Below are positions 1 through 64,000 of a stretch of DNA of 64,000 nucleotides, piece by piece; positions within the stretch are counted from its first letter, which is position 1; each line of letters opens with the position of its first letter. A model generated the notes under the pieces. It searched no databases, had not been told where the DNA came from, and was given only the letters and a program-made list of their open reading frames with translations. Source of the stretch: Lysobacteraceae bacterium (GTDB taxonomy: Bacteria; Pseudomonadota; Gammaproteobacteria; Xanthomonadales; Xanthomonadaceae); contig JBEBKD010000003.1 in NCBI GenBank assembly GCA_040079515.1, forward strand, positions 68,165-132,164, read 5' to 3'. The translations under genes and the position numbers were made by a program.

Positions 1-291
1 GAGCAGGAGGGCTCGGAAAAGCTCTGCCGCCGTCAGCTTGCCGGCCGCAGCTACCGGGTGCTGATGCAGTTCGGCGACCAGCTCGGCGATTTCGCCCAGA
101 TCCTCGCCAACACGCCCGAAGCCCGCGCGGAATTGCAGGCACAGCACCGCGGCTGGTTCGGCCAGCGCTGGTGGATGCTGCCCAACCCGAGCTACGGGTC
201 GTGGGAGCCGGCGGTGTTCAACAACGACTGGCGCCAGCCACGCGAGCAGCGCCGCGCACTCAAGCGCGATGCGCTGAAGGTCGCCGAGTGA
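1..291 (+). CDS. 5'-nucleotidase/acid phosphatase, lipoprotein e(P4) family (3' end only; begins upstream of window)
   Basis: Frame is open from base 1 (EQEGSEKLCRRQLAGRSYRVLMQFGDQLGDF...FGQRWWMLPNPSYGSWE). The GDxLxDF and LPNPxYGxWE motifs are typical of e(P4)/class C HAD phosphatases. Confidence 0.85.
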   Translation, partial: EQEGSEKLCRRQLAGRSYRVLMQFGDQLGDFAQILANTPEARAELQAQHRGWFGQRWWMLPNPSYGSWEPAVFNNDWRQPREQRRALKRDALKVAE

Positions 292-428
292 ATTCAATTA
301 AAACAGTGTGTTATGAGCTTTTTATTCAAGCATTGCATTAACAACGAGCTGCCGATACCCTGTTGCGTATCCGGCCACGCCGGAACCATGCCACAACCGT
401 GAACCACCGGCTTCGGCCGGACACTTTC

Positions 429-454
429 AGGAGACCTCCGGGTCTCCTTTTTTT
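429..454 (+). terminator. Intrinsic terminator
   Basis: Stem AGGAGACC (429-436) pairs with GGTCTCCT (441-448) around a 4-nt loop; T7 tract at 448-454. Confidence 0.85.
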
Positions 455-501
455 GGGCGGTCGCTTGTCGGACCCGCCCCGGACCGCCAAGATGCGGGAC
501 G

Positions 502-1488
502 ATGCCGCTTCCCGCACGCCCTGCCAGCCGTCCTGTACGCGCTCTGCCCGTCCTGCTGGCGGCGCTGCTTCTGCTGGCGGTCGCCGGCTGCGGCCCGGCA
601 GGCCAACGCATCGCGCCCGGCGCGGCGACCGAGCCGGTACAGGCCGTCGCCCTGCTCACCCAACATCTGCGCGACAACGATCTGGAAGCCTTCGCCCACG
701 ATGCCGTGCCGTCGGATCTGCGGGCACCGCTGGCCACCGCCTGGCAGGCCGGGCGCACCCGCTGGCCGCTGGACGAGCTGCCTTTCGACCAGAAGATCCC
801 CGGCATCGTGGCCACGCTGTCGGCCGACAAGGCCGATGCGCAACTGCGCCGCAGCTTCGACCGCCAGTTCGCCAATGCGAACACCGAGATCCGCGCGGCG
901 GCGAGCGCGCTCGGGCTGTTCGGAGTGAAATTCCTGCAAAGCGACGACACCCTCAGCGCCGAAGAAAGCAGGCACTACGCGCAGTTGGTGTCCGCGATGA
1001 GCGAATGGGGCGCCAGCGCGCCGCTGGGCGACCCCAAGCGCGGGCGCGGCGCGATCGCGCGGCTGACCCTGGCCGCACGCCAGACCGGATTGCGCGAGGA
1101 GGCGGATTTCCCGCGCTTCGGCATGGACGAAAGCCTGCGCCGGCTGAGGCCGCTGATCGCCGCGCTGAAGGAAACGTTGCGCAGCTACGACCTCGACCTG
1201 GACAAGAGCCTGGACGCGATGACGCTCTCGCTGGAGCGCCAGGAGGGCGACCGCGCCCGGGTGCGGATGCGCTACCGGCTGGCCGGCAAGGCCATCGACA
1301 CGGTGGTCGCAGTCGAGCGCATCGACGGCCACTGGTACCTCAGCGATTTCCTGCGCCACGCCCGCGCGGCGGCGGCGCTCGCGCCTGTGGAAACACCCGC
1401 ACCTGAGCAGACGCCCGCGCCGGTCCCCGGCGAACCGCCCGTTGTTCCGCCCACCGGAACCGCGACGAAGCTGCCGCCTTCGTCATAA
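502..1488 (+). CDS. Hypothetical lipoprotein (328 aa)
   Basis: Hydrophobic signal ending in lipobox VAGC; Pro-rich C-tail; its TAA overlaps the plsB ATG (TAATG). Confidence 0.75.
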   Translation: MPLPARPASRPVRALPVLLAALLLLAVAGCGPAGQRIAPGAATEPVQAVALLTQHLRDNDLEAFAHDAVPSDLRAPLATAWQAGRTRWPLDELPFDQKIPGIVATLSADKADAQLRRSFDRQFANANTEIRAAASALGLFGVKFLQSDDTLSAEESRHYAQLVSAMSEWGASAPLGDPKRGRGAIARLTLAARQTGLREEADFPRFGMDESLRRLRPLIAALKETLRSYDLDLDKSLDAMTLSLERQEGDRARVRMRYRLAGKAIDTVVAVERIDGHWYLSDFLRHARAAAALAPVETPAPEQTPAPVPGEPPVVPPTGTATKLPPSS

Positions 1489-4283
1489 TGGCGGCGCCTA
1501 TGCCGACCTCACCGAACCAACCGACACTGTTCGACGCCGAACCCACCGGCGACGCCACGCAGCCGCCACCGGCTTCCGTTGCGGATACGCCGCCTGTCGA
1601 CGACACCGGCCTGTCGCTGCCCGTCGAAGAGCGCAAGTCCGAAACGCTCGTGGACGACGCGACGCCGCAACAAGCCGAGCTGACGATGCTGCCGGTGCTG
1701 ATAGCGCCAGCGACGCCTCCACCGCCGCGCGGCCGCAGGCCCTGGTGGGCAGGCCTGCTGGGCAAAGTGCTGGAGCCCTGGATCGAGCTGCGGATCGAAC
1801 CGCTGCCCGAGGCGCTGGCCGACGATCCGCGCCCGATCTGCTATGTGCTGGAAGACTACGGGCTGTCGAACGCGCTGATTCTCGACCGCGCCTGCCATGA
1901 AGCGGGACTGCCCTCGGGGCTGCGGCCGCTGGCCGGCGATCCGCTGAAGCGTGGACGCGCCTACGTCGCGCTGTCGCGGCGCAATGCAGGCAACACCCTG
2001 GTCAAGGCCGCCGACATGGCCGTGGATATGGCGGTGGACATCGCCACCGGCAAGCCGCCGAAAATGGCGCGCCCGGCGCGGCGCCACTCCGAGGCGCTGG
2101 CACGACTGCTGGAAGCGCATCGGATCGATCCAACGATGGACGTGCAACTGGTACCGGTGTCGATCTTCGTCGGTCGTGCGCCGGACCGGAACAACGGCTG
2201 GTTCTCGGTGCTGTTCTCGGAGAACTGGACGCTGGTCGGCCGCTTCCGCCGGCTGCTCGCGATCCTGCTCAACGGCCGCGACACCCATGTGCAATTCTCG
2301 GCGCCGGTCGCGGTGCGCGGCGTGGTCGCCGAAGATCTGCCGCCCGAACGCACCGTGCGCAAACTGTCGCGCGTGCTGCGCACCCACTTCAACCGCATCC
2401 GCGAGGCGGTGATCGGGCCGGATCTGTCGACGCGGCGATTGCTGATCGACAAAGTGCTGTCCGCCGATCCGGTCAAACAGACGCTGATCGACACCGCACG
2501 CCGCGAGAACAGCAAGGTCGAGGACGCCTGGAAGAAAGCGCATGCCTACGCCTACGAAATCGCCGCCGACTATTCGCCGCCGGTGGTGCGTTCGGCCTCG
2601 TTCCTGCTGACCACGGTGTGGAACCGCATCTATCGCGGCGTGCTGGTGCATCACCTCGACGCGCTCAAGCAGGTCGCGCCCGGCTACGAAGTGGTCTATG
2701 TGCCCTGCCACCGCAGCCACATGGACTATCTGCTGCTGAGCTATCTGCTGTACACCAAGAACATCGTGCCGCCGCATATCGCCGCCGGCATCAATCTGAA
2801 TCTGCCGGTGATCGGTACGGTGCTGCGCAAGGGCGGCGCGTTCTTCCTGCGCCGCAGTTTCCGCGGCAACGCGCTGTATTCGGCCGTCTTTTCCGAATAC
2901 GTCGCACAGCTGGTCGCGGGCGGGTATTCGATCGAGTATTTCATCGAAGGCGGACGCTCGCGCACCGGCCGTCTGCTGCAGCCCAAGGGCGGCATGCTGG
3001 CGATGACCATCCGCGCGTATCTGCGCCAACCGACCCGGCCGGTGCTGTTCCAGCCGGTGTACATCGGCTACGAAAAACTGATGGAAGGCAACAGCTACCT
3101 CGACGAGTTGTCGGGCAAACCCAAAGCGAAGGAATCGGTCTGGCACCTGCTGATGGGCATCCCCAAAGTGCTGCGCCAGAACTACGGGCAGGTGGTGGTG
3201 AATTTCGGCGAGCCGATCAAGCTCGCCGACATCCTCGCCGAACAGGCACCGGACTGGGACGGCACGCCGGTCGGCGAAGACGAGAAACCGCAGTGGCTGG
3301 CGGGTGCGATCGATACCCTCGCCGATCGCGTGCAGATCAATATCAACCGCGCCGCCGACGTCAATCCGATCAACCTGCTCGCGCTCGCGGTACTGTCGAC
3401 GCCCAAACACGCGATGGGCGAGGCCGATCTGCTGGCGCAGATCGCGCTGTCGAAAAAGCTGCTCGCCGAGGTTCCCTATTCCGATCGGATCACCGTCACT
3501 CCGCACACGCCCGAGCAGATCGTCGCCCACGGCGAAGACATCGGCGTGCTCGCGCGTACCGCGCATCCGCTGGGCGATGTGCTGCACGTCGACGGCGACA
3601 CCGCGGTGCTGCTCAGCTATTTCCGCAACAACGTGCTGCACCTGTTCGTGGCCACCGCATGGATCGCCTGCTGCTTCCAGCACAACCGGCGGATGAGCCG
3701 CAACACGCTGCTGCGCATCGGCCGCTCGCTGTATCCGTTCATGCAGACCGAATTGTTCCTGCCGTGGAACGAAGACGGTTTCGCCGACCAGATCGGGCAA
3801 ACCATCGCGGTGTTCATCCGCGAAGGCCTGCTGCAACAAGTGAGCGAAGACGATGGCGGCATCCTCGCGCGCAACGCCGGGCAGTCCGACGAAGTCTTCC
3901 GCCTGCGCGCGCTCGGCCACCCGCTGCAGCAGGCGTTCGAGCGCTACTACATCGCGATCTCGGTGCTGGCCAAGAACGGCCCCGGCGCGCTGGGCGCGGC
4001 CGAACTCGAAAGCCTCTGCCACCTCGCCGCACAGCGCCTCAGCCTGCTCTACGCACCGGCCGCGCCCGAGTTCTTCGACAAGACCCTCTTCCGCAGCTTC
4101 ATCCAGAAACTGCGCGAAATGAAGCTCGTATGGGCCGACGAAAACAGCAAACTCGTGTTCGACCAGCGCCTCGACAACTGGGCCAAGGATGCCACCACCA
4201 TCCTCGGCCGCGAATTGCGCCACACCATCGAGAAGGTCAGCCCCGAAGCGGTGAAGCCGGAGACGGAAACCGCTGCGGAGTGA
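1488..4283 (+). CDS. plsB: Glycerol-3-phosphate 1-O-acyltransferase
   Basis: HRSHMDY (HxxxxD), AGINL, GAFFLRR and FIEGGRSRTG acyltransferase blocks; length fits PlsB. Start could be 1488 or 1500. Confidence 0.95.
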   Translation: MAAPMPTSPNQPTLFDAEPTGDATQPPPASVADTPPVDDTGLSLPVEERKSETLVDDATPQQAELTMLPVLIAPATPPPPRGRRPWWAGLLGKVLEPWIELRIEPLPEALADDPRPICYVLEDYGLSNALILDRACHEAGLPSGLRPLAGDPLKRGRAYVALSRRNAGNTLVKAADMAVDMAVDIATGKPPKMARPARRHSEALARLLEAHRIDPTMDVQLVPVSIFVGRAPDRNNGWFSVLFSENWTLVGRFRRLLAILLNGRDTHVQFSAPVAVRGVVAEDLPPERTVRKLSRVLRTHFNRIREAVIGPDLSTRRLLIDKVLSADPVKQTLIDTARRENSKVEDAWKKAHAYAYEIAADYSPPVVRSASFLLTTVWNRIYRGVLVHHLDALKQVAPGYEVVYVPCHRSHMDYLLLSYLLYTKNIVPPHIAAGINLNLPVIGTVLRKGGAFFLRRSFRGNALYSAVFSEYVAQLVAGGYSIEYFIEGGRSRTGRLLQPKGGMLAMTIRAYLRQPTRPVLFQPVYIGYEKLMEGNSYLDELSGKPKAKESVWHLLMGIPKVLRQNYGQVVVNFGEPIKLADILAEQAPDWDGTPVGEDEKPQWLAGAIDTLADRVQININRAADVNPINLLALAVLSTPKHAMGEADLLAQIALSKKLLAEVPYSDRITVTPHTPEQIVAHGEDIGVLARTAHPLGDVLHVDGDTAVLLSYFRNNVLHLFVATAWIACCFQHNRRMSRNTLLRIGRSLYPFMQTELFLPWNEDGFADQIGQTIAVFIREGLLQQVSEDDGGILARNAGQSDEVFRLRALGHPLQQAFERYYIAISVLAKNGPGALGAAELESLCHLAAQRLSLLYAPAAPEFFDKTLFRSFIQKLREMKLVWADENSKLVFDQRLDNWAKDATTILGRELRHTIEKVSPEAVKPETETAAE

Positions 4284-4365
4284 CGCTGTCGATAACCAGT
4301 TCGGCCGCCACCCGACGCGGGTGACGGCGTATTTCTAGCCGCGCTTTTCGAGCCGTGCCTTGTGA

Positions 4366-7300
4366 TCACTTTCCCCGGGACTTCACGGATCGCTGCACGT
4401 CGCGGCGGGTCTTGATCGGCTGTCTTGCCGGCTGTGGCGTGCTGCGTGGTGTGGCCACCGGCCGCGACGAGGGTGCCGAGCGCGCCGCTGGCGTCGCCAC
4501 CTGCGGCTGGCCCGGACCGCCGGTGCGGCGGATCTTCGGCACGATCCGGATCGTGGCGCTGCGGGTGATGCCGTCGTTGAGCACGACGTCCAGGCGCAGA
4601 CAGCTGATCGGGTTGGTCGGATTGATCCACCAGTTGCGACGGTAGCGACCATCGCCGAAATTCTCGAACGTGTCGGTCTCTCCGGCTGGGGGCGTCGGCA
4701 GCGGCACGCCGGTATTCGGACAGCTCACTTCGGTGACGATGGTCTGGGTCAGAGTCGCATTGGTGATCGCCACACCGTTGGCATCGCGTACCCGCCATTC
4801 GAACGGCACCGAGCGCGGTGCTTCCACCAGATACAGTTGGCCGGGATTGCTCAACGGCGCCGACAGCGGCACGAAGTCGTAGACCACGCGGTACGTGGCC
4901 GAGCGGCTGGTCGTGTTGCCTGCGCGGTCCACTGCCGTGCAGGTGACGGTGCGGGTACCGAGCGTGCCGGTGTTGATCGCGCCACAGCTCTGGCTGGCGA
5001 TGCCGGACAGCGCATCGCTCGCGTTGAGTGCGAAATCATGGCTCGCATTGAGCACGATATCGGCCGGCGGCATGTTCACCGACAGCAGCGGCGCGGTCTT
5101 GTCCAGGCTGATCGACAGCGACGCGCCGCCGAAGTTGCCGGCAAGATCGCCCACGCTGTCGTTGAGCGGAATATTGCGTCCTTCCTGCGAAATCGTGCGT
5201 GCGGACGGACAAGGCCCCGCAAGCCCGGACAGCGCGTCCGAACATGCGAACTGCACGCCGACATCGCTGCGGTGCCAACCAGCCGCGTTGGCTGCGGGCG
5301 TTGGCGTCGCCACCACCGATGGCGAGGTCTTGTCGAGGTTGATGCTGAGCGGATTCACTGCCGTGATATTGCCTGCAACATCGCTGACGCTGTTGGCCGG
5401 CGACGGCACATTGCTGCCTTCCTGCACCACCACGTCGCTGCTCGGGCAGCCGGCCACGCCGGAGGTGGCATCGCTGCACGCATACGCGACGATGACATTG
5501 GCACGGTACCAGCCGGCCGCATTCGGGGCGCCGCCCGGTGATGCGGTGATGGTCGGCGGCGTGGCGTCGCGTTTGATGCTGACGTAGCGCCAGCCGTCGC
5601 CGCCGCCGCTGCGCGCGTTGCAGAACTCGCTGCGGTTGGCGGTGTCGGTGTCGATCAGCAGATCCACGCAGCCGTTGGTGAAGGTCACCGGCGTCTGCGG
5701 ATCGGCGATCGACCAGTCCAGCTGCACGTCGCTGCGATACCAGCCGTTGTTTCCCAGCGTGCCGTCGACCAGCACGTCGATCGTCGGCGGACTCGGATCG
5801 ACGGAGACGCGCCACGCGTGCACGACCGGCGTCGGGTCGACGTTGCCGGCAACGTCCTTCGCGCGCACCTGCAGCACGTAGTCGTAGTTGAGTTCGAGAA
5901 ACGAATACAGTTTCGGCGAGCTGCAGGGCACGAAGACGGGAATGACGAACGAGCCGTTGATGCTGCACTCGAATCCGGCCAGGCCGGAGGGATCCGTGCC
6001 TGCCATCGAGAACGCGAAGCTGGCGCTGTAGGGCCCCGCACCCCATTGCGGAAGCGACGGAATCTGGTCGAAGCGCGTGTCCGGGCCGACGGTGTCGCGA
6101 CGGATCGTGACCGTGCGCGATGTGGTGCCGCCGTTGCTGGTGGCGGTGCAGGTGTAATCGGTGCCGTCGGTATCCTGGGAGACGGTGATGGTGCCGCAGC
6201 CGGAGCTGCCGGTGATCGGCGACTGGAAATCGCGCACCCGCCATTCCAGCTGCACATCGATGTTGTACCAGCCGGCCTGGCTGAACTCACCATTGAACAG
6301 CGGTTCGATCGTCGGCGGCGTGACGTCGGCCACCACCACCTGCATGTCGCGGACGGCATAGAAGCCGTTCTCGTCCCTGGCTTCGATCGTGAAGCTGTAG
6401 GTGCCCGGCGGGTCGTAGACCTGGCCGGCGTAGTGGCCGTTCTCGTCCAGCGTGACGCCATGCGGAACGATACCGGCGATGAAGCGGAACTTCGGCGCGA
6501 CGGGCGTATAGCCGGGGGCCTGCATCTGGAAGTCGGCCGCGTAGTCGACGCCGCCCGCCGGGATCGTGGGCAGGGTCTGCGGGCCGATGGTCGGCACCGG
6601 TGCCTGGCCCTGGTCGCTGCTGCCCCAGCAGATGCGGACATCATCCTCGCGCACCGCGCAGCTGTGGGCGAAACCGGCGGCAACCGCCACGAACGTGCCC
6701 TCTTCCGGCGGCGTCGCCTGTGCGCGGTCGTTGCGGCCCCAGCACGCGACGGCGCCATGGCTGAGCAGCGCGCAGTTGTGGAACGCACCGACTGCGAGCG
6801 CACGGTAGGTCGCGCCCGGAAGATCCGGTGGCGTGGTCTGCCCCTCGCTGCCCAGCCCCCAGCACTGCAGGCTGCCATTGATGGCGATGGCGCAACTGTG
6901 GCGCTCGCCGACCGCGACGGCGCGGAATTGCCCGCTCGGCGCTGTCGCTTGACCGTCGGCGTTGTAGCCCCAGCAGGCGAGCGTGCTGTCTTCGCGCAGA
7001 CCGCAGCTGTGGTTCAGGCCGGTGGACACACTGCGGAACAGGCCGGCAGGCGGCGTGCTCTGGCCGTTGACGTTCCATCCCCAGCAGGCCGCCTCGCCCG
7101 TGCCGCGTACCGCGCAGCCGTTGAACTGGCCGATTTCGACCTGACGGACCGTGTTGCCCGGCGGCGTGGCGCCGGCATGGGTGTTGTCGCCCCAGCACGA
7201 CAGCGTGCCGTTGCCGCCGATGGCGCAGGCGTGGTCGCCGTCCGCATCGAGGCCGCGCTGGTAGCCGGACGCGACCGCGCGCTGGCCGAAACTGTTGTCG

Positions 7301-9045
7301 CCCCAGCAGCCCAGACCGCCATTGGTCCGGGACTGGCAGGTATGCGCGGTGCCTGCGTCGAGATTGCCGCTGCCGATCAGATAGGTCGGCGCGGGAATGT
7401 TCGCGACCGTCGTCCCCCAGCAGACCATCCCGTCTTTCACGGCACAGGTGGCGTCGCCGGCGGCCGCGATCGCGGTGAAGGCATCGGTGGTGGGCGCAGC
7501 CAGTTGCCCGTTCTGGTTGTTGCCCCAGCACGACACCACGCCATTGCCGTGGATCGCGCAGGCATGCCGGTCGCCGACCGCGATCTCGTGCAGAGAAGTC
7601 AGACCTTGCGGCGGCGTCAGCGCTGCTGCGTCGGCGCCCCAGCAATGGATGCCGTTGCCGAAGTCGAGCGCGCAGACATTGCCGCCACGGGCGCTGAGCC
7701 TGCCGTAGAACGCACCGGCGGGCACTTGGGCAACCGCAGCGCCCTGGCCCCAGCAGGACAGCGAACTGTTCTCGCGGATACCGCAGCTGAACCCGTCGCC
7801 GACGCTGACGAAATAGAAGCGGCCGGACGGCGCTGTGGCCTGTCCACCCGCATTGTCGCCCCAGCAGGCGACGGTGCCGTCGTCGCGCAGTGCGCAGGCG
7901 TGGCCGACGCCGACGCTGACTGCGGTCATGCGATCGGTCGGTGGCGTTCCCAGCGAAACACCCCAGCAGGACACGCGATCGTCGCGGCCGATGGCGCAGG
8001 CCGTGCTGTCGCCGAAGCTCAGCGCCTTGTAGCGGCTGACGGCCGGGCGCAGCGGTGTGGCGGTGTCGCCTGCGCAGGTGACGTTGCCGTTGAAGTCGAG
8101 CGCGCAGGCCTCGCCGCCTCCGGCCGCCAGCGATACGAACTGGTAGTAAGGCACCAGCAGTTCGCTGCGGCCGTTGGTTCCACCCCAACAGCGGGTATTG
8201 CCATCGACCGTGCGTGCGCAGGTATGCGCGCGGCCGGCGCTGAGCGCGGTGTAGCGGCCGGCGGGCGCGGCGAGCTGGTTGGTGGTGTTGAGGCCCCAGC
8301 ATGCGATGGCACCGTCCTCGCGCAGACCGCAGGAGTACTGGTGGCCGACGGTCAGCGCGGTGAAGCGGACGCCGGTCGGCGCAGCGGTCTGGCCTTGGGC
8401 ATTCGATCCCCAGCACAGCGCTTCACCGTCGCTGCGCAGGGCGCAGGCATGGTTGGCGCCTGTGGCGATCGACAGATACCGCCCGGTGGGCACGGTGCCG
8501 AGGCTGGGGATGCCTGCCGGCTGCCAGCATTGCAGCGTGCCGTCGCCGCGGATCGCACAGCCGCGGTTCTGGGCGACGCTCACTGCCAGATAGCCGGCAT
8601 CGGTGGGCGCAACGCCGGCCATGATCCCGCCCCAGCAGGCCAGACGGCCGTCCGGACGCAGGGCGCAGTTCTCGCCGCGACCGGCGCTGATGGCCACGAA
8701 CGGACCTATCGGTGGCGGGGTGGCGATCGAAGCCGCCTGGCCCCAGCACGCGACCAGACCGTTGCTGCGCAGTGCGCAGGTGTGATCGAAGCCGGCGCTG
8801 ACCGCGAGAAAGCGACCAGTGGACGGCGGCGTACTCTCCAGCGTGCCGTAGGAACCCCAGCAGGTCAGGCTGGCGTCATCGCGCACTGCGCAGCTGTGGT
8901 ATTCGCCGGCATCCAACACCTGACTGGCGGTCTGCAATGCCGCCGAATCGGACGCAAACGCCGACTGCGGCAGCAGCCACGCCATCACGCCCATCAGCGC
9001 GAGCGAAAACCACCGCACACGTTGCACGCCACCCTTCATCTTCAT
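4366..9045 (-). CDS. Secreted RCC1/BLIP-II-repeat protein with Ig-like domains and PxKF-like C-terminal domain (paralogue 1, ~1559 aa)
   Basis: ATG at 9045 with AGGGG RBS and signal peptide MKMKGGVQRVRWFSLALMGVMAWLLPQSAFA; 21 repeats of the form GxxHxCA...CWG; He_PIG-like and DxTPP...AGN Ig-like units; C-terminal RSVPFEWRVRDANG...YRRNWW...LNDG. The ORF-track extension to 9840 is antisense/overlap artefact. Confidence 0.85.
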   Translation of the reverse strand: MKMKGGVQRVRWFSLALMGVMAWLLPQSAFASDSAALQTASQVLDAGEYHSCAVRDDASLTCWGSYGTLESTPPSTGRFLAVSAGFDHTCALRSNGLVACWGQAASIATPPPIGPFVAISAGRGENCALRPDGRLACWGGIMAGVAPTDAGYLAVSVAQNRGCAIRGDGTLQCWQPAGIPSLGTVPTGRYLSIATGANHACALRSDGEALCWGSNAQGQTAAPTGVRFTALTVGHQYSCGLREDGAIACWGLNTTNQLAAPAGRYTALSAGRAHTCARTVDGNTRCWGGTNGRSELLVPYYQFVSLAAGGGEACALDFNGNVTCAGDTATPLRPAVSRYKALSFGDSTACAIGRDDRVSCWGVSLGTPPTDRMTAVSVGVGHACALRDDGTVACWGDNAGGQATAPSGRFYFVSVGDGFSCGIRENSSLSCWGQGAAVAQVPAGAFYGRLSARGGNVCALDFGNGIHCWGADAAALTPPQGLTSLHEIAVGDRHACAIHGNGVVSCWGNNQNGQLAAPTTDAFTAIAAAGDATCAVKDGMVCWGTTVANIPAPTYLIGSGNLDAGTAHTCQSRTNGGLGCWGDNSFGQRAVASGYQRGLDADGDHACAIGGNGTLSCWGDNTHAGATPPGNTVRQVEIGQFNGCAVRGTGEAACWGWNVNGQSTPPAGLFRSVSTGLNHSCGLREDSTLACWGYNADGQATAPSGQFRAVAVGERHSCAIAINGSLQCWGLGSEGQTTPPDLPGATYRALAVGAFHNCALLSHGAVACWGRNDRAQATPPEEGTFVAVAAGFAHSCAVREDDVRICWGSSDQGQAPVPTIGPQTLPTIPAGGVDYAADFQMQAPGYTPVAPKFRFIAGIVPHGVTLDENGHYAGQVYDPPGTYSFTIEARDENGFYAVRDMQVVVADVTPPTIEPLFNGEFSQAGWYNIDVQLEWRVRDFQSPITGSSGCGTITVSQDTDGTDYTCTATSNGGTTSRTVTIRRDTVGPDTRFDQIPSLPQWGAGPYSASFAFSMAGTDPSGLAGFECSINGSFVIPVFVPCSSPKLYSFLELNYDYVLQVRAKDVAGNVDPTPVVHAWRVSVDPSPPTIDVLVDGTLGNNGWYRSDVQLDWSIADPQTPVTFTNGCVDLLIDTDTANRSEFCNARSGGGDGWRYVSIKRDATPPTITASPGGAPNAAGWYRANVIVAYACSDATSGVAGCPSSDVVVQEGSNVPSPANSVSDVAGNITAVNPLSINLDKTSPSVVATPTPAANAAGWHRSDVGVQFACSDALSGLAGPCPSARTISQEGRNIPLNDSVGDLAGNFGGASLSISLDKTAPLLSVNMPPADIVLNASHDFALNASDALSGIASQSCGAINTGTLGTRTVTCTAVDRAGNTTSRSATYRVVYDFVPLSAPLSNPGQLYLVEAPRSVPFEWRVRDANGVAITNATLTQTIVTEVSCPNTGVPLPTPPAGETDTFENFGDGRYRRNWWINPTNPISCLRLDVVLNDGITRSATIRIVPKIRRTGGPGQPQVATPAARSAPSSRPVATPRSTPQPARQPIKTRRDVQRSVKSRGK

Positions 9046-9110
9046 CGCAAACCCCTGTGATTCGAACGCTGACGATCCAAACTTGCATTCACCCAACCGT
9101 GCATGGCCGA

Positions 9111-12100
9111 TCACCTCGTGCGCGATTTGACCGCTCGCTGCACGTCGCGGCGGGTCTTCACCGGCTGTCTTGCCGGTGCTGACGTGGTGCGCGGCGTCGC
9201 AACCGGCCGCGACGAGGGCGCCGAACGCGCCGCCGACGTCGCCACCTGCGGCTGGCCCGGACCGCCAGTGCGGCGGATCTTCGGTACGACCCGGATCGTC
9301 GCGCTGCGCGTGATGCCGTCGTTCAATGTGATGTCCAAACGCAGACACTGGGCGGTGCCCGCGTAGTTGATCCACCAGTTGCGGCGGTAGCGGCCATCGC
9401 CGAAGTTCTCGAACGTGTTGGTCTCGCCGGCCGGCACGGTCGTGAGGGGCACAATCGTCGACGGGCAGGCGACTACCGTCGCTGCGCTGTTCACCAACAT
9501 CGCGTTGGCCACTGGCGCGCCGTTGGCATCGCGCAACCGCCATTCGAACGGCACCGATCGCGGCGCCTGCACCAGATACGCGGAAGTACCGCCCAGTGGC
9601 GCGCTGGTCGGTACGAAGTCGTAGGCGACGGTGTAGGGCGTGGTCTGAGTCACGGTATTGCCGACCCGGTCCGTTGCCGTGCAGGTGAGGGTCTTCTGGC
9701 CGACGGTCGCGGTGTCGATCGGAGAGCAACCGGCCGAGGCCAGACCGGAATGGTCGTCGGCCGCCGTCGGGATCACCTGCAACACCGACCCCAACAGGAT
9801 CGGATTGGGCAATGTCGGATTCTGCAGCGCGGGAAGCCAACGATCGACCTTGTAAGTGCGGAATGCAGAGGTCGTATTACCGGCGTTGTCGGTGACGTTC
9901 GTTCCGGCGGAGACACTCCATCCGGTGTCGGTCACCGCCTGCGGGGGAGGGCATGGCAGGGCAAGGCCGGAAGTCGCGTCGCTGCATGCGTAATGCTGCG
10001 TCAGATCGCGATACCAGCCATCCGCATTGGGTGTTCCCTCCTCCGTGATGGTCACGACGGGCGGCGTACGATCGATTTTCGCGGTCACCTGCGGCGTGCT
10101 CGCAGTGTTGCCGGCGTGATCCCGTATCGTGTAGGCAGGGAATACTGCGGTGCCATCTCCGCCCTCGGTCGCGTTTGCGGGACACGAAACCACACCCGAC
10201 AACCAGTCGTTGCAGTTGTAGAACATGGTGACTGTGGTGTTGTGCCAGCCTGCCGCATTGGGCTGCGACGACAAATTCGCACCGATCGTAGGCGGCGTGG
10301 CATCGCGCCGCATGAAGGCAAGCACCATGCCGGTCGTACCGCCGGCACTGCTCGCGCTGCAGTTGTCGACCACGTCCATATTCCGGTCATAGTTGACCGT
10401 CGTGCCTCTACAGCCGACCGTTTCGGTGATCGCCGACTCGGGATCGGTGATCGACCACCGCACGATCACGTCGCTCACGTACCAGTTCTCGTCGCCAAGC
10501 GTCCCTTCAAACACGGGGGTCACAACCGGCGGCGTGGTGTCCGCCGCATCCGCGCTGGAGTCCGGAGCTGCGGCATTCTGCATCTGCTCGGGGCGAAGCG
10601 GGCCGCCGGTGAAGCGAGACCTCACCGCCGTGAGTTGGAAGCCTTGACGTACCGACACGCCGTTGTCGTCGGTGGCCTCGATATCGAACGTGAATTGACC
10701 CAACGCGGAGGCGGTGCCCGACAGAAGCCCATCCTGGCCCAGCACCAGCCCTCCGGGCAACGCCCCGGACACGAGCCTGAACACCGGAGCCAGAGGCCGA
10801 TACCCGGATGACCCGACGACGCGCAGGGGCGTTGAATAGGCGGCACCGTATCTTGCGGGCGGCAAGGCCGACGAAACGAAGGCCATCGATGGAATCTGAG
10901 AATCTCCATTTCCGCCCCAGCAAAGCCTCACGCCGTCTTCGCGAATCGCGCAGCTGTTCACCGCGCCGGCATTGACGTCGACGAATCGTCCATCCTGTGG
11001 CGGCGAGGACTGACCGGCCGTGTTTCGCCCCCAGCATCTCAAGCCGCCGTCCTGCCGGATGGCGCATCCGTGGAACGCACCGATGGAAAGTGCGCGATAG
11101 GTTTCTCCGGCGACAACGGGCGGCGACGCCTGACCTTCGGAATTGAGCCCCCAACAACGCAGCGAACCATTGGAGGCGATCGCGCAGGAATGCCGCTCAC
11201 CGACATCGACGGCGAAGTAGTCGCCGGCCGGCGCGTTCGTCTGGCCATCCGCGCCATATCCCCAGCACAGCAACGTGCCCGAATCGCGTATCCCGCAACT
11301 ATGGTTCAGACCCGTCGCCACTTGACGGAAGAGATTGGCCGGTACGGTTCCCTGCCCGTTCGCGTTCCACCCCCAACATACGGCGGCGCCATCGGTCGCG
11401 ACACCGCAACCATTCAATTGCCCGGCGTCGAAGTCGCGCAACGCGACTGCCGGCGGTTGGGATTCCGCATGCAGATCGGAACCCCAGCAACGCAACCGGT
11501 GATCCGCGCCGAGGGCGCAGGCATGATCGGCATTGACGTCGATCGCTTTGGCGAGCACTGCCGGAGCGCGGCGCTGGCCGATCGAATCGTCACCCAGACA
11601 TGAGATGACGCCATCCGCGCGAAGATTGCATGCGTGTCTGGCACCGAGCGCGATCTCTCCAAGTCCGGAAACGCGCATCGGGCCATCGAACAGGACGACA
11701 TTGCATCTGACCCGCCGCTTCGCGTTTCCGTCGATCGTGCAGACATTGGTGCCATCCGCGACCAGCGACTCGAAGCTTCCGCCGGAAAATATCGGCGTCG
11801 CGGGACCACCGTCCTGACGGGAACAGACAATGCTATTGGGCACACTCAAACCGCAGAACATGACCTCGCTGTTGGCGATGGCGTCCCAGGTGGCGTTGAG
11901 GAATGTCGCTGGAATCTCCGCCGCGCCCGGGCCCCAGCACTGACCATGCCGATCTGCGGTATGGACACAGGCCCGCTTCGCATTGGCGGTGAGGCTGCGA
12001 TACCCGCTGCCCGTCGGGACGGTCGGAATATCAGCGGCCTGTCCCCAACACACGATTGCGCCGCCGTGCAGCAGACCACAACTGTAGGTATCGGCGGCCG

Positions 12101-13358
12101 CGATTTCGACGAACACGCCTGCCGGTGCATTGGCTTGTCCATGACTGTTGTCGCCCCAGCAAAAGGCGGTGCCATCTGTCCGGATCGCACAGGCATGGGC
12201 AGTGCCCAGGCTGAGCCTGGTCATCGGTTCGGCCGGAACGCCGGCGGGGAAGCTTCCCCAGCAAGCCACTCGATCGTCGCGGGCAATCCCGCAACCGCCT
12301 GTGGCATTCAAACCGATCGCTCGGAACCGCCCGCCCGGCGGTTGCACCGCAGTCTTCTGCATGACGCACAGCGAGCTTCCGAGTTCGTCGACCGCGCAGA
12401 TTTCCCCACCGCCAAGCGCGAGCTGCGCGATCGGTGCGCGGAAATTCTCGGTTGTCGACGGAAGATCTCTTATATAGACCGAAGAATTGCCCCAGCAGAC
12501 GGTTGTGCCGTTCGGCCGTCGGCCGCAGGAATAATTGCTGCCTGCAGATACGTCGGTATACGGACCGGGTAACGGCGTTGTCGCGCCGGTGCCATTGTCG
12601 CCCCAACAGACCGCTTGCCCAGTGTCGCGCAACGCGCAGCCGTGAGCGTACCCGGCACTGACCGAGACGAAGCCGGCGTCGACAGGCGCATCGGTACGAC
12701 CGTTGTAATTCGTCCCCCAGCAGGTCAGATGGCCATTGATACCTAGCCCACAGGCATATCTGTCGTTGACGCTGATTTCGACGAAACGTCCTTGCGGTAC
12801 GTTTTCAATGCCTGTGTTGGCTTCGCTCGCCCAGCAGGCCACGGTGCTGTCGTTGCGCAATGCACAGACGCTGGCGTAGCCCGCCGAAACCTGGAGATAG
12901 GTTTCCGCGGAAGGGGCGAGCAGGATCGCAGGCGCCGGTTTGCCCCAACATTGCAGCCGTCCGTCCATGTGTATCCCGCAGGCGAAGTCGCCGCCCGCAG
13001 CGACACTGCGCCATGGTCCGGCCATCGCGATGACGTCCGGATCCGGATAGCTGAAGCCCCAGCAGAGCGCGCTGCCATCGGTCTTCAGGCCGCAGGTGAT
13101 ATCGAACGAGCCGATCGATACGGCGGAAAAACGGTTCGACGAGAGTATCGCCGTCCGGTTGGAGGCTCCGAGACAACGTTGCCTGCCATCGCTATCGATC
13201 ATGCAGGCGCCCTGTTCGCCTGCGACCAGATCCCCGGTGGTCTGCGCCGGCCCCCGCTTCGCGAACGCCATCGCATCGCCGCATGCGGAAACAAGCCCGA
13301 CGATCAATCCCGCTGCAATCGCGAGGAAGGCTGCTTTTTCCGGTAATGCGCGCATCAT
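9111..13358 (-). CDS. Secreted RCC1/BLIP-II-repeat, Ig-like, PxKF-like protein (paralogue 2, ~1415 aa)
   Basis: Signal-like MMRALPEKAAFLAIAAGLIVGLVSACGDAMAFA; 21 repeats; same C-terminal domain and basic tail as paralogue 1. Start is uncertain (13358 vs 13493). Confidence 0.8.
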   Translation of the reverse strand: MMRALPEKAAFLAIAAGLIVGLVSACGDAMAFAKRGPAQTTGDLVAGEQGACMIDSDGRQRCLGASNRTAILSSNRFSAVSIGSFDITCGLKTDGSALCWGFSYPDPDVIAMAGPWRSVAAGGDFACGIHMDGRLQCWGKPAPAILLAPSAETYLQVSAGYASVCALRNDSTVACWASEANTGIENVPQGRFVEISVNDRYACGLGINGHLTCWGTNYNGRTDAPVDAGFVSVSAGYAHGCALRDTGQAVCWGDNGTGATTPLPGPYTDVSAGSNYSCGRRPNGTTVCWGNSSVYIRDLPSTTENFRAPIAQLALGGGEICAVDELGSSLCVMQKTAVQPPGGRFRAIGLNATGGCGIARDDRVACWGSFPAGVPAEPMTRLSLGTAHACAIRTDGTAFCWGDNSHGQANAPAGVFVEIAAADTYSCGLLHGGAIVCWGQAADIPTVPTGSGYRSLTANAKRACVHTADRHGQCWGPGAAEIPATFLNATWDAIANSEVMFCGLSVPNSIVCSRQDGGPATPIFSGGSFESLVADGTNVCTIDGNAKRRVRCNVVLFDGPMRVSGLGEIALGARHACNLRADGVISCLGDDSIGQRRAPAVLAKAIDVNADHACALGADHRLRCWGSDLHAESQPPAVALRDFDAGQLNGCGVATDGAAVCWGWNANGQGTVPANLFRQVATGLNHSCGIRDSGTLLCWGYGADGQTNAPAGDYFAVDVGERHSCAIASNGSLRCWGLNSEGQASPPVVAGETYRALSIGAFHGCAIRQDGGLRCWGRNTAGQSSPPQDGRFVDVNAGAVNSCAIREDGVRLCWGGNGDSQIPSMAFVSSALPPARYGAAYSTPLRVVGSSGYRPLAPVFRLVSGALPGGLVLGQDGLLSGTASALGQFTFDIEATDDNGVSVRQGFQLTAVRSRFTGGPLRPEQMQNAAAPDSSADAADTTPPVVTPVFEGTLGDENWYVSDVIVRWSITDPESAITETVGCRGTTVNYDRNMDVVDNCSASSAGGTTGMVLAFMRRDATPPTIGANLSSQPNAAGWHNTTVTMFYNCNDWLSGVVSCPANATEGGDGTAVFPAYTIRDHAGNTASTPQVTAKIDRTPPVVTITEEGTPNADGWYRDLTQHYACSDATSGLALPCPPPQAVTDTGWSVSAGTNVTDNAGNTTSAFRTYKVDRWLPALQNPTLPNPILLGSVLQVIPTAADDHSGLASAGCSPIDTATVGQKTLTCTATDRVGNTVTQTTPYTVAYDFVPTSAPLGGTSAYLVQAPRSVPFEWRLRDANGAPVANAMLVNSAATVVACPSTIVPLTTVPAGETNTFENFGDGRYRRNWWINYAGTAQCLRLDITLNDGITRSATIRVVPKIRRTGGPGQPQVATSAARSAPSSRPVATPRTTSAPARQPVKTRRDVQRAVKSRTR

Positions 13359-13675
13359 CGTCTCGCTCGGGAATGAGATGTGGCTCGGGCGCGCGTCGGC
13401 GATATCCTGGCTGGAGGAATACACACGCTTTCGGTGCCGCCAACTGGCGCGCGCGGCCATTGGCGCACGCGCTGCGAATGAAGTAACTGGCATTTCATCG
13501 AGGACCCCTGGCGTTCAAAAAAACCGTACCCGAAAGACGAACTGGATTCGGCGCCAGAAGGAAAAGTCATCGAACCGGACGCAGACCCCACCTGTGGCGG
13601 CAGCCACACCACAAGGCCGACGATTACGAGCGAAGACCACCGCCACCGCTGCACACCACGCTTCATCCAATTCAT
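13355..13675 (-). pseudogene. Orphan 5' end (RBS + signal peptide) of a paralogue-1-like gene
   Basis: MNWMKRGVQRWRWSSLVIVGLVVWLPPQVGSASGS parallels the paralogue 1 N-terminus; 36-nt identity between 13671-13706 and 9041-9076; out of frame with paralogue 2. Confidence 0.6.
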
Positions 13676-13765
13676 CGCAAACCCCTGTGATTCGAACGCT
13701 GACGATTCGACCTTGTGTGATCCGACTGCACACGCCGCCGCCCATGTCGAACGGTGCGTGATTGA

Positions 13766-16700
13766 TTACCGTGCGCGCGATTTGACCGACCCCTGCACAG
13801 CGCGGCGCGTCTTGACCGGATGTCTTGCCGGCATCGGCACGCTGCGCGGCGTCGCGACCGGTTGCGACGAAGGTGCCGAACGCGCCGCTGGCGTCGCCAC
13901 CTGCGGCTGACCCGGGCCGCCGGTGCGGCGGATCTTCGGCACGATCCGGATCGTCGCGCTGCGGGTGATGCCGTCGTTGAGCACGACGTCCAGGCGCACA
14001 CAGCTGATCGGATTGGTCGGGTTGATCCACCAGTTGCGGCGGTAGCGGCCGTCGCCGAAGTTCTCGAAAGTGTTGGTCTCGCCGGCCGGCGGGGTCGGCA
14101 GCGGCACGCCGGTATTCGGACAGCTCACTTCGGTGACGATGGTCTGGGTCAGGGTCGCGTTGGTGATCGCCACACCGTTGGCATCGCGCACCCGCCACTC
14201 GAACGGCACGGAGCGCGGCGCTTCGACCAGATACAGCTGACCGGGATTGCTCATCGGCGCGGACAGCGGCACGAAGTCGTAGACCACGCGATAGGTGGCG
14301 GTACGGCTGGCCATGTTGCCGGCGCGGTCGGTGGCGTTGCAGGTCACGGTCTTCTGGCCCACCGTCTGCGTATCCAGTGGCGTACACGCGGCCGAAACCA
14401 CCCCGGAAATCGGATCGTTTGCGACCGGTGTCACCGTGTACTGGCCGTTGAGCAGCACCGTAGTGGGCAGCGGGATGCTCGTGATGACCGGGGCAGTCTT
14501 GTCGATGTTCACGACTACGGTGGTGGTCGACTGCAGCCCGGCGACATCGTGCACGGGCACAGTCCGCGTGACGTTGGCGCCTTCATCGGACAGCGTCAGG
14601 CTGATGGGGCAATCGCCGGGCTGGATCCCCGAGACCGCATCGGCACAATCGAATTCGATCACGACGTCGTGGTTGTACCAGCCATTGTTGTTCGGCTGAC
14701 TCGTATACCGGGGCACGATGGTCGGAAACGTACGATCGATCTTGACCGTGACCACATTCGAGGTCGCACTGTTGCCGGCGATATCGCGGGTCGTCTTCGC
14801 CGTGCTCGATATCGCGGAGCCCTCCTGGGTCAACTCCTGAGCAGGCGGGCAGCCGATCGCCAAGCCCGAGGTCGCATCCATGCAGCTGTGCGCAACCGTG
14901 ACCGGAACGGTGTACCACCCGGCCGAGCCATTCGGCGCAGCGGTCGGCGCGGCGATGATGGCGGGCGCGACCGTATCGCGACGCAAAACCACCGCAGCCT
15001 GCGCGCGTCCCGCCCAGCTCTTGGCTTCGCAGTACTGCGCGATGGAGCCCTCGACGTTCAGCGTAAACGGTTCGCAGCCGACCACATCGCGCAGCGGCGT
15101 CTGCGGGTCGCTGACCGACCAGGTGAGGCGCACGTCGTCGAGATACCAGCCGTTGTCGCCCGCCGTGCCCACGATGTTCGGCACGATCACCGGCACGCTG
15201 GTGTCCTGCAGAACCGTCCAGGTGAAGGTGGCCGGCGTGGGGTCGACGTTGCCGGCGGCGTCCTTGGCCCGCACCCGCATGGTGTAGGTGCCGGGATAGC
15301 CGGGGAACGTCCCGGCAGGCAGTACATAGGGCGAAACGCAGTCGTAATAGGAATATTCCGACTCGTACTGGGTCGGATTGCACTCGAAACCGGCGTGCCC
15401 GGAAAGATCCGGCCCGACGGATTCGAACGTGAACGGCTGCTCTTCGACCCCGTAATTGTTCTGTGTTGGTGGGACCTGCAACAGCAAGGTCTGCGGCGGT
15501 GTCGCGTCGCGTCGCAGCGAAACGGTGCGTTCGGTCGTGCCGCTGCTGTTGGTGGCGACGCAGTGGAATTCGACGGCTGGCGTGTCGTAATCCACGGTCA
15601 CCGCATCACAGCCACTGGTGGTCAGACCAGCACCGAGTGGCGTGATGGTCCAGGTCACATGGACGTCGCTGGAGTACCAACCACTGCCATTGCGGTGGAC
15701 GCCGTCCACGAGCACTTCGATCTGCGGCCGCGGCGGCAACACGGTGATCTGGATCTCGCGCTCGGCCTGCAGGCCGTTTTCGTCGTGCCCCCGCAGGTTC
15801 AGGGTGTAGGTGCCTTCGAGGTAGGGGCGCCCGACGAGTTGACCGTAGACATTCATGCCGATGCCGGGCGGCAATTCGCCGCTGACGAATTGGAACCTGG
15901 GCGCTACGGGCACGTATCCACCGGTGCCAACCAAGATCAGATCAAGGCGGTAGTCGGCATCGGCGATGGCCTGCGGCAGCGTCGCAGGTCCGATCGATAG
16001 CTGCGGCGCCTGCCCCTGCTCGTTAGCGCCCCAGCACAGGCGTACGCCGTCGTCGCGGACCGCGCAGGTATGCGCGGCGCCAGCGGCGATCGACACGAAC
16101 ACGCCTTCCTCAGGCGGCGTGGCCTGCCCACGATCGTTGCGTCCCCAGCAGGCGATGCTGCCGAGACTGACGATGGCGCAGTTGTGGAACGCGCCGACCG
16201 CGAGCGCGCGATAACTGGCGCCCGGCAGATCGGGTAGTGTGGTCTGGCCTTCCGTGCCCAGACCCCAGCATTGCAGACCGCCATTCGCGGCGATCGCACA
16301 GCTGTGACGTTCGCCGACATCGACTTCACTGAACACGCCTGCGGGCGCGGTGGCCTGACCGTCGGCGTTGTAGCCCCAGCAGGCGATCGTGCCGTCGTCG
16401 CGCACCCCGCAACTGTGGTTCAAGCCGGTGGCGACGCTGCGGAACGGGCCAGCCGGCGGCGTGTTCTGGCCGTTGACGTTCCAACCCCAGCAGCCGGCGC
16501 TGCCGTTCGCGCCGACCGTGCAACCGTTGAACTGGCCGATATCGAGCCCGCGCGATGCACCGACCGGCGGCGTCGATGCGGCATGCGTGTTGTCGCCCCA
16601 GCAGACGGTCTGGCCATCGCCGCGCAGACTGCAGCTGTGGTCGCCGTTGGCGGAGACGCTGCGTGCGCGGTGGATCGGCACATTGCGTTGACCAAGCGCC

Positions 16701-18502
16701 GCATCACCCCAGCAGCCCACGCCACGATTGCCGCGCACGGTGCAGCTGTGCGCCTCGCCTGCGGCGATGCCAGCGGCGGCGGCCAGCACGGTCGGGCTGG
16801 CTTTGGTCGAGGTCTGCGAACCCCAGCAGCGCATCTGTTCGAGGTCGGCCACGCAGGTCGTATCGCCGAACGCGGCCATGCGGAAGTAGCCGGTGCCGGT
16901 GGGCGCCAGCAGCTGCCCCTGGGAACCGTCGCCCCAGCATTGCATCGGGCCCGAGCTGAACGGGTCGCTGGTCGTACCGATCGCACAAACATGGCGCGCA
17001 CCCACCGCGATCGCTGCGAACGTCTGATTCGACGGCGGCTGCAGAAGCGCGGCATTGCTGCCCCAACATGAGGCATAGCCGCTGTTGTCGAGCACGCAGG
17101 CATTGCCGGCATGCACGCTCAGCGCGCGGAACAGTCCCTGCGGCGCATCGGTGACCCCAAGCCCCTGGCCCCAGCAGACCAGACCGGCATAGCCGCTCAA
17201 TCCACAGGTGAACCGGTCGCCGCTGGCGATCGTGCTGAACGCCTGGTAGTCGACCTGCGGCGGAGGCGTCGCCTCGCCGAAGCTGTTGTCGCCCCAGCAC
17301 GCTGCTCCACCATTCAAGCGCAAAGCGCAGACGTGAGTACTCCCGACACTGATCGCAGTCATCGGCTCATTGGGCGGTGTGCCCAGTGGCGCGCCCCAGC
17401 ACAGCGGCAGGCCGTCGACAGTGAGACCGCAGGCACTCGATGTGCCGAAACTCAGGGCGTCGTAGCCACGCACAACAGGCGTCAGCGTCGATGTCGCACC
17501 CACGCATCCGTAGTTGCCTTCGTAGACGAGCCCGCAGGCCTGATCCGGTCCGACCGCGAGCGCCTGGAAGTTGTAGGTCGGCGGATCGAGTTCACCTTGA
17601 GCGCCAGTACCGCCCCAGCACTGGATCGAACCTTCTTCGTTACGTGCGCAGGTATGCAGACGACCGGCGCTGATCGCATCGAAACGACCCGCGGGCGCGT
17701 TGCGCTGGCCGGCCGCATTGCTGCCCCAGCAGACGATGCTGCCGTTGTCCTCGATGCCGCAGGCGTGCTGGTAGCCGGACGCGACCGCGACGAAATTCGG
17801 CGCTGTCGGCGCGCTGGTCTGGCCTTGGGCGTTGGACCCCCAGCACTGGACCTTGCCATCGCTGCGCAGCGCACAGGCATGACTGGAGCCGAGGCTCAGC
17901 GCGAAATAGCGTCCGGTCGGCACGGTACCCAGACTGGCGACCCCCGCCGCCTGCCAGCATTGGAGAGCGCCATCGCTACGGATCGCGCAGCCGCGCCCCG
18001 GCGAAACGCTGACCGCGATGAACGTGCCGGTGGTCGGCGCAGCGGCCGACATCGCACCGCCCCAGCAGCGCAGCTGACCATCGCTGCGCAGCCCGCAGTT
18101 CTCGCCCTGCCCGGCACTGAGAGCAACGTATGGGCCTACCGGCGGCGAGCTCGAAACTCCGGCCGGATTGCCCCAGCAGATCGGCTGGCCATCGCCGCGC
18201 AGCGCGCAGGCATGATCGAATCCGGCACTCACCGACAGGTAATACCCTTGCGGGGGCAGCGCCTGACCGGCAGCGTTCTCGCCCCAGCATTTCAGGGTGC
18301 CGCTCTCGAGCGTGCCGTTCAACATCCCGCCCTCGAACAGGCCGCAGGCGAAGTATTCGCCCGCATCCAAGCTCGCAGCCGCGCTGCGGGCATGCGACAG
18401 TGTCTGTGCGCAGACCGGGGCGGGCAGAGAACACCATGCCAGCCCTGCAGCGACCGCAAGCGACCATAGCCGCACAACGCCTGGATTGCGCAACAACCTC
18501 AT
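13766..18502 (-). CDS. Secreted RCC1/BLIP-II-repeat, Ig-like, PxKF-like protein (paralogue 3, ~1578 aa)
   Basis: ATG at 18502 with AGGGGG RBS; signal MRLLRNPGVVRLWSLAVAAGLAWCSLPAPVCA; 21 repeats; C-terminus nearly identical to paralogue 1. Confidence 0.85.
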   Translation of the reverse strand: MRLLRNPGVVRLWSLAVAAGLAWCSLPAPVCAQTLSHARSAAASLDAGEYFACGLFEGGMLNGTLESGTLKCWGENAAGQALPPQGYYLSVSAGFDHACALRGDGQPICWGNPAGVSSSPPVGPYVALSAGQGENCGLRSDGQLRCWGGAMSAAAPTTGTFIAVSVSPGRGCAIRSDGALQCWQAAGVASLGTVPTGRYFALSLGSSHACALRSDGKVQCWGSNAQGQTSAPTAPNFVAVASGYQHACGIEDNGSIVCWGSNAAGQRNAPAGRFDAISAGRLHTCARNEEGSIQCWGGTGAQGELDPPTYNFQALAVGPDQACGLVYEGNYGCVGATSTLTPVVRGYDALSFGTSSACGLTVDGLPLCWGAPLGTPPNEPMTAISVGSTHVCALRLNGGAACWGDNSFGEATPPPQVDYQAFSTIASGDRFTCGLSGYAGLVCWGQGLGVTDAPQGLFRALSVHAGNACVLDNSGYASCWGSNAALLQPPSNQTFAAIAVGARHVCAIGTTSDPFSSGPMQCWGDGSQGQLLAPTGTGYFRMAAFGDTTCVADLEQMRCWGSQTSTKASPTVLAAAAGIAAGEAHSCTVRGNRGVGCWGDAALGQRNVPIHRARSVSANGDHSCSLRGDGQTVCWGDNTHAASTPPVGASRGLDIGQFNGCTVGANGSAGCWGWNVNGQNTPPAGPFRSVATGLNHSCGVRDDGTIACWGYNADGQATAPAGVFSEVDVGERHSCAIAANGGLQCWGLGTEGQTTLPDLPGASYRALAVGAFHNCAIVSLGSIACWGRNDRGQATPPEEGVFVSIAAGAAHTCAVRDDGVRLCWGANEQGQAPQLSIGPATLPQAIADADYRLDLILVGTGGYVPVAPRFQFVSGELPPGIGMNVYGQLVGRPYLEGTYTLNLRGHDENGLQAEREIQITVLPPRPQIEVLVDGVHRNGSGWYSSDVHVTWTITPLGAGLTTSGCDAVTVDYDTPAVEFHCVATNSSGTTERTVSLRRDATPPQTLLLQVPPTQNNYGVEEQPFTFESVGPDLSGHAGFECNPTQYESEYSYYDCVSPYVLPAGTFPGYPGTYTMRVRAKDAAGNVDPTPATFTWTVLQDTSVPVIVPNIVGTAGDNGWYLDDVRLTWSVSDPQTPLRDVVGCEPFTLNVEGSIAQYCEAKSWAGRAQAAVVLRRDTVAPAIIAAPTAAPNGSAGWYTVPVTVAHSCMDATSGLAIGCPPAQELTQEGSAISSTAKTTRDIAGNSATSNVVTVKIDRTFPTIVPRYTSQPNNNGWYNHDVVIEFDCADAVSGIQPGDCPISLTLSDEGANVTRTVPVHDVAGLQSTTTVVVNIDKTAPVITSIPLPTTVLLNGQYTVTPVANDPISGVVSAACTPLDTQTVGQKTVTCNATDRAGNMASRTATYRVVYDFVPLSAPMSNPGQLYLVEAPRSVPFEWRVRDANGVAITNATLTQTIVTEVSCPNTGVPLPTPPAGETNTFENFGDGRYRRNWWINPTNPISCVRLDVVLNDGITRSATIRIVPKIRRTGGPGQPQVATPAARSAPSSQPVATPRSVPMPARHPVKTRRAVQGSVKSRAR

Positions 18503-18766
18503 CGAAACCCCCTGTCGTTCGACCGCATCCGGAACATCCAAGGGACTTCGCTCAAGTTCGACGACTGCGGCAGTCATCGTCGTCGCCATTCCTTCTCTGC
18601 ATCCGCGCGCACCTGTTATCGGCACGCCCGCTGGCCCCTGCCGGCCAAACCCCGGCGGGGATTCTACCGGTGAACCGCGGTGTTTTCGACCGCGCCGCGT
18701 CTGAAGCCGGATGGACTCATGCAAAATGGAGCCTCGCCCATGTCACACCCCCGCGCGGAGCCTCCG

Positions 18767-20305
18767 ATGCAACGATGGTTGTCGCCCGCGATCCTGTTCG
18801 CGATGCCGCTGATGTTCTCCGTACCCGTGCATGCCGAACCCCTGGCCTGCGGCGTCTACGTCGATGCCGACTCCGGCGCACGACTTGAAGTGCTCGACAT
18901 CGAGCGCGCGCGCATCGTGCGCGAAGGCATGGCGCCGTCCGCGCAGATCCATCGTCGCAACGGCAGTACGCTGCGGCTGTACGACATCGACGAGGCCTAC
19001 ATCGACGATTACACGGTCAGCGCCGACGGCCGCACCATCACCGGCAACGACGCGGCATTCCGCAAGACTTTCGTGCTGGAAGGCATCGCCGCGTGCGCCA
19101 CCGCGCGCCCCGCCGCGCCCGGCACCTGCGCTGCGGACATCGACGCCTGTGTCGCCAGCGTGGACCTCGCGACCGACTCGATGCTGCAGCGCTATTGCGA
19201 TGAAGGCATGCCGTTCGCGTGCGTAAAGGCGATCGACCGCGAGCGACAACGCGCGGAGCATCCCGAAGCCTATGCGGGCGAAGACGCCGAATCGCCGCCG
19301 GAATGCCGCGAAGGCATGCCCGCGTTCTCGGCGGAGGCCTGCGATACGGCGATCGCGAAACTGTTGGGCAGCGCATTGGCCGAAGTCGCGACCTCGCTGT
19401 ACGCCGATGATGTCCCGCTGCCGCAGGCACGACTCGACGCCCTGCCGGCACTGTGCGCGCGTCAAGGCTCGGCGAAAATCTGCGCCAATGTCGCGGAAGA
19501 ACTGTGGATCGGCGGACGTTACGTCGAAAGCCGCGAGGCGCTGCGCATCGGCTGTGATCGCGGCGGCGATCCTGAAGCGTGCAAACAACTGGCGCCGCTG
19601 GCGAACTTGCGCGATGCGCAGTTGCAGGCCGTGCCGTCGACAGCATTGCCCTGCGGTCGCTACGTCGCCGACACCGGATTGATGAGCGAACTGGATTTCG
19701 GCGATCGCGGCATCGTCACCGGTTTCGGCGGCGATCTTCGCGCGCGCCTCGAAGCCGGCCTCGTGCGCATCCGTCACGACAAGGGCGGCGACTTCGTGCT
19801 GCAGCGCATCGGCGACGATCGTCTGCTCGGCATCGACGACTGGAACCGGTACGCGGTCTATCGCCGCGACGGCGGCGCCAGCGCATGCGCGGCACCGGTG
19901 GTGTTCGTGGAAAAACCACTGGTCGAAGACTGCCCGCAGCCCGGCAAGGAAACCGCAGTCGCCTGCTGCGAACGCGGCAGCTTGCACGGCTGCAACATCG
20001 CCGGGCATCAACGCGCATTGAGCGGCGCATGGGCCGAAGCCAAACCCTACTACCTCAAGGTCTGCGCAGCCGGGGTGCGGATCGGCTGCGAAAACCTGGC
20101 TCAGGTCTTCGCGCGCGGCGACGACGAGACCGTGCCCGAGGATCTCGACCGGCTCTGCGCGAAGGATCCACGCCACGTCGCCTGCGATGTCCGCGACACC
20201 ACGAATTGGGCGATGCTGGCGTTGTCGCAGGCGACCGACGAATTCATGCGCGAAGTCGAACAGGACCTCGACAAGGACACGGCAAAAGACGCACCGCAGA
20301 AATAG
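18767..20305 (+). CDS. Secreted cysteine-rich protein with Sel1/Hcp-like helical repeats (~512 aa)
   Basis: GGAG RBS; signal MQRWLSPAILFAMPLMFSVPVHA; repeated C...G...AC pairs (e.g. YLKVCAAGVRIGCENL); internally duplicated CG[VR]YV beta-unit. Confidence 0.7.
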   Translation: MQRWLSPAILFAMPLMFSVPVHAEPLACGVYVDADSGARLEVLDIERARIVREGMAPSAQIHRRNGSTLRLYDIDEAYIDDYTVSADGRTITGNDAAFRKTFVLEGIAACATARPAAPGTCAADIDACVASVDLATDSMLQRYCDEGMPFACVKAIDRERQRAEHPEAYAGEDAESPPECREGMPAFSAEACDTAIAKLLGSALAEVATSLYADDVPLPQARLDALPALCARQGSAKICANVAEELWIGGRYVESREALRIGCDRGGDPEACKQLAPLANLRDAQLQAVPSTALPCGRYVADTGLMSELDFGDRGIVTGFGGDLRARLEAGLVRIRHDKGGDFVLQRIGDDRLLGIDDWNRYAVYRRDGGASACAAPVVFVEKPLVEDCPQPGKETAVACCERGSLHGCNIAGHQRALSGAWAEAKPYYLKVCAAGVRIGCENLAQVFARGDDETVPEDLDRLCAKDPRHVACDVRDTTNWAMLALSQATDEFMREVEQDLDKDTAKDAPQK

Positions 20306-20314
20306 ACGCGGCGA

Positions 20315-22123
20315 TCAGCGCGCGAGCAGGAACCGCAGCGGAATCTCGACCCGCGCACGCCACGCCGCTTCGCTGTGCTCGGCGCCTTCGAAACGGCGGG
20401 TCATCGCGTTCCTGCCTTCGATGTAACCGCCTTCGCGCAACGCCTCGTCCATCCGCGCCTGGAACGGCGGATACAGCGCATCGAGGGTCGCGGTGCCATG
20501 GTCGAAATACAGCCGGTGCGTGCGCGGATCGGGCAGATGCGCGCCGAGCCAGTCGATCACGCAGCCATCGCAGGCCGGCCAGTGCGTGGACACCGCGCCG
20601 ATGCCGCCGAACACTTCGGGATACTGCGCGACGGCATACGCCGAAATCAGTCCACCCATGCTCGAACCCATCACGAAGGTGTCGTCGCGACCGGGCAACG
20701 TGCGGTACTGCGCATCGATGAACGGCTTGAGTTCGTCGACCAGGAAACGCAGGTAGCTGTCGGAACGGATGTCCTCGGCGCGACCGATGGCGCGCCCTTC
20801 GATTCCGCTGCCCACCATCTCGGTGTGCACCGGTGCCTTCGGCATGTATTCGGCGAACCGCAGCGGTGTATTCCACACGCCGACCACGATGGCCTCGCGG
20901 ATGTCGCCGGCGTCGATCAGTCGTGTCATCGCGCCGTCGATATCCCAGTCGACCCCGGTGTAGCCCAACGCCGGATCGAACAGATTCTGGCCATCGTGCA
21001 TGTACAGCACCGGGTAGCGCCGCTGCGGATCGCGGCCATAGCCCGGCGGCAACCACACGTCGACATCGCGCGCATCGACGTGCCGCGACGGCATGCGCTG
21101 CCAGCTGTCGATGCGTCCGGTCGCGTTCAACGGCGGCGCATGCACGGCATACGCCCAACGCAGGAACGCCGGCAGCATCTGCGCCCACGATGCCTGTTCG
21201 TGCTTGCCGCCAGCAAGCACGAACAGCGCCGCGTCTGCGCGCGTCGCTTTCGCGGCATGATCAAGATTCATCGAATGACCGAGCTGATGCAGGCCTTTCA
21301 CGCGCGGTTCGGTTTCGCCAGCGACCCGCCAGCCGTCGATCAGATCGCGGGTATCGTCGAGCACATCGATGACGCCATCTGCGTCGCGGTCGTCGGTTTC
21401 TTCGGCATCGCCGGCCGCGAAGAAGAATCGGCTGCCGGCGTGATAAGCACCGGCCGCGATCATCTGCTGCGCGAACCGGCTGGCTTGAATGCCCGCGATC
21501 TCGTCGGGCTTCGGCGACAGCCACAGCGATGGCGAGAATGCGCCGACGCTGGCGAAGACCTCCGGATACTGCCAGCCGAGATTCAGCGCGTTCGCAGCGC
21601 CCAAGGACCAACCGAGGATCGCGCGCGCTTCCGGTCGCGCACGGGTGCGGTAGCGCGCATCGATGATCGGCACCAGCTGCGTCGCGACCCATTCGGAATA
21701 CGCGTGCGCCTGCGTGCCGATGGCGCCGACGCGCAGCGGCGCGACGAGGCTGCGCTGCGCTGCACGTTCGGAGAACCCATAGGCACCCATGCGGTCTTTT
21801 GGCATATCGATCGCGACCGCGAGCAGCGGGCGGATTTCGCCGCGATCGATCAGATCGTTCAACGTCGCCTGCAGCTTCACGGCTTCGGCGTCCTGGCCGT
21901 CGTTGAGATACAGCACCGGATAACCGATCTCGGACTTCGGCTCGTAACCATTCGGCACGAACACGCGCACGCGCAGACCGTCGGGCGCCAGATCGGGCAC
22001 TGGAATCGTCAATGTGTCGATGCGAGCGCGGTCGTGACGTATCGTTGGCTCATGTGCGCGCAACGCGGGCGATGCGAACAACAGGCAGACCGTGGCACAT
22101 GCAGGCAACAGGATACGGATCAT
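20315..22123 (-). CDS. Secreted tandem alpha/beta-hydrolase (two esterase domains, ~602 aa)
   Basis: Signal MIRILLPACATVCLLFASPALRA; two YPVLYxxDGQ motifs; two nucleophile elbows (GWSLG, GSSMG); two C-terminal His motifs (GGKHEQASW, GAEHSEAAW). Confidence 0.85.
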   Translation of the reverse strand: MIRILLPACATVCLLFASPALRAHEPTIRHDRARIDTLTIPVPDLAPDGLRVRVFVPNGYEPKSEIGYPVLYLNDGQDAEAVKLQATLNDLIDRGEIRPLLAVAIDMPKDRMGAYGFSERAAQRSLVAPLRVGAIGTQAHAYSEWVATQLVPIIDARYRTRARPEARAILGWSLGAANALNLGWQYPEVFASVGAFSPSLWLSPKPDEIAGIQASRFAQQMIAAGAYHAGSRFFFAAGDAEETDDRDADGVIDVLDDTRDLIDGWRVAGETEPRVKGLHQLGHSMNLDHAAKATRADAALFVLAGGKHEQASWAQMLPAFLRWAYAVHAPPLNATGRIDSWQRMPSRHVDARDVDVWLPPGYGRDPQRRYPVLYMHDGQNLFDPALGYTGVDWDIDGAMTRLIDAGDIREAIVVGVWNTPLRFAEYMPKAPVHTEMVGSGIEGRAIGRAEDIRSDSYLRFLVDELKPFIDAQYRTLPGRDDTFVMGSSMGGLISAYAVAQYPEVFGGIGAVSTHWPACDGCVIDWLGAHLPDPRTHRLYFDHGTATLDALYPPFQARMDEALREGGYIEGRNAMTRRFEGAEHSEAAWRARVEIPLRFLLAR

Positions 22124-22148
22124 CGGCGACACCCTCGAAAGAAACCGC

Positions 22149-22868
22149 TCATGCAGGCGAAAGACTGCGTTTGCAGGTGAAAAAACCGTTGAGACTGAGC
22201 CGACCTGCGCGGGGATCGCGCGACAACAGCTCGGGATGCGCAATCTCGCCGCTGTGGAATACGGTGCCTTCGTAGAAAATGATCCGGTTGTAGCGCGCGG
22301 GCACCGATGCGAGTTTCTGGAACCATGCATTCGATTCGGTCATGTATCCGGTATCGATGCCGTAACGCGCTCTGAACGTCGCGGCGTCGATGTTCGCAGC
22401 ATCGGCGATCATCGGCATGATCGTCTCCGGCGGCTGCTTCGGACCGTAAAAGCCGGTGCCACCCAAACGTTCGTCGCGGAACAGATACAGCACTGATGCG
22501 ACGATCCGCTGACGCGCTTCCACCGCGAAACGATCGATGTGACAGATCGATTGGATCGGCGCGAGTTGCTCCGACGGCGTCGCGGTGATCGCGAGCCGGC
22601 TGTACATCCGCTCGGTGCGCCGCACGTCGAACGCGCGACGCATATGCGCCGTGAAGAACGCATCGAGCTGCGCCGAAAAGGCATCCGGCATCCGCAGTTC
22701 GGGGCCGGGATAGGCGTTGTGCTCGGTCTCGATGAAGTCGCCGGCATGCGCTGCCGCGTACTCGACCAGTGCATCCGGATCGAGCAGCGCATCGTCGATG
22801 ACATGGCAGACATGGCGCCCGTGGATCGGCACCGTCTGGATGCGGGGCGTGGGATTGAACAGACTCAT
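22149..22868 (-). CDS. DUF6445-like protein (2OG-Fe(II) oxygenase-like, 239 aa)
   Basis: VIDDALLDPDAL...YPG, CHID, GGTGFY, YNRIIFYEGTVFHSG and RLSLNGF pattern of the family that commonly accompanies tryptophan-halogenase genes. Confidence 0.7.
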   Translation of the reverse strand: MSLFNPTPRIQTVPIHGRHVCHVIDDALLDPDALVEYAAAHAGDFIETEHNAYPGPELRMPDAFSAQLDAFFTAHMRRAFDVRRTERMYSRLAITATPSEQLAPIQSICHIDRFAVEARQRIVASVLYLFRDERLGGTGFYGPKQPPETIMPMIADAANIDAATFRARYGIDTGYMTESNAWFQKLASVPARYNRIIFYEGTVFHSGEIAHPELLSRDPRAGRLSLNGFFTCKRSLSPA

Positions 22869-22878
22869 CGGAGAGCCA

Positions 22879-24936
22879 TCAACGCTTCGGCACGAACCGG
22901 ATCGCCGCACCGCCGCCGGCACCGAGAGGCAGCGTCAGCACATCGGCGCGGGTCACCTCGCGGCTTTCGCGCACGAACGCGAACGGCTTGTCCTTGTAAT
23001 GCGCGCCGTCGCCGTCGCGATAGATCTCGGCGACATACCTGCGCTTCGGAGTCAGGAACGACAGCGACACCTCCAACGTGCGCGCGTTCTCGTCGGTCAC
23101 GCTGCCCAGATACCACGCCTCGCTGTTGCGGTCCTTGCGCACGATCGTGGCGAAATCGCCGACCTCGCCGTTGAGCACATGCGTCTCCGACCAGTCGACG
23201 GGCACATCGCGGATGAACTGGAACGCATCCATATGTTTGGCGTAGTTCTCCGGCAGATCGGCGGCCATCTGGATCGGGCTGTAGAGCACGACATACAGCG
23301 CGAGCTGCCGCGCCAGCGTGCTCTGCAGCTTCTGGCCGCGCCCCTGCAGACTGAGCACGCCGGGCGTGAAGTCCATCGGGCCGGCGAGCATCCGGGTGAA
23401 GATCAGATTCGGCTCGTGTTCGGGCGGATTCTGTGGATTGCCCCAGGCGTTGAATTCCTGTCCGCGCGCGCCTTCGCGCGAGATCCAGTTCGGATAGGTG
23501 CGACGCAGGCCGGTGTCCTTGATCGGCTCGTGCGCGTTGATCGCGACGTGATGTTTCGCCGCCGCCTGCACCACGCGCAGGTGGTGGTTGCTCATGAACT
23601 GGCTCTCGTGCCACTCGCGCAGCACCGGGTCGCCCGGCTGATCCTGTCGTTCGATCTGTCCGGCGTCGCAGACATAGCCGGTCTTCACGGCATCGATGCC
23701 CAAGCGCTGGAACAGCGCGAATGATGCATCCATCTGCCGCTCGTAATGACTGACCGCGCACCCGGTTTCGTGATGGCCGATCAGGTGCACGCCCTTGGAT
23801 TTCGCATACGCGGCCAAGCCTTGCAGATCGTAGTCCGGCGTAGGTTTGCTGAAGTCGAAATCCCAGCCGTTGGCGAACCAGTCGCCGTCCCAACCGATGT
23901 TCCAGCCTTCCACCAGCACGCCGCGAAACCCGTATTTCGCAGCGAAATCGATATAGCGCTTCGTGTTCTCGGTGGTCGCGCCGTGCTTCGGCCCGGTCGC
24001 CCAGCTTTGTTGATCGAGATGCATCGCCCACCACACGCCGACATACTTCGACGGCTTGAACCAGCTGACGTCACCGAGCGCGTTCGGCTCGTTGAGATTG
24101 AGGATCAGATTGGACTCGACCAGACCACCCGCGTGATCGGCGATCTGGATCGTGCGCCACGGCGTGGTGAACGGCGTGCGCCGCACCACCTTGGCGGGGC
24201 TGCCCGGGGTCAGTGAGGCACGCAGCGCGCCACCATCGGCCTTCGCGAGATTCATGCCGGCGTAGTCCACCAGCGCCGCCTCGTGCAGCGTGAGATGGAT
24301 GCCGTCGTCGGTGCGCAGCGTGATCGGCGTCTGCGCCATGCCCACCTCGGCCAGTGGCGTGCGGCTGTACAGATATTCCTCGCGATTCCATTCGTAGGCC
24401 GGAATCCACCACGCGGTCGCCGGTTTCGCGATCGCGAATTCGGTCAGTTCTTCGGCGATCTGCACCTCGTCCATCGCCGGCTGCTTCGGAAACGCGTAGC
24501 GGAAGCCCACGCCGTCGTCGAAGACGCGAAACACCACATCGAAGCGGCGATGGTCGCGATCGCTCTCGATGAAACGTGCGTGCAGTTCATTGTAATGGTT
24601 GCGCACGTAGCGGCGTTCGCCCCAGGGCTGTTCCCAGGTCTCGTCGAAACTGCTCGCGGATTGCGAATCGAGCTTGATTCCGCGCAGCAGCTGGCGTCCG
24701 TTGCGCAGGATGAAACCGAGCCGGGAATCGCCGACCAGCGGCTGGCCGTTGCGCAGCACGCGATAGGCCAGCCGGCCTTCGTTGCTGAGATCGAGTTCCA
24801 CCTTCAGTTTGCCGTCGGGCGACGACGCTTCGGCGACGGTGGCGGCAGATGCTGGACCGGCGATCCACGCTGCTGCGAACAAGACGCACGCCGCACCGAT
24901 GCGGTGGACGATGGAATCAGAGTGGGAAATACGCAT
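22879..24936 (-). CDS. Glycoside hydrolase family 97 alpha-glucosidase (SusB-like)
   Basis: Signal peptide; KYVGVWW, YIDFAA, VLVEGWNIGW, GHHETG, HEPIK, TYPNWISREGARGQE and RMLAGPMDFTPG GH97 motifs. Confidence 0.95.
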   Translation of the reverse strand: MRISHSDSIVHRIGAACVLFAAAWIAGPASAATVAEASSPDGKLKVELDLSNEGRLAYRVLRNGQPLVGDSRLGFILRNGRQLLRGIKLDSQSASSFDETWEQPWGERRYVRNHYNELHARFIESDRDHRRFDVVFRVFDDGVGFRYAFPKQPAMDEVQIAEELTEFAIAKPATAWWIPAYEWNREEYLYSRTPLAEVGMAQTPITLRTDDGIHLTLHEAALVDYAGMNLAKADGGALRASLTPGSPAKVVRRTPFTTPWRTIQIADHAGGLVESNLILNLNEPNALGDVSWFKPSKYVGVWWAMHLDQQSWATGPKHGATTENTKRYIDFAAKYGFRGVLVEGWNIGWDGDWFANGWDFDFSKPTPDYDLQGLAAYAKSKGVHLIGHHETGCAVSHYERQMDASFALFQRLGIDAVKTGYVCDAGQIERQDQPGDPVLREWHESQFMSNHHLRVVQAAAKHHVAINAHEPIKDTGLRRTYPNWISREGARGQEFNAWGNPQNPPEHEPNLIFTRMLAGPMDFTPGVLSLQGRGQKLQSTLARQLALYVVLYSPIQMAADLPENYAKHMDAFQFIRDVPVDWSETHVLNGEVGDFATIVRKDRNSEAWYLGSVTDENARTLEVSLSFLTPKRRYVAEIYRDGDGAHYKDKPFAFVRESREVTRADVLTLPLGAGGGAAIRFVPKR

Positions 24937-24979
24937 GATCGATCCTCGTTGAAGGAGATTGAAGCAGAAGCATCAGATC

Positions 24980-25130
24980 AGTAGGGTGGAGTAAGCGCAG
25001 CGCAACTCCACCATCACAAGATGAAACACGCAGCGCAAGACAAACGGAATCGACGTTCATGCAACTGGAAATGGCGCTTTCCATTGGCTCGATGGATGGT
25101 GGAGTTGCGCTGCGCTTACTCCACCCTACT
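24980..25130. repeat. GTAG-type REP doublet (REPIN-like), 36-bp perfect inverted repeat
   Basis: 24980-25015 AGTAGGGTGGAGTAAGCGCAGCGCAACTCCACCATC is the exact reverse complement of 25095-25130; each arm has an internal hairpin after the GTAG tetranucleotide. Confidence 0.85.
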
Positions 25131-25157
25131 TGCCGCACCCTTGTTCGGAACGAGAGA

Positions 25158-27884
25158 TCATTCGGCCACATACACCACCGCCGTGCGCGCGGGAATCAAG
25201 AATGCACCGGATCGCGCGTCGTAGCGCGCTTGCTCCAGTGGCCGCGTATCAGTGACGTCTCGCGCACGTTGCAGGGGATGCAGCACGTATGGCTTGCCCG
25301 ATTCTTCCGAAAACGTCAGCGTCTGCGCCTCGGGCGAGACGTTGATGAAATACAGGATTTCGCGGAACCCGGCGCCGTCGTAGCCAGCACCATCGAGATG
25401 CGCTGCAATCACCAGTGGGTTCTGCTTTGGTCCGACATTGCGGAACGACAACCGCGCTTCCACATCCTTTGCCGAGCGCATGCGGAACAGCGTGGAACTG
25501 CTGCGGATCTTCAGCAGATCGTTGAAGGCGTCGCGCATCCAGACGATGTCCTCCGGTGTCGGCTTGATCGATCGATCCGCCAGCACCGGCCGCAGCAGCG
25601 CCCAGTCCTTGCCGTTGTCGCTCGACGGCGGCAATCCGGCGCCGAAGCCGTTGTCGGTGTACGTCCAGTCGAGGCGATTGAACCAGTCGCCGGAGTCGAA
25701 ACTGTTGCGGTCCAGCGATTTCGAGCGCAGCACGTCCATGCCGGCGTGGAAATACGCGATGCCTTGGCTGAAAGCGACGAAGGACGCGCCCAGCAACTGC
25801 ACGCGCGCACGATCTTCGCGCGCGGTATCGCGCGGAAGTTTCAGCGCGAGGATGTCGAACAGCGTCGGGTTGTCGTGGTTCTCGACGTAATTCACGACCT
25901 CTCTCGGCTGCGCGGCGTAGCCGGCGGGTTGTCCGGCGTAGTCGATGTCGGCGAGGCGTTTGTCCTCGCCAGCGACTGTGGTCATGCGCACATCGCGCAG
26001 CGTGCCGGCCAGTCCGATCCGCGCCATATCCGCCGCTCGCAGCAGCGCATCGCGTTGGTCCTTGCCTGCGTTGAGGGCGTTCGGCGCGTAGTGCAGTCCG
26101 CTCAACAATCCCTGTCCTGCGATCAGTGCCTCGCCGCTGTCGCAGCAACCGCCGCCGCGCAGCGCATCGCGGGCACGGTCGCTGAAGGTCGCGATGCCGC
26201 TGTCGTTGAGCGACAGCTGCGAGGCCTGCACGAAGCGCGCGCCGTCGGCGATCTCGCCGAAGTTCCAGCCCTCGCCGATCAGATCGATGTGACGGCCAGC
26301 GGCGGTATCGACGGCCTGCTGCAACCGCTCCATCGCCGCGCGCGGCTGGTGACCCATCAGATCGAAGCGGAAAGAATCGATGTGGTAGTGCTTCGCCCAC
26401 AGCGCTGCGGATTCGATCATCAGCTTCGCCATCATCCGGTGTTCGGTGGCGGTGTTGTCGCAGCAGGTCGAGCGTTCGACTTTTCCGTTCGCATCGAGGC
26501 GATGGTAGTAACCGGGCACGATGCGATCGAGCACCGAGGTCGGCGCCTGTCCCGATACGGTGGTGTGGTTGTAGACCATGTCCATGCCCACGCGCAGCCC
26601 GGCCGCGTGCAGCGCCTGCACCATCGCCCGGAATTCGCGCACGCGCCCGGCGCCGTCGTCGGGATCGGTGGCGTAGCTGCCTTCGGGCGCGTTGAAGTGG
26701 TACGGGTCGTAGCCCCAGTTGAAGCAGTCCTTCGCCGCGACCGCGCTGGACGCCGCCTGCTGCGCGTCGCTGTCCGGCGCGGCGGCCGGGATTTCCGGGG
26801 TGATGCAGCCGCGTTCGGGCACCGTCGCAAGATCGAACACCGGCAGCAGATGCACATCGGTGATGCCGGCCCGACCGAGCGCATGCAGATGGCGCATGCC
26901 GGCCGCGTCGGATTCTGTAAACGCCAGATATTTTCCGCGCCATGCGGGGCGCACGGTCTTGTCGCCGATCGAGAAATCGCGCACGTGCAGTTCGTAGATC
27001 GTCATGTCGGTGGGCGACGCCAGCGGCGCAGGGCGCGTCGCGCCGGCCCAACCCGCAGGCTGCGTGGTGGGATGTTCGAGATCGAGCACCACGCTGCGCT
27101 TGGAGTCCGCCGTCAATCCGACCGAATACGGATCGGTGACGCGATTGCGGACGATGCCGACGCCGGGCACGAACACGTCGACGAGGAAGGCATAGCGCTG
27201 CCCGTGCAGCGTGCCGGGCAGATCCAGCGTCCACATGCCGGTGGTATCGTCCGCGCGTGCCGGCAGGGCGCGTGTATGGTTCGAATACAGACAAACTGCG
27301 ACCGCACGCGCGGTCGGCGCCCACAGCGCGAAGCGGGTGGCGAAGTCTTCGGAGATCGCCGGTTGCCCGTGACGATGCACACCGAGCGTGGCGGTCTCCG
27401 CTGCCGCGTACAGATCGTCCAGCGCGCCCGGCGTCTGCAACGCGGTCGCCTCCAGCACGCGGCCCTGTGCGTCTTCGCGCACCAGCAGCACTTGTTCCCG
27501 CAGCAGCGCAGCAATGTCGGCAACGCTGGTCGGCGTGAATCGCGGGCCCGCGCCGATGAAACGGGCGCGTGCGGCTTGCACTGGGCCCAGCTTCACCTTC
27601 ACCGGGACCAGCTCGATCCCGCCATCCGCGCCGGCGACTACGCGCCCCGGCTGCGCACGCAAGACCGCCGTTGCCGAGTGGTACAGCCGAAAGCGGCCTT
27701 CGACCGGCACGCCCGGCCATTGGATCAGATGGCGATCCAGCCAATACGCGCGGGCGTCACGGGCGGACTCGGCGGCCGGATGCAGCACGGTAGCCACGTC
27801 GGCGGCGTCGCAGGCGGCGCGCAGCGCATCCCGGGGCGGGGCGGCCGTCGCCGCGAGCGGCAGCCATGCAGCGAGCAGCGGCAT
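25158..27884 (-). CDS. pulA: Pullulanase-type alpha-1,6-glucosidase (GH13)
   Basis: YELHVRDFS, NWGYDP, DMVYNH, FRFDLMGH, GEGW, YVENHDN and SLDRNSF motifs. Start is uncertain (27884 or 27974); 27884 preferred because it leaves room for divergent promoters. Confidence 0.92.
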   Translation of the reverse strand: MPLLAAWLPLAATAAPPRDALRAACDAADVATVLHPAAESARDARAYWLDRHLIQWPGVPVEGRFRLYHSATAVLRAQPGRVVAGADGGIELVPVKVKLGPVQAARARFIGAGPRFTPTSVADIAALLREQVLLVREDAQGRVLEATALQTPGALDDLYAAAETATLGVHRHGQPAISEDFATRFALWAPTARAVAVCLYSNHTRALPARADDTTGMWTLDLPGTLHGQRYAFLVDVFVPGVGIVRNRVTDPYSVGLTADSKRSVVLDLEHPTTQPAGWAGATRPAPLASPTDMTIYELHVRDFSIGDKTVRPAWRGKYLAFTESDAAGMRHLHALGRAGITDVHLLPVFDLATVPERGCITPEIPAAAPDSDAQQAASSAVAAKDCFNWGYDPYHFNAPEGSYATDPDDGAGRVREFRAMVQALHAAGLRVGMDMVYNHTTVSGQAPTSVLDRIVPGYYHRLDANGKVERSTCCDNTATEHRMMAKLMIESAALWAKHYHIDSFRFDLMGHQPRAAMERLQQAVDTAAGRHIDLIGEGWNFGEIADGARFVQASQLSLNDSGIATFSDRARDALRGGGCCDSGEALIAGQGLLSGLHYAPNALNAGKDQRDALLRAADMARIGLAGTLRDVRMTTVAGEDKRLADIDYAGQPAGYAAQPREVVNYVENHDNPTLFDILALKLPRDTAREDRARVQLLGASFVAFSQGIAYFHAGMDVLRSKSLDRNSFDSGDWFNRLDWTYTDNGFGAGLPPSSDNGKDWALLRPVLADRSIKPTPEDIVWMRDAFNDLLKIRSSSTLFRMRSAKDVEARLSFRNVGPKQNPLVIAAHLDGAGYDGAGFREILYFINVSPEAQTLTFSEESGKPYVLHPLQRARDVTDTRPLEQARYDARSGAFLIPARTAVVYVAE

Positions 27885-27897
27885 GAATACGTATGCA
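27881..27897. promoter_or_regulatory. LacI-type operator (GCATGAATACGTATGCA)
   Basis: Near-palindrome with central CG; 17/17 identical to the reverse complement of 36948-36964; lies between the divergent pulA and halogenase genes. Confidence 0.75.
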
Positions 27898-27993
27898 AGT
27901 CGGCATCGCGCGGGGCGGTCTCGCCGCACTGCAGGATGACCGGCGGCGGCGGCCGTCGCATACTTGTCGCGCATATCAATGAGACTTCGCTGC

Positions 27994-29523
27994 ATGAACG
28001 CTGTGCCTGTCGTCGAAAACAATCGTGTGTCCGAAATCGTGATCGTGGGCGGTGGTACCGCCGGCTGGATGACCGCCGCCGCGCTGTCGAAAGTACTCGG
28101 CCGATCCTATTCGATCCGGCTGGTCGAATCCGACGAGATCGGCATCGTCGGCGTGGGCGAAGCCACGATACCGATGATCAAGCTCTACAACACCGCCCTG
28201 GACCTGGACGAGGCCGAATTCCTCCGCGAGACCAAGGGCTCGTTCAAGCTCGGCATCGAGTTCGTGAACTGGGGCCAGGTCGGCGACAGCTACATCCACG
28301 GCTTCGGCAAGATCGGCCAGGACCTCGGTATGGTCGCGTTCTACCAGTACTGGCTGAAGATGCGCCAGGCGGGCAAGGCCGGCGTGCTCGACGAGTATTC
28401 GATCAACACCGTCGCCGCGCGCCACAACAAATTCATGCATCCGGTCAGCGACCGCCCCAACTCGCCGCTGGCGGACATCGCCTACGCCTATCACTTCGAC
28501 GCCGGCCTCTACGCGCGCTATCTGCGCGGCTTCGCCGAAGCGCGCGGCGTGGTCCGCACCGAAGGCAAGGTGATCGGCGTCGAACAGAATCCCGAAACCG
28601 GCTTCGTCAACGCGATCACGCTCGACAACGGCGAACGCATCCCGGGCCAGCTGTTCGTCGACTGCTCCGGTTTCCGCGGCCTGCTGATCGAGCAGACGCT
28701 CAAGACCGGCTATGTCGACTGGACCCACTGGCTGCCCTGCGACCGCGCTGCGGCGGTGCCGTGCACGCGCACCACGCCGCTCACGCCGTACACGCGCTCG
28801 ACCGCGCGCGACGCCGGCTGGCAGTGGCGGATCCCGCTGCAGCACCGGGTCGGCAACGGCCATGTCTTCAGCAGCCAGTACATCAGCGAGGACGAAGCGG
28901 TCGCGACGCTGATGGCCAATCTCGAAGGCGAGGCGCTGGCCGAACCGCGCGTGCTGCGCTTCGTCACCGGCAAGCGCAAGAAGTTCTGGAACAAGAACGT
29001 GGTCGCCATCGGTCTGGCCAGCGGTTTCATGGAACCGCTGGAATCGACCAGCATCCATCTGATCCAGTCGAGCATCGCGCGACTGACCGCGTTCTTCCCG
29101 CACGCCGGTTTCGACCAGACCGATATCGACGAATTCAATCTGCACGCCGATTTCGAGTTCGACAAGATCCGCGATTTCCTGATCATGCATTACCACGCCA
29201 CCGAGCGCGACGACACGCCGTTCTGGAACTACTGCCGGACGATGGACGTGCCCGAATCGCTGACCCGCAAGATGGAACTGTTCCGCAGCAACGGCCGCAT
29301 CTTCCGCGAATGCAGCGAACTGTTCGCCGAACCCAGCTGGATGCAGGTGATGTACGGCCAGCGGGTGCAACCGCGCTCGTACCACGCGATGGTCGACGTG
29401 TACCCGGAAGAGAAGATCATCGAATACATGGAAGGGATTCGCGGCGTGATCGCCAACTGTACGCGGGTGATGCCCACCCACGAGGAATTCATCGCCAAGC
29501 ACTGCGCCGCCAAGCCGATGTGA
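27994..29523 (+). CDS. Flavin-dependent tryptophan halogenase family protein
   Basis: IVIVGGGTAGW FAD motif, IGVGEAT, SFKLGIEF (catalytic Lys position), GWQWRIPL (WxWxIP) and FMEPLEST. Start uncertain (27979-28027). Confidence 0.9.
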   Translation: MNAVPVVENNRVSEIVIVGGGTAGWMTAAALSKVLGRSYSIRLVESDEIGIVGVGEATIPMIKLYNTALDLDEAEFLRETKGSFKLGIEFVNWGQVGDSYIHGFGKIGQDLGMVAFYQYWLKMRQAGKAGVLDEYSINTVAARHNKFMHPVSDRPNSPLADIAYAYHFDAGLYARYLRGFAEARGVVRTEGKVIGVEQNPETGFVNAITLDNGERIPGQLFVDCSGFRGLLIEQTLKTGYVDWTHWLPCDRAAAVPCTRTTPLTPYTRSTARDAGWQWRIPLQHRVGNGHVFSSQYISEDEAVATLMANLEGEALAEPRVLRFVTGKRKKFWNKNVVAIGLASGFMEPLESTSIHLIQSSIARLTAFFPHAGFDQTDIDEFNLHADFEFDKIRDFLIMHYHATERDDTPFWNYCRTMDVPESLTRKMELFRSNGRIFRECSELFAEPSWMQVMYGQRVQPRSYHAMVDVYPEEKIIEYMEGIRGVIANCTRVMPTHEEFIAKHCAAKPM

Positions 29524-29618
29524 TCCTCCGCAATTGCATTCGTGCTGCATGCTGGTGCGCAACCGCCTTGCGGGCCCGGAAGCGCGACGATGCCACGCTC
29601 CCGAGGGCATCGTGCGCT

Positions 29619-29632
29619 TGAATACGTTTGCA
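29619..29632. promoter_or_regulatory. LacI-type operator (TGAATACGTTTGCA)
   Basis: 13/14 match to the TGAATACGTATGCA core; ~125 bp upstream of the MFS gene. Confidence 0.65.
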
Positions 29633-29756
29633 GTCGATAATGCTGCGTTGCAACGTGCCGTGCGCGATGCGCACGTGCATCGTTAGCCGCGTACGATCGC
29701 GCTGCAACACCGCACACAGCGCATCACCACGCACGCTTTCATACAAAGGCATCACG

Positions 29757-31157
29757 ATGAACCCAGGCACGACGAATCGGAAACCGCAGCTGTCGTTCTG
29801 GCAGATCTGGAACATGTCGTTCGGCTTCCTGGGCATCCAGTTCGGCTTCGCGCTGCAGGGCGGCTTCATGTCGCGCATCTTCCAGACCCTCGGCGCCGAG
29901 AAGGACGCGCTGCCGATGCTGTGGATCGCCGCGCCGCTGACCGGGCTGCTGGTGCAGCCGGTGATCGGTTACTTCAGCGACCGCACCTGGCATCCGGTGC
30001 TGGGCAGGCGCCGACCGTATTTCCTGATCGGCGCGATCCTCGCCTCGGTCGCCCTGGTCTTCATGCCGCACTCGTCCGCACTGTGGATGGCGGTGGGTCT
30101 GCTCTGGGTGCTGGACGCCTCGATCAACATCAGCATGGAACCGTTCCGCGCGCTGGTCGCCGACAAGCTGCCGGACAATCAGCGCTCCTACGGCTTCGTG
30201 CTGCAAACGCTGATCATCGGCATCGGCACCTGGGTGGCGAGCAATCTGCCGTGGTTCGTCAACCAGCTCGGCGTCTCCAACGAGGCCGGCCCGGGTGTGG
30301 TGCCGCTGTCGGTGAAGGTCGCGTTCGCGGTCGGCGCGTTCGTCTTCCTGGCCAGCATCCTGGTGACCGTGTTCACCACGAAGGAATATCCGCCCGAAGA
30401 CCTCGCTCGCTTCGCCGAAGAGAAGAAATCCTCCGGCAACTTCATCGGCGAGATCGTCCACAACATCCTGCACATGCCCCGGCAGATGCTGAGCATCGGC
30501 GTGGTGCAGTTCTTCAGCTGGTTGTCGTTCTTCAGCATGTGGAGCATGGCCACGCCGGCGTTGACCGAACACGTGTTCAAGGCCCCGGCACCCGACACGA
30601 AAGCGTTCGACATGGCGATCCCTGCGCAGGCCGAGGCCTTCCAGTCGGCGAACGCCGCCTATCAGAACGCGGCGGATCTGGTCGGTTCGTACATGGGCTA
30701 TTACGGGCTGTCGTCGATGGTGGTGGCACTGCTGCTGAGCTTCTACGCCGCGCGCTTCGTGCTCAATCGCAAGCTGGTGCACTTCGTTTCGCTGTTGCTG
30801 GGCGGCCTCGGCTTCCTGTCGATGGCGTATGTGCCGTCGCCGCACTATCTGGTCCTGTCGTTCGCGCTGGTCGGCGTGTCGTGGGCCAGCATCCTGTCGA
30901 TGCCGTACGCGCTGCTGGCGTCGTGCGTCGAAGAGAAAAAGATGGGCCTGTACATGGGCATCTTCAACATGTTCATCGTGATTCCGCAGATCGTCGCCGC
31001 GACGCTGCTGGGGCCCACGCTGAAGGCAGTCTTCGACAACCAGCCGATCTACGCGCTGATGATCAGCGGTGGCAGTCTGATCGTTGGTGCGCTGTGCCTG
31101 GTGCTGGTGCGCGAACCGAAGATCGCGCACATCGGCGCAGTCTCCGCAGCGCATTGA
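29757..31157 (+). CDS. MFS sugar transporter, SLC45/sucrose-maltose type (466 aa)
   Basis: LSFWQIWNMSFGFLGIQ, QPVIGYFSDRT, GRRRPY, DASINISMEPFRAL and GLYMGIFNMFIVIPQ motifs. Confidence 0.9.
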   Translation: MNPGTTNRKPQLSFWQIWNMSFGFLGIQFGFALQGGFMSRIFQTLGAEKDALPMLWIAAPLTGLLVQPVIGYFSDRTWHPVLGRRRPYFLIGAILASVALVFMPHSSALWMAVGLLWVLDASINISMEPFRALVADKLPDNQRSYGFVLQTLIIGIGTWVASNLPWFVNQLGVSNEAGPGVVPLSVKVAFAVGAFVFLASILVTVFTTKEYPPEDLARFAEEKKSSGNFIGEIVHNILHMPRQMLSIGVVQFFSWLSFFSMWSMATPALTEHVFKAPAPDTKAFDMAIPAQAEAFQSANAAYQNAADLVGSYMGYYGLSSMVVALLLSFYAARFVLNRKLVHFVSLLLGGLGFLSMAYVPSPHYLVLSFALVGVSWASILSMPYALLASCVEEKKMGLYMGIFNMFIVIPQIVAATLLGPTLKAVFDNQPIYALMISGGSLIVGALCLVLVREPKIAHIGAVSAAH

Positions 31158-31181
31158 CGTCCCGCTCTTGTAGGCGCGCTG

Positions 31182-31258
31182 TTGTAGGAGCGACGGAAGT
31201 CGCGACCGCTTTCCGATAGTCGTTCGGCGGTCCATCGCGACTTCCGTCGCTCCTACAA
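31182..31258. repeat. GTAG-type REP doublet, 24-bp perfect inverted repeat
   Basis: TTGTAGGAGCGACGGAAGTCGCGA (31182-31205) and TCGCGACTTCCGTCGCTCCTACAA (31235-31258); between convergent genes. Confidence 0.85.
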
Positions 31259-31275
31259 GAGATATTGCCGGCGTC

Positions 31276-32313
31276 TCAACCCGCCGCCCCGCTCGACCGC
31301 CGCACCACCAGCGTCGCCGGCAGCATCTTGCTTTCCGCCGGCTGTTCGTGGACGCGCTTGAGCAGGGTTTCGACCAGCAGTTCGCCAGCGCTGGCGGTGT
31401 CCTGATACACGGTGGTCAACGGTGGATTGCAGAACCGCGACATCGCGATATCGTCGAAGCCCACCACCGCGATGTCCTCGGGCACGCGCAGACCGTGTTC
31501 GATGAGCGCACGCAGCGCACCGATCGCGATCAGGTCGCTGGCCGCGAACACCGCGTCGAACAGCACCCCACGGCCGAGCAGCGCCTTGGCGGCTTCGTAG
31601 CCTTCCTCTTCCGAACTCAGCGCGTCGACCTGCAGCGCGGATTCGGCCGGGATGCCGGCTTCGCGCTGCACCACCTCGCAGCCGCGGTAGCGCTCCCAGA
31701 ATTCCGGGTAGTGGCCCGATGCGTCGCCGAGGAAGGCGATGCGCTTTCGGCCGAGGCCGAGCAGGTGCTCGCCGACCAGGCGCCCTCCGGCAAAGTTGTC
31801 GCAGCCGATCGACACGCCCGGCTGACCCGGCAACACCGCACCCCAGCGCACGAAATGGGTGCCCTGCTCGACCAGCTTCTCGAGTTTGGGCCGGTAATCG
31901 ACATAGTCGCCGTAGCCGAGCAGGATCAGGCCGTCGGCCTTCATGCTGTCCTCGTAGTCCGCGTGCCAATCGTCCGACAGCTGCTGGAACGACACCAGCA
32001 GATCGTGGTTGTGGCGGGCGCAGGCGCGGGTGATCGAACCCAGCATCGACAGGAAGAACGGATTGATCTGCGAACCGTCTTCGGTCGGGTCCTCGAACAG
32101 CAGCAGCGCCAGCGTGCCGGCACGCTGGGTGCGCAGGCTGGAGGCACGGCGGTCGACCTTGTAGTTCAGCTCCTGCACCGCATCCAGTACCCGCTTGCGG
32201 GTATCGGCATTCACCAGCGGGCTGCCGCGCAGCACGCGCGAGACGGTGGCCTGCGAGACCCCGGCGCGGTGGGCGATATCGACCGAGGTAGCCTTGGTTT
32301 TGCGAAGCGACAT
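31276..32313 (-). CDS. LacI-family transcriptional regulator (MalR/MalI-like, 345 aa)
   Basis: ATSVDIAHRAGVSQATVSRVL HTH; DGLIL, GCDNFAGG, FAASDLIAIG and VVGFDD sugar-binding domain motifs. Confidence 0.95.
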   Translation of the reverse strand: MSLRKTKATSVDIAHRAGVSQATVSRVLRGSPLVNADTRKRVLDAVQELNYKVDRRASSLRTQRAGTLALLLFEDPTEDGSQINPFFLSMLGSITRACARHNHDLLVSFQQLSDDWHADYEDSMKADGLILLGYGDYVDYRPKLEKLVEQGTHFVRWGAVLPGQPGVSIGCDNFAGGRLVGEHLLGLGRKRIAFLGDASGHYPEFWERYRGCEVVQREAGIPAESALQVDALSSEEEGYEAAKALLGRGVLFDAVFAASDLIAIGALRALIEHGLRVPEDIAVVGFDDIAMSRFCNPPLTTVYQDTASAGELLVETLLKRVHEQPAESKMLPATLVVRRSSGAAG

Positions 32314-32401
32314 GAGCGGGTCCGTCAGGTGCAGGCCTGAAGTGTAGAACCTTGGCTGCCATCCCGCACCGCCAGCGCCCGGGACGGGAGCTGCACCGCA
32401 C

Positions 32402-33850
32402 TCAATGCCCGGTGGGCGCGCCCTCGACCACATTGCGACGCGGCCCCTGCTTCACCGCCAGCCAAGCCACCGCCGACAGCGCCATGCAGACGCCGCCGAT
32501 CGCGAACACAAGCGCCTTGTTCTCCAGCTGCGACAGCAGATAGCCCACGCCCAGGCTCACCGCCAGCTGCGGCAGGACCACGCTGAGATTGAACACGCCC
32601 ATGTACAGGCCGATCCGCGCCGGCGACACGCTCTGCGAGAAGATCGCGAACGGCAGACTGACGATCGCGCCCCAGCCCAGACCGATGATCGCCATGCCGA
32701 GGTACATCATCGGCGCGCTGTGCACGAACAGATAGACGAAGCCGAAACCCAGCGCCATCAACAGCAGACTCACCGCATGCACGCGCACTTCGCGGAAGCG
32801 CTGCGCCAGCGGATTCAGCACCAGCGCCGGCACCACCGCCGCGACCGCGTTCAGCGACAGGAAGCTGAAGGACATCAGCTGTCCGGTGGCCTTGTCGTCG
32901 AGCTGCGGGAAGCGCTGCTGCACGAAACCGATGATGAACACGAACAGCGTCTGCATGCCGAACCAGCTGATCGCATGCGCCGCCAGCACTTTGCGGAAGC
33001 CGGCGAGATCTTCATGGCCGTCGAGCGTCTGCCGCTCGGTCAACGCATGCGCGATCAAGACCAGCGCCAGCGCACCGAACACCACTTCCAGCCACAGACT
33101 ATGGGTGTGGTAACCCGCCATTTTCAGACCCATCGCGATCAACGCGTATACCGCGAACGCCCACAGCGGGCGCATCAGCATCAACAGCGCACCGACACCG
33201 AGCTTCTGGGCCGACGCGGCGGTTTCGGTATGCGCCAGCACGCGCGGTTCTTCGACCAGCAGCGCGGGCACGATCGAGAACACCAGCGCCAGACCGGCGC
33301 CGAAATAGATCAATGCGATGTTGCCGTAGATCGCACCGATGGCATACGCGAGCACGCCGAAGGTGCCGGATACCGTCTGCATCCACGTATAGCCTGCGGT
33401 GCGCTTCGCGCCTTCTGGCGTGACGTCGGTGATGATCGAACGGGTCGGGTTGAAGCCGAGATTGATCGAGAGATCCAGGGCCAGCGCAACCGCGACCGCG
33501 ACACCGAGAATCGCGTCTAGGCCGAGTGCATGATTGATCGCCCCGATCGAAGGCAGCGCCAGCAGCATCGCCGCAGTCAGCACACCGCCGACCAGGATGA
33601 ACGGGCGCCGCCGCCCGCCCCACAGCCACACGCCATCGCTGATGATGCCGATGATGACCTGACCGAGAATGCCCGCCAGCGGCCCCGCCGCCCAGACGAT
33701 GCCGATCTCGTCCAGCTTCAACCCGTACTTCGTCGACATCAGCCAGCTCAGCGCCGAAATCTGCACCGCCAGCGCGAACCCCATCGCCGTCGACGGCAGA
33801 CTCAGCAACATCAGGAACGGCAGCGACAGTCGTTGTTGCATCCGCAGCAT
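32402..33850 (-). CDS. MFS sugar transporter, second SLC45-like paralogue
   Basis: GIISDGVWLWGGRRRPF, DLSINLGFNPTRS and GLYMGVFNLSVVLPQ motifs; about 12 hydrophobic segments. Confidence 0.88.
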   Translation of the reverse strand: MLRMQQRLSLPFLMLLSLPSTAMGFALAVQISALSWLMSTKYGLKLDEIGIVWAAGPLAGILGQVIIGIISDGVWLWGGRRRPFILVGGVLTAAMLLALPSIGAINHALGLDAILGVAVAVALALDLSINLGFNPTRSIITDVTPEGAKRTAGYTWMQTVSGTFGVLAYAIGAIYGNIALIYFGAGLALVFSIVPALLVEEPRVLAHTETAASAQKLGVGALLMLMRPLWAFAVYALIAMGLKMAGYHTHSLWLEVVFGALALVLIAHALTERQTLDGHEDLAGFRKVLAAHAISWFGMQTLFVFIIGFVQQRFPQLDDKATGQLMSFSFLSLNAVAAVVPALVLNPLAQRFREVRVHAVSLLLMALGFGFVYLFVHSAPMMYLGMAIIGLGWGAIVSLPFAIFSQSVSPARIGLYMGVFNLSVVLPQLAVSLGVGYLLSQLENKALVFAIGGVCMALSAVAWLAVKQGPRRNVVEGAPTGH

Positions 33851-33905
33851 GGGCGGTCCTCCCCGGGTGGTGGGGCAGCATAGCGTGTCGGTTTACGCGA
33901 TGCGG

Positions 33906-33919
33906 TGAATACGGTTGCT
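33906..33919. promoter_or_regulatory. Weaker LacI-type operator (TGAATACGGTTGCT)
   Basis: 11/14 match to the core; ~55 bp upstream of the second MFS-LacI transcription unit. Confidence 0.45.
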
Positions 33920-33997
33920 GTTGCGACGCAACATGCCGATGGCGATTCGCAGGAACCAACATGTATTCATCGATGCCGCGTGAAGTGCGCTGCAAAG

Positions 33998-34033
33998 AAA
34001 AGGCCCTTGCCCGGGGGGAACCGGACAAGGGCC
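33998..34033 (-). terminator. Intrinsic terminator of the TonB receptor gene
   Basis: GGCCCTTG (34002-34009) pairs with CAAGGGCC (34026-34033); T run follows on the minus strand. Confidence 0.7.
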
Positions 34034-34069
34034 AAATGCTCGCCTGTTGAGAGCGGTATTGCTTGGAAC

Positions 34070-36793
34070 TCAGTAGCGGTAGTTCACGCCGAACAGATAG
34101 GTACGGCCGTATTCGAAGTACTCGCGCGGCTGGGCGTTGTTGCCGCCGAAGGACGAGCGGAACGGCTCGTTCTCGAGGTTGTTGACCTGCAGCAGGAACG
34201 ACAGATCCTTCAACATACCCGACTGGATGCTGTAGCCCAGCTGCAGATCGGTCACCGTCTCGCCTTCGAAGGTGCGACGGGTACGATCGCCGCCGAAGCC
34301 CTGCACCTCACCCACGAACTGCGAGCGGTGACGCTGGCTGACGCGGGCCGAGAAGCCGAAGCGCTCGTAGTAGGCGGTGATGTTCGACACGTACTTCGAC
34401 AGACCCGGCAGCGGTTCGTTCGGAGAGTTCGGGCCCAGCGGCTGGACGCTGCTGGTGGTGTCCGAATAGTTCGCCTGGATACCGAAGCCCATCAGCGGCT
34501 CCCACAGCACGTCGAGCGGCACGGAGGCTGCAAGCTCAAAGCCCTTGACGGTACCGCCATTGCCGTTCACCGGACGGGTGTACACACCGACCGGATTCGG
34601 CGGCGGGTTCGCGGGATAGTCCGCCGGCTTCACCACCGTGTCGTTGATGTTGAACAGCGTGCTTTCGTTGTAGATGTAGGTCTTCAGATCCTTGAAGAAA
34701 TACGCGGCGCTGACATAGGCCTTGTTGCCGCCGAAATACTTCTCGTAGGACACGTCGTACGCGTTCGCTTCCCACGGCTTCAACCGGGAGTTGCCGCCGT
34801 CGCGCGTCCACCAAGGGATGCGATTGCCAGTAATCGGATCGATGGGATTGACGGCACCCGTGATCGGGTTGGTGGCACGGTTGCGGTCGACACTGACGTT
34901 GTTGTTGACGCGCAGGTCGTCCATGCGCGGACGCGCGACCTGCTTGCCGGCACCGATGCGGACGTACTGGTCCCACGGCAGTCCGAACGACAGGTTCAGG
35001 CTGGGCATGAAATCCGTGTAGTTGGCACCATCATCGACACTGCGGCCGAGCGGGTTGCCTTCGAAGCTCTCGTTGCCTTTCGAGCTCTGATCGACACTCA
35101 CGGCCTGGATGCCGATATTGCCCTTGACCGGTATCGGACCGAGATCGGTGTTGACGTTGGCCTGGAAGTACGCGGTCGTGACCTGCTCGTTCACTTCCCA
35201 GTTCTTGTTGGTGATGTCTTTATTGTCGTTGCGACGACGCGTGTACAGCGTCTCGTAGGCGCGCAGCGCGTCGTAACCGTAGATCGAGGACACGCCGTAG
35301 GCGTTGAACGCCGAGGTGGTCGCAAGGCTGGTCGGGATCGGCGCGGAAATGCCGTCCGGGCAGCTCGGCGACACGCCACCGAGACAGGCGGTCAGATCGA
35401 GGAAGGCTTCGTTCGAGGCGCGGCTCTTGGTGCGGTCGGTCAGGTTGGCGCCGAATTCGACGCTGCTGAACCAACCGTCGTCGAAGGTGCGCTCGAAGTC
35501 GAAGCGCAGCGACGTGAGGCTGTCCTTGACTTCGAAGTCCTTGATATAGCCGTCCTGACCCCAACCGCCGGCATCGCCCAGGCGGAGAATGCTGGCATCG
35601 CCGTAGTCGTAGCCGAAATCGTGGTCGAAGTAGCCATTGCTGTTGAAGTCGACCGTGAGCGAATCGCGCGGGCGGCCCGGAGCGACACCGGCATAGGTTT
35701 CCAGGATGCGTTCTTTGCGGGTCGCATCGGAGTAGCTGATATCGGCCGAGGCGGTCCAATGCGGGCTGAGCGTCAGCTCGTGCTTCCAGCCGATCGCGAA
35801 CAGGTCGTCGTAGGTCGCATTGAAATCGTTGCGGACCACCGGATTGATGCCGCCGGTGAACACCGCATGCGAAGGCGTGTTGCCGGCCGCAGCGGTACCG
35901 CCGAAGGCGGCGGCGAATTCCATGCCGCGCTTCTGCTCTTCGCGGTCGAACTTGGAGTAGAACACGTCGATCACGGTGCGGTAGCTGTCGTTCGGAGCGA
36001 ACTCGAGCACGCCCATGAAACCGTCGCGCTGGTTGTCGTTCTCCAGGTCGTACAGCTTGCCGCCGCCGTAGATGCCGCCGCCGTCGTATCCCCAGGTATC
36101 GCCGAACTGCTTGGCCTGACCCGGATTGTTCAGATGCGCATAACCCAGCGCGATACCGACGGTGTTGTCGGCGAACTGGTCGATGTAAGAGACGCTGAAG
36201 CGGTGACCGTTTTCTTTTTCGTCGCCAACCTTGTTCTGGTCGGCGCGCAGGTTGGCGGCGAAGGCGCGCTTGCCGTAGGCGAGCGGGCGGATGGTCTTGA
36301 GGTCGACAGTGCCGGACAGGCCCTGGCCGACCAGCTGCGCGTCTACGGTCTTGTAGACCAGCACCTGGCTGACGAGTTCGGACGGGTACTGGTCGAATTC
36401 GACGCCGCGATTGTTGCCGAGGCTGACCTGCTCACGACCGTTCAAGGTGGTGGTCGAGAAGTCGCCTGCGAAACCGCGGATGTTGACTTCCTGCGGACGT
36501 CCGCCGAAACGCTGCGCGGTCAGGCCGGGCAGACGCGCCAGGGAGTCGGCGATCGAGGTGTCGGGCAGCTTGCCGATGTCTTCGGACGAAATCGCCTCGA
36601 CGATCGAGGTCGACGCCTGTTTGGCATCGATGGATTCCTGGATGCTGCGACGGATACCGACGACTTCGAGGGTATCGAGGTCTTCGGCTTGTGCTTGGTT
36701 CTGTTCGGCCGTCTGGGCATAGGCGGTGCCGACCATCATCAGCGTGGCGGACGCCAACGCCGTACTCAACAGGTTTCGCTTCAAAGGCTGCAT
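34070..36793 (-). CDS. TonB-dependent receptor (maltodextrin-type, MalA-like; 907 aa)
   Basis: GGAGG RBS; signal peptide; TonB-box-like DTLEVVG; plug EDIGKLPDTSIADSLARLPG; C-terminal aromatic residue (GVNYRY). Substrate inferred from neighbours. Confidence 0.92.
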   Translation of the reverse strand: MQPLKRNLLSTALASATLMMVGTAYAQTAEQNQAQAEDLDTLEVVGIRRSIQESIDAKQASTSIVEAISSEDIGKLPDTSIADSLARLPGLTAQRFGGRPQEVNIRGFAGDFSTTTLNGREQVSLGNNRGVEFDQYPSELVSQVLVYKTVDAQLVGQGLSGTVDLKTIRPLAYGKRAFAANLRADQNKVGDEKENGHRFSVSYIDQFADNTVGIALGYAHLNNPGQAKQFGDTWGYDGGGIYGGGKLYDLENDNQRDGFMGVLEFAPNDSYRTVIDVFYSKFDREEQKRGMEFAAAFGGTAAAGNTPSHAVFTGGINPVVRNDFNATYDDLFAIGWKHELTLSPHWTASADISYSDATRKERILETYAGVAPGRPRDSLTVDFNSNGYFDHDFGYDYGDASILRLGDAGGWGQDGYIKDFEVKDSLTSLRFDFERTFDDGWFSSVEFGANLTDRTKSRASNEAFLDLTACLGGVSPSCPDGISAPIPTSLATTSAFNAYGVSSIYGYDALRAYETLYTRRRNDNKDITNKNWEVNEQVTTAYFQANVNTDLGPIPVKGNIGIQAVSVDQSSKGNESFEGNPLGRSVDDGANYTDFMPSLNLSFGLPWDQYVRIGAGKQVARPRMDDLRVNNNVSVDRNRATNPITGAVNPIDPITGNRIPWWTRDGGNSRLKPWEANAYDVSYEKYFGGNKAYVSAAYFFKDLKTYIYNESTLFNINDTVVKPADYPANPPPNPVGVYTRPVNGNGGTVKGFELAASVPLDVLWEPLMGFGIQANYSDTTSSVQPLGPNSPNEPLPGLSKYVSNITAYYERFGFSARVSQRHRSQFVGEVQGFGGDRTRRTFEGETVTDLQLGYSIQSGMLKDLSFLLQVNNLENEPFRSSFGGNNAQPREYFEYGRTYLFGVNYRY

Positions 36794-36947
36794 GGATCCC
36801 CTCCACATCAGCTGGAATTCGTTAGCGGGCCCGTGCGCGAACCCGCGTCAGACGCGAGGGTTCCGCAGTTCCCGGCATGTCCGGCGTCCAGCCTGTCCCC
36901 GGCATGCCCGGCGATGGTAGTCGGTGACCGGGGAACAGACAGTGCCC

Positions 36948-36964
36948 TGCATACGTATTCATGC
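36948..36964. promoter_or_regulatory. LacI-type operator (TGCATACGTATTCATGC)
   Basis: Exact reverse complement of 27881-27897; ~155 bp upstream of the TBDR start. Confidence 0.75.
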
Positions 36965-37111
36965 AAAATCCCGGTCAAATCAGGGTCATGGAAGCGTTTT
37001 TGTCGTGAAACAACACGCTTGTACAGGTTAGGCTGGACGGTTGTTGCGGTGCAGCAATACGCTGGTCGCGTTTGGCGTCTGCTCGAACCCAGCCGCGCCG
37101 CGCGGACCAGG

Positions 37112-38011
37112 TCAGGCCTTTTGCCACAGCGCCACGGCCAGACCCACGAATACCGCCATACCGACCCAATGGTTGTTGAGGAATGCGCGGAAACACCCGT
37201 CGCGTTCCCGGTCCCGACCGATGGAAAACTGGTAGGCCACCAGCGCCAGCGCGACCACCAACCCCGCCCAGTACGCCATCCCCAACTCGGCTTGGCGGCC
37301 GATCAGGCCCAGCCCGGCGAAGAACAGCACGTACAGCACACCGAGTGCGACCAGATCGAGGTCGCCGAACAGGATCGCGGTGGATTTGGCGCCGGCGCGC
37401 AGGTCGTCCTCGCGGTCGACCATCGCGTACCAGGTGTCGTAACCGGTGGTCCAGAAGATATTGGCCACGTACAACACCCAGGCCAGCGGCGGCACCTCGC
37501 CGCGGATGGCCGCGAACGCCATCGGAATACCCCAGCCGAACGCCAGGCCCAGATAGACTTGCGGCAGATAGGTATGACGCTTGAGATAGGGGTAACTGGC
37601 CGCCAGCGCCACGCCCACGCCACTCATCCATATGGTCAGGCGGTTCATCGTCAGCACCAGCGCGAACGCGACCAGCATCAGCACCGCGAACACCGCCAGC
37701 GCCTCGCGCCCGCGCACCGCCCCGGTCGCCAGCGGCCGGCCCCTGGTGCGTTCGACCAGCGGATCGAGCCAGCGATCGGCGTAGTCGTTGATCACGCAGC
37801 CCGCCGAGCGGGTCAGCCATACACCGAGAGAGAACACGACCAGCGTCCACCACGGCGGCACGCCGCCTGCGGCCAGCCACAGACCCCACCATGTCGGCCA
37901 CAGCAGCAGCAGCCAGCCGATCGGACGATCACCGCGCACGAGCTTCCAATACACGGCCAGGCGTTCGCGCCAGACAGGGATTTCAGCGGATTTGACGGGA
38001 ATTTCGCTCAT
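37112..38011 (-). CDS. ubiA: 4-hydroxybenzoate octaprenyltransferase
   Basis: [37 protein letters not shown] and [13 protein letters not shown] Asp-rich motifs. Confidence 0.96.
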
Positions 38012-38075
38012 CGTTCTGGAATCGCATCACGGCGGGCTCGCACCAACCGGCCCAATCGGGGACAATAGGCGTCAC

Positions 38076-38152
38076 GCGCCTGTAGCTCAGCCGGATAGAG
38101 TAGCGGCTTCCGAAGCCGTTGGTCGGGGGTTCGAATCCCTCCAGGCGCGCCA
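38076..38152 (+). tRNA. tRNA-Arg(CCG)
   Basis: 77 nt cloverleaf GCGCCTG...CAGGCGCGCCA; D arm TAGCTCAGCCGGATAGAGT; anticodon loop TTCCGAA (CCG at 38110-38112); TTCGAAT T-loop; encoded CCA. Confidence 0.97.
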
Positions 38153-38240
38153 TTTCGACAGCGACAACCGCCCCCAACGGACCCGACGACCCCTGCATTT
38201 CGCAGGGGTTTCGCGTTTTGGCCTGTTTGATGTACCGCTC

Positions 38241-39338
38241 GACATCGTCGTCACCTATGAGATCGACCGTCTCAGCCGCTCGCTGTACGACTTCGCCGAG
38301 CTGGTGAAGGTCTTCGACCGGCACGGCGTCACCTTCGTGTCGGTCACCCAACAGTTCAACACCACCGATGCGATGGGCCGGATGCTGCTGATCATCCTGC
38401 TGACCTTCGCCCAATTCGAGCGCGAACTGACCTCCGAGCGCATCCGCGACAAGTTTGCGGCCAGCAAGAGGAAGGGGATGTGGATGCACGGCATCACCCC
38501 GCTGGGCTACGACCTCAAGGATCGGAGACTGGTGATCAACGAAGCCGAGGCCGAGCAGGTGCGGACGTTGTTCCGGCGATTCGTCGAGGTTGGTTCGCTG
38601 ATGAAGGTGGCGCAGGAGGCGCGAGCGCGTGGCTGGCGCAACAAGGACTGGACGACGAAGTCCGGACGGCAGCACATCGGCAAGCGCCACGATCGCAGTT
38701 CGCTGCACAAGATCCTGCACTGCCGGACCTACCTCGGCGAGTTGAAGAGCCGGGATCAGTATTTCGAGGGGACGCACGCGCCGATCATCGACCGCGCCCT
38801 CTGGGATGCGGCACATGCCCGTCTGGCGGTGTGCAGCCGCACCCGCGCCGCCGCGTCGCGCGAGGGCAAGGTGCCCTTCCTGCTCAAGTGCCTGCTCACC
38901 GGCCCCGACGGGCGCGCGCTGACGCCCTGGCACACGACCAAGGCCGGCGGGCGGACCTACCGCTACTACCTCAGTACCCGTGACACCCACGAGGGCCGGG
39001 GTGCGTCGGGCCTGCCACGACTACCGGCGGCCGAACTGGAGGCCGCCGTCGTCGGGCAACTTCGGCACCTGCTCCGGGCACCGGAGATGATTGAGGCGAT
39101 AGTCCCGCAGGCCACCGCGCTCGACCCGACCCTGGACGCAGCGCAGGTGATGGTGGCGATGACTCAGGTCGAGCGGGTGTGGGACGAGCTATTTCCGGCA
39201 GAGCAACAGCGCCTTGTCCGCCTGCTGATCGACAAGATCATCGTGACCCCGACCAATCTGGAGCTCCGGCTACACCCCCTTGGCATCGGTAGCCTCGCCG
39301 CCGAGTCTCGCCGGGTCGCCGAAGGGGCTGAAGCATGA
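38241..39338 (+). pseudogene. Large serine recombinase, N-terminally truncated (catalytic Ser region missing)
   Basis: Homology starts abruptly at DIVVTYEIDRLSRSL...FAQFERELTSERIRDK...GMWMHG..PLGYD; recombinase domain and YRYY zinc-ribbon region follow; no YxRxS motif or start codon upstream. Confidence 0.85.
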
Positions 39339-39746
39339 CTCGGCCGACCCTTTCCATATCCGGCACGGCCAGCAAGGTGATCGCAAGCAACGGGAGCGTC
39401 GTCCTGAACGTCCCGATCGCCCTGAAGCGACGCAGCGGCCGCCGGGTAGTCCTGCCCGTCGGGGGCTGAAGCCGCAACCGGCCGGACAATCGCAACCCCG
39501 CTCCAACTAGCCCTGGCCCGCGGCCACCGCTGGCTGCGCATGCTGGAGACCGGCGAGGCCGACTCCATGTGCGACATCGCCCGCCGCGAAGGCACCAACC
39601 ACAGTTACATCGCCCGGCACATCAACCTGACCCTGTTGTCGCCGGAAATTGTCGCGGCAATTTTGGACGAGACGTTGCCGGAGGGGGTACAGCTATTGAT
39701 GTTGGCTATCAATCCACCAACGTTGTGGGAAGAGCAGATACGATGA
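39335..39746 (+). pseudogene. Small HTH-like protein typically coupled to these serine recombinases, frameshifted
   Basis: ATGA overlap with the recombinase; VPIALKRRSGRR then a +1 shift at the G5 run (39461-39465) into TPLQLALARGHRWLRMLE...SYIARHINLTLLSPEIVAAILD...WEEQ. Confidence 0.7.
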
Positions 39747-40280
39747 GCGGCACCGTCTGAATCTCCGTCGAGTGGAATGCCCGCCGCCGAAGACCGTCTA
39801 TGACTAGGCGTTGATGAGAATCTGGGCCATTTGCAGCATCACCACTTGAAGAGACCGGATGTTCGCAGTCTTTGCTTGGAATGTGGAATCCGAAGCGGGA
39901 ATGCTTGTGTCGATTTCCCTATGCAAATCAGTCATCTGCACTTCCCATACCTAGGAGACTCTGAAGTCGAAGAGTCACTTCGGCAACCGGGCGACCCCTT
40001 GATGCGTGACTAACGTCGGAAGCCAGAACGAGCCTCCGTAGCAAGCAATCGCCGGAAATTGGAGTGGACAATGGGTCCAGGCAACAGCCGCCGATCCAGT
40101 CCACCCTTGAACGATGGATCGAAGGCGACGCCTCGATCGTTCGGGACGAGATTGTAGTAAGGTGCAATCGGGTGAAAGGATACGATGGCTGCGAGCACCT
40201 CCGGAAAGGATGATCCGCCCTTGACCGACTGGTCGACGCTCGTTGCCATCATCGCGACGACGAATTGATAGGGGGCGTTA

Positions 40281-41363
40281 ATGTCGAATCCGCTAATGCC
40301 GGGCGATCCGATGACGGAGGCGCACAAGCAGCAACTGCTGGAGGCCATCCTCCAGAAAATGTCACCACAGGGCGAAAAACCGATCGTAAGGTACGACGTG
40401 TCGATCGATCCGGACATCGAGACCGCGATCCGTCGACTCGCCGACACCGGGACATCTGCAGAGACCGTCTTGAAGGCGCTTTGCAAGAAGGCCAACGAGA
40501 TGGAGACGGCGCTCGATAAACTGAATGCATCCTCGCAGCGGATGCTGAAAGCGCAAGACGACAAGTTGCAGGAGACCCAGCGCCGTTTGGATGCCGCGAG
40601 CGCTGCGCTCGATGGCATTCTGCAGAAGTCGAGCGCGAAGGCCGCTGAACTATCGATGGTGGCGGCAGGCATACCGCAGAACACCCACATTGTCCTGGCC
40701 GAAACCGCCGATGCCACAAGGAAGATTGTTGCCAGCCCCGTAGCTCGAGCGGAGGATGCGTTCGACCGCACCGGGCACGGCTCCGGCGATGAGCGACCGC
40801 CCTCGATTCCCGAAACATGGACGTCCACATCCGGGAACAACAGTACCGCGCCGAGAGGATGGCGTTTTCTCAACCAACCCATCCATGCGAAACATGCGTT
40901 CCATGGTGTTCTGTTGATCGTCGCTTGCACTGCGCTGGCCGCGATCCTGATGCGGGAGTGGAATCAATCCGGTGCCGAAGAAACGGACAGGGCCGCGAAC
41001 GACGTCCCTGCGCTCGAATCGGAACAAAAGGTCGAGCTGCCCCCTGAATCGCTTGAAGATTGCGCGCAGATGTTCGCGGCCCGGGATCCGTCGTGCGAAC
41101 GCCTCGCCGATGATTTCGACAAGGCGTTCTCGATCGGCCGGCACTGCAACAACAGCGACGATGCGTCCGCTGCCTTCTGCAAGCTTGCGAAGAGCCTGCC
41201 TGAAGCAGACGGCAGCGCCAGAAACGGCGGTTACCACTACAGCGCGCTCTGTGCCGTCGTTGCGGGAAGTGTCGCGGAAAATTGCAAACAGGGAATTTAC
41301 CGGACCGAGAAGCGGATGCGGGAAGCTGGCACTGTGGGCGATGGAGGAAACGGCTCTAATTGA
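40281..41363 (+). CDS. Hypothetical membrane protein: N-terminal coiled coil, one TM helix, Cys-rich extracytoplasmic C-terminus (360 aa)
   Basis: Heptad-rich segment (ANEMETALDKLNASSQRMLKAQDDKLQETQRRLDAASAALD); TM HGVLLIVACTALAAILM; six Cys in the C-terminal domain; first gene of an overlapping-stop/start operon. Confidence 0.7.
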   Translation: MSNPLMPGDPMTEAHKQQLLEAILQKMSPQGEKPIVRYDVSIDPDIETAIRRLADTGTSAETVLKALCKKANEMETALDKLNASSQRMLKAQDDKLQETQRRLDAASAALDGILQKSSAKAAELSMVAAGIPQNTHIVLAETADATRKIVASPVARAEDAFDRTGHGSGDERPPSIPETWTSTSGNNSTAPRGWRFLNQPIHAKHAFHGVLLIVACTALAAILMREWNQSGAEETDRAANDVPALESEQKVELPPESLEDCAQMFAARDPSCERLADDFDKAFSIGRHCNNSDDASAAFCKLAKSLPEADGSARNGGYHYSALCAVVAGSVAENCKQGIYRTEKRMREAGTVGDGGNGSN

Positions 41364-42460
41364 GCGCGCCGGCGGAGGCGGCGTTTCCTTCCGGGGGGAT
41401 GAAAGTCTGCACCGCAACGACCCGACCGCGGCATCGCGGCGAGCATGCGGCGTGTGGCAATGGCGCAACAGGACGAATTGCGGAGGGCGGTGTGGGGGCG
41501 TTGTCCGATTGGTCGACAGCACAGGGCATGCGCGGCGTGCATGTCTGGTTCCGGGGGGCCGAGGGCACCTCGGATTTCTCTATCGATGAACCGCCCGAAC
41601 AGCGCGGCGATCCTCTGTTCTCGGACATCCCTTACTGGTACCAGACGCTGCGCGGCGACACCTGGCTGGGCGAGCGTTTGTTTCTGGTTGCGGACGCCCT
41701 GTCGCGGGAAGACACCCATCACGCGGTCTATCTCAAGGACGGACGTCGTTACCTGATCGCGTACCGGATCCATCCGGGGAGCAGAGGTCGGCATGCGGAT
41801 TGCCGCTTTCACGACCTCGATCCCTGGTTGCGGCACTCCGACGCGATGACCGGCCCGTGGCGGGATGCGCTGGCCTGGCTGTGGGCGCCGTTGGCGGGGC
41901 AGCATCTCGTCGAAACGGGCTCCGGGGCTTCTCTTGTCTATACCGGGTATTCGGCGCCGGACGTCGCCGCGACCTGGATGCGCATGCACTGCGAAGCGAA
42001 AGCAGGCGACCGGCTGTTTTTCTGCGTGGACAGCCCGGACGCGCTGCATGCGCTTGCGCAATCGGTCGCAGGCGCAGCGCAGGCGCGTATTGCGCAACAG
42101 GCGCGCTTATTCGCCGCGATCGACCGTGGCATTGCCGACTTCATACAGCAACGGAACCGCTCTGGCTGCATGGCGTGGGGCGATCTCATTCTCAACGCCG
42201 TGCTGCTGAAGAAGTCGGCGCCGGTGCTGGTGAAAAGCGAGCCGGAAAGCGCATCGGTCAACGAGCGGATGGCGGACATGGTCCTCGCCGCGCTGGGCCT
42301 GTCCGATCGCGAGATGTGGCTTGAATTGTCGAAGTGCGGCGCGCATGCCGCGCTGCTGCAGAACCTGGGGGGCAGTCTCAGCGAAGGCTTAGATAATTGG
42401 GAGCTGCTGGTGATGGTGTATTTCTATTGCGAATCGATGAAAGGAGACAGGGGATCATGA
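41360..42460 (+). CDS. Hypothetical cytoplasmic protein, possibly GTPase-associated (GAP1-N-like)
   Basis: Long open frame coupled to both neighbours (TTGA and ATGA overlaps); YLIAYRIHPGSRGRH...FH segment recalls GAP1-N-type domains (by eye only). Start uncertain (41360, 41399 or 41528). Confidence 0.6.
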   Translation: MSAPAEAAFPSGGMKVCTATTRPRHRGEHAACGNGATGRIAEGGVGALSDWSTAQGMRGVHVWFRGAEGTSDFSIDEPPEQRGDPLFSDIPYWYQTLRGDTWLGERLFLVADALSREDTHHAVYLKDGRRYLIAYRIHPGSRGRHADCRFHDLDPWLRHSDAMTGPWRDALAWLWAPLAGQHLVETGSGASLVYTGYSAPDVAATWMRMHCEAKAGDRLFFCVDSPDALHALAQSVAGAAQARIAQQARLFAAIDRGIADFIQQRNRSGCMAWGDLILNAVLLKKSAPVLVKSEPESASVNERMADMVLAALGLSDREMWLELSKCGAHAALLQNLGGSLSEGLDNWELLVMVYFYCESMKGDRGS

Positions 42461-45054
42461 GGGCGCAAGAAGTCGCACAGGAGTTGGGGATCGGAATGGA
42501 TGCGATCCGCAAATTTCTTGGAAATGATGACATCACGGAAGATACGGTTCTGGACAAGATTGCGATCCAAAATCTGAAGCGAGAGTATGCACAGAAGCAA
42601 CAGCAACCTGTAGATTCTCCTGCACCGCAGCCTGTGGACCGGGGTGCCCAATGGGTTGCGGGTATGGCTACGCCCTCTGGTTTGAATTGGAGTTATGGCA
42701 GCGCTCATTCAGGACAACACAACCCAGGCAGTGGAACTAGCACAAACGACGCCGGCACTGCAAGCCCCAACAATAGCAGCGAGCACAGCAACGCCGAGGT
42801 AGATAACGAGAGTGTCCCCAGTGGGCGTGATATCAAGCTTGGCGCGTCCCAGAGATTTCTGGAGCCATATCAGGATTTCAAGAAAAAAATCTGCAACGCG
42901 CCTCACGCGATCATCCTTGGCGCGAGCGCAGTCGGCAAGTCGTGCTGCCTGTCGATCGCGACCAAAGCGATGGGCGTCAGGGCAGCCGACCACGATCTGG
43001 AAGGAACGATTCGTGAGACCTATCGGATCATCAAACTGTCTCAGGCGGGTCAGGGTCCTGATGGCACGCAATGCGTGCTGGTGGATATCGCTGGCGAATC
43101 CTTCATGGCGTGGCTGGGAACACAGCCGGGCGGGGAGGATCCCGACAATTGGGATACGGTATTCGGCAGCGATTTCAAACCTAAAGAAATTACGGACAGA
43201 GAACAACATCTCGTCCAGTATCTCAATCATGCGTCCGCGCTGTATGTCTTGTTGCTCGCGCCAGAGGGAAAAGACGAAACTGCGGAAATGCGCGTCCGCG
43301 CTGCCGCGAACTTTCTGGCCGAAAGCCGCATCCGTGGTATACGCAATAAGCTGGTGACCTTCCTGGTAGTGAAAGCGGACAAGCTTTATGCGCTGCGGGA
43401 CGCTACCGCTTATAAGCACAACGGTGTCGATCTGCGTGGAGATCGGGGCAGAGGCCCGGATTTGACCGCGGTCGACATCGAGAATCTTCCCATTATGGAT
43501 CTCGATGCATGGTTCGTAAAAGCCATGTCGGATGATCGACTTGGCCTCAACGCACTTAGAGCGGTGGACGACCGTGAGGATGACGGCGAAGGTCAGGCAC
43601 CTCGCTATCCTCGGCATTGGAATTACGCCGTAGTACTGCACCCCCCAAGGGACTATCTGCTGCGTTCTTCTCATGCCCAGCTAATGCGGAACGACATAAG
43701 CGACACCAGCAGAGTACTCTGGAGACAATTATCTTCGCGCCTTACCAATCAAATCAGGAGCCCTGAATACAAACGCGAAGAAAAAAAATATTCCGATTTC
43801 ATCAAGAGCGCATTCAGTATTCAGGAAATGCATGGGCAGCATACTACTGAAGTTTCGTCTGAGCGGCGATTACGCATCACCGCGATCGCCACGCCCTTTA
43901 TCTTGATGGCAATAGCTTTTTTTGGGCTGTTGTCAAAAGGTGATTTCGGTCAGCGCTTTTATCAGTTGAACATCCCAGAGACGCCGATCCGAATCGCCGT
44001 ATCCGATGGCGACAAGCCCGCTCCCTATCTGCGCATGGACCTTAAGGACAAGATCCGCATGCTGGCCGATATGACGATGCTCTACGAAAAAAACCGCCCC
44101 AAACTGTACACGATCCGTCAATACTCCCAGTCTTCGAGTGATCCGATGGAGGTAACCGCTGCTCGAAAAGCAGGAGGAACGAACTTTGGATGCGGCCAGA
44201 TCGCGGCTGCCAACAGTCCCGCCGCAGTCAAGTTGAAGACAATGCTGGAAGGCATCAGTCAAGGAACACCCACTTTCCCGGAAGTGTCCGACGATCAGAC
44301 ATCGAAGGTCGGGAAACTGTCGGGACTGGAAGATTGCAGGGACGCCGTGCTGCGCCTGTGGCGTTTACGCATGGCGTTCGCGATCAATGCCGCAAACCTT
44401 GATGAGGTTGGCGTGGATGTTGTCGTCGCGCAGGTGAAAACGATCGGCGAGATGTACGAATCGATCCGACAGGCCGATCCGACCTTGCTTGGCCTCGTGA
44501 ATCTGGAGAACGACCGGGCGCGCGATCTGCCCTTGATCGACAGCATTCTGTCTTCAGCGACAAAAGCGGCGGATGGCAAAACACCTGCTGAAAGCTATAC
44601 GCGGATTCCCGTGGGTGCTTCGACTCTGGGCGACAGTGCCGACGACCCCTGTCGATCGTTCCTGGTCGATGGTGTGATTCACGACAGCGGCAACCATGCA
44701 TCTTCGCCGGCCTGTGCGATTTACATGCTTCGTGCGGGCTGGCTGGATAAGAACGGTGCGCCCGTGAAGAGTCTGGCCGATCTGTACCTGCAGCTGCCCT
44801 ATGAACAGCAACAAGCCTACTGCAATGAATCTCTGAAGAACTGCACATCGACGCTGGAGCGGTGGAATTTTGATCACGATTCTGCCAAGAAAAAAGGCTG
44901 GCTTGCCCTACTGGTTATTCTAGGGCCGATTATATCGATTGTTTTGTGGTTCTGGCGCAAGCGGCTCATGCGTTTTCTGGATCGATGGCCATCGCTGCTG
45001 CATCCTTTCCTGTGGCAGCTCCGCATGAGGCGCGGTGCCGATGGCCAGGCATAA
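42457..45054 (+). CDS. Membrane-anchored TRAFAC-class GTPase with IF2-N-like N-terminal HTH (865 aa)
   Basis: AAGGAG RBS and ATGA overlap; G1 GASAVGKS (42919-42942); G3 DIAGE (43084); G4-like VKAD (43369-43380); TM helices ITAIATPFILMAIAFFGLL and GWLALLVILGPIISIVLWFW flank a ~300 aa extracytoplasmic domain. Confidence 0.8.
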   Translation: MRAQEVAQELGIGMDAIRKFLGNDDITEDTVLDKIAIQNLKREYAQKQQQPVDSPAPQPVDRGAQWVAGMATPSGLNWSYGSAHSGQHNPGSGTSTNDAGTASPNNSSEHSNAEVDNESVPSGRDIKLGASQRFLEPYQDFKKKICNAPHAIILGASAVGKSCCLSIATKAMGVRAADHDLEGTIRETYRIIKLSQAGQGPDGTQCVLVDIAGESFMAWLGTQPGGEDPDNWDTVFGSDFKPKEITDREQHLVQYLNHASALYVLLLAPEGKDETAEMRVRAAANFLAESRIRGIRNKLVTFLVVKADKLYALRDATAYKHNGVDLRGDRGRGPDLTAVDIENLPIMDLDAWFVKAMSDDRLGLNALRAVDDREDDGEGQAPRYPRHWNYAVVLHPPRDYLLRSSHAQLMRNDISDTSRVLWRQLSSRLTNQIRSPEYKREEKKYSDFIKSAFSIQEMHGQHTTEVSSERRLRITAIATPFILMAIAFFGLLSKGDFGQRFYQLNIPETPIRIAVSDGDKPAPYLRMDLKDKIRMLADMTMLYEKNRPKLYTIRQYSQSSSDPMEVTAARKAGGTNFGCGQIAAANSPAAVKLKTMLEGISQGTPTFPEVSDDQTSKVGKLSGLEDCRDAVLRLWRLRMAFAINAANLDEVGVDVVVAQVKTIGEMYESIRQADPTLLGLVNLENDRARDLPLIDSILSSATKAADGKTPAESYTRIPVGASTLGDSADDPCRSFLVDGVIHDSGNHASSPACAIYMLRAGWLDKNGAPVKSLADLYLQLPYEQQQAYCNESLKNCTSTLERWNFDHDSAKKKGWLALLVILGPIISIVLWFWRKRLMRFLDRWPSLLHPFLWQLRMRRGADGQA

Positions 45055-47419
45055 GTCCGCTCCGCAGCCAAGCCTGTCCGCCAGGCTTACGACGGCGCAT
45101 CTTGTTCTGTGGTCGATCGCGCTGATCGTCACGCTTGTCGTTCTTTTGTCAGCACGGACGATGTACACGCGGATGGAGGCCGAAGCGGCAACCACCGCAA
45201 GCGCCAGCCGCGACGACGATCGCGACGGCAACAGCATCGTCCACGCATTTCTGGACATCCGCGAACGCGACGAAGACGCGCCCTTTGAAAGCCTGTCAAT
45301 CCCTAAAGCTGGCGAAAAGACCGTGCGCCTGTGTACACAAGGCACGCAACGCAACAAGAAGGGAGACTGCGGGATGGGGCGGAAGGAGATCCTGTTCGAC
45401 GGGAAACGCGTCGATCTGGTCTTCGCCGCGCCGACACCGGAACAGGGGCGTTTGTACCTGAGAAGCCAGACGGCTGCCGAAGCCGACGTTTACGACTATG
45501 CCATCCCCCCCTGCAATGACCTCAAAGACTGGTGCCCTTTGGGAGATGGGCGCGTCGAAGCCAGGATCGTCCACTATGCCTTCGCGCCCACCCGTCTGCT
45601 GTGGTGGGCATCGCTCAGCATGCTCGCATGTCTGCTGCTGGCATGGCGAGCCGACACACCGCAGCCCGGCGACCTGCTGCCATCGGGCCTCGGGGTTCCA
45701 GCGGCGTTGAGCATATTGCTCGGCGTTCGCTTCTTGATCGCGGTCAATGCCACCATCAGCGACCATACACTCGCCCCGTATGTCGTTTTGACGGGCCTGG
45801 AACTGCTCCTGCTGCCGAGCGCATGCTGGATATTGATGCGGCGTGCCGATGCGCGGAAGCCATGGTTGTTGCTGTTGCCGCATCTGTCCCTGGTGGCGCT
45901 CTGGTGGATCGTGTCGAGCGACGTCAAGATTTCGCAATACCATCCGAACCTCGTCTGGCATCTGTTCCGCATGAAATTGTCCGTATTGACGGACCGTGGT
46001 GTGCTCGCGGTTTTCAGCGACGCCTTCCTGTCGGAACTGTTCGCGACCCTGTGCATTTACATCTCGGCGGTGGTATTTCTGTGCTCGAAAAAGGTCCGCT
46101 CTTTTCTCGGGCAGGATCATCGACGGCACATCCGATGGTTCGTATTGCTCACGCCTTTTCTGCTGGCCTGCCTGTCCCTGTGGATGGTTGGTCAACAGAG
46201 CGAACCTCGGTTTCACTGGTTCGCGTTCGCCTCTTTGTTCGCCTTAGTATTTTTCTGTATCGCGCGCTCGTTTTTGTCGCTCAAGCATCAGGGGCGGCCT
46301 TTGTTCGACAGGGCGGACTGGGCCGGGTTCGGCTTTCTGTTTGCGATGCTTGTGGTCGCGGTGGGCGTGTCTGTCAGACTGCGTGGAATTGATGCAGGCG
46401 CACTGTTGCTGGCGACGTTTGCCGTGAGCATGGTCGTCCATCCGATCCTGTTTTCGGCAAACAGCAACAGCACGTTCGCGGGATCGAAGGCCGATCGTCT
46501 CCTGGGCGGTATTGCGAAGTTTGGATTCATCGTCGCGGCTCTGGTGATGATTGCGATGCCGATCCTCAAGCTTCTGTACCTGCGCGACTTCGAGCAAGCG
46601 CTAACAGCCCAACAAGCCTTGCCGGCCGCTGCTGAGATGGCGCAAAAGGATTCGTCGGCCGCCGCATGGATGAAGACCATGGATGCGCCGGATGTCATGG
46701 GCATCACCGCTCGGCTCAATCCATGTCGCGTGGTTCCGGGCATCGCTGGTCGTCGCGACGGCTCCGCCAGCGGCGCTGGCGGTCCCGAGGGCAGCGAACA
46801 GCGCTCATCGTTGAGTGCGGAGGATGTCGCCTGGCTAGACGACTGCTTCTTGAAGAACGCCTATTCCGTCGTCGATTCAAGCACCCGGGAATATGTGGAG
46901 GAGGGGCATTATTCCGCGAGACTTTACGCTTGGCTCGTCGGCCACCCTTACGATCGCATCTGGGGCTACGAAAGCCTCGGCAAGCTGCAGGGCTATCAAC
47001 AAGCGATCGCCAACAGCGTGCCTGCCGAAGGCCGGTGGTTCCGGGGTGACCTGGATTTGCCCACCGCACACGCTTTGGGCACAAGGGGCACGTTCGATGG
47101 TTTCAGTTACGAATGGCTGGTCGGTCTGCACTGGATCAGGCCCTTCGGTCTGCTCGGCGTCTGCATGATTCTGATCGCCCATGTTCTGCTGTATGTCTCC
47201 ATCGCGCCGTCGAACCTCCTGGCCAGACTCTACGTCGCCGTGATCGGCATCGCATCGATGTGGCTGCCGCTGCAGACTCAGGGCGCATTCGTAATGATCG
47301 GCCAATCGACTCCGCTGTTGACGTTCACCTCGTTCGTCGGAGACTTCGTCGTCGTTCTGTGTCCGCTGCTGATTCTGCTCTGCATCCCGCCTTTCGTTCT
47401 CGAGAAGGAGGAGCGATGA
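45041..47419 (+). CDS. Polytopic membrane protein with a divergent SEDS (FtsW/RodA/SpoVE)-like C-terminal half (~792 aa)
   Basis: More than 10 hydrophobic segments; IDAGALL (DxG), GYQQAIA, LPTAHA...TFDGF, FGLLGV and IGQSTPLLTFTS follow the order of the FtsW motifs DlG, gyQ, LPeahtDF, GlvG and tGxtLPfiSyG; directly upstream of a PBP. Confidence 0.65.
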   Translation: MARHKSAPQPSLSARLTTAHLVLWSIALIVTLVVLLSARTMYTRMEAEAATTASASRDDDRDGNSIVHAFLDIRERDEDAPFESLSIPKAGEKTVRLCTQGTQRNKKGDCGMGRKEILFDGKRVDLVFAAPTPEQGRLYLRSQTAAEADVYDYAIPPCNDLKDWCPLGDGRVEARIVHYAFAPTRLLWWASLSMLACLLLAWRADTPQPGDLLPSGLGVPAALSILLGVRFLIAVNATISDHTLAPYVVLTGLELLLLPSACWILMRRADARKPWLLLLPHLSLVALWWIVSSDVKISQYHPNLVWHLFRMKLSVLTDRGVLAVFSDAFLSELFATLCIYISAVVFLCSKKVRSFLGQDHRRHIRWFVLLTPFLLACLSLWMVGQQSEPRFHWFAFASLFALVFFCIARSFLSLKHQGRPLFDRADWAGFGFLFAMLVVAVGVSVRLRGIDAGALLLATFAVSMVVHPILFSANSNSTFAGSKADRLLGGIAKFGFIVAALVMIAMPILKLLYLRDFEQALTAQQALPAAAEMAQKDSSAAAWMKTMDAPDVMGITARLNPCRVVPGIAGRRDGSASGAGGPEGSEQRSSLSAEDVAWLDDCFLKNAYSVVDSSTREYVEEGHYSARLYAWLVGHPYDRIWGYESLGKLQGYQQAIANSVPAEGRWFRGDLDLPTAHALGTRGTFDGFSYEWLVGLHWIRPFGLLGVCMILIAHVLLYVSIAPSNLLARLYVAVIGIASMWLPLQTQGAFVMIGQSTPLLTFTSFVGDFVVVLCPLLILLCIPPFVLEKEER

Positions 47420-50184
47420 GAAGATTCACGGGTGTCCGGGCTTTCCTGACGAACGGGATGTCGCTCGCGATCGCGGCGTGTTCGCTCGTTTTCGTCTTCG
47501 GCGGATGGGCGGCGCGCGAGCAGGGGCGTCTCCACAACACGCTGGGTCTGCATGCGGCTCCGGCGATGTACCGGTCGCGAATCGAAGGTCATGAGCAATA
47601 CCTTCAAACGACCGCATTCAGATCGAATCGCCTCGGTGTGATCCATTCAAGTGAGCGCGACCAGTCCGGTCGTGAGATCAAGAAATACAGATGCCGCATG
47701 CCTGCCTACGACATCCGATGGCGTCGGTCCGACATCAACGTCAACGAGCATTTGAACGCACGCGAGAAAATAGGCCTGCGCGACACCCCGGCGGCATGCG
47801 GCGACCTTCGCGTATCGAATGCATCGAATCCCGGCCGTAGCGGTTCGGAGCGCTGGATGGATTTCGGCGAGCAGGTCGCTGTGATTCCGATGGTCTCCGC
47901 GACGAGACGCCACTCCGGAATCGACTACCCCGTCGAGCTGCGATATTCGGACAGCACCCCGATTCTGCCGAGAGAAACCCTGGTGCATATCGAACCCCGG
48001 TCCGCAGGCGGCCCGGCGCTGACCGTCCGCATGTCTTTCGATGCCAAGAATACTTGCACCGCGTCTTACTTCGACGGCAGGCTCAGTGACTGCGGAGGGC
48101 TTCCGTCGGCCCGGAACGGCGACGTGGTTCCGATTCGGGGGCCGGGCCCGATCGTCAAAGGCGTGTATCTGGATACGGATCGCAACGACAGCGCGGCGGA
48201 CGTCGCCACTATTTTCATCGATGCGGAAGGCATGATCCGGGTCAGCGGCCACCACTTGTCGACCGCTGCCGATACTGACGCGACCGCAGAACAGACGCAG
48301 GACTTCGATCTTCCCTGCAGCGCGGGGAGTCGACGGGAAGGCGCGGTAGTCCGGCGTTTCAGCGTGGGCCACAAGGCGTATGGTCTGCGCGTTTGGTGCG
48401 AAAACAGCCGGCCCCTGCCGACGACCGAAGCGCAGCGCCTCGCGGACAGGGCATCGAAAGAGGCGCGTTCATCGACAGCGGACGAAGCGCTGGTCGAAAG
48501 CGCTCTGGACACCCGCCTGGATGCGGAATTGAACCGTGCGCTGCGCGAGCGGTGCCCGCATTGCGAAGTGCTGGTGATGGATACCTTCCGCGGATCGGTA
48601 GTCGCCATGGCAAGCGGCCGCGTCGCGAAGGACAAGGACGGAATGCGGGTCACCAACTTCGAGCGCAAGCCCCAGGGCTCGGTGGTCAAACCCATCTATG
48701 CCACCGCAGCGCTCGAAAGCACGGAAGGGGATCGCGGCACGGCGGTCAGCCCGCTGCTGTCGCTTCGTATGTCGTCGTTGCAGCCCGATTACCTCGATCC
48801 CAAGAGAGGATGGATGTCCTGTCGCGTCGCCAACGGCGCCATTCCGGGCTGCCTTCGCGATCGGAAAGGGGGATACGACACTCACGCGGTTGGAGGCGAG
48901 TACGATTTCTATCGATTCATGGTCAGATCCGAGAACGTCTACGCGACGACCCTGCTTTATCTGGGCAGCAGCAGACCTTTGAGCGATGCGGACGGCGATT
49001 GCGAGAACGCTTTCGAACTCCTTCCCGCTGTGCCGGAAGTCGATGCCTGGCAGCTGACGATCGAGGGTCGGGATGCGCGCGACTGGGCCGCGAAGCGTGT
49101 TCCGCTGTTTAATTCAAGGTCGAAACTCTCCTGTTTGAATACCGGGATGCTGCCCTGGCTGTCGTGGCTGCGCGAGCACATGAACATCGGCCGTCGCAAC
49201 GAGTATTTCAGGTCCTACCTCTGGCTGGACGAGCATCGCGCTGCGCTGCGCATCGAAGGCCTGCACTCGTTGGCGCCAGAACTCGAACACGCAACTCTTT
49301 TCGAAAAAGAAGGCGTATGGCGCAGACAAGGCTTCATCGAGTCCAGTGTGTACAAATCCCCTTACGGCGGGGGGGACGCGCTGTGGACGAATGTGGGCAT
49401 CGCCGAGGCGATTTCGACGATCGTCTCGGGCAGTGACCAGAAAGCGTCGTTGTTGGCGCATTCGCTTCGCGCAGAACCCAGCGCGTCGCCACTGGGTTCG
49501 TCGCGCGCTGCCGTGGCAAAAGCTATGGCCGGCGTAGTGGGAGATCCGGAGGGTACCGCGAACCGGTATTTCCATTCGATGATCGAGGCCTGCGGCCCTT
49601 CGCCTCAAGCCTGCGTGCGCACACAGCAGTATGGGCCTATCCGGGTCCTGGCGAAGACAGGAACGCCGAAACGGAGCCCGGATGGCGGTCACGCTAAAAA
49701 AAGGATCGAAGCGCGCTTCCCGGTGCTGACAGGCGGTCGATCCCGCAGCGCATTGTGCCAGCCCTTCGAAGGGAATCGTTCGAGCTGTCGATTGACTGCG
49801 GAAGGCGATACTCTGTTCCGAACCGTGTCGATGGCGTACCGATACAGCAGCACATCGGACAACCTCGGCAAACGGCTCGATGACAAGGCGCTGCGCGGCG
49901 CATTTCAACGCTGGTTGTCGGAGGAAATCCTGGCCAGCGACAGCGGCGATGGGCCTTCCGAAGGCGGCAGCGACGATCAAGGCCAAGAAAGCCGTCTCGT
50001 GGTCGTGCTGTTGCAGCCTGCGCAAAACGAAGAAGCGATGCCCAAGGCAGGATGTACGCTGGTGATGACTTCGGAAACGAAGAACCCTCAAGCACTGGTG
50101 GATATCCTCGGACAACTGTTGCGCGGTGAGAGCTTGTTGCGATCCTGCCGCTTCTTGCCCGTGCAGGCGGATTCAACCAGATGA
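47416..50184 (+). CDS. Penicillin-binding protein, transpeptidase domain with large N-terminal extension (922 aa)
   Basis: AAGGAGGAG RBS and ATGA overlap; N-terminal TM; VLVMDTFRGSVVAMAS; SxxK = GSVVKP (48679-48690), SxN = SEN (48928-48936), KTG = AKTGT (49654-49662). Confidence 0.85.
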   Translation: MRRFTGVRAFLTNGMSLAIAACSLVFVFGGWAAREQGRLHNTLGLHAAPAMYRSRIEGHEQYLQTTAFRSNRLGVIHSSERDQSGREIKKYRCRMPAYDIRWRRSDINVNEHLNAREKIGLRDTPAACGDLRVSNASNPGRSGSERWMDFGEQVAVIPMVSATRRHSGIDYPVELRYSDSTPILPRETLVHIEPRSAGGPALTVRMSFDAKNTCTASYFDGRLSDCGGLPSARNGDVVPIRGPGPIVKGVYLDTDRNDSAADVATIFIDAEGMIRVSGHHLSTAADTDATAEQTQDFDLPCSAGSRREGAVVRRFSVGHKAYGLRVWCENSRPLPTTEAQRLADRASKEARSSTADEALVESALDTRLDAELNRALRERCPHCEVLVMDTFRGSVVAMASGRVAKDKDGMRVTNFERKPQGSVVKPIYATAALESTEGDRGTAVSPLLSLRMSSLQPDYLDPKRGWMSCRVANGAIPGCLRDRKGGYDTHAVGGEYDFYRFMVRSENVYATTLLYLGSSRPLSDADGDCENAFELLPAVPEVDAWQLTIEGRDARDWAAKRVPLFNSRSKLSCLNTGMLPWLSWLREHMNIGRRNEYFRSYLWLDEHRAALRIEGLHSLAPELEHATLFEKEGVWRRQGFIESSVYKSPYGGGDALWTNVGIAEAISTIVSGSDQKASLLAHSLRAEPSASPLGSSRAAVAKAMAGVVGDPEGTANRYFHSMIEACGPSPQACVRTQQYGPIRVLAKTGTPKRSPDGGHAKKRIEARFPVLTGGRSRSALCQPFEGNRSSCRLTAEGDTLFRTVSMAYRYSSTSDNLGKRLDDKALRGAFQRWLSEEILASDSGDGPSEGGSDDQGQESRLVVVLLQPAQNEEAMPKAGCTLVMTSETKNPQALVDILGQLLRGESLLRSCRFLPVQADSTR

Positions 50185-50193
50185 AGAGATGAC

Positions 50194-51029
50194 TGGAGCC
50201 TACCTCAAAATCGAAATCTGAGAAAAACTGCTTCAAAATATCGGGATGGTGAAGATTTCAGACGCGCATTGGGACCGGATCAGGCATCACTTTCCGGAAG
50301 AGAGCATCCCCGACGAGAGGCCCGGCCGTAAGCCGGTGCCTGCACGACGGGTGCTTGATGCGGTGTTGTGGATGCTGAAGACCGGCGCGCAATTGCATAT
50401 GCTTCCGCAATCGTATCCGAACTACAAGACCGTGCATCGTCGGTTCCAGATGTGGGCGGAGCAGGAGGTGTTGCGCGGCATCCTGGTCGATCTGTCGAAC
50501 GAGCTACGGGACCAGGATCTGCTCGATACGTCCGAGTGTTACATCGACGCGACGTTCGCGAACGGGCGTGGTGGGGGGTTGGAGATCGGCAATACGACGT
50601 GCGGAAAAGGCGTGAAATCATGGCGGTCGTGGATAGTGCAGGTCTACCGCTATCGGTGAGCACGCATGCGGCGAACCACCATGAGGTGAAGCTGGTGCAG
50701 ATGAGCTTCGACTTCTACATGATCGAGGCGATGCCGGACGTCTTGATTGGCGATCGTGCATACGACAGCGGCGATCTGGACGACGATTTGCGCGGCAAGG
50801 GCGTAAAGATGGTGTCGCCGCATCGGAAGAACAGGAAGAAGCCGAAGACACAGTATGGTCGGGAGTTGCGGAGATACAAGCGACGCTGGATCGTGGAGAG
50901 GTTCTTCGCCTCGATGAAGCACAAGCGCCGGTTACTGAATCGTTGGGAACTGTATCCGGAGAATTTTCTCGGGTTTGTGCAGATTTCCGCCGTGGTTTTG
51001 CTGCTCAGGCAATTTTGAGATGGGTTCTA
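50194..51029 (+). mobile_element. IS5-family insertion sequence (degenerate)
   Basis: Terminal inverted repeats TGGAGCCTACCTCAAAAT vs TAGAACCCATCTCAAAAT (reverse complement of the right end), 14/18 match; ~835 bp; encodes the transposase below. Confidence 0.85.
50246..51018 (+). pseudogene. IS5-family DDE transposase in two frames
   Basis: Frame 1: DAHWDRI...GRKP...VLDAVLWMLKTG...YKTVHRRF...YIDAT. Frame 2 (-1): IMAVVDSAGLP...GDRAYD...YKRRWIVERFF. Shift at GTG AAA TCA near 50615. Confidence 0.85.
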
Positions 51030-51625
51030 CTCATCGACCTGCGCGAAAACCCCGGCGGCGATAATTCTTTCAGTGATCCGTTGCTCGCCTGGATCGCCGA
51101 CAAGCCATTTCGCTTGACCCATCGACTCGAGATTCAAGTAATCGCGCAGACCACCGCTGCCAACCGCCGACGCCTGCAGGAGACCCGCCGCAACCAGGAC
51201 AGCATTTCGGCCCGTTTCGATGCTCTGTATCGGGGATGCAAACCCGCAGCGTCGCCGTCTTTCCAATGCCCTGGGCACAACCACGCCCCAGCCAACGTTT
51301 CGAAGGTGAGGTGTTCGTTCTGGTGAACCGGCATTCGTACTCGAACACCGTCACGGTCGCGGCGATCGTGCAGGATTTCGGCTTCGGTAAGGTGATCGAC
51401 GAACCTACTGCCGATCTCGCCAGCACGCTCAGCGCGATGGAACGTTTCACCCTGCCACACACCGGGATCGACGTGGGCTATCCGAAAGCGCGCATACTGC
51501 GCCCGAACGGCGGCCCACGCCCAAGCGGAGTGACGCCGGACATCATGATCGACATGCCGATCGTGGGCGACATCGAGGACACTGTCCTGCAACATGCACT
51601 GGGTGCGATCGGGCAACGGAGATAA
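51029..51625 (+). pseudogene. S41 peptidase 3' fragment, 5'-truncated at the IS end and frameshifted
   Basis: IDLRENPGGD, VFVLVNRHSYSN and GVTPDI motifs; frame change near 51235. Confidence 0.8.
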
Positions 51626-51908
51626 GGCGGTCGATATACGTGCGGACCCTTTCCTTTGCGGCCGATAATGGCCACCGATGAGGATACGCACCCGGGCTCG
51701 TTCACGCTGACAGAGAAACGCGCTCGTCTCCTCTTGCGCGCCATTGCTCGGCGCTGCGATCCAGCGTGAGAGAGGACTTGGATGTTGCGTGCTCTGGCTG
51801 CGCCATTTTCTCTTCGGATATTTCCCGGGTCGGGATTGCCGGCCGTCGCGCGAAGCGCGACGGCGTTCACAGCCACGCGCGGCATGCCGCGCAAACGTGG
51901 CGCCTCAC

Positions 51909-51924
51909 CCCTCCAGGCACGCCA
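51909..51924 (+). repeat. att-core copy of the tRNA-Arg 3' end
   Basis: CCCTCCAGGCACGCCA vs tRNA 38137-38152 CCCTCCAGGCGCGCCA (15/16). Confidence 0.75.
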
Positions 51925-52097
51925 ATTTCTTTCTGATGCTCCAGGTCTTCCGCCTGCTGATTAGTGAGCGTCCCTGTCTTAATGGTTCTTTGGTTCGCGC
52001 AGGCCCTGACTGAGGCGGAACGCCGGGCCTGAGAGCCCACGATGCGCTCGGTGCAGAGTCCGGACGTCCCGCCATCGAACAGCAAGATGCCTGCGGC

Positions 52098-53471
52098 TTA
52101 TTTCGTTCCCATCTCCCGCGCAGCGCGCACACCAGACAAATAGGCACCATGAGTGGTACTGGAGTAGTTGCGCTCGGTCGCCTCGCCCGCGAAGAACAGG
52201 GCACCTTCGAGTGGAGCGGCCAGCGCATCGCGCGTGGCGGGCGTGGTACCCAGCGCATTGAACGAGTAGGAGCCGCGTGCAAAGGGATCGCGATGCCAGC
52301 GGGTAATCTGCACGTCGAGCGGTTCGGGAATATTGTCTCCAAGCATGATCCGCAGCGTGCGCATCGCGTCCTCAACGATCGCCTTGTCGTTCCAGCCTTC
52401 GATCTCGATCCCGCGATCCGCGGCGTTGAAGCCGAGCAGCACCGGTTGCCGCGCGACACGCTGGAAGCTCACCCATTCGGTCCATGCACCCGGCGTTTCC
52501 GGGAGGTATTCCAGCCAGTCGGCGTCCTTGTCCCAAAACGCTTCTGGAAATTTCAGGTAACACTTGTTCAGGGTGCCCATGCCCAGGCGTTCGATGGCCT
52601 CGCGCTTGGCAGCGGGCAATTCGGGAACGAAGCGGACGCTTCCGGCTTTGAGTACGCCCAGCGGTAAGGTGATCAACACTTGCTGGGCCTCGAACTCGCC
52701 GGAGGACGTGACCACGCGAACCATGCCGCGTCGCCAGTGGATCTCGCGCACCACCTGATCGAGTTCGATCTGCAAACCCTCGGCCAGATGATCGGCGATC
52801 ACCCGGAAGCCGTCGGCGAACAGCATGTCGCCGCCGCCGAAGCCGTCTGCGGCATCAAACCAGTGGGCCGACAACTGCGACGCGCCGCCCGCGTATTCCT
52901 GCTCGATGTCGGCGCTGACCGCGAACGCCAGGTCGCGACGCTGCGCAGGCGTCGCCTTGATCTTCGTCGACAGCGCATCGACCACAGATTGCACCGAAAC
53001 ATCGCGATCACGCTGCTGGGCGCGCTCCAATGCATCGGCAAGCCGTTTGCGCAGCGCGTCCAGTGCTGCGGCACGGGGGCCCTCGACTGCGCTCCCGTCC
53101 GTATCGTGCAGAACGCTGCGATCGTATTCGGTACGCAGTCTCTTGGCCTGGTGGCCATCGGCCAACCCGGTGATCGGGTTGCCGCGCACGCCGTGGATCC
53201 AGGTCGCCCCCAGATCCAACGGCAACTCGGGCCACCGCCTGCTGGTCCAGACGCGGCCGCCGATGCGGTCGCGCGCTTCCAGTACCAGCACTTCGCGCCC
53301 CGCGGCTTGGAGTCTGCGCGCGGCGGACAGACCAGCCAGCCCCGCACCGATCACAAGAGTCCGCCTCGCTGGTTTCGCCTGATCTGTGCGCTGCGATGCA
53401 GCCGCCTGCACACCGCCGTGGGCACTCAGCGCGATCAAGCCCAGAAGTTCCATGAATTGCCGTCTTTTCAT
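52098..53471 (-). CDS. Tat-exported flavin-dependent amine oxidase (polyamine oxidase/MAO family, 457 aa)
   Basis: MKRRQFMELLG twin-Arg signal; VIGAGLAGL, LEARDRIGGR, DLGATWIHG, ITLPLGVLK, WHRDPFARGSYS, FAGEAT and HGAYLSG motifs. Confidence 0.9.
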   Translation of the reverse strand: MKRRQFMELLGLIALSAHGGVQAAASQRTDQAKPARRTLVIGAGLAGLSAARRLQAAGREVLVLEARDRIGGRVWTSRRWPELPLDLGATWIHGVRGNPITGLADGHQAKRLRTEYDRSVLHDTDGSAVEGPRAAALDALRKRLADALERAQQRDRDVSVQSVVDALSTKIKATPAQRRDLAFAVSADIEQEYAGGASQLSAHWFDAADGFGGGDMLFADGFRVIADHLAEGLQIELDQVVREIHWRRGMVRVVTSSGEFEAQQVLITLPLGVLKAGSVRFVPELPAAKREAIERLGMGTLNKCYLKFPEAFWDKDADWLEYLPETPGAWTEWVSFQRVARQPVLLGFNAADRGIEIEGWNDKAIVEDAMRTLRIMLGDNIPEPLDVQITRWHRDPFARGSYSFNALGTTPATRDALAAPLEGALFFAGEATERNYSSTTHGAYLSGVRAAREMGTK

Positions 53472-53859
53472 GCGGTGACTACGCCTCCGAGCACGCATGT
53501 GTGCTGGCGACAGGATATCTGCAGCCGGCGCGCGCGTGCGACACGGCCTCTTGCCATCCACCGCCAGAACGCCCTTCCACCCCTCGATTGCTGATTCGGA
53601 TTGGAATGCATCTCCCGAAGACGAGGCGGTCACTACGTGGGTGAGGATGGTGCGTTGCAATAGCCGGGAGCCCCTCGCTGGGGCCTTGCTTCACTACGCT
53701 GCGCTGCGATCAGGCCTGAGGCGGCGTTTGGATTTCTCGCGCTCTGGCTGCACCATTCCCTTCCGTCGAAACACTTCGGTCGGGATTGCCGGGCCTTCAC
53801 TCTTCGCGCGACGCGTTCGCCACCACGCGCGGCAGTGCCGCGCAAGCGTCGCGTCTTAC

Positions 53860-53926
53860 CCCTCCAGTCGCGCAAAATCGACCAGGACAACCGCGCTCTG
53901 CGGTACCAACGACCCCTGCATTTCGC
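53860..53926 (+). repeat. Degenerate att copy: tRNA 3' end plus 51 nt of the element's left arm
   Basis: Ungapped 53/67 match to 38137-38203, with GACAACCGC and ACGACCCCTGCATTTCGC exact. Confidence 0.8.
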
Positions 53927-54072
53927 GGCCGTATTTCGATGCGCGTTATGCATGCCGACCACGCCTGCCCTCCATAAATTGGAGGAATACGATCAGGCCT
54001 TGCGCTCGTCAACGCAATCTGGAGTCGAACATCCCGTCAGCCATCCAACCGGATGACTCAGACAGCGGGCGG

Positions 54073-54651
54073 TCAAGCCATCCGCTGCGTTCGAGCCGCT
54101 TCGTTCTGCGCGGGCTGATCCTGTTGCTGAGCCAGCAGCTGCGTCTGCTGCTGTGTCAACGTATCGACTTTCTGCAGTGATTGCTCGACCGGACGCTCGA
54201 CGGCCTGCGCCACATCGGTCACGGAGCGGCGCGCCGCCGGGTCGGATGGGTTCTGTCCTTGCACGACGAAAAGCAGCGTTCCGGCTGCGATCTGTGAGCC
54301 GTCCTGCTGTCGCTTGCCGGTCTCGTTGATCGCGATATGGTCGGCCGAGGTGATGCCAGCGGCCTTGGCGTCGAAGAAGGCGGCCATCGTCATGCGCTCG
54401 CTGGTCGCATCGTAGCTGCGCCCCTTGTCGGCATCGATGCGGGTCACGCCAGTTTCGATCTGTTTGTAAAGTCGATGATCGGGATGATCCGGGTCACGCG
54501 GATCGGAAAGACGAACAGGCAACGCGACGGAGGACGGCGGTGCCACCGTATCAGCGCGATCGGGGACATCACGCGGCGGTCGGGTGTCTTCATCCCTTGT
54601 TTGGAGTGCGTGTAACGCGCCCTCTTGCCGAACCGTACCCGCCATCATCAC
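54073..54651 (-). CDS. XVIPCD (VirD4-interacting conserved domain) protein or detached effector C-terminus
   Basis: DPRDPDHPDHRLYKQI...SERMTMAAF...GITSADHI...LFVVQG.NPSDPA.RR..DVAQAVERPVEQSLQ and Gln-rich tail are XVIPCD hallmarks. Confidence 0.85.
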   Translation of the reverse strand: MMMAGTVRQEGALHALQTRDEDTRPPRDVPDRADTVAPPSSVALPVRLSDPRDPDHPDHRLYKQIETGVTRIDADKGRSYDATSERMTMAAFFDAKAAGITSADHIAINETGKRQQDGSQIAAGTLLFVVQGQNPSDPAARRSVTDVAQAVERPVEQSLQKVDTLTQQQTQLLAQQQDQPAQNEAARTQRMA

Positions 54652-54661
54652 AGGGACAGCT

Positions 54662-55479
54662 TCAGGTGCGAGATTTGCCGAAAGTGGCGCGGTATCGACG
54701 ATCGAAAAATGTTCGTGGGCTTTCCTCTTTTGGCGTTGTCACAATGACAACTCCAGCGCCAATCATCGCGGCCTTCGCATTGCTCACGTCTTCTACGGGT
54801 GCTTCCGCCTTGCGCAGCGTGGCGTCGCCCGGAGTTTCAGTCTTCTGTGGTTGGTCTGGCTTGCGCGCCTCAATGGGCGTTTCCGTCTTGCGTGGCGCAG
54901 CTTCGTCCGGCGTCTCGGTCTTCTGTTGTCGCTCGAGCTTGCGTTCCTCGGGTGTCTTCCACTTCTCGATCTCGGGTTCCGCATGAATGCGGCCATCGGC
55001 ATCACGCTCGATATTGACCCGCGCCCACTTGGCATCGATGTCCAGCTTGCCGGTGATCTGATCTTGCGTCTCATTCAATAGGCGGCGTGCAGTCGTGGCC
55101 GCTTGCTCTTCCCACATGTTCTTGGGTGCCCACAATCCGTCCGCTTGAACCGCTTTGTCGAGGCGATCCACAATGATGTCATCTGGATTGCCTCCCTGTT
55201 TCCTCGCGATGCCCTGGACCGAAGCTTTCACCTCTAGAACTTCCCAACGTCCAGTCTCGGGATTGATCCCCGCCAGATCGTTGCCGTGCCCTGAATTGTT
55301 CTGGATCGGCGCAAGATCGCGAAGCCCTGCCTGGCCAACTTGTGGGCGACCATCGCTTCGCCCATGTCGCCCACCATCAGGTCGGTGAGTTCCGACAGTT
55401 TCCTGTCCCCGACCCATTTTTCGATCGCTTTGTCGAATGGCACGCTGCCGTCGAAGACGGAAACGTCTTGTCTCGCCAA
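54662..55479 (-). pseudogene. X-T4SS effector with PD-(D/E)xK (REase-fold) nuclease domain, frameshifted
   Basis: Joining two frames near 55320 gives GDMGEAMVAHKLARQG-RDLAPIQNNSGHGNDLAG...WEVLEVKAS; a low-complexity KTETP linker follows; one more shift (54665-54740) would fuse it to the XVIPCD ORF. Start (TTG 55479) is a guess. Confidence 0.7.
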
Positions 55480-55499
55480 ATAGTTCAATTCACGAAGAT

Positions 55500-56399
55500 T
55501 CAGCGAAACAATGGGTAGTCGTTCTTCAAACGTGCTTCCATCTCCATCAGCACCGGGTTGGCAGGCACACCAGGCAACTGCGCAATTGTTGACCAAGCAT
55601 CATCGACAAGCGGGTGACCGATTTCAATTGCCGGCAAGTTGTCGCGACGACGAAGGGACTGAACCATCAGCAGCTCGACCGGGAACACTCGCGTGAAAGA
55701 GCTGTCGAATTCGTACTCCACCGAGTCGGTGGAATCACGACTTCTGCTGACATGAAACTCCGTAGCCTCCTGCATCGGCGGAATGAAGTCGGTAGGACTA
55801 GGAGACCCCCAGTATTGCAGCAATGCTGCATAGACAGGATGGATTGGTTTGATTGATTGAAAGGCGGTCTCAATCAAGAAAGCTTGGGAGAATAGGCCGA
55901 CCAGAAACGCATCCAGAGTGCCATGACGCAAGCGACGCGATCCCGGATTGCGTAGGCGCTGATCCTTCTCAGCGATTTCGATAAATCCCTCCGCACAAAT
56001 CTGCGCTACATCCCAACGCCCCAGCATGGCAGGCGCTGCAGCATTCACACTATCCTTGAACGGGGCCGGCCGGCCGCCCCCTGTCGTGTCTGGTGTCATG
56101 GCGCTGAACGCAGCTTCAAGTCGAAGTACTAAGGCGCGATAGCCGACGGCGTTGTTCAGATGAGAAGCCAGCACAGACAAGTCTTGCCGGCCATATGCCT
56201 CACAGGCCGCCATGCTTGAATGATGTGCAAGCCATTTCAGGCTCAAAAGCGCTTTCGGGTTGATCTGCCCTGGTGCTGCCAGGTATGCCTGCAATTGCGT
56301 CTTTTCATCTTCCAATAGGCCTTGGTGCTGCGGATAGACCAGCCATTCCCGACATTCCTCGAAGATGGGTTGCAACGAACTCAATGAGCTTTTCGGCAC
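55500..56399 (-). CDS. Putative immunity protein (X-Tfi) for the nuclease effector (~299 aa)
   Basis: Intact ORF immediately upstream of the toxin; no signal peptide; YAALLQYW...FHVSRS...YEFD...FPVELLMVQSLR...HPL pattern recalls helical immunity proteins. Function inferred from position. Confidence 0.6.
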   Translation of the reverse strand: MPKSSLSSLQPIFEECREWLVYPQHQGLLEDEKTQLQAYLAAPGQINPKALLSLKWLAHHSSMAACEAYGRQDLSVLASHLNNAVGYRALVLRLEAAFSAMTPDTTGGGRPAPFKDSVNAAAPAMLGRWDVAQICAEGFIEIAEKDQRLRNPGSRRLRHGTLDAFLVGLFSQAFLIETAFQSIKPIHPVYAALLQYWGSPSPTDFIPPMQEATEFHVSRSRDSTDSVEYEFDSSFTRVFPVELLMVQSLRRRDNLPAIEIGHPLVDDAWSTIAQLPGVPANPVLMEMEARLKNDYPLFR

Positions 56400-56589
56400 T
56401 GGATGATCCCTATCTGCGCACGGTGCGCGGTCGCTAGTTTTTCGACGCCTTCGGGAAGGTCGGTCTATTGCCGATTGGCGGCGGCAGTCCCATACGGGCA
56501 TCCTGAGATGCCCCGATCCTAGCGTCCGCAGGATGGCGGGGCAAGGCGGGCGTCAGCGGAGTCCCGGCTAAAAATTCCGCTTTTATTCA

Positions 56590-57284
56590 ACGTGTTAACG
56601 GCCTCGCCCGCCAATCGATGTGCGGTGCGGGCGCTGTCGGCGCCGTCATGGACTTCGAGTGCGAGGCTGGCGATGCCGAGGGCACGCCCAGCTTCTATGT
56701 GCGCAGCACGAACGCGATGGGGCGCGTCGACCTCCGGCGATGGCAGGTCATGTCGACATGTATTCAGGCGCGTGCTTTCGCCGGGGCGGAAATCGGCCTG
56801 CGCTTCGTAGCCGACGCGAAAGGCTTTGTACTCGCTGTTGCCGATGAACTTCTGCTCGTAGGCTTCATCGAGCAATTCCGCACTCATCGACCGATGGACA
56901 TCGGGGTGATCGCGCATGATCTGTGGGGGGCGAAGTACTTGTCGTCCGACCAGATGCGGGTGATGCGACCGGCCTCTTGTTCTCTGGCGGCAACTTCCAG
57001 CATGGAGACTTCTCCGGCGCTTTTGGCGAAAGCGTGCCTGCGCGGAGGCGTTGTTCCATATCTGGCGCAGACAAGATCGGAATATTTCTGTCGGCGAGGT
57101 ACTGGCCAAGTTCCGCTTTGAGCGGACCATCCTCAATTTCGTCCAAGACCGTTTTTGTGATGGCGAATTCCCGTTGCTGTCCACTCACTGCGTTGATGTA
57201 TTCGTCCAGCGGCTCAGGGCCGCCCGTACGGCAGCAATAAACAAGGTTATTGGTATCAGCTAGGAAGTGTCCGTTGCTCATCAC
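56590..57284 (-). pseudogene. X-T4SS-effector-like 5' fragment with a PIN-like domain; two frameshifts, 3'-truncated
   Basis: FLADTNNLVY...FAITKTVLDEI, then after -1 shifts at the T4 (57021-24) and G6 (56925-30) runs AGEVSMLEVA...IWSDDKYF and GRALGIASLALEVHD; coding signal ends abruptly near 56590. Confidence 0.55.
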
Positions 57285-57286
57285 TC

Positions 57287-57712
57287 TTACCCTCGCTTTT
57301 CACGCAGCAGCGCTTGCATGTGATCGCGGAATTCACTTACCACGTTTCCGTTATCGGCATACGTCAAGTCAGGAATCCACTTGTCGACAAGACGACGAAC
57401 TCTCCACGACAGTTCGCTGTCGATTTCGTTGTTCTCTCGCTCCTGCCTGAGATATTCGGCATAGTCCTCAGGAATTTCTTGTCTGAAGCGCTCCACGAAG
57501 GCTAGCACCTCATCATCACGCCACTGACGCCACTGCACGCGCTGCGCCTCGGCCTTCGCAACGGATTCCGTGATGGCTAAAGATTGCTTCGTTGCTGGCC
57601 GTGCGTATCCCTGGCCGGTGAGCGCGCGAATGACTCTTTTCTTCACGCTGCCCTCCGGCAGCGCATCGATCCTGGCTTGTAGTTCGGCGCTGATTTGATT
57701 CTCTGTGGTCAT
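57287..57712 (-). CDS. Small helical protein, putative cognate immunity/antitoxin (141 aa)
   Basis: AGGA RBS; charged helical sequence; stop lies 2-5 nt before the toxin start, matching the immunity-then-effector order of X-Tfi/X-Tfe pairs. Confidence 0.55.
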   Translation of the reverse strand: MTTENQISAELQARIDALPEGSVKKRVIRALTGQGYARPATKQSLAITESVAKAEAQRVQWRQWRDDEVLAFVERFRQEIPEDYAEYLRQERENNEIDSELSWRVRRLVDKWIPDLTYADNGNVVSEFRDHMQALLREKRG

Positions 57713-57895
57713 GGTGCTGTCCTGTCGGGGGCGGCTGCCTGGTTCGGGCGGCGTCAGTCGAGTCAAGGCGACTTTGACAAACCATCAGGCAAGGTGACCC
57801 ACGGGGTCTACTGTACGGTTTAGCGGAAAATTCGCCGCGTTTCCCGCTCTGACCCGATGAAGCGATTGAAGTTGCGCATCGCGGCGGCGGCAGGG

Positions 57896-57911
57896 CTTGT
57901 TCAGACCTTCC
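57896..57911. mobile_element. Isolated IS5-like terminal inverted repeat
   Basis: CTTGTTCAGACCTTCC, reverse complement GGAAGGTCTGAACAAG, resembles the IS5 end GGAAGGTGCGAACAAG as recalled; no transposase attached. Confidence 0.45.
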
Positions 57912-57968
57912 TCGGCGAGCCGGCTGCCGGTTATGCTACGCTCGTACACGGACTCAAAGGAGTGCTCG

Positions 57969-58247
57969 ATGTCTGAAGCGGCCGCTTATAAAACGCTTGT
58001 GGAAATTTTCCGGGATGACCTTGCGATCGACCCTGCTCGTGTTCATCCGGATGCTTCGTTGATCGGTGAATTGGGGTTCGACTCCGTTGCCTTCGCGATC
58101 GGACTCGTGTCAATCGAGGAAAAGCTGGGCGTTACTCTCCAGCAGGACGAACTCATCGTCTGCAAAACCGTCAACGACGTCGCCCGGCTCATCGAAGAAA
58201 CGCGCAATCACGTCAGTGCGTCCAGCGCCGGCGTTCCCGCTGGATAA
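57969..58247 (+). CDS. mbtL: Acyl carrier protein, MbtL-like (92 aa)
   Basis: AAGGAG RBS; IFRDDLAID.ARV.PDA.L..ELGFDSVAFAIGLVSIEEKLGV.L...EL..C.TV matches mycobacterial MbtL as recalled; DSV phosphopantetheine Ser. Confidence 0.8.
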   Translation: MSEAAAYKTLVEIFRDDLAIDPARVHPDASLIGELGFDSVAFAIGLVSIEEKLGVTLQQDELIVCKTVNDVARLIEETRNHVSASSAGVPAG

Positions 58248-58319
58248 ATCCCCGGCCGCCAAGACGGACAATCCCCGCCACCGGTCGCGCAATGCCGGAA
58301 GATCAGGGTCGATCGAATC

Positions 58320-60014
58320 ATGAGCAGATTCACCGAAGAAGTTTTCACCTCTGCGACCGCGTCCGGCAAAGGACTGGTGACGGGCGAACCGCAGAATTCC
58401 CTCCGGCGCACGTGGAAGGAAGTCCATGAGATCGCACGGTGCATGGCGGGCTCGCTCGCATCGGTCGGCGTGAATCCGGGAGACGCGGTAGGTGTACTGA
58501 TCGGCGACCCCGCCAACATTGCGCCGGTGATTCAGGCCGTATGGATGCGCGGTGCGTCCGTGACGATGCTCCACCAACCCGGTCCGCGAACAGAGCTCGG
58601 CGCTTGGGCGGAAGATACATTCGCTGTGCTCGACATGATCGGCGCGAAGGTCGTTGTCGCGGGCGACGTCTTCGCACGCACCATGCCGCTCTTCGAAGCG
58701 CAGGGCACGTCTGTCGTGTCGGCGGAGATCCTGGCTGAGGGCAGTGCGCTCGAACCGGTCGATTGCGGCGAGGACGATATCGCGTTTCTGCAGCTGACGT
58801 CGGGCTCGACGGGGATTCCAAAGGCCGTGGCGATCTCGCATCGGAATCTCCACGAGAATGCGGCGGCGATGGTGAGCGCGTCGAAACTCGATCCGCAGAC
58901 CGATGTGCTGGTGAGTTGGCTGCCGCTCTTTCACGACATGGGCATGATCGGATTCCTCGTTCTGCCCATGCAGGTCGGCGCGGAGGCTATTTGCGCGACG
59001 CCGGACGCGTTCCTCAGATCGCCGCGGATTTGGCCATCACTGATATCCAAATACGGCGGGACGATGACCGCCGGACCGAACTTCGCGTATGCCCTTCTCG
59101 CCCGCTACCTGCGTTCGGCGCCCGACGGCGCGTTCGATCTGTCATCGCTGCGGTTCGTTCTCAACGGTGCCGAACCCATCGACCGGACGACTGTTGCCGC
59201 AGTGCTCGCGGCCGGAGCCAGATTCGGGCTTGATGGCGCGGCATTGGTCGCTGCGTATGGCATGGCGGAAGCCACGCTCGGCGTATCGTTTTCCCAGACA
59301 GGCGAGGGTGTGGAATTCGATACGGTCGATCAAGCCGCGATCGAAATCGAGTCGTATGCGGCGATCCGCACGGACGACGACGCGCGCCGTTTGGCCAAGC
59401 TGGGCAAACCATTGCCCGGCATCGAGATGCTTGTCGGCGATGCGGCGAGCGCCGGTACTAAGGCCCGTATGGTCGGCGAACTCAGAATCCGCGGTGGCGC
59501 CGTCTCGCGCTACTACCTCACTCCGAGCGGAAAGCAATCGCTTCTCGACGACGACGGGTGGTTCAGTACCGGAGACATCGGTTATGTCACCGAAACGGGC
59601 GATGTCGTCGTCTGCGGCCGATTGAAAGACATGATCATCGTGGCGGGACGAAACATCTTTCCCACCGATATCGAGCGGGCGGCCTGCCGCATCAGCGGCG
59701 TACGGCCGGGAAATGCCGTTGCCGTCGCCCTCGCCGCCACGGGAATCCGCGAAGAGTTCGCGGTCGTGGTCGAATCCAGCGACAATGCCGACGCCGAAGC
59801 GAACGCCCGTATCAAGAGCGAAGTGTCGGACGCTGTCTACGCGGCGTTCGGCGTCAGTCCCCGGCTCGTTTCAGTGGTCGCTCCGGGCACGCTGCCCAAA
59901 ACGCCATCGGGAAAACTGCGACGGTCCGCGACTCTCGGCATCGTCGAAACGGATTTGGCCCAGATGCACAGCGTGAACAGTCAACGACAACAGGAACGAG
60001 TCGGCTCATCATGA
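58320..60014 (+). CDS. mbtM: Fatty acyl-AMP ligase (MbtM/FadD33-like, actinobacterial type; 564 aa)
   Basis: FLQLTSGSTGIPK, SWLPLFHDMG, PNFAY, NGAEP, YGMAEAT, TGDIG, GRLKDMIIVAGRNIFP and LPKTPSGKLRR motifs; N-terminus MSRFTEE...GLVTGEP...TW.EVH...QAVWMRGASVTMLHQP resembles actinobacterial FAALs. Confidence 0.8.
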   Translation: MSRFTEEVFTSATASGKGLVTGEPQNSLRRTWKEVHEIARCMAGSLASVGVNPGDAVGVLIGDPANIAPVIQAVWMRGASVTMLHQPGPRTELGAWAEDTFAVLDMIGAKVVVAGDVFARTMPLFEAQGTSVVSAEILAEGSALEPVDCGEDDIAFLQLTSGSTGIPKAVAISHRNLHENAAAMVSASKLDPQTDVLVSWLPLFHDMGMIGFLVLPMQVGAEAICATPDAFLRSPRIWPSLISKYGGTMTAGPNFAYALLARYLRSAPDGAFDLSSLRFVLNGAEPIDRTTVAAVLAAGARFGLDGAALVAAYGMAEATLGVSFSQTGEGVEFDTVDQAAIEIESYAAIRTDDDARRLAKLGKPLPGIEMLVGDAASAGTKARMVGELRIRGGAVSRYYLTPSGKQSLLDDDGWFSTGDIGYVTETGDVVVCGRLKDMIIVAGRNIFPTDIERAACRISGVRPGNAVAVALAATGIREEFAVVVESSDNADAEANARIKSEVSDAVYAAFGVSPRLVSVVAPGTLPKTPSGKLRRSATLGIVETDLAQMHSVNSQRQQERVGSS

Positions 60015-61201
60015 CCATCCAGACCGAAGAATCGTTTTTCGACCTCGCCTCCTTCAAGGAACATCTGGACAAGATCTTCGCCTTGGAATCGACGCATCGG
60101 ATGCTCGAAGAGGCGGAACGGACGGGCATTTTCCCCCGCAGCTTCATCGAATTGCTGGGTCGCGAAGGTGTCTATGCCGCGAAGTGGCAGGATCGCGCGC
60201 AGCCTGCATTGGGGCACACGCTGGCCTTGGCCGAACGACTCGGCCGGCTCGGATCCGGCGGCGTCGCGACGGCCGCAACCCTGCACGATTCGGCGATCGC
60301 GATGCTTCGGCGGTTCGGGCGTTCCGTAGTTTTGCGGGATGTCGCCGATCAAGCGATCGCAGGCAAAGCGGTGTTGTGCATTTCCGCGACCGAAGCCGGT
60401 GCTGGCTCGGATATGCTCGGGCTCAGTTCGACGGCGGTTCGGGAGGAAGGCGGGTATCGCCTTCGCGGACACAAGAAGATGGCGTCGCCCTCGCCGTTCG
60501 CCGACTACATCCTGCTCGCGGTCCGCGGCATCGATCAGAGTCACGAAGGCCGCGATGACCTCGCGCTGTTCCTTGTACCGACTTCGCAGCTTCGTGTCGG
60601 CACGACATTCGACACGGTCGGCGCCAGAAGCATCAGTACCGCGCCCGTCTTCTTCGACACTTGGGTGCCCGCCGAGATGATGCTTGCCCGACCCGGAACC
60701 GGTCTGGCCGTGCTCAGTTGGGGCTTGACCCATGAGCGTTTCGCCATCGCAGCTCAGGTTCTCGGCGGCTGCGATCTCGCTCTGGGCATGACGGTCGCCC
60801 GGATGAAGAGACGGGAATCCTTCGGGGTCAAGCTTTTCGATCATCAGGCATTGCGACTGCGGATCGCCGACCTGCAGGCGCGGGTCGACATGATGCGATG
60901 GGGATTGCACGGCCTGATTGCGGATCCCGCCGGGCTCAACGTGCGATCTTCCGCAGCCGCAAAGGTCACCGCGGTTCGCCTCGCATGCGAAGTGATGTCC
61001 GAATGCATGCATATCTTCGGCAGCGCGGGCGCGATCGAGACGGAGTCGCCGCTGGGCCGCTGGTGGCGCGATATCAAGATGGCGCGTATCGGCGGCGGCA
61101 CGGACGAGGTGCTGTGGGAGATCGTGGCTGCCGGTCTGGAACCCGACTATGCGAGCTACGATCGACTGGTTCACGAATGGCGACCGGAGGCGGATCGCTG
61201 A
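60011..61201 (+). CDS. mbtN: Acyl-ACP/acyl-CoA dehydrogenase, MbtN/FadE14-like (396 aa)
   Basis: ATGA overlap; LHDSAIAMLRRFG, WGLTHER, HQALRLRIADLQARVD, SECMHIFG and WWRDIKMARIGGGTDEVLWEIVAAG match MbtN as recalled. Confidence 0.85.
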   Translation: MTIQTEESFFDLASFKEHLDKIFALESTHRMLEEAERTGIFPRSFIELLGREGVYAAKWQDRAQPALGHTLALAERLGRLGSGGVATAATLHDSAIAMLRRFGRSVVLRDVADQAIAGKAVLCISATEAGAGSDMLGLSSTAVREEGGYRLRGHKKMASPSPFADYILLAVRGIDQSHEGRDDLALFLVPTSQLRVGTTFDTVGARSISTAPVFFDTWVPAEMMLARPGTGLAVLSWGLTHERFAIAAQVLGGCDLALGMTVARMKRRESFGVKLFDHQALRLRIADLQARVDMMRWGLHGLIADPAGLNVRSSAAAKVTAVRLACEVMSECMHIFGSAGAIETESPLGRWWRDIKMARIGGGTDEVLWEIVAAGLEPDYASYDRLVHEWRPEADR

Positions 61202-61209
61202 ACTGCAGG

Positions 61210-62286
61210 TCAGGTCCGGCAGCGTTGCGCGACTGCCGCCCCCACATGTTCCGCATCGCGGCCGACGAAACCGAGCAGTGCCGACCCACGGTTCCGCATC
61301 CGGTACAGGCCGACGAAATGCAACCCGGACGCACCGATCCCTCCGTCGTGCTCCGGGAATCCGTCCGCGCCGAGCAGTTCCTCGCCCAGCCAGGACCAGT
61401 CGTTGCGGTATCCGGTCGCCCACACGACGGTCGATGCGTCGATCCGCTTGCCGTCGGCAGTGACGAGCTGCGCGCCTGCGACATCGACGACCCGCTCGGC
61501 GAAGCCGACGCATCGAGCGAGTTCGTCGATGTTCGTGCCGACGATGGGATCGGGCATCGCGAATCGTCGCGCGAGCGGTGTGTTCGTCGGTAGGCGCAGA
61601 ATTCCGGACTTGGACAACCACCAGAACGCATCGCGTCCCAGGATCCGCTGCGGCAGCCGGGGCTGCCTGCGGCCTCTGCAGACCACCACACCGTGGCTGC
61701 CCGACAACTCCTGTGCGATCTGCAGGCCCGAGTTCGCCGATCCGACGACAGCGACCCTGCCGGCAGGGATCTGTTCGGGATTACGGTAGGCGTGCGAATG
61801 CAACTGCGTGACGCTCGACGGAAGCCGTTGCGCATATTCGGGAATCAAGGGCGTCTGGAAAGCCCCGACAGCCATCACGACCTGGCGTGCGGTGATCGTT
61901 GTGTCCTGCGTGGCGACCGTGAAAACGCCGTCGGACCGACGGACCGAAACCACACGCTGGCCGAGATGGACCGGCAGGTCGAACGTCGCCGCGTAGGTCC
62001 GGAAATATTCGGGGACCTCGTCTTTTACGGGGTATCGATCCGGATCGCCGGGGAATGGCAGACCTGGCAGACCGCAAAACCGCGCCGATGTGAACAGCCG
62101 CAGGGAATCCCAGCGACGGGTCCACGAAACGCCAAGTTCGGTCGCGGCGTCGAGAATCACGAAGTCGACACCCGCTTGCTTGAGCGTATGCCCAACGGCG
62201 AGGCCGGCTTGGCCCGCACCGATCACGACGACATCGACATCGGCGGGAAGTTCGCTGCTGCTGTTGGATCTGCTTGCGCTTGACAT
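61210..62286 (-). CDS. Flavin-containing monooxygenase-like NAD(P)/FAD oxidoreductase (358 aa)
   Basis: VVVIGAGQAG, WTRRWDSLRLFT, FQTPLIP, HSHAYRNP, VVGSANSG and WATGY motifs; starts 2 nt after the NRPS stop. Confidence 0.85.
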   Translation of the reverse strand: MSSASRSNSSSELPADVDVVVIGAGQAGLAVGHTLKQAGVDFVILDAATELGVSWTRRWDSLRLFTSARFCGLPGLPFPGDPDRYPVKDEVPEYFRTYAATFDLPVHLGQRVVSVRRSDGVFTVATQDTTITARQVVMAVGAFQTPLIPEYAQRLPSSVTQLHSHAYRNPEQIPAGRVAVVGSANSGLQIAQELSGSHGVVVCRGRRQPRLPQRILGRDAFWWLSKSGILRLPTNTPLARRFAMPDPIVGTNIDELARCVGFAERVVDVAGAQLVTADGKRIDASTVVWATGYRNDWSWLGEELLGADGFPEHDGGIGASGLHFVGLYRMRNRGSALLGFVGRDAEHVGAAVAQRCRT

Positions 62287-62288
62287 GG

Positions 62289-64000
62289 TCACTCCGCGAC
62301 GCCCACCGGAACGAGCTCCCGGAATGCGGTTACGACTTCGGCGATATGCGTTGGGCTGAACAGGCTGTGGTGCGTGCCTGCCACGATGCGCGTCGTCACC
62401 GTGCCGCGGGTCCGGCTGGACCAGCCCCAATCGCCCATCGCCGTATCCGGATGCATCGCATACTCGCTGACCTGCCCATCGCGAGCCCGAACCAGAGCGA
62501 CATCCGCAGCGACGACAGGTGGCTTGTAGCTGCGGCATGCATTCACGATATGCGCGAACACCGGATAGACATGGTGGAGTTCCGCGGCGAGCAGATCGGC
62601 GCCGGCCGTGTCCTCCTTGAACCAGTCCTGCATTGTCGCCTCGTCGACGGGACCGGGAGGCGGATCCGTCGGCGCGGGGGCATCAAGCACGATCAACTGC
62701 GCCACCTGTTCTCCCGCAGCTTCGAGTTGCGCGGTCATCTCCAGCGCGATCACCGCGCCCGACGACCATCCCATGATCGTATACGGGCCCGCCGCCGCCG
62801 CGCGGACAGCGGCCACATAACCCTGCGCCAGCGCTTCCAGCGTGTCGGGCAGCGGCTCGCTCGCCGCCAGTCCGAAACAGGCGCGGTCGAGGTCGCGCGC
62901 CAGGTCCCGATACGCCGCGACCGATCCACCGGCCGGATGGACCATGAACAGCGCCGGCCCGGTGCCGGCGTGCAGCGGCACCAGAGCGTTGGAAAGTCGC
63001 TGTCCTGTCATCAGACTTGCGAGACGCGCGACCGTGCGCGATTCGAGCAGTCCGCCCAGGGACACATTGCGCCCGGTTCTCGAGCGCAGCGCGGCGACCG
63101 CACGCAACGCGGCGAACGAGTGCCCCCCGAGATTGAAAAAATCGTCGTCGACGCCGATGGTTTCGATGCCCAGCACCTCTTTCCATATTTCGACGATCGT
63201 GCGCTCCAGTTCGGTGCGTGGCGCCACATACTTCGCGCCGACATCGGCGGTCGTTTCCGTGAGCGCGAGAAGCGCGCCACGGTCGAGTTTGCCGTTGGAT
63301 GTGACGGGCAGACTCGCGACGACCGTGATTCGCCCCGGGATCATATAGCTCGGCAGCCGGTCCACCAGGCCCGCGCGGATGGACTCGCCATCGCTGGCGC
63401 ACCCGTGGAGCACGACGAACGCGTGGAGTTGCTTCTGTCTGGCCTCGCCGGCCACGACGACGGCGGCGTCCTTGACCCGCGGATCGGCCGCCAGCACGTA
63501 CTCGACCTCGCCGGGCTCCACCCGATGCCCCTGAATCTTGCATTGCGCGTCGATGCGCCCGATCAGCTCGATGTTGCCGTCGGGCAACAAGCGGCCGAGA
63601 TCGCCGGTGCGATAAATGCGCTCGCCTGTGGCCGGGTGGGTCACGAATGCCGCTGCGGTCTTTTCGGGATCGCCCCAGTAGCCTTGCGCCAAGCCGACGC
63701 CGCCGATATGCAGCTGCCCCGTCGTCCACATCGGCGTCTCGTTGCCCTGCTCGTCGAGGACGTACCAAGGTTGATTCGCCATCGGCCGTCCGTAGGGAAT
63801 GCTGCGCCACCGGGGATCGACCGCATCGATGGGGTACCAGATCGACCAGATCGATGCCTCCGTCGCGCCGCCGAGGCTGATCACCTTCGCGTTCGGCGCG
63901 ATCGCCTTGATGTCTTCGGGCAGAGAGACCGGAATCCAGTCGCCGGACAACATCACGATGCGCAGCGCGGGCAGTTCGACGCGCTCGGCACGCGCGACAT
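62289..64000 (-). CDS. NRPS terminal module (A domain C-half, PCP, thioesterase); 5' part is outside the window
   Basis: LRIVMLSGDWIP, SLGGATEASIWS, YRTGDLGR, GRID.QCKIQGHR and TSNGKLDR; PCP DDFFNLGGHS; TE HPAGG and GWSSG; frame is open to the window edge. Confidence 0.92.
   Translation of the reverse strand, partial: VARAERVELPALRIVMLSGDWIPVSLPEDIKAIAPNAKVISLGGATEASIWSIWYPIDAVDPRWRSIPYGRPMANQPWYVLDEQGNETPMWTTGQLHIGGVGLAQGYWGDPEKTAAAFVTHPATGERIYRTGDLGRLLPDGNIELIGRIDAQCKIQGHRVEPGEVEYVLAADPRVKDAAVVVAGEARQKQLHAFVVLHGCASDGESIRAGLVDRLPSYMIPGRITVVASLPVTSNGKLDRGALLALTETTADVGAKYVAPRTELERTIVEIWKEVLGIETIGVDDDFFNLGGHSFAALRAVAALRSRTGRNVSLGGLLESRTVARLASLMTGQRLSNALVPLHAGTGPALFMVHPAGGSVAAYRDLARDLDRACFGLAASEPLPDTLEALAQGYVAAVRAAAAGPYTIMGWSSGAVIALEMTAQLEAAGEQVAQLIVLDAPAPTDPPPGPVDEATMQDWFKEDTAGADLLAAELHHVYPVFAHIVNACRSYKPPVVAADVALVRARDGQVSEYAMHPDTAMGDWGWSSRTRGTVTTRIVAGTHHSLFSPTHIAEVVTAFRELVPVGVAE

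Follow-up and report, generated by a model that had tools for sequence, protein, structure and literature searches.

Our analysis of a 64,000-nt stretch of DNA from a Lysobacteraceae bacterium (here the window) confirmed the presence of a tightly coupled and real five-gene set, which is a GTPase-linked orphan penicillin-binding-protein (PBP) membrane operon. Five long, co-oriented open reading frames, p1 to p5, fill positions 40281-50184 of the forward strand, and all five are intact, as an earlier sequence-only reading of this DNA had described them (Table 1). That reading interpreted the operon as a GTPase-gated auxiliary cell-wall synthase, and its description of an intact, mobile operon encoding a PBP and a GTPase stands, whereas the SEDS, GAP1 and defence or insult-sensing parts of the interpretation are not supported. 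The operon is rare and has a patchy distribution: a profile search with p3 against 1.84 billion representative proteins returned four clusters only, and a small number of unrelated metagenome contigs carry the same genes. Pfam, NCBIfam, PADLOC, PHROGs and the literature searched likewise gave us no named system of this make-up.

Table 1. Features of the window in and around the five-gene operon (nucleotide positions are those of the window; positions in the last column are residues unless they denote a start codon)
Feature	Coordinates	Strand	Description
tRNA-Arg (CCG)	38076..38152	+	ARAGORN; left border of island
attL-like copy	38137..38203	+	tRNA 3′ end and downstream hairpin; direct repeat family D1
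Large serine recombinase, N-terminally truncated	38241..39338	+	Pfam Resolvase, Recombinase 8e-12, Zn-ribbon
Small divergent ORF or promoter region	40010..40252	-	kept with operon block
p1	40281..41363	+	bitopic; cytoplasmic coiled coil, TM helix 206-224, C-terminal part predicted periplasmic with Cys at 261-335
p2	41492..42460	+	soluble, 322 aa, no fold assignment; alternative annotated start TTG 41360
p3	42457..45054	+	IF2_N-like head, TRAFAC GTPase domain, TM helix, periplasmic domain, second TM helix
p4	45041..47419	+	~14 TM helices, beta-rich periplasmic domain ~60-180, large periplasmic loop ~525-690
p5	47416..50184	+	bitopic; N-terminal TM anchor, unassigned 340-aa domain, transpeptidase domain
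IS5-family transposase, two overlapping ORFs	50246..51018	+	Pfam DUF4096 7.6e-21, DDE_Tnp_1 1.8e-15
attR-like degenerate copy	53860..53926	+	tRNA 3′ end and downstream sequence; 79% identity to 38137-38203

Gene coupling, conservation and mobility

The genes had been described as a chain of overlapping stop and start codons, and our examination of the junctions upheld this from p2 onwards. The p2/p3 junction is an ATGA at 42457-60 with, on our reading of the sequence, AAAGGAGA just 5′ of it, p3 and p4 overlap by 14 nt (p4 ATG at 45041, p3 TAA at 45052-54), and p4 and p5 meet in an ATGA at 47416-19 with AGGAGG just 5′. A TTGA is present at 41360-63 between p1 and p2, but this overlap is probably not the real start of p2, which probably begins at the GTG at 41492; this codon sits 3′ of GAAGGAGG, the p2 homologues in loci L001, L002, L083 and L035 start at the same position, and one gene caller calls the corresponding 322-aa product. 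With this start, p2 would follow p1 after a gap of 128 nt. The ratio dN/dS is 0.29-0.36 for p2-p5 and 0.53 for p1, with values near 0.3 indicating moderate constraint only.

The gene order p3-p4-p5, joined by 4-nt or 14-nt overlaps, is conserved in five divergent lineages (the window, L003, L083, L035 and L036) with GC contents of 40-63%, in line with the expectation that the genes are conserved together; of these lineages, four have p2-like genes and at least three have p1-like ones. The L003 block adjoins genes for a GerE-type regulator and for a hybrid histidine kinase with a response regulator, and L083 adjoins a type I restriction fragment. Since the genome retains canonical SEDS-PBP pairs on C4 and C15, the five-gene set is supernumerary.

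Our analysis also supports the view that the operon block is mobile and moves horizontally as a discrete unit, since a related organism carries the same 10.1-kb block at another chromosomal locus. Homology between the window and the L003 block begins at 40071 and the conserved block ends at 50194, with the IS5-family transposase beginning just past this end; in the small divergent region preceding p1, tblastn of a 106-aa gene of L003 gave 56% identity over 75 aa. The flank is common to relatives only up to 38219-38224, and the repeat of the tRNA 3′ end was found in two copies, not three. The description of the flanking cargo as degraded was borne out for the recombinase, where the Resolvase profile is matched only from position 65 of 145, the N-terminal catalytic part is missing and the reading frame extends upstream into the tRNA. 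It does not extend with certainty to the insertion sequence: transposases of this IS group usually have two ORFs, so this one is not necessarily broken.

The membrane GTPase, the PBP-like protein and proteins p1 and p2

Motif and profile comparisons show that p3 is a TRAFAC-type GTPase joined via two TM helices (474-492 and 814-832) to a predicted periplasmic domain, which is Cys-rich with four invariant Cys. The protein contains the motifs G1 (GASAVGKS, 155-162), G3 (DIAGE, 210-214) and G4 (VKAD, 305-308), and comparison with Era/Der-type G domains using hhalign gave 93.7% (E 1.9e-7) over G1-G3, with G1, G2 and G3 all aligned. Residues G155, G160, K161, D210, G213 and K306 are invariant in the p3 family, as is the Walker-B glutamate (D-x-x-G-E-x-F/W), and G4 reads NKAD, TKND or VKAD in all lineages except one. 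In addition, two family members have weak MMR_HSR1 matches, and the p3 homologue P0015 has an IF2_N match of 1.9e-7. The proposal of a GTPase with a DxxGE Walker-B Glu is therefore sound, but its placement among the DO-GTPase conflict systems is not supported: PF19975 (DO-GTPase1) has no match anywhere in the genome, no DO-GTPase appeared in Pfam scans of the p3 family, and hhalign gave 10% against DO-GTPase1 and 38% against DO-GTPase2.

The transpeptidase assignment of p5 was confirmed. Profile alignment with 25 class-B PBPs (hhalign 97.6%, E 2.6e-12, 271 columns), as against 82.8% for class-A PBPs, shows that p5 is an acyl-serine transferase of class-B PBP type, anchored in the membrane and facing the periplasm, although a very divergent one, with a single-sequence Pfam score of 14.9 bits, below the cut-off of 22.1 bits. 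Its active-site motifs (S422-V-V-K, S505-E-N and K747-T-G, the last within KTGT) align to those of class-B PBPs, and SxxK, SxN and KTG are invariant in the p5 homologues of the window, L003, L083 and L036, which share 22-27% identity. Residues 35-345 gave no match to the PBP_dimer pedestal, and when the N-terminal part was compared with class-B PBPs, hhalign gave 0.2%. In class-B PBPs, the pedestal normally contacts SEDS.

With its single TM helix and weak coiled-coil-type matches, p1 is a bitopic coiled-coil accessory protein that may be comparable to the divisome proteins FtsB/FtsL. Its L003 counterpart is 57% identical, and in L035 a weak similarity to its N-terminal part was seen. Homologues of p2, which contains no TM helix, were found in L001, L002, L003, L083 and L035, and p2 has no match in Pfam, PADLOC or PHROG. 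A GAP1-type partner had been proposed for the GTPase, but we find no GAP1, GASH or GAAD family among the p2 matches in a Pfam scan at E <= 1.

The polytopic protein p4 and its relation to SEDS

The identification of p4 as SEDS-like was not supported by our searches. None of the seven p4-family members matched PF01098 or any other Pfam family (E <= 1), and a genome-wide search with PF01098 picked only the two canonical SEDS genes, on C4 and C15. Comparison of p4 with SEDS using hhalign gave 7.5-8.9% (E 0.004) for the last three helices only and from a shallow query profile (Neff ~2.2), with a score of 34.4 that lies within the block-shuffle range of 20-36; SEDS against Wzy_C, which serves as a "positive control" for this comparison, gave 83%. 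AlphaFold models of p4 were poor (pLDDT 37 and 48.8), and a Foldseek search of the 48.8 model against the PDB gave no match at E <= 0.001, and SEDS was not among its results. These tests are weak, since the family comprises only ~5 lineages. We likewise detected no relation of p4 to Wzy/WaaL or GT-C families (hhalign 3% for Wzy_C and 3.7% for PMT_2), and no family was assigned. Within the p4 family, D294 is invariant in 7 of 7 sequences, and D451 and G453 are invariant in a six-sequence alignment.

It is somewhat unlikely, on these results, that p4 is a genuine SEDS glycosyltransferase that has diverged extremely far, which would make p4-p5 a fourth kind of SEDS-bPBP synthase, gated by the GTPase. 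Gene position is consistent with such an identity, as the polytopic gene lies directly 5′ of, and is translationally coupled to, the bPBP-like gene, and so is topology, as exactly three TM helices come after the large periplasmic loop at the C-terminal end, an arrangement comparable to ECL4 and TM8-10 of SEDS. The sole local hhalign alignment (p4 701-780) also falls on the final SEDS helices, where it sets "G.STPLLT.TSF" on "G.PLP..SYGGS", and SEDS scored best among the three polytopic families tried. Against this stand the profile and model results above and the ~14 TM helices of p4, rather than the 10 of SEDS.

Proposed function, alternatives and significance

From the predicted domains and their arrangement, we propose, at slightly less than even confidence, that the operon may encode a switchable accessory machinery for making or remodelling peptidoglycan, i.e., a self-contained, horizontally moving, inner-membrane-spanning PBP machine under GTPase control. 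The cytoplasmic G domain of p3 would be the nucleotide switch, with soluble p2 and the p1 coiled coil assisting it, and p3 and p1, through their TM helices and periplasmic domains, would convey the state of this switch across the membrane to a periplasmic catalytic pair, p4 and p5. There, p4 would act on a lipid-linked glycan precursor, polymerising or ligating it by means of conserved periplasmic Asp residues, and p5 would cross-link or trim peptide stems, with the whole module acting beside the RodA-PBP2 and FtsW-FtsI pairs of the host. Hydropathy and invariant Cys pairs place the extramembrane domains of p3, p4 and p5 in the periplasm, and in the five lineages these three are always found together in that order. 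The predicted N-terminal domain of p5, unlike a class-B PBP pedestal, would argue against an accessory synthase, and because p4 has no detectable relation to SEDS, Wzy/WaaL or GT-C families, its glycan-handling role is drawn from topology and gene adjacency only. A bolder form of the proposal, which we consider rather unlikely, is that the p3-p4-p5 triad is a previously unrecognised trans-envelope machine in which the GTPase would directly gate a private pair of enzymes that build or edit the wall, with p4 representing a new family of lipid-linked-glycan enzymes, unrelated or anciently related to SEDS.

The accessory synthase would share several properties with the RodA-PBP2/MrdB-MrdA, FtsW-FtsI and SpoVE-SpoVD pairs: adjacent, translationally coupled genes for a polytopic protein and a bitopic PBP, a homologous transpeptidase domain with intact SxxK, SxN and KTG motifs, and catalytic parts predicted to be periplasmic. 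It differs in that p4 is twice the size of SEDS, with two periplasmic domains and without demonstrable SEDS homology, that p5 has no recognisable PBP_dimer pedestal and falls below the Pfam threshold, that the regulator is a membrane-integral TRAFAC GTPase in the same operon rather than FtsZ or MreB, and that these accessory genes are carried on an island and are extremely rare.

PBP-fold domains may also serve as sensors or hydrolases, and those of sensors such as BlaR1/MecR1 retain the acylation motifs. An operon in which the PBP-like domain binds beta-lactams or muropeptides, p3 relays the signal inward and p4 is a scaffold or transporter is nevertheless improbable. Such a device would suit the link that p3 makes between a periplasmic Cys-rich domain and a cytoplasmic switch GTPase, and the regulatory genes beside the L003 block, but the two-component genes are missing at the other loci, and the operon encodes no DNA-binding or other output domain besides the small IF2_N-like head of p3. 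Furthermore, p5 is nearest to high-molecular-weight class-B PBPs, not to class-D-like sensor domains, and a conserved polytopic partner of 700-800 aa would be unexpected in a simple sensor.

In the DO-GTPase/GAP1 systems described by Kaur, Burroughs, Iyer and Aravind (eLife 2020, PMC7159879), the Walker-B Glu is the defining motif of the DO-GTPases, and some of these GTPases have TM helices and periplasmic wall-binding domains, with no PBP or SEDS theme in that work. Our operon shares with them a TRAFAC GTPase bearing this invariant Glu, membrane and extracytoplasmic domains, and a place in variable mobile regions. Together with the tRNA island, the movement of the block as a discrete unit, its very patchy distribution and the restriction fragment beside L083, these likenesses favour an anti-phage or anti-competitor conflict system, in which a DO-GTPase-like switch would sense invasion and direct the wall-remodelling pair towards repair, exclusion or abortive infection. 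We assign this reading a low probability. The p3 protein matches neither DO-GTPase model, in contrast to its strong match to generic TRAFAC domains, the operon has one GTPase rather than a pair, with an IF2_N-like head instead of zinc ribbons, and a Pfam scan of p1, p2, p4 and p5 at E <= 1 returned no GAP1 domain, with GASH, GAAD and FNIII components likewise not found. The neighbouring genes change from locus to locus without a consistent defence content, no PHROG match was found, and PADLOC-DB 2.0 returned nothing for p3-p5 and, for p1 and p2, only coiled-coil noise (E >= 0.013). The defence or insult-sensing role first suggested rests solely on the general tRNA-island prior.

Assembly or anchoring of a non-peptidoglycan envelope polymer, in which p4 would polymerise or ligate in the manner of Wzy/WaaL and p5 would be a transpeptidase-like enzyme of attachment, would accommodate the large domains and conserved acidic residues that p4 has in the periplasm and its lack of a place in SEDS, but is very improbable given the low Wzy_C and PMT_2 scores, the D,D-transpeptidase type of the p5 motifs and the absence of glycosyltransferase, flippase or sugar-nucleotide genes from all of the loci.

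Peptidoglycan synthesis is organised by cytoskeletal NTPases that act remotely on SEDS-bPBP pairs. The general impact of an accessory, GTPase-controlled synthase is limited by its rarity, with four clusters in 1.84 billion proteins and five lineages known. If our proposal is true, however, an operon that moves between genomes and ties a transmembrane GTPase directly to a dedicated PBP and polytopic protein would offer a compact, genetically tractable model of nucleotide-controlled wall synthesis, and would add at least three new protein families, i.e., p2, p4 and the periplasmic domain of p3. It also raises the question of whether mobile, highly divergent PBPs that are missed by annotation pipelines can alter beta-lactam susceptibility or envelope repair.

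The operon and its tRNA-Arg island

Examination of the region 40281-50184 demonstrated five long open reading frames on the + strand, all with unbroken translations, which confirms the five intact, co-oriented genes described in the sequence-only reading; we refer to these genes and their products as p1 to p5. That reading also had the genes chained by overlapping stop and start codons. Direct reading of the sequence confirmed this at the p2/p3, p3/p4 and p4/p5 junctions, but at p1/p2 the TTGA is present and yet probably does not contain the start of the second gene. The alternative GTG start of p2 is preceded by GAAGGAGG, and four other loci have homologues starting at the equivalent position. 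Because of these homologue starts and the strong Shine-Dalgarno sequence, the true start of p2 is probably GTG 41492 rather than TTG 41360. One public gene call gives a p2 of 322 aa; an NCBI-style annotation makes it longer by 44 codons (41360-41491), by starting at the TTG that shares bases with the stop codon of p1.

The operon has a G+C content of 0.56-0.62, with the rest of the window mostly higher (0.64-0.69 in many stretches), and it lies within an island flanked by a 67-nt repeat that comprises the last 16 nt of the tRNA-Arg 3′ end and 51 nt downstream. Two copies of this repeat were found, not three. The large serine recombinase gene following the tRNA lacks the first ~64 positions of the Resolvase profile, and an IS5-type transposase begins ~50 nt past the p5 stop codon. 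In two genomes of the same genus, the left flank is common up to 38219-38224 and is then followed by unrelated DNA for >18 kb, and we therefore class this tRNA-Arg as a variable hotspot.

Features of the window and of two related loci, L036 and L083
Feature	Position	Strand	Remarks
tRNA-Arg(CCG)	38076-38152		
tRNA-Arg island	38153-53926		15.7 kb
Second repeat copy	53860-53926		79% identity
Short ORF or promoter region, divergently oriented to p1	40010-40252	-	106-aa gene called in locus L003 (56% aa identity); part of the block that travelled with the operon
Block matching L003	40071-50194		85.7% nucleotide identity
p1/p2 junction	41360-63	+	TTGA, seen in sequence
p2/p3 junction	42457-60	+	ATGA; AAAGGAGA precedes
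p3/p4 junction	45041; 45052-54	+	ATG and TAA; 14-nt overlap
p4/p5 junction	47416-19	+	ATGA; AGGAGG precedes
Flavin amine oxidase, intact, within the island	52098-53660	-	
L036, most distant variant	5534-9756 and 16644-19244		PBP gene followed by an extra one for a Peptidase_M50B-like membrane protein; divergent upstream PF10136 site-specific recombinase and PIF1-like helicase
L083, upstream of operon	1668-2663	-	Partial C-terminal domain of a HindI-like type I restriction endonuclease; no other defence-type neighbour was seen at any of the loci

Distribution and mobility

Relatives of the five proteins are few. A word-index search of 5.8 billion clusters returned one or two per protein, and a HMMER profile search with p3 found four clusters in total among 1.84 billion representatives. 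A pattern scan of 185,579 species genomes (two runs) gave no relatives, plasmids and phages contained no tblastn match, and phmmer and hmmsearch found nothing among PDB sequences. Across 400 genomes of the phylum, the p4 profile matched the genome of the window itself and otherwise gave a single 21-bit match, which is probably spurious.

Using the contigs behind these matches, and one metagenome contig (L083) that was the single locus identified by a scan with the p4 C-terminal alignment (the p3 alignment scan of metagenome contigs gave no locus), we distinguish five lineages. The window type (window, L003/L004 and L001) shows 79-83% identity, and L002 shows 44%. L083, at about 23-42% depending on the protein, contains all five genes with ATGA-type overlaps, while L035 (about 21-27%) contains p1-like and p2-like genes together with p3, p4 and the beginning of p5. 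In L036-L038 (about 20-27%), three more genes come after p3-p4-p5, one of them encoding an M50B-like membrane protein; hhalign showed no relation between the p1 and p2 families and the three extra genes of L036. The p3-p4-p5 set and its order are constant across all five lineages. A p2-like gene is detectable in four of these and a p1-like gene in no fewer than three; the gene set does occur together elsewhere. The G+C content of the loci spans 0.40 to 0.63, which indicates that the hosts are diverse.

The match between the window and L003 covers exactly the block listed in the table. The L003 flanks map to another contig of the window's genome, C13, where ~1.3 kb stand in place of the 14.6 kb holding the operon in L003; we therefore conclude that the block moved as a unit. 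Comparison of the window and L003 copies gave dN/dS values of 0.29-0.36 for p2-p5 and 0.53 for p1. Given these values and the intact frames in every lineage, we rejected an interpretation of the operon as decaying cargo.

The transpeptidase and the GTPase

Scans of p1-p5 with Pfam, NCBIfam, PADLOC and PHROG gave nothing significant, the only PBP matches being those of p5 alone to Transpeptidase, PBP1A and PBP2 models, all sub-threshold. We tentatively read the operon as a GTPase-controlled accessory wall synthase or remodeller, a mechanism to which we give a little less than an even chance. The p5 protein (922 aa, with an N-terminal TM helix) was aligned with its homologues and compared, using hhalign, with 25 class-B PBPs from 13 genomes, giving 97.3-97.6% probability (E 2e-11 to 2.6e-12) over ~270 columns; the match to class-A PBPs was weaker (82.8%), and the first 345 residues showed no relation to the class-B pedestal. 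GSVVKP pairs with SxxK, SENVY with SxN and KTGTP with KTG, and all three motifs are invariant across homologues of only 22-27% identity, which confirms the intact transpeptidase motifs noted from the sequence. That the operon would be a PBP-based sensor we consider unlikely.

The p3 protein (865 aa) contains an N-terminal segment homologous to a segment of another family member, P0015, that matches IF2_N at 1.9e-7. This is accompanied by a P-loop domain with invariant G155, G160, K161, D210, G213, E214 and K306, and with G4 variants VKAD, NKAD and TKND in the family. By hhalign, it matches Era/Der-type G domains (93.7%, E 1.9e-7) over G1, the switch-I Thr and G3. TM helices at 474-492 and 814-832 enclose a domain of 320 aa in which four cysteines are invariant, and we therefore place this domain in the periplasm. 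The p1 protein is bitopic, with a cytoplasmic coiled coil and a single TM helix, and its C-terminal part, with Cys at 261-335, would be periplasmic by prediction. The p2 protein is soluble, and Pfam, NCBIfam, PADLOC and PHROG scans assigned it to no family.

DO-GTPases of conflict systems are TRAFAC GTPases with a Walker-B glutamate that are paired with a GAP1 protein, and some bear TM helices and wall-binding domains; a PBP or SEDS theme is absent from that account (Kaur et al., PMC7159879). The p3 protein shares the D-x-x-G-E-x-F/W motif with this group, but nothing else was found to agree: PF19975 has no match in the window's genome, none of the seven p3 relatives matched a DO-GTPase family in Pfam scans, and hhalign gave 10% for DO-GTPase1 and 38% for DO-GTPase2, against 93.7% for generic TRAFAC domains. 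The GAP1-type partner proposed for p2 is contradicted, as no GAP1, GASH or GAAD family was found for any of the five products by Pfam scan. In addition, PADLOC defence models and PHROGs gave nothing for p1-p5, and the neighbours of the operon differ from locus to locus. From these results, what points to defence is the location and patchiness of the operon, and we consider a conflict system an improbable reading.

The polytopic protein and the proposed wall synthase

In the p4 protein (792 aa, ~14 TM helices), TM1 is followed by a beta-rich domain, and a loop of 170 aa lies ahead of the final three helices. Residue D294 does not vary among all seven sequences, nor do D451 and G453 in a six-sequence alignment, and by predicted topology all three are on the periplasmic side. 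The four full-length lineages available at the time of alignment share the conserved motif LQTQG.F..G.STPLLT.TSF..D. The identification of p4 as a SEDS protein was not demonstrated. PF01098 finds only the two canonical SEDS genes in the window's genome, one adjoining PBP2 (contig C15) and the other on C4, where another canonical class-B PBP gene lies at a distance of ~4.4 kb, and none of seven p4-family members matches any Pfam family at E <= 1. Comparison with 29 SEDS sequences by hhalign gave 7.5-8.9% from a shallow p4 profile (Neff about 2.2, ~five lineages). The sole local alignment, which sets residues 701-780 of p4 against the final SEDS helices and STPLLT.TSF against PLP..SYGGS, is topologically sensible, but its score of 34.4 lies among those of 30 block-shuffled controls, which ran from 20 to 36. 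Two AlphaFold2 runs gave pLDDT 37 and 48.8, and Foldseek returned no SEDS and nothing at E <= 0.001, its matches being meaningless. As a control, our own small SEDS alignment detected Wzy_C, the O-antigen-ligase family, at 83%, showing that the hhalign approach can see remote relatives. Since the p4 profile is shallow, we class the SEDS assignment as not demonstrated rather than excluded; within the wall synthase or remodeller reading, a true SEDS identity for p4 is doubtful. Comparison of p4 with Wzy_C (3%) and PMT_2 (3.7%) by hhalign showed no significant similarity, and a system for a non-peptidoglycan polymer is very unlikely.

As a GTPase-controlled accessory wall synthase or remodeller, p1-p5 would form a complex spanning the inner membrane. 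The p3 G domain would be the cytoplasmic switch, probably partnered by p2 and by the coiled coil of p1. TM helices and Cys-rich periplasmic domains would link this switch to a catalytic pair in the periplasm. This pair would consist of the p5 transpeptidase and p4, polytopic with periplasmic acidic residues, and p4 would most simply be a handler of lipid-linked glycan. Our literature search for a GTPase-SEDS-PBP system returned nothing relevant, and no description of this gene set was found. The PBP and the GTPase are members of known superfamilies; what is new is the combination of genes, the architecture of p3, and the p4 and p2 proteins.

What the first reader, a model, noticed from the sequence alone, without database searches (positions are those of the whole stretch)
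45041..50184. Highly divergent, extended SEDS-bPBP pair outside the dcw/mrd clusters
Seen: the SEDS-like motifs are in the correct order but with insertions (LPTAHALGTRGTFDGF vs LPEAHTDF), plus an added N-terminal TM and periplasmic domain. The PBP has ~350 aa of non-canonical beta-rich sequence before the transpeptidase domain. Established: the Asp of the PEAHTDF loop is the SEDS catalytic residue. Inference: the pair either makes specialised peptidoglycan or, if the Asp is displaced, acts as a lipid-II sensor or decoy. A divergent PBP could also confer beta-lactam tolerance.
Basis: partly seen in the sequence, partly recalled or inferred. Interest (0 to 1): 0.7.

Follow-up and report, generated by a model that had tools for sequence, protein, structure and literature searches.

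The report
Hidden GTPase-linked cell-wall synthase pair
Two coupled genes on a mobile island encode a clear but very divergent penicillin-binding transpeptidase and a 14-helix membrane protein whose last third faintly resembles the RodA/FtsW wall polymerases; they belong to a very rare, unannotated five-gene operon with a membrane GTPase, which may be an undescribed switchable wall-building machine.

Summary
Both ORFs are real: gene 4 at 45041-47419 and gene 5 at 47416-50184. They are translationally coupled and lie far from the genome's canonical ftsW/ftsI and rodA/pbp2 loci.

Gene 5 is firmly a PBP-type transpeptidase. SxxK, SxN and KTGT are invariant in relatives only 19-32% identical. hhalign against class B PBPs gives 98% probability (E 4e-14). 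The top 50 Foldseek hits are all class B PBPs. Its first ~350 residues show no pedestal similarity.

The SEDS assignment for gene 4 is only moderately supported. No Pfam or NCBIfam model hits it, and the fold search was uninformative. However, the C-terminal module aligns with SEDS TM8-ECL5 (P 1.3e-4; controls at least 0.075). In a whole-genome search with the family HMM, RodA is the best non-self hit among 12,764 ORFs. The invariant residues are D672, E693, the D453xG455 motif and a GxxPxxGxxxPL...S loop.

The pair forms the end of a five-gene operon on a 15.7-kb tRNA-Arg island: coiled-coil membrane protein, unknown protein, two-TM GTPase, gene 4, gene 5. The cassette is conserved in about 11 sequence clusters among 1.8 billion proteins and was absent from every genome collection searched.

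Best reading, at about 55% confidence: a GTPase-associated accessory glycan-polymerase/transpeptidase machine.

The parts
38076..38152 (+). tRNA-Arg(CCG), attachment site of the island
   Evidence: ARAGORN
38137..38203 (.). Left direct repeat: tRNA 3' end plus downstream sequence. With its 79%-identical partner at 53860-53926 it delimits a ~15.7-kb island.
   Evidence: the repeat finder family D1
38241..39338 (+). N-terminally truncated large serine recombinase. The Resolvase match starts at profile position 65 of 145.
   Evidence: Pfam Resolvase 1.7e-20, Recombinase 8e-12
40281..41363 (+). Gene 1: 360-aa bitopic protein with a cytoplasmic coiled coil, one TM helix (residues 206-224) and a Cys-containing outer domain.
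   Evidence: Hydropathy. Orthologues are present in L001 and L041. The positional counterpart in L049 ends in a LysM domain, E 2.6e-11.
41360..42460 (+). Gene 2: ~366-aa soluble protein of unknown fold. Its TTG start overlaps the gene 1 stop.
   Evidence: no family hit
42457..45054 (+). Gene 3: 865-aa GTPase. G1 is GASAVGKS, G2 is T184, G3 is DIAGE with an invariant Glu, and G4 is VKAD. After the G domain come a TM helix (474-492), a ~320-aa outer domain and a second TM helix (814-832).
   Evidence: Alignment A5 invariant columns, hydropathy, motifs verified
45041..47419 (+). Gene 4: 792-aa membrane protein with about 14 TM helices, the SEDS-like candidate. Residue numbers count from the GTG at 45035.
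45092..45586 (+). Gene 4 extra N-terminal TM helix (residues 20-38) plus a beta-rich region predicted to be extracytoplasmic (39-184).
   Evidence: Hydropathy and DSSP of the AlphaFold model, low confidence
46391..46399 (+). Gene 4 D453-A-G455 at the outer end of a TM helix. D is present in 11 of 12 members and G in all 12. It aligns with the SEDS ECL3 motif QPDxG.
   Evidence: A3; hhalign P 0.0016 in the core run
46583..47116 (+). Gene 4 large outer loop (residues 517-694), the ECL4-like position. It holds the invariant residues R629, Y631, W633, P638, P663, G671, D672, G689 and E693.
47057..47104 (+). It is present but LPTAH is not conserved, and D688 is conserved in only 9 of 12 members.
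47111..47113 (+). Gene 4 E693 of the Y-E-[WH] motif, invariant. It lies 12 residues before the TM8-like GxxG, whereas the SEDS catalytic Asp lies 11 residues before it. This makes it the candidate catalytic acid (inference).
   Evidence: A3, hhalign register
47273..47344 (+). Gene 4 loop QTQGAFVMIGQSTPLLTFTSFVGD. It aligns in register with the SEDS ECL5 motif GxLPxxGxxLPLxSYGGS.
   Evidence: hhalign Prob 54%, P 1.3e-4; hmmsearch alignments to RodA and FtsW
47416..50184 (+). Gene 5: 922-aa bitopic PBP-like protein. It has a TM anchor (residues 10-33), a ~320-aa unclassified N-terminal domain and a transpeptidase domain from about residue 354.
48679..48690 (+). Gene 5 SxxK motif (S422-V-V-K425), invariant in the family.
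48928..48936 (+). Gene 5 SxN motif (S505-E-N507), invariant.
49654..49665 (+). Gene 5 KTGT motif (K747-T750), invariant.
50368..51018 (+). IS5-type DDE transposase fragment downstream of the operon, inside the island.
   Evidence: Pfam DDE_Tnp_1 1.8e-15
53860..53926 (.). Right direct repeat of the island.

Best explanation
Genes 4 and 5 most likely encode a private, extremely divergent counterpart of a SEDS-class B PBP synthase pair.

Gene 4 would be a polytopic lipid-linked-glycan polymerase. Its last six helices keep the SEDS layout: a DxG loop, two helices, a large outer loop ending in an invariant acidic residue, a helix with GxxG, a helix, a GxxPxxGxxxPL...S loop, and a final helix. Four extra N-terminal helices and an outer beta domain are added.

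Gene 5 is a membrane-anchored acyl-serine transpeptidase with an intact SxxK/SxN/KTG centre behind a novel ~320-aa N-terminal domain that replaces the pedestal.

The two are made in fixed ratio by translational coupling. They probably work as one complex with the three upstream products: a coiled-coil bitopic protein (peptidoglycan-binding LysM in one relative), a soluble protein, and a two-TM GTPase with its own outer domain. Wall or glycan synthesis by the pair would then be gated by a nucleotide switch.

The cassette is horizontally mobile island cargo, not part of housekeeping growth or division.

Shown: the ORFs, the coupling, the PBP homology, the conserved synteny, the rarity and the island. 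Inferred: SEDS ancestry of gene 4, complex formation, the substrate and GTPase control.
For: Gene 5
- The family alignment keeps S422/K425, S505/N507 and K747-T-G-T invariant at 19-32% identity.
- The family profile hits 50 PDB sequences, essentially all PBPs.
- hhalign against 28 bPBPs gives Prob 98.2%, E 4.3e-14 over 277 columns.
- The Foldseek top 50 are all class B PBPs, including the RodA-PBP2 and FtsWIQLB complexes.

Gene 4
- hhalign of the family C-terminus against 31 SEDS gives Prob 54%, P 1.3e-4, score 36. Reversed SEDS, Wzy_C, MurJ and their reverses give P of at least 0.075 and scores of at most 18.7.
- The core run gives two collinear SEDS matches: DxG with QPDxG at P 0.0016, and TM8-ECL5 at P 0.015.
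- The family C-terminal HMM was run against all 12,764 six-frame ORFs of the genome. RodA is the best non-self hit and FtsW the sixth, both in the same register.
- An HMM built without the window or its close orthologue still ranks gene 4 first and RodA second. Single distant members pick RodA or FtsW at ranks 2-5.

Context
- A gene 5 homologue overlaps the end of the gene 4 homologue in all seven related contexts.
- The gene 3 homologue precedes it in every related context where the upstream region is complete.
- The junctions are ATGA overlaps with Shine-Dalgarno sequences.
- dN/dS is 0.29-0.53 across the five genes.
- One positional gene 1 counterpart carries LysM.
- GTPase motifs G1-G4 are invariant.
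Against: - No curated model recognises gene 4 or any of its 11 relatives as SEDS.
- The AlphaFold model is weak (pLDDT 58). Foldseek found no significant hit; RodA ranked 13th with E 2.3 and TM-score 0.29.
- Reciprocal searches with a SEDS HMM do not lift family members above background; only P0008 gives a 9-bit domain in register.
- The SEDS ECL2 QPSExxK pair and the PExHTDF motif are not conserved.
- The N-terminal eight helices show no SEDS similarity.
- Wzy_C gave secondary matches of P 0.015-0.023 in the core run, so part of the signal may be generic to this class of membrane enzymes.
- Gene 5 lacks a detectable pedestal domain, the element through which bPBPs bind and activate SEDS partners.
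Confidence: 0.55

Rival explanations
1. Gene 4 is not SEDS-derived. It would be an unrelated polytopic protein, such as a transporter, flippase, scaffold or other glycan or lipid enzyme, that partners with a PBP-like protein. The short SEDS-like loops would then be convergent or chance similarities between glycine/proline-rich membrane loops.
For: - No Pfam, NCBIfam or PDB hit for gene 4.
- Foldseek was negative.
- Reciprocal HMM searches were weak.
- The protein has 14 rather than 10 helices, and ECL2 and the PExHTDF motif are absent.
- hhalign probability is only 54%, or 16-18% with longer queries.
Against: - The similarity is specific to SEDS among the tested controls.
- It is collinear at two sites.
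- It falls on loops known to line the SEDS active site: ECL3 P196/G199 and ECL5 G371/G381 of FtsW (PMC8765783).
- It is recovered independently by several family members in an unbiased whole-genome search.
- The obligate, overlapping bPBP-like partner is what a SEDS homologue would be expected to have.
Confidence: 0.22
2. The cassette is a transmembrane sensor rather than a synthase. The PBP-like domain of gene 5 would bind muropeptides, D-Ala-D-Ala termini or beta-lactams. Gene 4 would act as a lipid II-binding pseudoenzyme or scaffold. The signal would pass to the gene 3 GTPase, much as BlaR1 or PASTA kinases sense the wall.
For: - The GTPase has its own outer domain and an N-terminal HTH-like segment (IF2_N weak).
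- Canonical SEDS catalytic motifs are degraded in gene 4.
- The pedestal is missing from gene 5.
- The cassette sits on an accessory island.
Against: - All three PBP catalytic motifs are invariant across very divergent members. That goes beyond what ligand binding alone requires, although an acylation-type sensor such as BlaR1 would also retain them.
- Gene 4 keeps invariant acidic and glycine residues in outer loops.
- No output domain (kinase, protease or DNA-binding effector) is recognisable in the operon.
Confidence: 0.13
3. The genes are decaying or non-functional cargo of a degraded island.
For: - The island recombinase is truncated and an IS fragment lies next to the operon.
- dN/dS is relatively high at 0.29-0.53.
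Against: - All five ORFs are intact and coupled.
- The same five genes are intact in other contexts at identities from 83% down to about 20%.
- Catalytic residues are invariant and dN/dS is below 1.
Confidence: 0.03

Closest known systems
SEDS-class B PBP synthase pairs (RodA-PBP2/MrdA, FtsW-FtsI, SpoVE-SpoVD)
   Same: - A polytopic membrane protein is paired with a bitopic SxxK/SxN/KTG transpeptidase, and the two genes are adjacent and co-inherited.
- The gene 5 transpeptidase domain is homologous to bPBPs.
- The gene 4 C-terminal third aligns with SEDS TM8-ECL5, and a DxG loop aligns with ECL3.
   Different: - Gene 4 is twice the length, with about 14 helices, an extra outer beta domain and a 180-aa ECL4-like loop.
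- It has no QPSExxK or PExHTDF motif and is invisible to PF01098.
- Gene 5 has no detectable pedestal (PF03717) and has a ~130-aa insertion between SxN and KTG.
- Gene order is polymerase then PBP, with overlapping codons.
- The pair is embedded in an operon with a GTPase, sits on a mobile island and is extremely rare.
Non-canonical SEDS/bPBP architectures catalogued by Garcia-del Portillo et al. 2025 (PMC12516126)
   Same: That survey reports SEDS glycosyltransferases with an outward-facing beta-sheet-rich region and bPBP-type transpeptidases lacking the pedestal. It proposes that such forms pair with each other. This is the same combination seen here.
   Different: Their proteins were found through the Pfam/InterPro SEDS and transpeptidase domains. 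The present family falls below those models' thresholds, so it is outside that catalogue. That paper does not mention GTPases (0 occurrences).
DO-GTPase 'GTPase-centric' conflict systems (Kaur, Burroughs, Iyer, Aravind 2020, PMC7159879)
   Same: - A TRAFAC GTPase with a conserved Glu directly after the Walker B DxxG (DIAGE here, invariant).
- TM segments, outer domains beyond the TM, and peptidoglycan-binding modules in some members.
- Sporadic, island-borne distribution.
   Different: - There is a single GTPase, no zinc ribbon, and no recognisable GAP1 partner.
- No Pfam model for those families matches.
- That paper mentions neither FtsW/RodA nor transpeptidases.

Membership tests
SEDS (FtsW/RodA/SpoVE, PF01098) | Match to the curated family model above its cut-off | tested here: not met
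   There is no PF01098 or NCBIfam SEDS hit for gene 4, for any of the 12 family members, or for ten isolated C-terminal modules, even at E up to 10. The same model finds the genome's FtsW and RodA at about 1e-97.
SEDS (FtsW/RodA/SpoVE, PF01098) | Ten-TM core with a large outer loop (ECL4) between TM7 and TM8 | tested here: inconclusive
   About 14 helices are predicted. The last six, with a 180-aa outer loop before the final three, follow the SEDS TM5-TM10 pattern with correct in/out parity. The first eight helices have no counterpart.
SEDS (FtsW/RodA/SpoVE, PF01098) | ECL2 QPSExxK signature (Glu-Lys pair; FtsW Q147) | tested here: not met
   The window reads QQSEPRF at the corresponding loop. 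This is not conserved in the family alignment and no invariant Glu or Lys is present. The reference residues come from PMC8765783 and from my own knowledge of the RodA structure.
SEDS (FtsW/RodA/SpoVE, PF01098) | ECL3 PDxG motif (FtsW P196, G199) | tested here: inconclusive
   D453 is present in 11 of 12 members and G455 in all 12. The motif is at the outer end of a helix and aligns to QPDlGt by hhalign with P 0.0016 in the core run and 0.19 for the short fragment. The Pro is absent.
SEDS (FtsW/RodA/SpoVE, PF01098) | Catalytic Asp of the PExHTDF motif at the end of ECL4 (RodA D262, FtsW D297) | tested here: inconclusive
E693 is invariant and lies one residue off the expected spacing to the TM8 GxxG. 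The GD at 671-672 is also invariant. The alignment in this stretch has low confidence.
SEDS (FtsW/RodA/SpoVE, PF01098) | TM8 EExGxxG and ECL5 GxxPxxGxPLPxxSYGGS signature (FtsW G371, G381) | tested here: met
   The family consensus P-F-G-x-x-G ... Q-G-v-F-P-x-x-G-x-s-x-P-L-L-T-x-x-S aligns in register with RodA and FtsW. This holds in hhalign (P 1.3e-4) and in hmmsearch. The EE pair and the YGGS motif themselves are replaced.
SEDS (FtsW/RodA/SpoVE, PF01098) | RodA/FtsW-like fold | tested here: inconclusive
   The AlphaFold2 model has pLDDT 58 and pTM 0.67. Foldseek against PDB gave nothing below E 0.36, and RodA (8tj3_B) came at E 2.3 with TM-score 0.29.
SEDS (FtsW/RodA/SpoVE, PF01098) | Lipid II glycosyltransferase activity | not testable with these tools
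   Needs purified protein and lipid II.
Class B penicillin-binding protein | Penicilloyl-serine transferase domain with SxxK, SxN and KTG | tested here: met
   S422xxK425, S505xN507 and K747TGT are invariant in six members at 19-83% identity. hhalign against bPBPs gives 98.2%, E 4e-14. Foldseek top hits are all bPBPs, with E down to 2e-5.
Class B penicillin-binding protein | Match to Pfam Transpeptidase (PF00905) above its cut-off | tested here: not met
   The score is 14.9 bits against a cut-off of 22.1, covering only residues 385-435. The whole-genome scan with PF00905 did not report it.
Class B penicillin-binding protein | N-terminal membrane anchor followed by the pedestal / PBP dimerisation domain (PF03717) | tested here: not met
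   The TM anchor is present at residues 10-33. There is no PF03717 hit, and hhalign against full-length bPBPs aligns nothing before residue 354. The model of that region has very low confidence.
DO-GTPase / GAP1 conflict systems | TRAFAC GTPase with a conserved Glu after Walker B | tested here: met
   DIAGE has D210, G213 and E214 invariant, alongside G1, G2 and G4. The defining feature is as described in PMC7159879.
DO-GTPase / GAP1 conflict systems | Cognate GAP1 protein and, often, paired GTPases with zinc ribbons | tested here: not met
   There is a single GTPase gene. No family hit was found for gene 2 or for any neighbour, and no zinc-ribbon domain was reported in the family scans.

The most novel reading that the evidence does not exclude
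The five genes are a self-contained, horizontally mobile 'fourth kind' of SEDS/bPBP machine whose activity is gated by its own membrane GTPase. It would be an inducible envelope repair or immunity module. It would lay down or re-cross-link wall material, or deliberately consume lipid II, when the outer domains of genes 1 and 3 sense envelope attack by phage, lytic enzymes or antibiotics. It would belong to a wider, so far undescribed class of GTPase-linked private wall synthases. Earlier notes of this scan report that class in several other phyla.
Probability: 0.2. Interest if true: 0.88.

Novelty: new variant of a known kind. Interest (0 to 1): 0.7.

Why it matters
SEDS-bPBP pairs are the core wall-building enzymes of bacteria and major antibiotic targets. 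Only three functional contexts are known: elongation, division and sporulation.

A lineage so divergent that curated models miss it would add a new regulatory logic for wall synthesis. Here that lineage is locked to a GTPase and carried on mobile DNA.

It would also mean that surveys based on Pfam domains undercount peptidoglycan synthases. An unrecognised PBP with an intact active site on a mobile island is also relevant to how beta-lactam-insensitive cross-linking activities could spread, although nothing here shows resistance.

If gene 4 proves not to be a polymerase, the cassette is still an unannotated, conserved envelope-spanning GTPase system that contains a catalytically intact PBP.

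Tried and rejected
Searches that led nowhere
- Pfam, NCBIfam, PADLOC and PDB sequence searches of gene 4 found nothing. The same held for all family members, the family profile against PDB and ten isolated C-terminal modules at E up to 10.
- Word-indexed homologue searches returned only the 83% orthologue, both with the single sequence and with the alignment.
The metagenome scan re-found one known locus.
- Six-frame searches found the family only in the window's own genome. These covered 60 relatives' genomes with the gene 4 protein and 400 genomes of the class with the family alignment. One marginal hit with a stop codon was dismissed.
- The literature search for GTPase-linked or orphan SEDS found nothing matching.

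Structure and profile tests
- AlphaFold2 plus Foldseek for gene 4 was uninformative.
- Reciprocal SEDS HMM searches were weak.
- The gene 3 family profile against PDB gave nothing significant.

Readings considered and rejected
- O-antigen ligase/Wzy_C identity for gene 4: hhalign gives P of at least 0.015, and 0.14 for the C-terminus.
- MurJ-like flippase: P of at least 0.099.
- Gene 5 as a beta-lactamase or low-molecular-weight carboxypeptidase: all top fold and profile matches are high-molecular-weight class B PBPs, and it has the N-terminal anchor.
Full report
**What is there**

The window is GC-rich, about 64%. The finding covers two + strand ORFs.
- Gene 4 runs from ATG 45041 (an upstream GTG lies at 45035) to 47419.
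- Gene 5 runs from 47416 to 50184. The longer frame from 47113 is an artefact of GC-rich sequence.
- The real gene 5 start is an ATG that overlaps the gene 4 stop as ATGA, five bases after AAGGAGGAG.

The pair is the distal end of five translationally coupled genes:
- Gene 1, 40281-41363.
- Gene 2, 41360-42460.
- Gene 3, 42457-45054.
- Gene 4 and gene 5 as above.

The operon lies in a lower-GC stretch that starts immediately after tRNA-Arg(CCG) at 38076-38152. This stretch contains an N-terminally truncated large serine recombinase and an IS5-type transposase fragment. It is bounded by a 67-nt direct repeat, 38137-38203 and 53860-53926, 79% identical. It is therefore a ~15.7-kb integrated island.

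The genome's canonical SEDS and bPBP genes are elsewhere. FtsW/FtsI are on contig C4 and RodA/PBP2 on C15, while the window is on C3.

**Rarity and conservation**

Word-indexed searches of 5.8 billion proteins found only one other copy of each protein, 82-83% identical, from an SRA assembly. That contig carries the same five genes in a different neighbourhood.

An exhaustive HMMER scan of 1.84 billion cluster representatives with gene 4 found just 11 representatives. They are 18-23% identical overall, and the similarity is concentrated in the last ~170-200 residues.

I fetched the contigs of several of these. In every case the gene 4 homologue is followed, with overlapping codons, by an 855-931-aa gene 5 homologue. 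Wherever the upstream region is complete, it is preceded by a gene 3 homologue (split in two in L047) and two ~290-330-aa genes.

phmmer confirms homology:
- Genes 3, 4 and 5 are homologous across cassettes.
- Genes 1 and 2 are homologous in the nearer cassettes.

The family was absent from every genome collection I searched:
- 60 genomes of relatives, 36 of them from the same genus.
- 400 genomes of the class.
- Pattern scans of 185,579 species representatives.

Between the window and its 83% orthologue, dN/dS is 0.29-0.53 for the five genes. These are real proteins under purifying selection, but they evolve fast.

**Gene 5 is a PBP**

Pfam gives only a sub-threshold Transpeptidase match: 14.9 bits, residues 385-435. 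The family evidence is much stronger.
- An alignment of six orthologues, 19-83% identical, keeps S422xxK425, S505xN507 and K747-T-G-T invariant, plus a GGxDxxW...AE block and GTA.
- A profile of that alignment hits 50 PDB sequences, essentially all PBPs.
- hhalign against 28 full-length proteobacterial PBP2/FtsI sequences gives 98.2% probability and E 4.3e-14 over residues 354-760. The catalytic motifs are in register.
- The AlphaFold model is poor (pLDDT 45), yet its 50 best Foldseek matches are all class B PBPs. TM-scores reach 0.5 against isolated transpeptidase domains.

Nothing before residue 354 aligns to the pedestal domain, and PF03717 does not hit. A ~130-aa insertion sits between SxN and KTG.

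**Is gene 4 a SEDS protein?**

Curated models say no. There are no hits for gene 4 or any relative, nor against PDB sequences. The AlphaFold model (12-sequence alignment, pLDDT 58, pTM 0.67) found no significant structural neighbour. RodA ranked 13th, E 2.3.

Four more sensitive tests give a consistent weak signal.

(i) hhalign of the family's C-terminal 140 residues against 31 SEDS proteins, which I extracted from genomes of the phylum, gives Prob 54%, P 1.3e-4 and score 36. It aligns P-F-G-x-x-G (TM8) and Q-G-v-F-P-x-x-G-x-s-x-P-L-L-T with EExGxxG and GxLPxxGxxLPLxS. The reversed SEDS profile, 27 Wzy_C proteins, 25 MurJ proteins and their reverses give P of at least 0.075 and scores of at most 18.7.

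(ii) With the whole polytopic core as query, two collinear SEDS matches appear. One is D453xG455 on QPDxG (P 0.0016) and the other is TM8-ECL5 (P 0.015). Reversed SEDS and MurJ give at least 0.16, but Wzy_C gives 0.015-0.023.

(iii) An HMM of the C-terminal module was run with all filters off against all 12,764 six-frame ORFs of at least 150 aa in the genome. RodA is the best non-self hit (E 0.2) and FtsW the sixth, both in the same register.

(iv) An HMM built only from the ten distant members finds gene 4 first (1.6e-36), RodA second (E 0.09) and FtsW tenth. Single members P0008, P0009 and P0013 pick RodA or FtsW at ranks 2-5.

The reciprocal search with SEDS HMMs is weak.

Topology from hydropathy and positive-inside reasoning fits. 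The DxG loop, the 180-aa loop and the GxxPxxG loop all face outward. The order is DxG, two helices, big loop, three helices with the glycine/proline loop between the last two. This reproduces SEDS TM5-TM10.

The loops that match correspond to FtsW ECL3 (P196, G199) and ECL5 (G371, G381). Dominant-negative mutations map there, around the proposed active site (PMC8765783).

What does not match:
- The ECL2 QPSExxK signature. The window reads QQSEPRF, but this is not conserved.
- The PExHTDF motif.
- The eight N-terminal helices.

I put SEDS ancestry of the C-terminal module at roughly 70-75%. Membership in the family as currently defined fails.

LPTAHALGTRGTFDGF is in the sequence. However, LPTAH becomes LPDAR in the 83% orthologue and is unrecognisable further out, and D688 is Ser or Asn in three of twelve members.

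The invariant residues nearby are G671-D672, G689, E693 and G697. Counting back from the TM8-like GxxG, E693 lies 12 residues upstream. The SEDS catalytic Asp lies 11 residues upstream. E693 is therefore the better candidate for a catalytic acid. This is inference from spacing, because hhalign confidence is low in that stretch.

**The rest of the operon**

Gene 3 is a TRAFAC-type GTPase.
- G1 (GxxxxGKS), G2 (T184), G3 (DIAGE) and a G4-like xKxD motif are conserved in five members.
- After the G domain come a TM helix, a ~320-aa outer domain and a second TM helix.
- The invariant Glu after DxxG is the hallmark given for DO-GTPases of predicted conflict systems (PMC7159879).
- There is no second GTPase, zinc ribbon or recognisable GAP1.
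- That paper mentions no SEDS or transpeptidase.

Gene 1 is a coiled-coil bitopic protein. Its positional counterpart in one cassette ends in a LysM peptidoglycan-binding domain, E 2.6e-11. Gene 2 is soluble and unclassifiable.

PADLOC has nothing for any of the five.

**Interpretation**

The best-supported reading is a dedicated envelope machine. A SEDS-derived polymerase and a pedestal-less class-B-like transpeptidase are made in fixed ratio. They are associated with a membrane GTPase and a wall-binding coiled-coil protein, and the whole set is carried on mobile DNA. I give this about 55%.

The rivals are:
- Gene 4 is unrelated to SEDS (about 22%).
- The cassette is a wall or beta-lactam sensor rather than a synthase (about 13%).
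- The genes are decaying cargo (about 3%).

Whether the module serves defence, repair or some specialised morphogenesis is open. Island location, sporadic distribution, fast evolution and the DO-GTPase-like Glu lean towards a conflict or stress role.

**Relation to what is known**

A 2025 survey (PMC12516126) describes SEDS proteins with outward beta-rich regions and bPBPs without a pedestal, and suggests that they pair. This is the same architectural idea. Those proteins were found through the Pfam domains that this family escapes, and no GTPase link is made there.

Earlier notes of this scan list several other 'GTPase-linked divergent SEDS/bPBP' cassettes in other phyla. I could not test relatedness, so I treat them only as leads. 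They suggest that this may be one branch of a wider undescribed class.

I rate the finding a new variant of a known kind.

Noticed in passing
window 38076-39338 and 53860-53926: tRNA-Arg(CCG) is followed by a large serine recombinase that lacks its N-terminal catalytic part. A 67-nt direct repeat (79% identical) lies 15.7 kb downstream. This looks like a degraded integrative island. I saw two repeat copies, not the three mentioned in another first-stage note.
   Followed up: partly
window 50368-51018: An IS5-type DDE transposase ORF (216 aa, partial profile coverage) lies directly downstream of the operon.
   Followed up: no
L049:437-1300 and L047:2927-4975: In a marine or sediment metagenome assembly (GCA_002754915.1) two paralogous cassettes occur. 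One has a gene 1 counterpart ending in LysM. In the other, the GTPase gene is split in two and begins with a biotin/lipoyl-like domain instead of the HTH-like N-terminus.
   Followed up: partly
window 40281-50184 vs L001:3696-13532: dN/dS of 0.29-0.53 between 60-83%-identical orthologues is unusually high for envelope biosynthetic enzymes. Gene 1 evolves fastest.
   Followed up: partly
L001:3347-3667 and L002:471-791 (minus strand): A 106-aa gene divergently oriented just upstream of the cassette is shared by the two close relatives. I did not check whether the window has a counterpart in 39338-40281.
   Followed up: no
window 52098-53660 (minus strand): A flavin amine-oxidase-like ORF with a twin-arginine-like signal sequence lies inside the island between the IS fragment and the right repeat. 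This was judged by eye from the translation and not searched.
   Followed up: no
L041:2037-3032: In the wastewater-type metagenome contigs, the cassette neighbours a gene with a type I restriction helicase C-terminal-like domain (T1RH-like_C). This is a faint hint of a defence-island setting.
   Followed up: no

Follow-up and report, generated by a model that had tools for sequence, protein, structure and literature searches.

The question raised by this locus is how a soil gammaproteobacterium came to carry genes that resemble the acylation genes of mycobactin biosynthesis, and what it would make with them. The stretch of Lysobacteraceae DNA analysed here (64,000 nucleotides, referred to as the window) encodes an ACP, a fatty acyl-AMP ligase (FAAL) and an MbtN-like acyl dehydrogenase (ACAD), and an ORF check of the window confirmed three intact open reading frames on the same strand at the coordinates listed in Table 1. 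A first-pass annotation had read them as a mycobactin mbtL-mbtM-mbtN cassette that was transferred from Actinobacteria and repurposed to attach lipid to the product of the NRPS beside it. From the analysis reported here, we consider it likely that the locus forms an orphan biosynthetic cluster of five genes, complete in itself, which combines an unsaturated fatty acid with cysteine to yield a small lipid-thiazoline, and that its loading cassette was derived from Actinomycetota.

Table 1. Genes of the cluster, with positions counted from the first nucleotide of the window
Feature	Coordinates	Strand	Supporting matches
ACP, MbtL-type, stand-alone, 92 aa	57969..58247	+	Pfam PP-binding, E 7.9e-13; NF004533; Ser attachment motif GFDSV
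FAAL, PRK07768/Pks16-like subfamily, 564 aa	58320..60014	+	AMP-binding, E 2.3e-52; AMP-binding_C_2; NF005850
MbtN-like acyl-ACP dehydrogenase (ACAD), predicted, 396 aa	60011..61201	+	Pfam Acyl-CoA_dh_M and Acyl-CoA_dh_1
Class B (type II) flavin-containing monooxygenase (FMO), ~358-360 aa	61210..62292	-	Pyr_redox_3, E 1.3e-32; FMO-like
NRPS, 3' part (A-T-TE) of a single module Cy-A(Cys)-T-TE	62289..64000	-	Pfam, PDB

The ACP gene lies 73 bp upstream of the FAAL gene, and the start of the ACAD gene overlaps the FAAL stop codon in an ATGA. The FMO gene is convergent with the ACAD gene across a gap of 8 bp, and its start (GTG at 62292 or ATG at 62286) abuts the stop codon of the NRPS gene. The latter extends beyond the end of the window, to approximately window-equivalent position 66161, and the full protein comprises about 1290 aa. 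The cluster is thus arranged as ACP-FAAL-ACAD on one strand, convergent with NRPS-FMO on the other, with htpG at one border and unrelated orphan genes beyond the second. The same five genes were found in L. enzymogenes. Ten of 11 Lysobacteraceae loci contain all five genes in the same arrangement; in the remaining one (L012) the FMO gene is missing beside the cluster. Sequence comparison places the host in the Lysobacter group of the Gammaproteobacteria; all named relatives of the FAAL, ACAD and NRPS with at least 75% identity belong to Lysobacter or Lysobacteraceae, with one exception. This exception is a contig filed under Chitinophaga, which we treated as mis-binned. A literature search found no published product for the cluster, which represents an orphan version of an established lipo-initiation scheme.

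The MbtL-like and MbtN-like stretches noticed in the first-pass annotation were borne out. The ACP scores 85.5 bits on the MbtL-type model NF004533 (cut-off 72; true MbtL as control, 148.9) and is 49% identical to MbtL and 47-50% identical to ACPs of actinobacterial cassettes. For the ACAD, the closest solved relative is MbtN (4XVX) with 395 bits, followed by a second match with 114 bits; the protein shares 51% identity with MbtN and 60% with the NRPS-linked ACADs of Actinobacteria. Together with its MbtN-like relatives it forms a monophyletic family (100/100) when compared with the ten nearest non-family representatives (36-43% identity). Residues E242 and R243 are invariant in the family alignment; we take E242 to act as the catalytic base, placed as in isovaleryl-CoA dehydrogenase, and the usual YEGT is presumably replaced by GGGT. 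On the MbtN model NF037942, however, the protein reaches 456.6 bits and stays under the equivalog cut-off of 700 (control MbtN, 775.7). Because of this, we infer its specificity for acyl-ACP rather than acyl-CoA from the family and the adjacent ACP. The introduction of a C2-C3 double bond is predicted on the same grounds.

The ligase is of another kind than the annotation implied. The FAAL reaches 354 bits on the MbtM model NF004510 (cut-off 621; control MbtM, 880.7), but 757.3 bits on NF005850/PRK07768 (cut-off 572), which places it in that subfamily. On the same model a Rhodococcus stand-alone FAAL encoded beside pth/rplY scores 907.6 bits and the FAAL of a URHB-type cassette 786 bits. Identity is 36% to MbtM, 55% to the Rhodococcus stand-alone Pks16-like FAAL, and 60-61% to the FAALs of NRPS-linked actinobacterial cassettes. 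With these values and its position on a separate tree branch, the protein was rejected as an MbtM orthologue. All of its 18 best solved relatives in the PDB are FAALs or FAAL-type loading domains; family, solved relatives and the neighbouring ACP gene suggest that the acyl group would be transferred to a carrier protein and not to CoA.

These results bear on the possibility that mbt-2 of mycobactin biosynthesis itself was moved from Mycobacterium and reused here. The gene order of the cassette, ACP-FAAL-ACAD, is identical to that of mbt-2, as checked with the Mycolicibacterium thermoresistibile mbt-2 control, its ACP passes the MbtL-type model, and no solved structure matches its ACAD better than MbtN. 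Nevertheless, we regard this origin as very unlikely. In addition to the poor match of the ligase to MbtM, the MbtM-type FAALs are split from the subfamily that includes the Lysobacter FAAL by a branch of length 2.44 with 100/100 support, and the clade that holds the ACAD (98/95) excludes the mbt-2 and nocobactin-like clade (100/97), so that the cassette falls outside mbt-2 in both trees. MbtK is missing as well. The first-pass annotation had seen no MbtK-like acetyltransferase in the window, and this extends to the whole 4.5-Mb assembly, in which no MbtK GNAT (Acetyltransf_8) was found by tblastn with true MbtK (best E = 1.2). Since the nearest actinobacterial cassettes are ordered ACP-ACAD-FAAL, the order shared with mbt-2 was not inherited from mbt-2.

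Transfer across phyla, the other part of the earlier claim, stood up better. In the FAAL tree, rooted with MbtM-type ligases, the Lysobacter sequences form a clade that branches from within the PRK07768-type FAALs of Actinobacteria, although several nodes are under the support (star) threshold. A single actinobacterial FAAL clade without Lysobacter was rejected with an AU p = 0.0195 for a grouping chosen after the tree had been seen. The ACAD tree was rooted with ten closer outgroups. It pairs the Lysobacter clade (100/100) with a sequence from Nocardia as its sister (98/90), inside the actinobacterial NRPS-linked clade mentioned above. The sister of the Lysobacter FAALs is the URHB-type group together with a Mycobacterium MAG, and that of the ACADs is Nocardia; the two trees concur in the wider actinobacterial group but differ in the immediate sister. 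The closest relatives of FAAL and ACAD outside Lysobacter, at 60% identity, are found in actinobacterial NRPS clusters; their hosts are Mycobacterium sp. URHB0021, Nocardia, and a metagenome contig with an actinobacterial-type argCJBDFRG operon.

The distribution of the ACAD is patchy. When 185,579 species genomes were scanned, 331 stretches were found to encode relatives, and among the best 80 of these, all that lie outside the Lysobacter group are from Actinomycetota and none is proteobacterial. Carriers make up 8 of the 43 genomes of the genus and are found in 2 of the 58 genera of the family, and among 400 sampled genomes of the class Gammaproteobacteria only the host's own genome was positive (1/400). 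The cluster is missing from the two closest relatives (HtpG 95% identical), which lose synteny with the host at about 70 bp upstream of htpG.

It could be argued that the cassette is old and vertically inherited in Proteobacteria, and that its actinobacterial likeness reflects reverse transfer or shared ancestry. The stem of the Lysobacter clade is long (0.35-0.6 substitutions per site), GC and GC3 of the cluster are near those of the genome, so that composition gives no independent sign of transfer, and from one Lysobacter genome to another the cluster proteins diverge roughly in step with HtpG (75-82% compared with 81-88%). Set against the few carriers in family and class, the best-scoring relatives from the genome scan, the AU test, and the actinobacterial sequences of several families around the Lysobacter clade in the two rooted trees, we find such an inheritance scarcely credible. 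A broad, vertically inherited proteobacterial clade, which would contradict transfer, is excluded by the patchy distribution. Because of the nested trees and the patchy gammaproteobacterial distribution, cross-phylum transfer is supported, with an ancestor within the Lysobacter group as the putative recipient of the ACP/FAAL/ACAD cassette from Mycobacteriales-like Actinomycetota. Its source would have been an NRPS-linked ACP-ACAD-FAAL cassette, a sister lineage of mycobactin mbt-2 and not mbt-2 itself. The acquired cassette may then have been joined with a Cy-A-T-TE module, and the cluster would afterwards have been patchily kept or moved inside the Lysobacter group. A separate ancestry of this NRPS module is proposed; its closest relatives are merely 38-45% identical.

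Pfam identifies Condensation, AMP-binding, PP-binding and Thioesterase domains in the full NRPS protein. All seven PDB matches of the N-terminal domain are Cy domains (EpoB 133 bits, HMWP2 130 bits, Irp2, FmoA3 and BmdB among them), and the whole module matches BmdB (Cy-A-T) with 537 bits and PchE with 422 bits. The Cy1 motif FPLTDMQ and the TE motif GWSSG are present, while HHxxxDG, for which we searched the N-terminal domain, is absent. From the A-domain stretches FDLSVYD...WNS...MLSGDW...SLGGATEASIW, the code DLYNMSLIWK was read by alignment, one substitution away from what we take to be the classical Cys code, DLYNLSLIWK. A Cys-type code is common to the A domains of all relatives examined. 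The NRPS consists of one Cy-A(Cys)-T-TE module and so has only one condensation step; the acyl chain would therefore enter as its donor substrate instead of being attached as a late decoration. The earlier proposal, that the neighbouring NRPS has its product lipidated by the cassette, thus holds in a refined form. The annotation had also proposed a search for an MbtK-like GNAT or a starter C domain; the genome has no MbtK, and the module has a Cy domain instead of a starter C. Neither appears to be needed, as the Cy domain is predicted to fill this role.

The Cy-type domain departs from the canonical motifs. In place of DxxxxD it has SNLFLD, in 41 of 41 Lysobacter orthologues; the nearest relatives have N-x4-D (NNxFxD) or S-x4-D at this position, and canonical Cy domains in the same alignment DLLVLD or DMIAAD. 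All orthologues carry Ser instead of the Thr of FTS (VSS), whereas the cyclodehydration Asp of TPQVxLD is kept (TPQVLLD). In classical Cy domains, mutation of the aspartates of DxxxxD abolishes activity (PMC10510592). Cyclodehydration is not assured, because the motif is missing here and its mutants are inactive there. The variant domain might only condense its substrates or carry out other chemistry, to give N-(2-enoyl)-cysteine or, for example, a thia-Michael ring, and no thiazoline. We consider this outcome unlikely: the Asp with a described role in cyclodehydration is conserved, the DxxxxD residues are located away from the reacting atoms according to structural work (PMC10510592), the exchange of Thr for Ser retains the hydroxyl, and Cys-type A domains accompany the Cy domain throughout the variant subfamily, which fits thiazoline formation.

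With thiazoline formation as the preferred reading, the following pathway can be proposed. The FAAL would adenylate a free fatty acid and load it onto the dedicated ACP, where the MbtN-like flavoenzyme would desaturate the acyl chain at C2-C3; both steps are deduced from the respective families. The 2-enoyl-ACP would be handed over as donor to the heterocyclization-type domain of the lone NRPS module. Judging from the domains and the Cys code, the A domain would load cysteine onto the carrier domain of the module itself. Amide formation and cyclodehydration would lead to a carrier-bound 2-(alk-1-enyl)-thiazoline, which the terminal thioesterase may release as the 4-carboxylic acid. The predicted product is thus probably a 2-alkenyl-thiazoline-4-carboxylic acid. 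The translationally coupled FMO belongs to class B (type II), with 113.7 bits for Pyr_redox_3 and 39.6 bits for FMO-like, and among solved structures it is closest to the type II FMOs of bacteria, namely 4USR (118.6 bits), 4A9W/4C5O (4A9W 110.6 bits) and 4USQ. It probably oxygenates the product, most likely at S or N, which is the least certain step.

A product of this type might serve as an iron-regulated metallophore, that is, a lipo-thiazoline siderophore like pyochelin or fragments of mycobactin. PchE-like modules yield thiazoline carboxylates of the dihydroaeruginoic acid type, and among the solved structures PchE is one of the best matches to the module. Yet a lone thiazoline carboxylate is a weak chelator, and the alkenyl cap provides neither a phenolate nor a second ligand. 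Upstream of the two operons no Fur box was found by consensus matching (best 9/19 and 11/19, compared with 14-15/19 for the best sites of the genome), and there is no TonB-dependent receptor, ABC importer or exporter in or adjoining the cluster, here or in L. enzymogenes. Strains of L. enzymogenes are CAS-positive (PMC9410377), though without a link to the cluster. A role as metallophore thus seems quite unlikely.

The cluster shares features with several known systems. The module resembles PchE (dihydroaeruginoic acid synthetase) and BmdB (bacillamide) in its Cy-A(Cys)-T architecture and in the predicted conversion of a carrier-bound acyl donor into a 2-substituted thiazoline-4-carboxylate. 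This donor would be an enoyl fatty acyl-ACP in Lysobacter, but is salicyl-ArCP or alanyl-PCP in PchE and BmdB. The Lysobacter module also differs in having S-x4-D rather than D-x4-D and its own TE, and has no embedded epimerase, methyltransferase or FMN oxidase, with the class B FMO gene instead. The mbt-2 locus (MbtK/L/M/N; Rv1344-Rv1347c) likewise combines a dedicated ACP, a FAAL and an FAD-dependent acyl-ACP dehydrogenase. The product logic is related, with an alpha,beta-unsaturated fatty acyl group on an NRPS-derived, heterocycle-containing molecule. In contrast to the gammaproteobacterial cluster, canonical mbt-2 loci are adjoined by MbtK, and the acyl group is handed over to the N6-hydroxyl of lysine late in assembly, whereas in Lysobacter it would pass directly to the Cy domain as chain starter.

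Closest in FAAL and ACAD are the Mycobacteriales cassettes of the Mycobacterium sp. URHB0021 type and the PapA-associated type of Nocardia, for which the literature search found no characterization. Their FAALs belong to the same subfamily, they lie directly beside an NRPS with a terminal TE, and they probably have the loading and desaturation chemistry in common with the Lysobacter cluster. Apart from the phylum and the gene order, they differ by flavoenzymes of the FAD_binding_3 type and by a bimodular partner NRPS (C-A-T-C-A-T-TE), which is 31-38% identical in the A, T and TE parts only. A likeness by strategy exists with the lipo-initiation cassettes of actinomycete lipopeptides (for example friulimicin LipA/LipB/LipD, ramoplanin/enduracidin), which consist of FAAL, ACP and acyl dehydrogenase. 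There, the fatty acid is adenylated, transferred to a free-standing ACP, desaturated on the carrier and used to start the NRPS. In these systems the chain goes to the starter C domain of a large multimodular NRPS, whereas the predicted acceptor in Lysobacter is the heterocyclization-type domain of a single Cys module, and the product would consist of the acyl chain and one residue.

The host assembly (4.5 Mb, 63.6% GC; window at C3:68165-132164) carries genes for an acyl carrier protein (ACP), a fatty acyl-AMP ligase (FAAL) and an acyl dehydrogenase (ACAD) where the first-pass annotation had placed them, and all three are intact and co-oriented. A flavin monooxygenase (FMO) and a single-module NRPS that runs past the window end lie on the opposite strand, the NRPS stop codon abutting the FMO start. 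In the neighbouring DNA the NRPS is followed by htpG and then by unrelated genes. The three co-oriented genes and the convergent FMO/NRPS pair, bounded in this way, thus make up a cluster of five genes and ~8.2 kb in which ACP-FAAL-ACAD converges on FMO-NRPS. The best relatives of the FMO are the bacterial type II FMOs 4USR and 4A9W. All five genes are co-conserved in 10 of 11 Lysobacteraceae loci. The eleventh, L012 (MAG Lysobacter sp. Bin_5_1, 3655-11185), holds the closest relative of the window cassette. It is collinear on one strand in the order NRPS-ACP-FAAL-ACAD, with the NRPS upstream, and no FMO was found within 10 kb of its cluster. The cluster has thus been rearranged among its Lysobacter-group carriers, which may be able to do without the FMO.

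Features of the window, with coordinates in window numbering
Feature	Position	Strand	Description
plsB	1488-4283		beside RCC1-repeat ORFs
Three consecutive very large ORFs (1824/1460/1652 aa)	4366-18724	-	RCC1 repeat-rich, Ig-like domains; adjoin plsB
ORF, 1520 aa	25059-29621		no Pfam match
ORF, 1387 aa	33905-38068		no Pfam match
tRNA-Arg(CCG)	38076-38152		start of variable stretch
Many large ORFs	42397-50184		no Pfam match; in variable stretch
DDE transposase	50368-51018		in variable stretch
Flavin amine oxidase	52098-53660	-	in variable stretch
ACP, 92 aa	57969-58247	+	PP-binding; attachment motif GFDSV; intact
FAAL, 564 aa	58320-60014	+	adenylate-forming enzyme; intact
ACAD, 396 aa	60011-61201	+	acyl-CoA-dehydrogenase fold; intact; ATGA overlap of start with FAAL stop
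FMO, class B	61210 to about 62290	-	3' end 8 bases beyond ACAD stop
NRPS, single module, ~1290 aa	past window end	-	Pfam Condensation, AMP-binding, PP-binding, Thioesterase

To compare the cassette with mbt-2, the mycobactin lipidation locus, the true mbt-2 locus of Mycolicibacterium thermoresistibile (ACP, FAAL, ACAD and an Acetyltransf_8 gene) was used as a yardstick. The ACP reached 85.5 bits with model NF004533 (cut-off 72 bits; control 148.9, which also passes), so the earlier description as MbtL-like is fair. The ligase had been called mbtM, which proved wrong: it fails the MbtM model NF004510 with 354 bits (cut-off 621 bits; control 880.7), is only 36% identical to MbtM by blastp, and passes NF005850/PRK07768 with 757 bits (cut-off 572 bits; control 389.6). 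Its identity is 55% to a stand-alone Rhodococcus FAAL adjoining pth and rplY, the position of pks16/Rv1013 in M. tuberculosis, and 60-61% to the FAALs of actinobacterial cassettes that are linked to an NRPS. The dehydrogenase can reasonably be called MbtN-like, since its best solved relative is MbtN (4XVX, 395 bits; next match 114 bits) with 51% blastp identity, yet it stays below the cut-off of the MbtN model NF037942 (456.6 against 700 bits; control 775.7); the ACADs of the NRPS-linked actinobacterial cassettes are 60% identical. No MbtK-like acetyltransferase had been seen in the window, and a tblastn search with MbtK over the whole assembly likewise found nothing. The cluster thus fails three of the five defining features of mbt-2 (ligase model, ACAD model and MbtK) and, contrary to the earlier suggestion, is not a member of that system. 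Besides the cluster genes, the host assembly contains one further ACAD-like match at E < 1e-10 (contig C10:18676-19728, 27% identity) and no further FAAL-like match at E < 1e-20.

The FAAL and ACAD homologues form a tight group of 75-89% identity, all named members of which are Lysobacter (L. enzymogenes, L. antibioticus, L. yananisis). Below this group identity falls to ~60%, and all named homologues thereafter belong to Actinomycetota. These ~60% relatives sit in actinobacterial NRPS clusters in the order ACP-ACAD-FAAL; their contexts are Mycobacterium sp. URHB0021, a metagenome contig running on into an argCJBDFRG operon, and a Nocardia locus in which a PapA-like gene accompanies a bimodular NRPS. 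A pattern scan covering a single genome per species (185,579 species) yielded 331 stretches encoding ACAD relatives. Among the best 80 of the 331, nine were from Lysobacter/Lysobacteraceae, including one contig filed under Chitinophaga, and the remaining ones were all from Actinomycetota, mostly Mycobacteriales plus one Micromonosporaceae. This contig, L021 (CALRWS020000007.1, labelled MAG: Chitinophaga pinensis), contains a complete Lysobacter-type cluster with 81-91% protein identity and has 65% GC. Neither fits Chitinophaga, and the contig most likely comes from a Lysobacter and was mis-binned. Within the host lineage the ACAD is carried by 8 of the 43 genomes in the genus and by 2 of the family's 58 genera, and across the class it was found in the query genome only, among 400 genomes from 309 genera.

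Actinobacterial MbtN-like loci show several arrangements besides that of mbt-2. In L041 and L042 (Williamsia), an NRPS with a heterocyclization (Cy) domain, Cy-A, is divergent from FAAL-ACAD. The Nocardia loci L024-L026, L034, L044, L051-L052, L072-L074, L085 and L089 have ACP-ACAD, a 1.3-kb gap and a PRK07768-type FAAL, and are probably nocobactin-type. Loci L029, L032 and L077 combine ACP, an MbtM-like FAAL and ACAD without MbtK, and L037 has two MbtM-type ligases in tandem.

In the FAAL tree (63 rows, rooted on MbtM-type ligases), the MbtM-type and PRK07768-type enzymes lie on either side of a long branch (length 2.44, support 100/100). Nucisporomicrobium, two Nocardia groups and a Pks16-like clade diverge before the Lysobacter clade, the sister of which comprises a Mycobacterium MAG and the FAALs of NRPS-linked cassettes like that of strain URHB0021 (94/97); several nodes of this tree lie below the star threshold. 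Constraining all actinobacterial PRK07768-type FAALs to a clade without Lysobacter was 15 log-likelihood units worse (AU p = 0.0195), for a group that was named after the tree had been seen. The neighbours of the Mycobacterium MAG FAAL are those usual for a lipid locus of mycobacteria (FAAL-PKS, TE, LppX, MmpL) and do not form a Lysobacter-like cluster.

A first ACAD tree was rejected, as its outgroup, the sole other ACAD paralogue of the genome (27% identity, branch ~10), placed the root beside the long Lysobacter stem, with a long-branch warning. It was replaced by a tree with ten closer outgroups (36-43% identity) from an exhaustive search of representatives, in which just 77 reached E <= 1e-30 and the entire MbtN family was one representative; the ACAD family is small in sequence space. 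In the replacement tree the ingroup received 100/100, and mbt-2 grouped with the nocobactin-like Nocardia loci in a single clade (100/97). The closest neighbour of the Lysobacter clade (100/100) is a Nocardia sequence, as its sister (98/90), and both fall in a second clade (98/95), that of the NRPS-linked actinobacterial cassettes. The two trees disagree on the exact sister group of Lysobacter. Judged by both rooted trees, FAAL and ACAD nest inside Actinomycetota and outside mbt-2; nesting of this kind is what the first-pass annotation had expected under transfer. Phylogenetic testing thus bears out the cross-phylum transfer from Actinobacteria that the first-pass annotation had proposed and supports the passage of the lipid-loading cassette from Actinomycetota to Lysobacter. 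On these phylogenies, the cassette came from a lineage sister to mbt-2, and the ACP-FAAL-ACAD order common to mbt-2 and the Lysobacter cassette is not inherited from mbt-2.

The transfer is not recent, given the host-like GC and GC3, the long Lysobacter stem and a divergence on par with that of HtpG. No foreign composition signal was detected in the cluster (63-66% GC vs 63.6% for the genome, the ACP gene excepted at 56%), and its Lysobacter copies are 75-82% identical vs 81-88% for HtpG, which is the same order of divergence. Neither of the two genomes closest to this one (HtpG 95% identical) has the cluster. They share just htpG and ~70 bp upstream of it, beyond which each has different DNA, and reconstruction of an empty site against them yielded neither exact insertion boundaries nor att sites. 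In most other carriers, cluster and htpG are on separate contigs. A variable stretch of ~28 kb starts at tRNA-Arg(CCG), and the cluster occupies its right end. Between this tRNA gene and the cluster (38076-57766), GC is lower (55-62%), and none of this DNA is present in the closest relatives.

The N-terminal domain of the NRPS is a weak match to Pfam Condensation, and among solved structures it matches Cy domains only (EpoB, HMWP2, Irp2, FmoA3, BmdB). The full module matches BmdB Cy-A-T with 537 bits, FmoA3 with 524 bits and PchE with 422 bits. The A-domain code obtained from the alignments, D-L-Y-N-M-S-L-I-W-K, shows one conservative change against the classical cysteine code DLYNLSLIWK. A Cy1 motif (FPLTDMQ) and a TE motif (GWSSG) were found, and HHxxxDG is absent from the Cy-type domain. 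In this domain (N-terminus at 2737-4161 of L001, the NRPS locus beyond the window end), SNLFLD (S-x4-D) replaces DxxxxD in 41 of 41 Lysobacter orthologues, the threonine of FTS is a serine (VSS), and the aspartate of TPQVLLD is retained. Structural work has assigned the aspartate at the latter position a role in cyclodehydration (PMC10510592).

The nearest NRPS relatives outside Lysobacter (proteins P0284-P0295; Streptomyces, Micromonospora, Actinophytocola and Verminephrobacter) are 38-45% identical. Each is a TubC_N-Cy-A-T-TE module at the end of a PKS-NRPS line, has N-x4-D or S-x4-D together with a Cys-type code, and lacks a linked ACP-FAAL-ACAD cassette. The S/N-x4-D domains may represent an undescribed Cy subclass. 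The NRPSs of the actinobacterial cassettes match at the generic A/T/TE level (31-38% identity) and leave the Lysobacter Cy domain unmatched. Co-transfer of the NRPS with the cassette is thus not supported, because these partner NRPSs miss the first domain and the nearest Cy relatives lie apart from the cassette; for the same reasons, the cluster seems to have been put together from components that differ in ancestry.

An earlier proposal that the cassette lipidates the product of the adjacent NRPS holds in that the acyl chain would go to this enzyme, but as the donor of its sole condensation step and not as a late decoration. The domain identities, the Cys code, the gene coupling and the co-conservation of the five genes are observed, and from these we infer the substrate hand-offs, the ring closure and the FMO reaction, as well as any chain length or double-bond geometry. 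In the most likely mechanism, FAAL would adenylate a fatty acid and load it onto the ACP, and the acyl-ACP would be desaturated at C2-C3 by the MbtN-like enzyme. The Cy-type domain would condense the enoyl group with Cys-S-T and then cyclodehydrate the product, TE would free a 2-(alk-1-enyl)-thiazoline-4-carboxylic acid, and the coupled FMO would oxygenate this thiazoline. The predicted function combines two well-known logics, namely the FAAL/ACP/dehydrogenase lipo-initiation in common with actinomycete lipopeptides and mycobactin, and the thiazoline formation in common with PchE/BmdB.

The S/N-x4-D variant of Lysobacter and of the actinomycete/Verminephrobacter modules could also mark a functionally distinct subclass that, with a 2-enoyl donor, builds a non-thiazoline, e.g. 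a ring by thiol addition to the enoyl, or a cis-2-enoyl conjugate could be made that serves as a diffusible signal. Xanthomonadales already signal with cis-2-unsaturated fatty acids. We regard these readings as quite unlikely. Production of a metallophore is not supported, as no Fur box stood out from background when the two promoter regions were scanned, and receptor or transporter genes are absent near the cluster. Scans for sigma-70 promoters and terminators gave counts at or below shuffle expectation. A lipo-thiazoline remains our preferred product.

One comparative-genomics study gives the cluster no more than the entry 'Unknown NRPS ... pchF', for L. enzymogenes CX06 and C3 and for L. 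antibioticus 76 (PMC9410377). In the literature we found no characterized product of the cluster, no paper on it and no report of MbtN homologues in Lysobacter. The cluster is conserved in culturable biocontrol strains, e.g. L. enzymogenes, L. antibioticus and L. capsici. With this conservation, its five genes on ~8.2 kb and a listing merely as unknown NRPS, this small and tractable orphan cluster lends itself readily to heterologous expression, from which a new small lipo-thiazoline could be obtained. Its unusual Cy motif is also a natural experiment on the dispensability of the first Asp in DxxxxD. Lysobacter is known for antibiotic production, and the tested phylogenies make a clear case for a lipid-loading cassette that crossed into this gammaproteobacterial genus and was joined there to a module of other ancestry. 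MbtN-type acyl-ACP dehydrogenases are not limited to mycobactin but are part of a broader family of lipopeptide cassettes in Actinobacteria, most of which is unstudied.

At the other end of the window, the first two of the three RCC1-rich ORFs overlap as listed in the ORF list.
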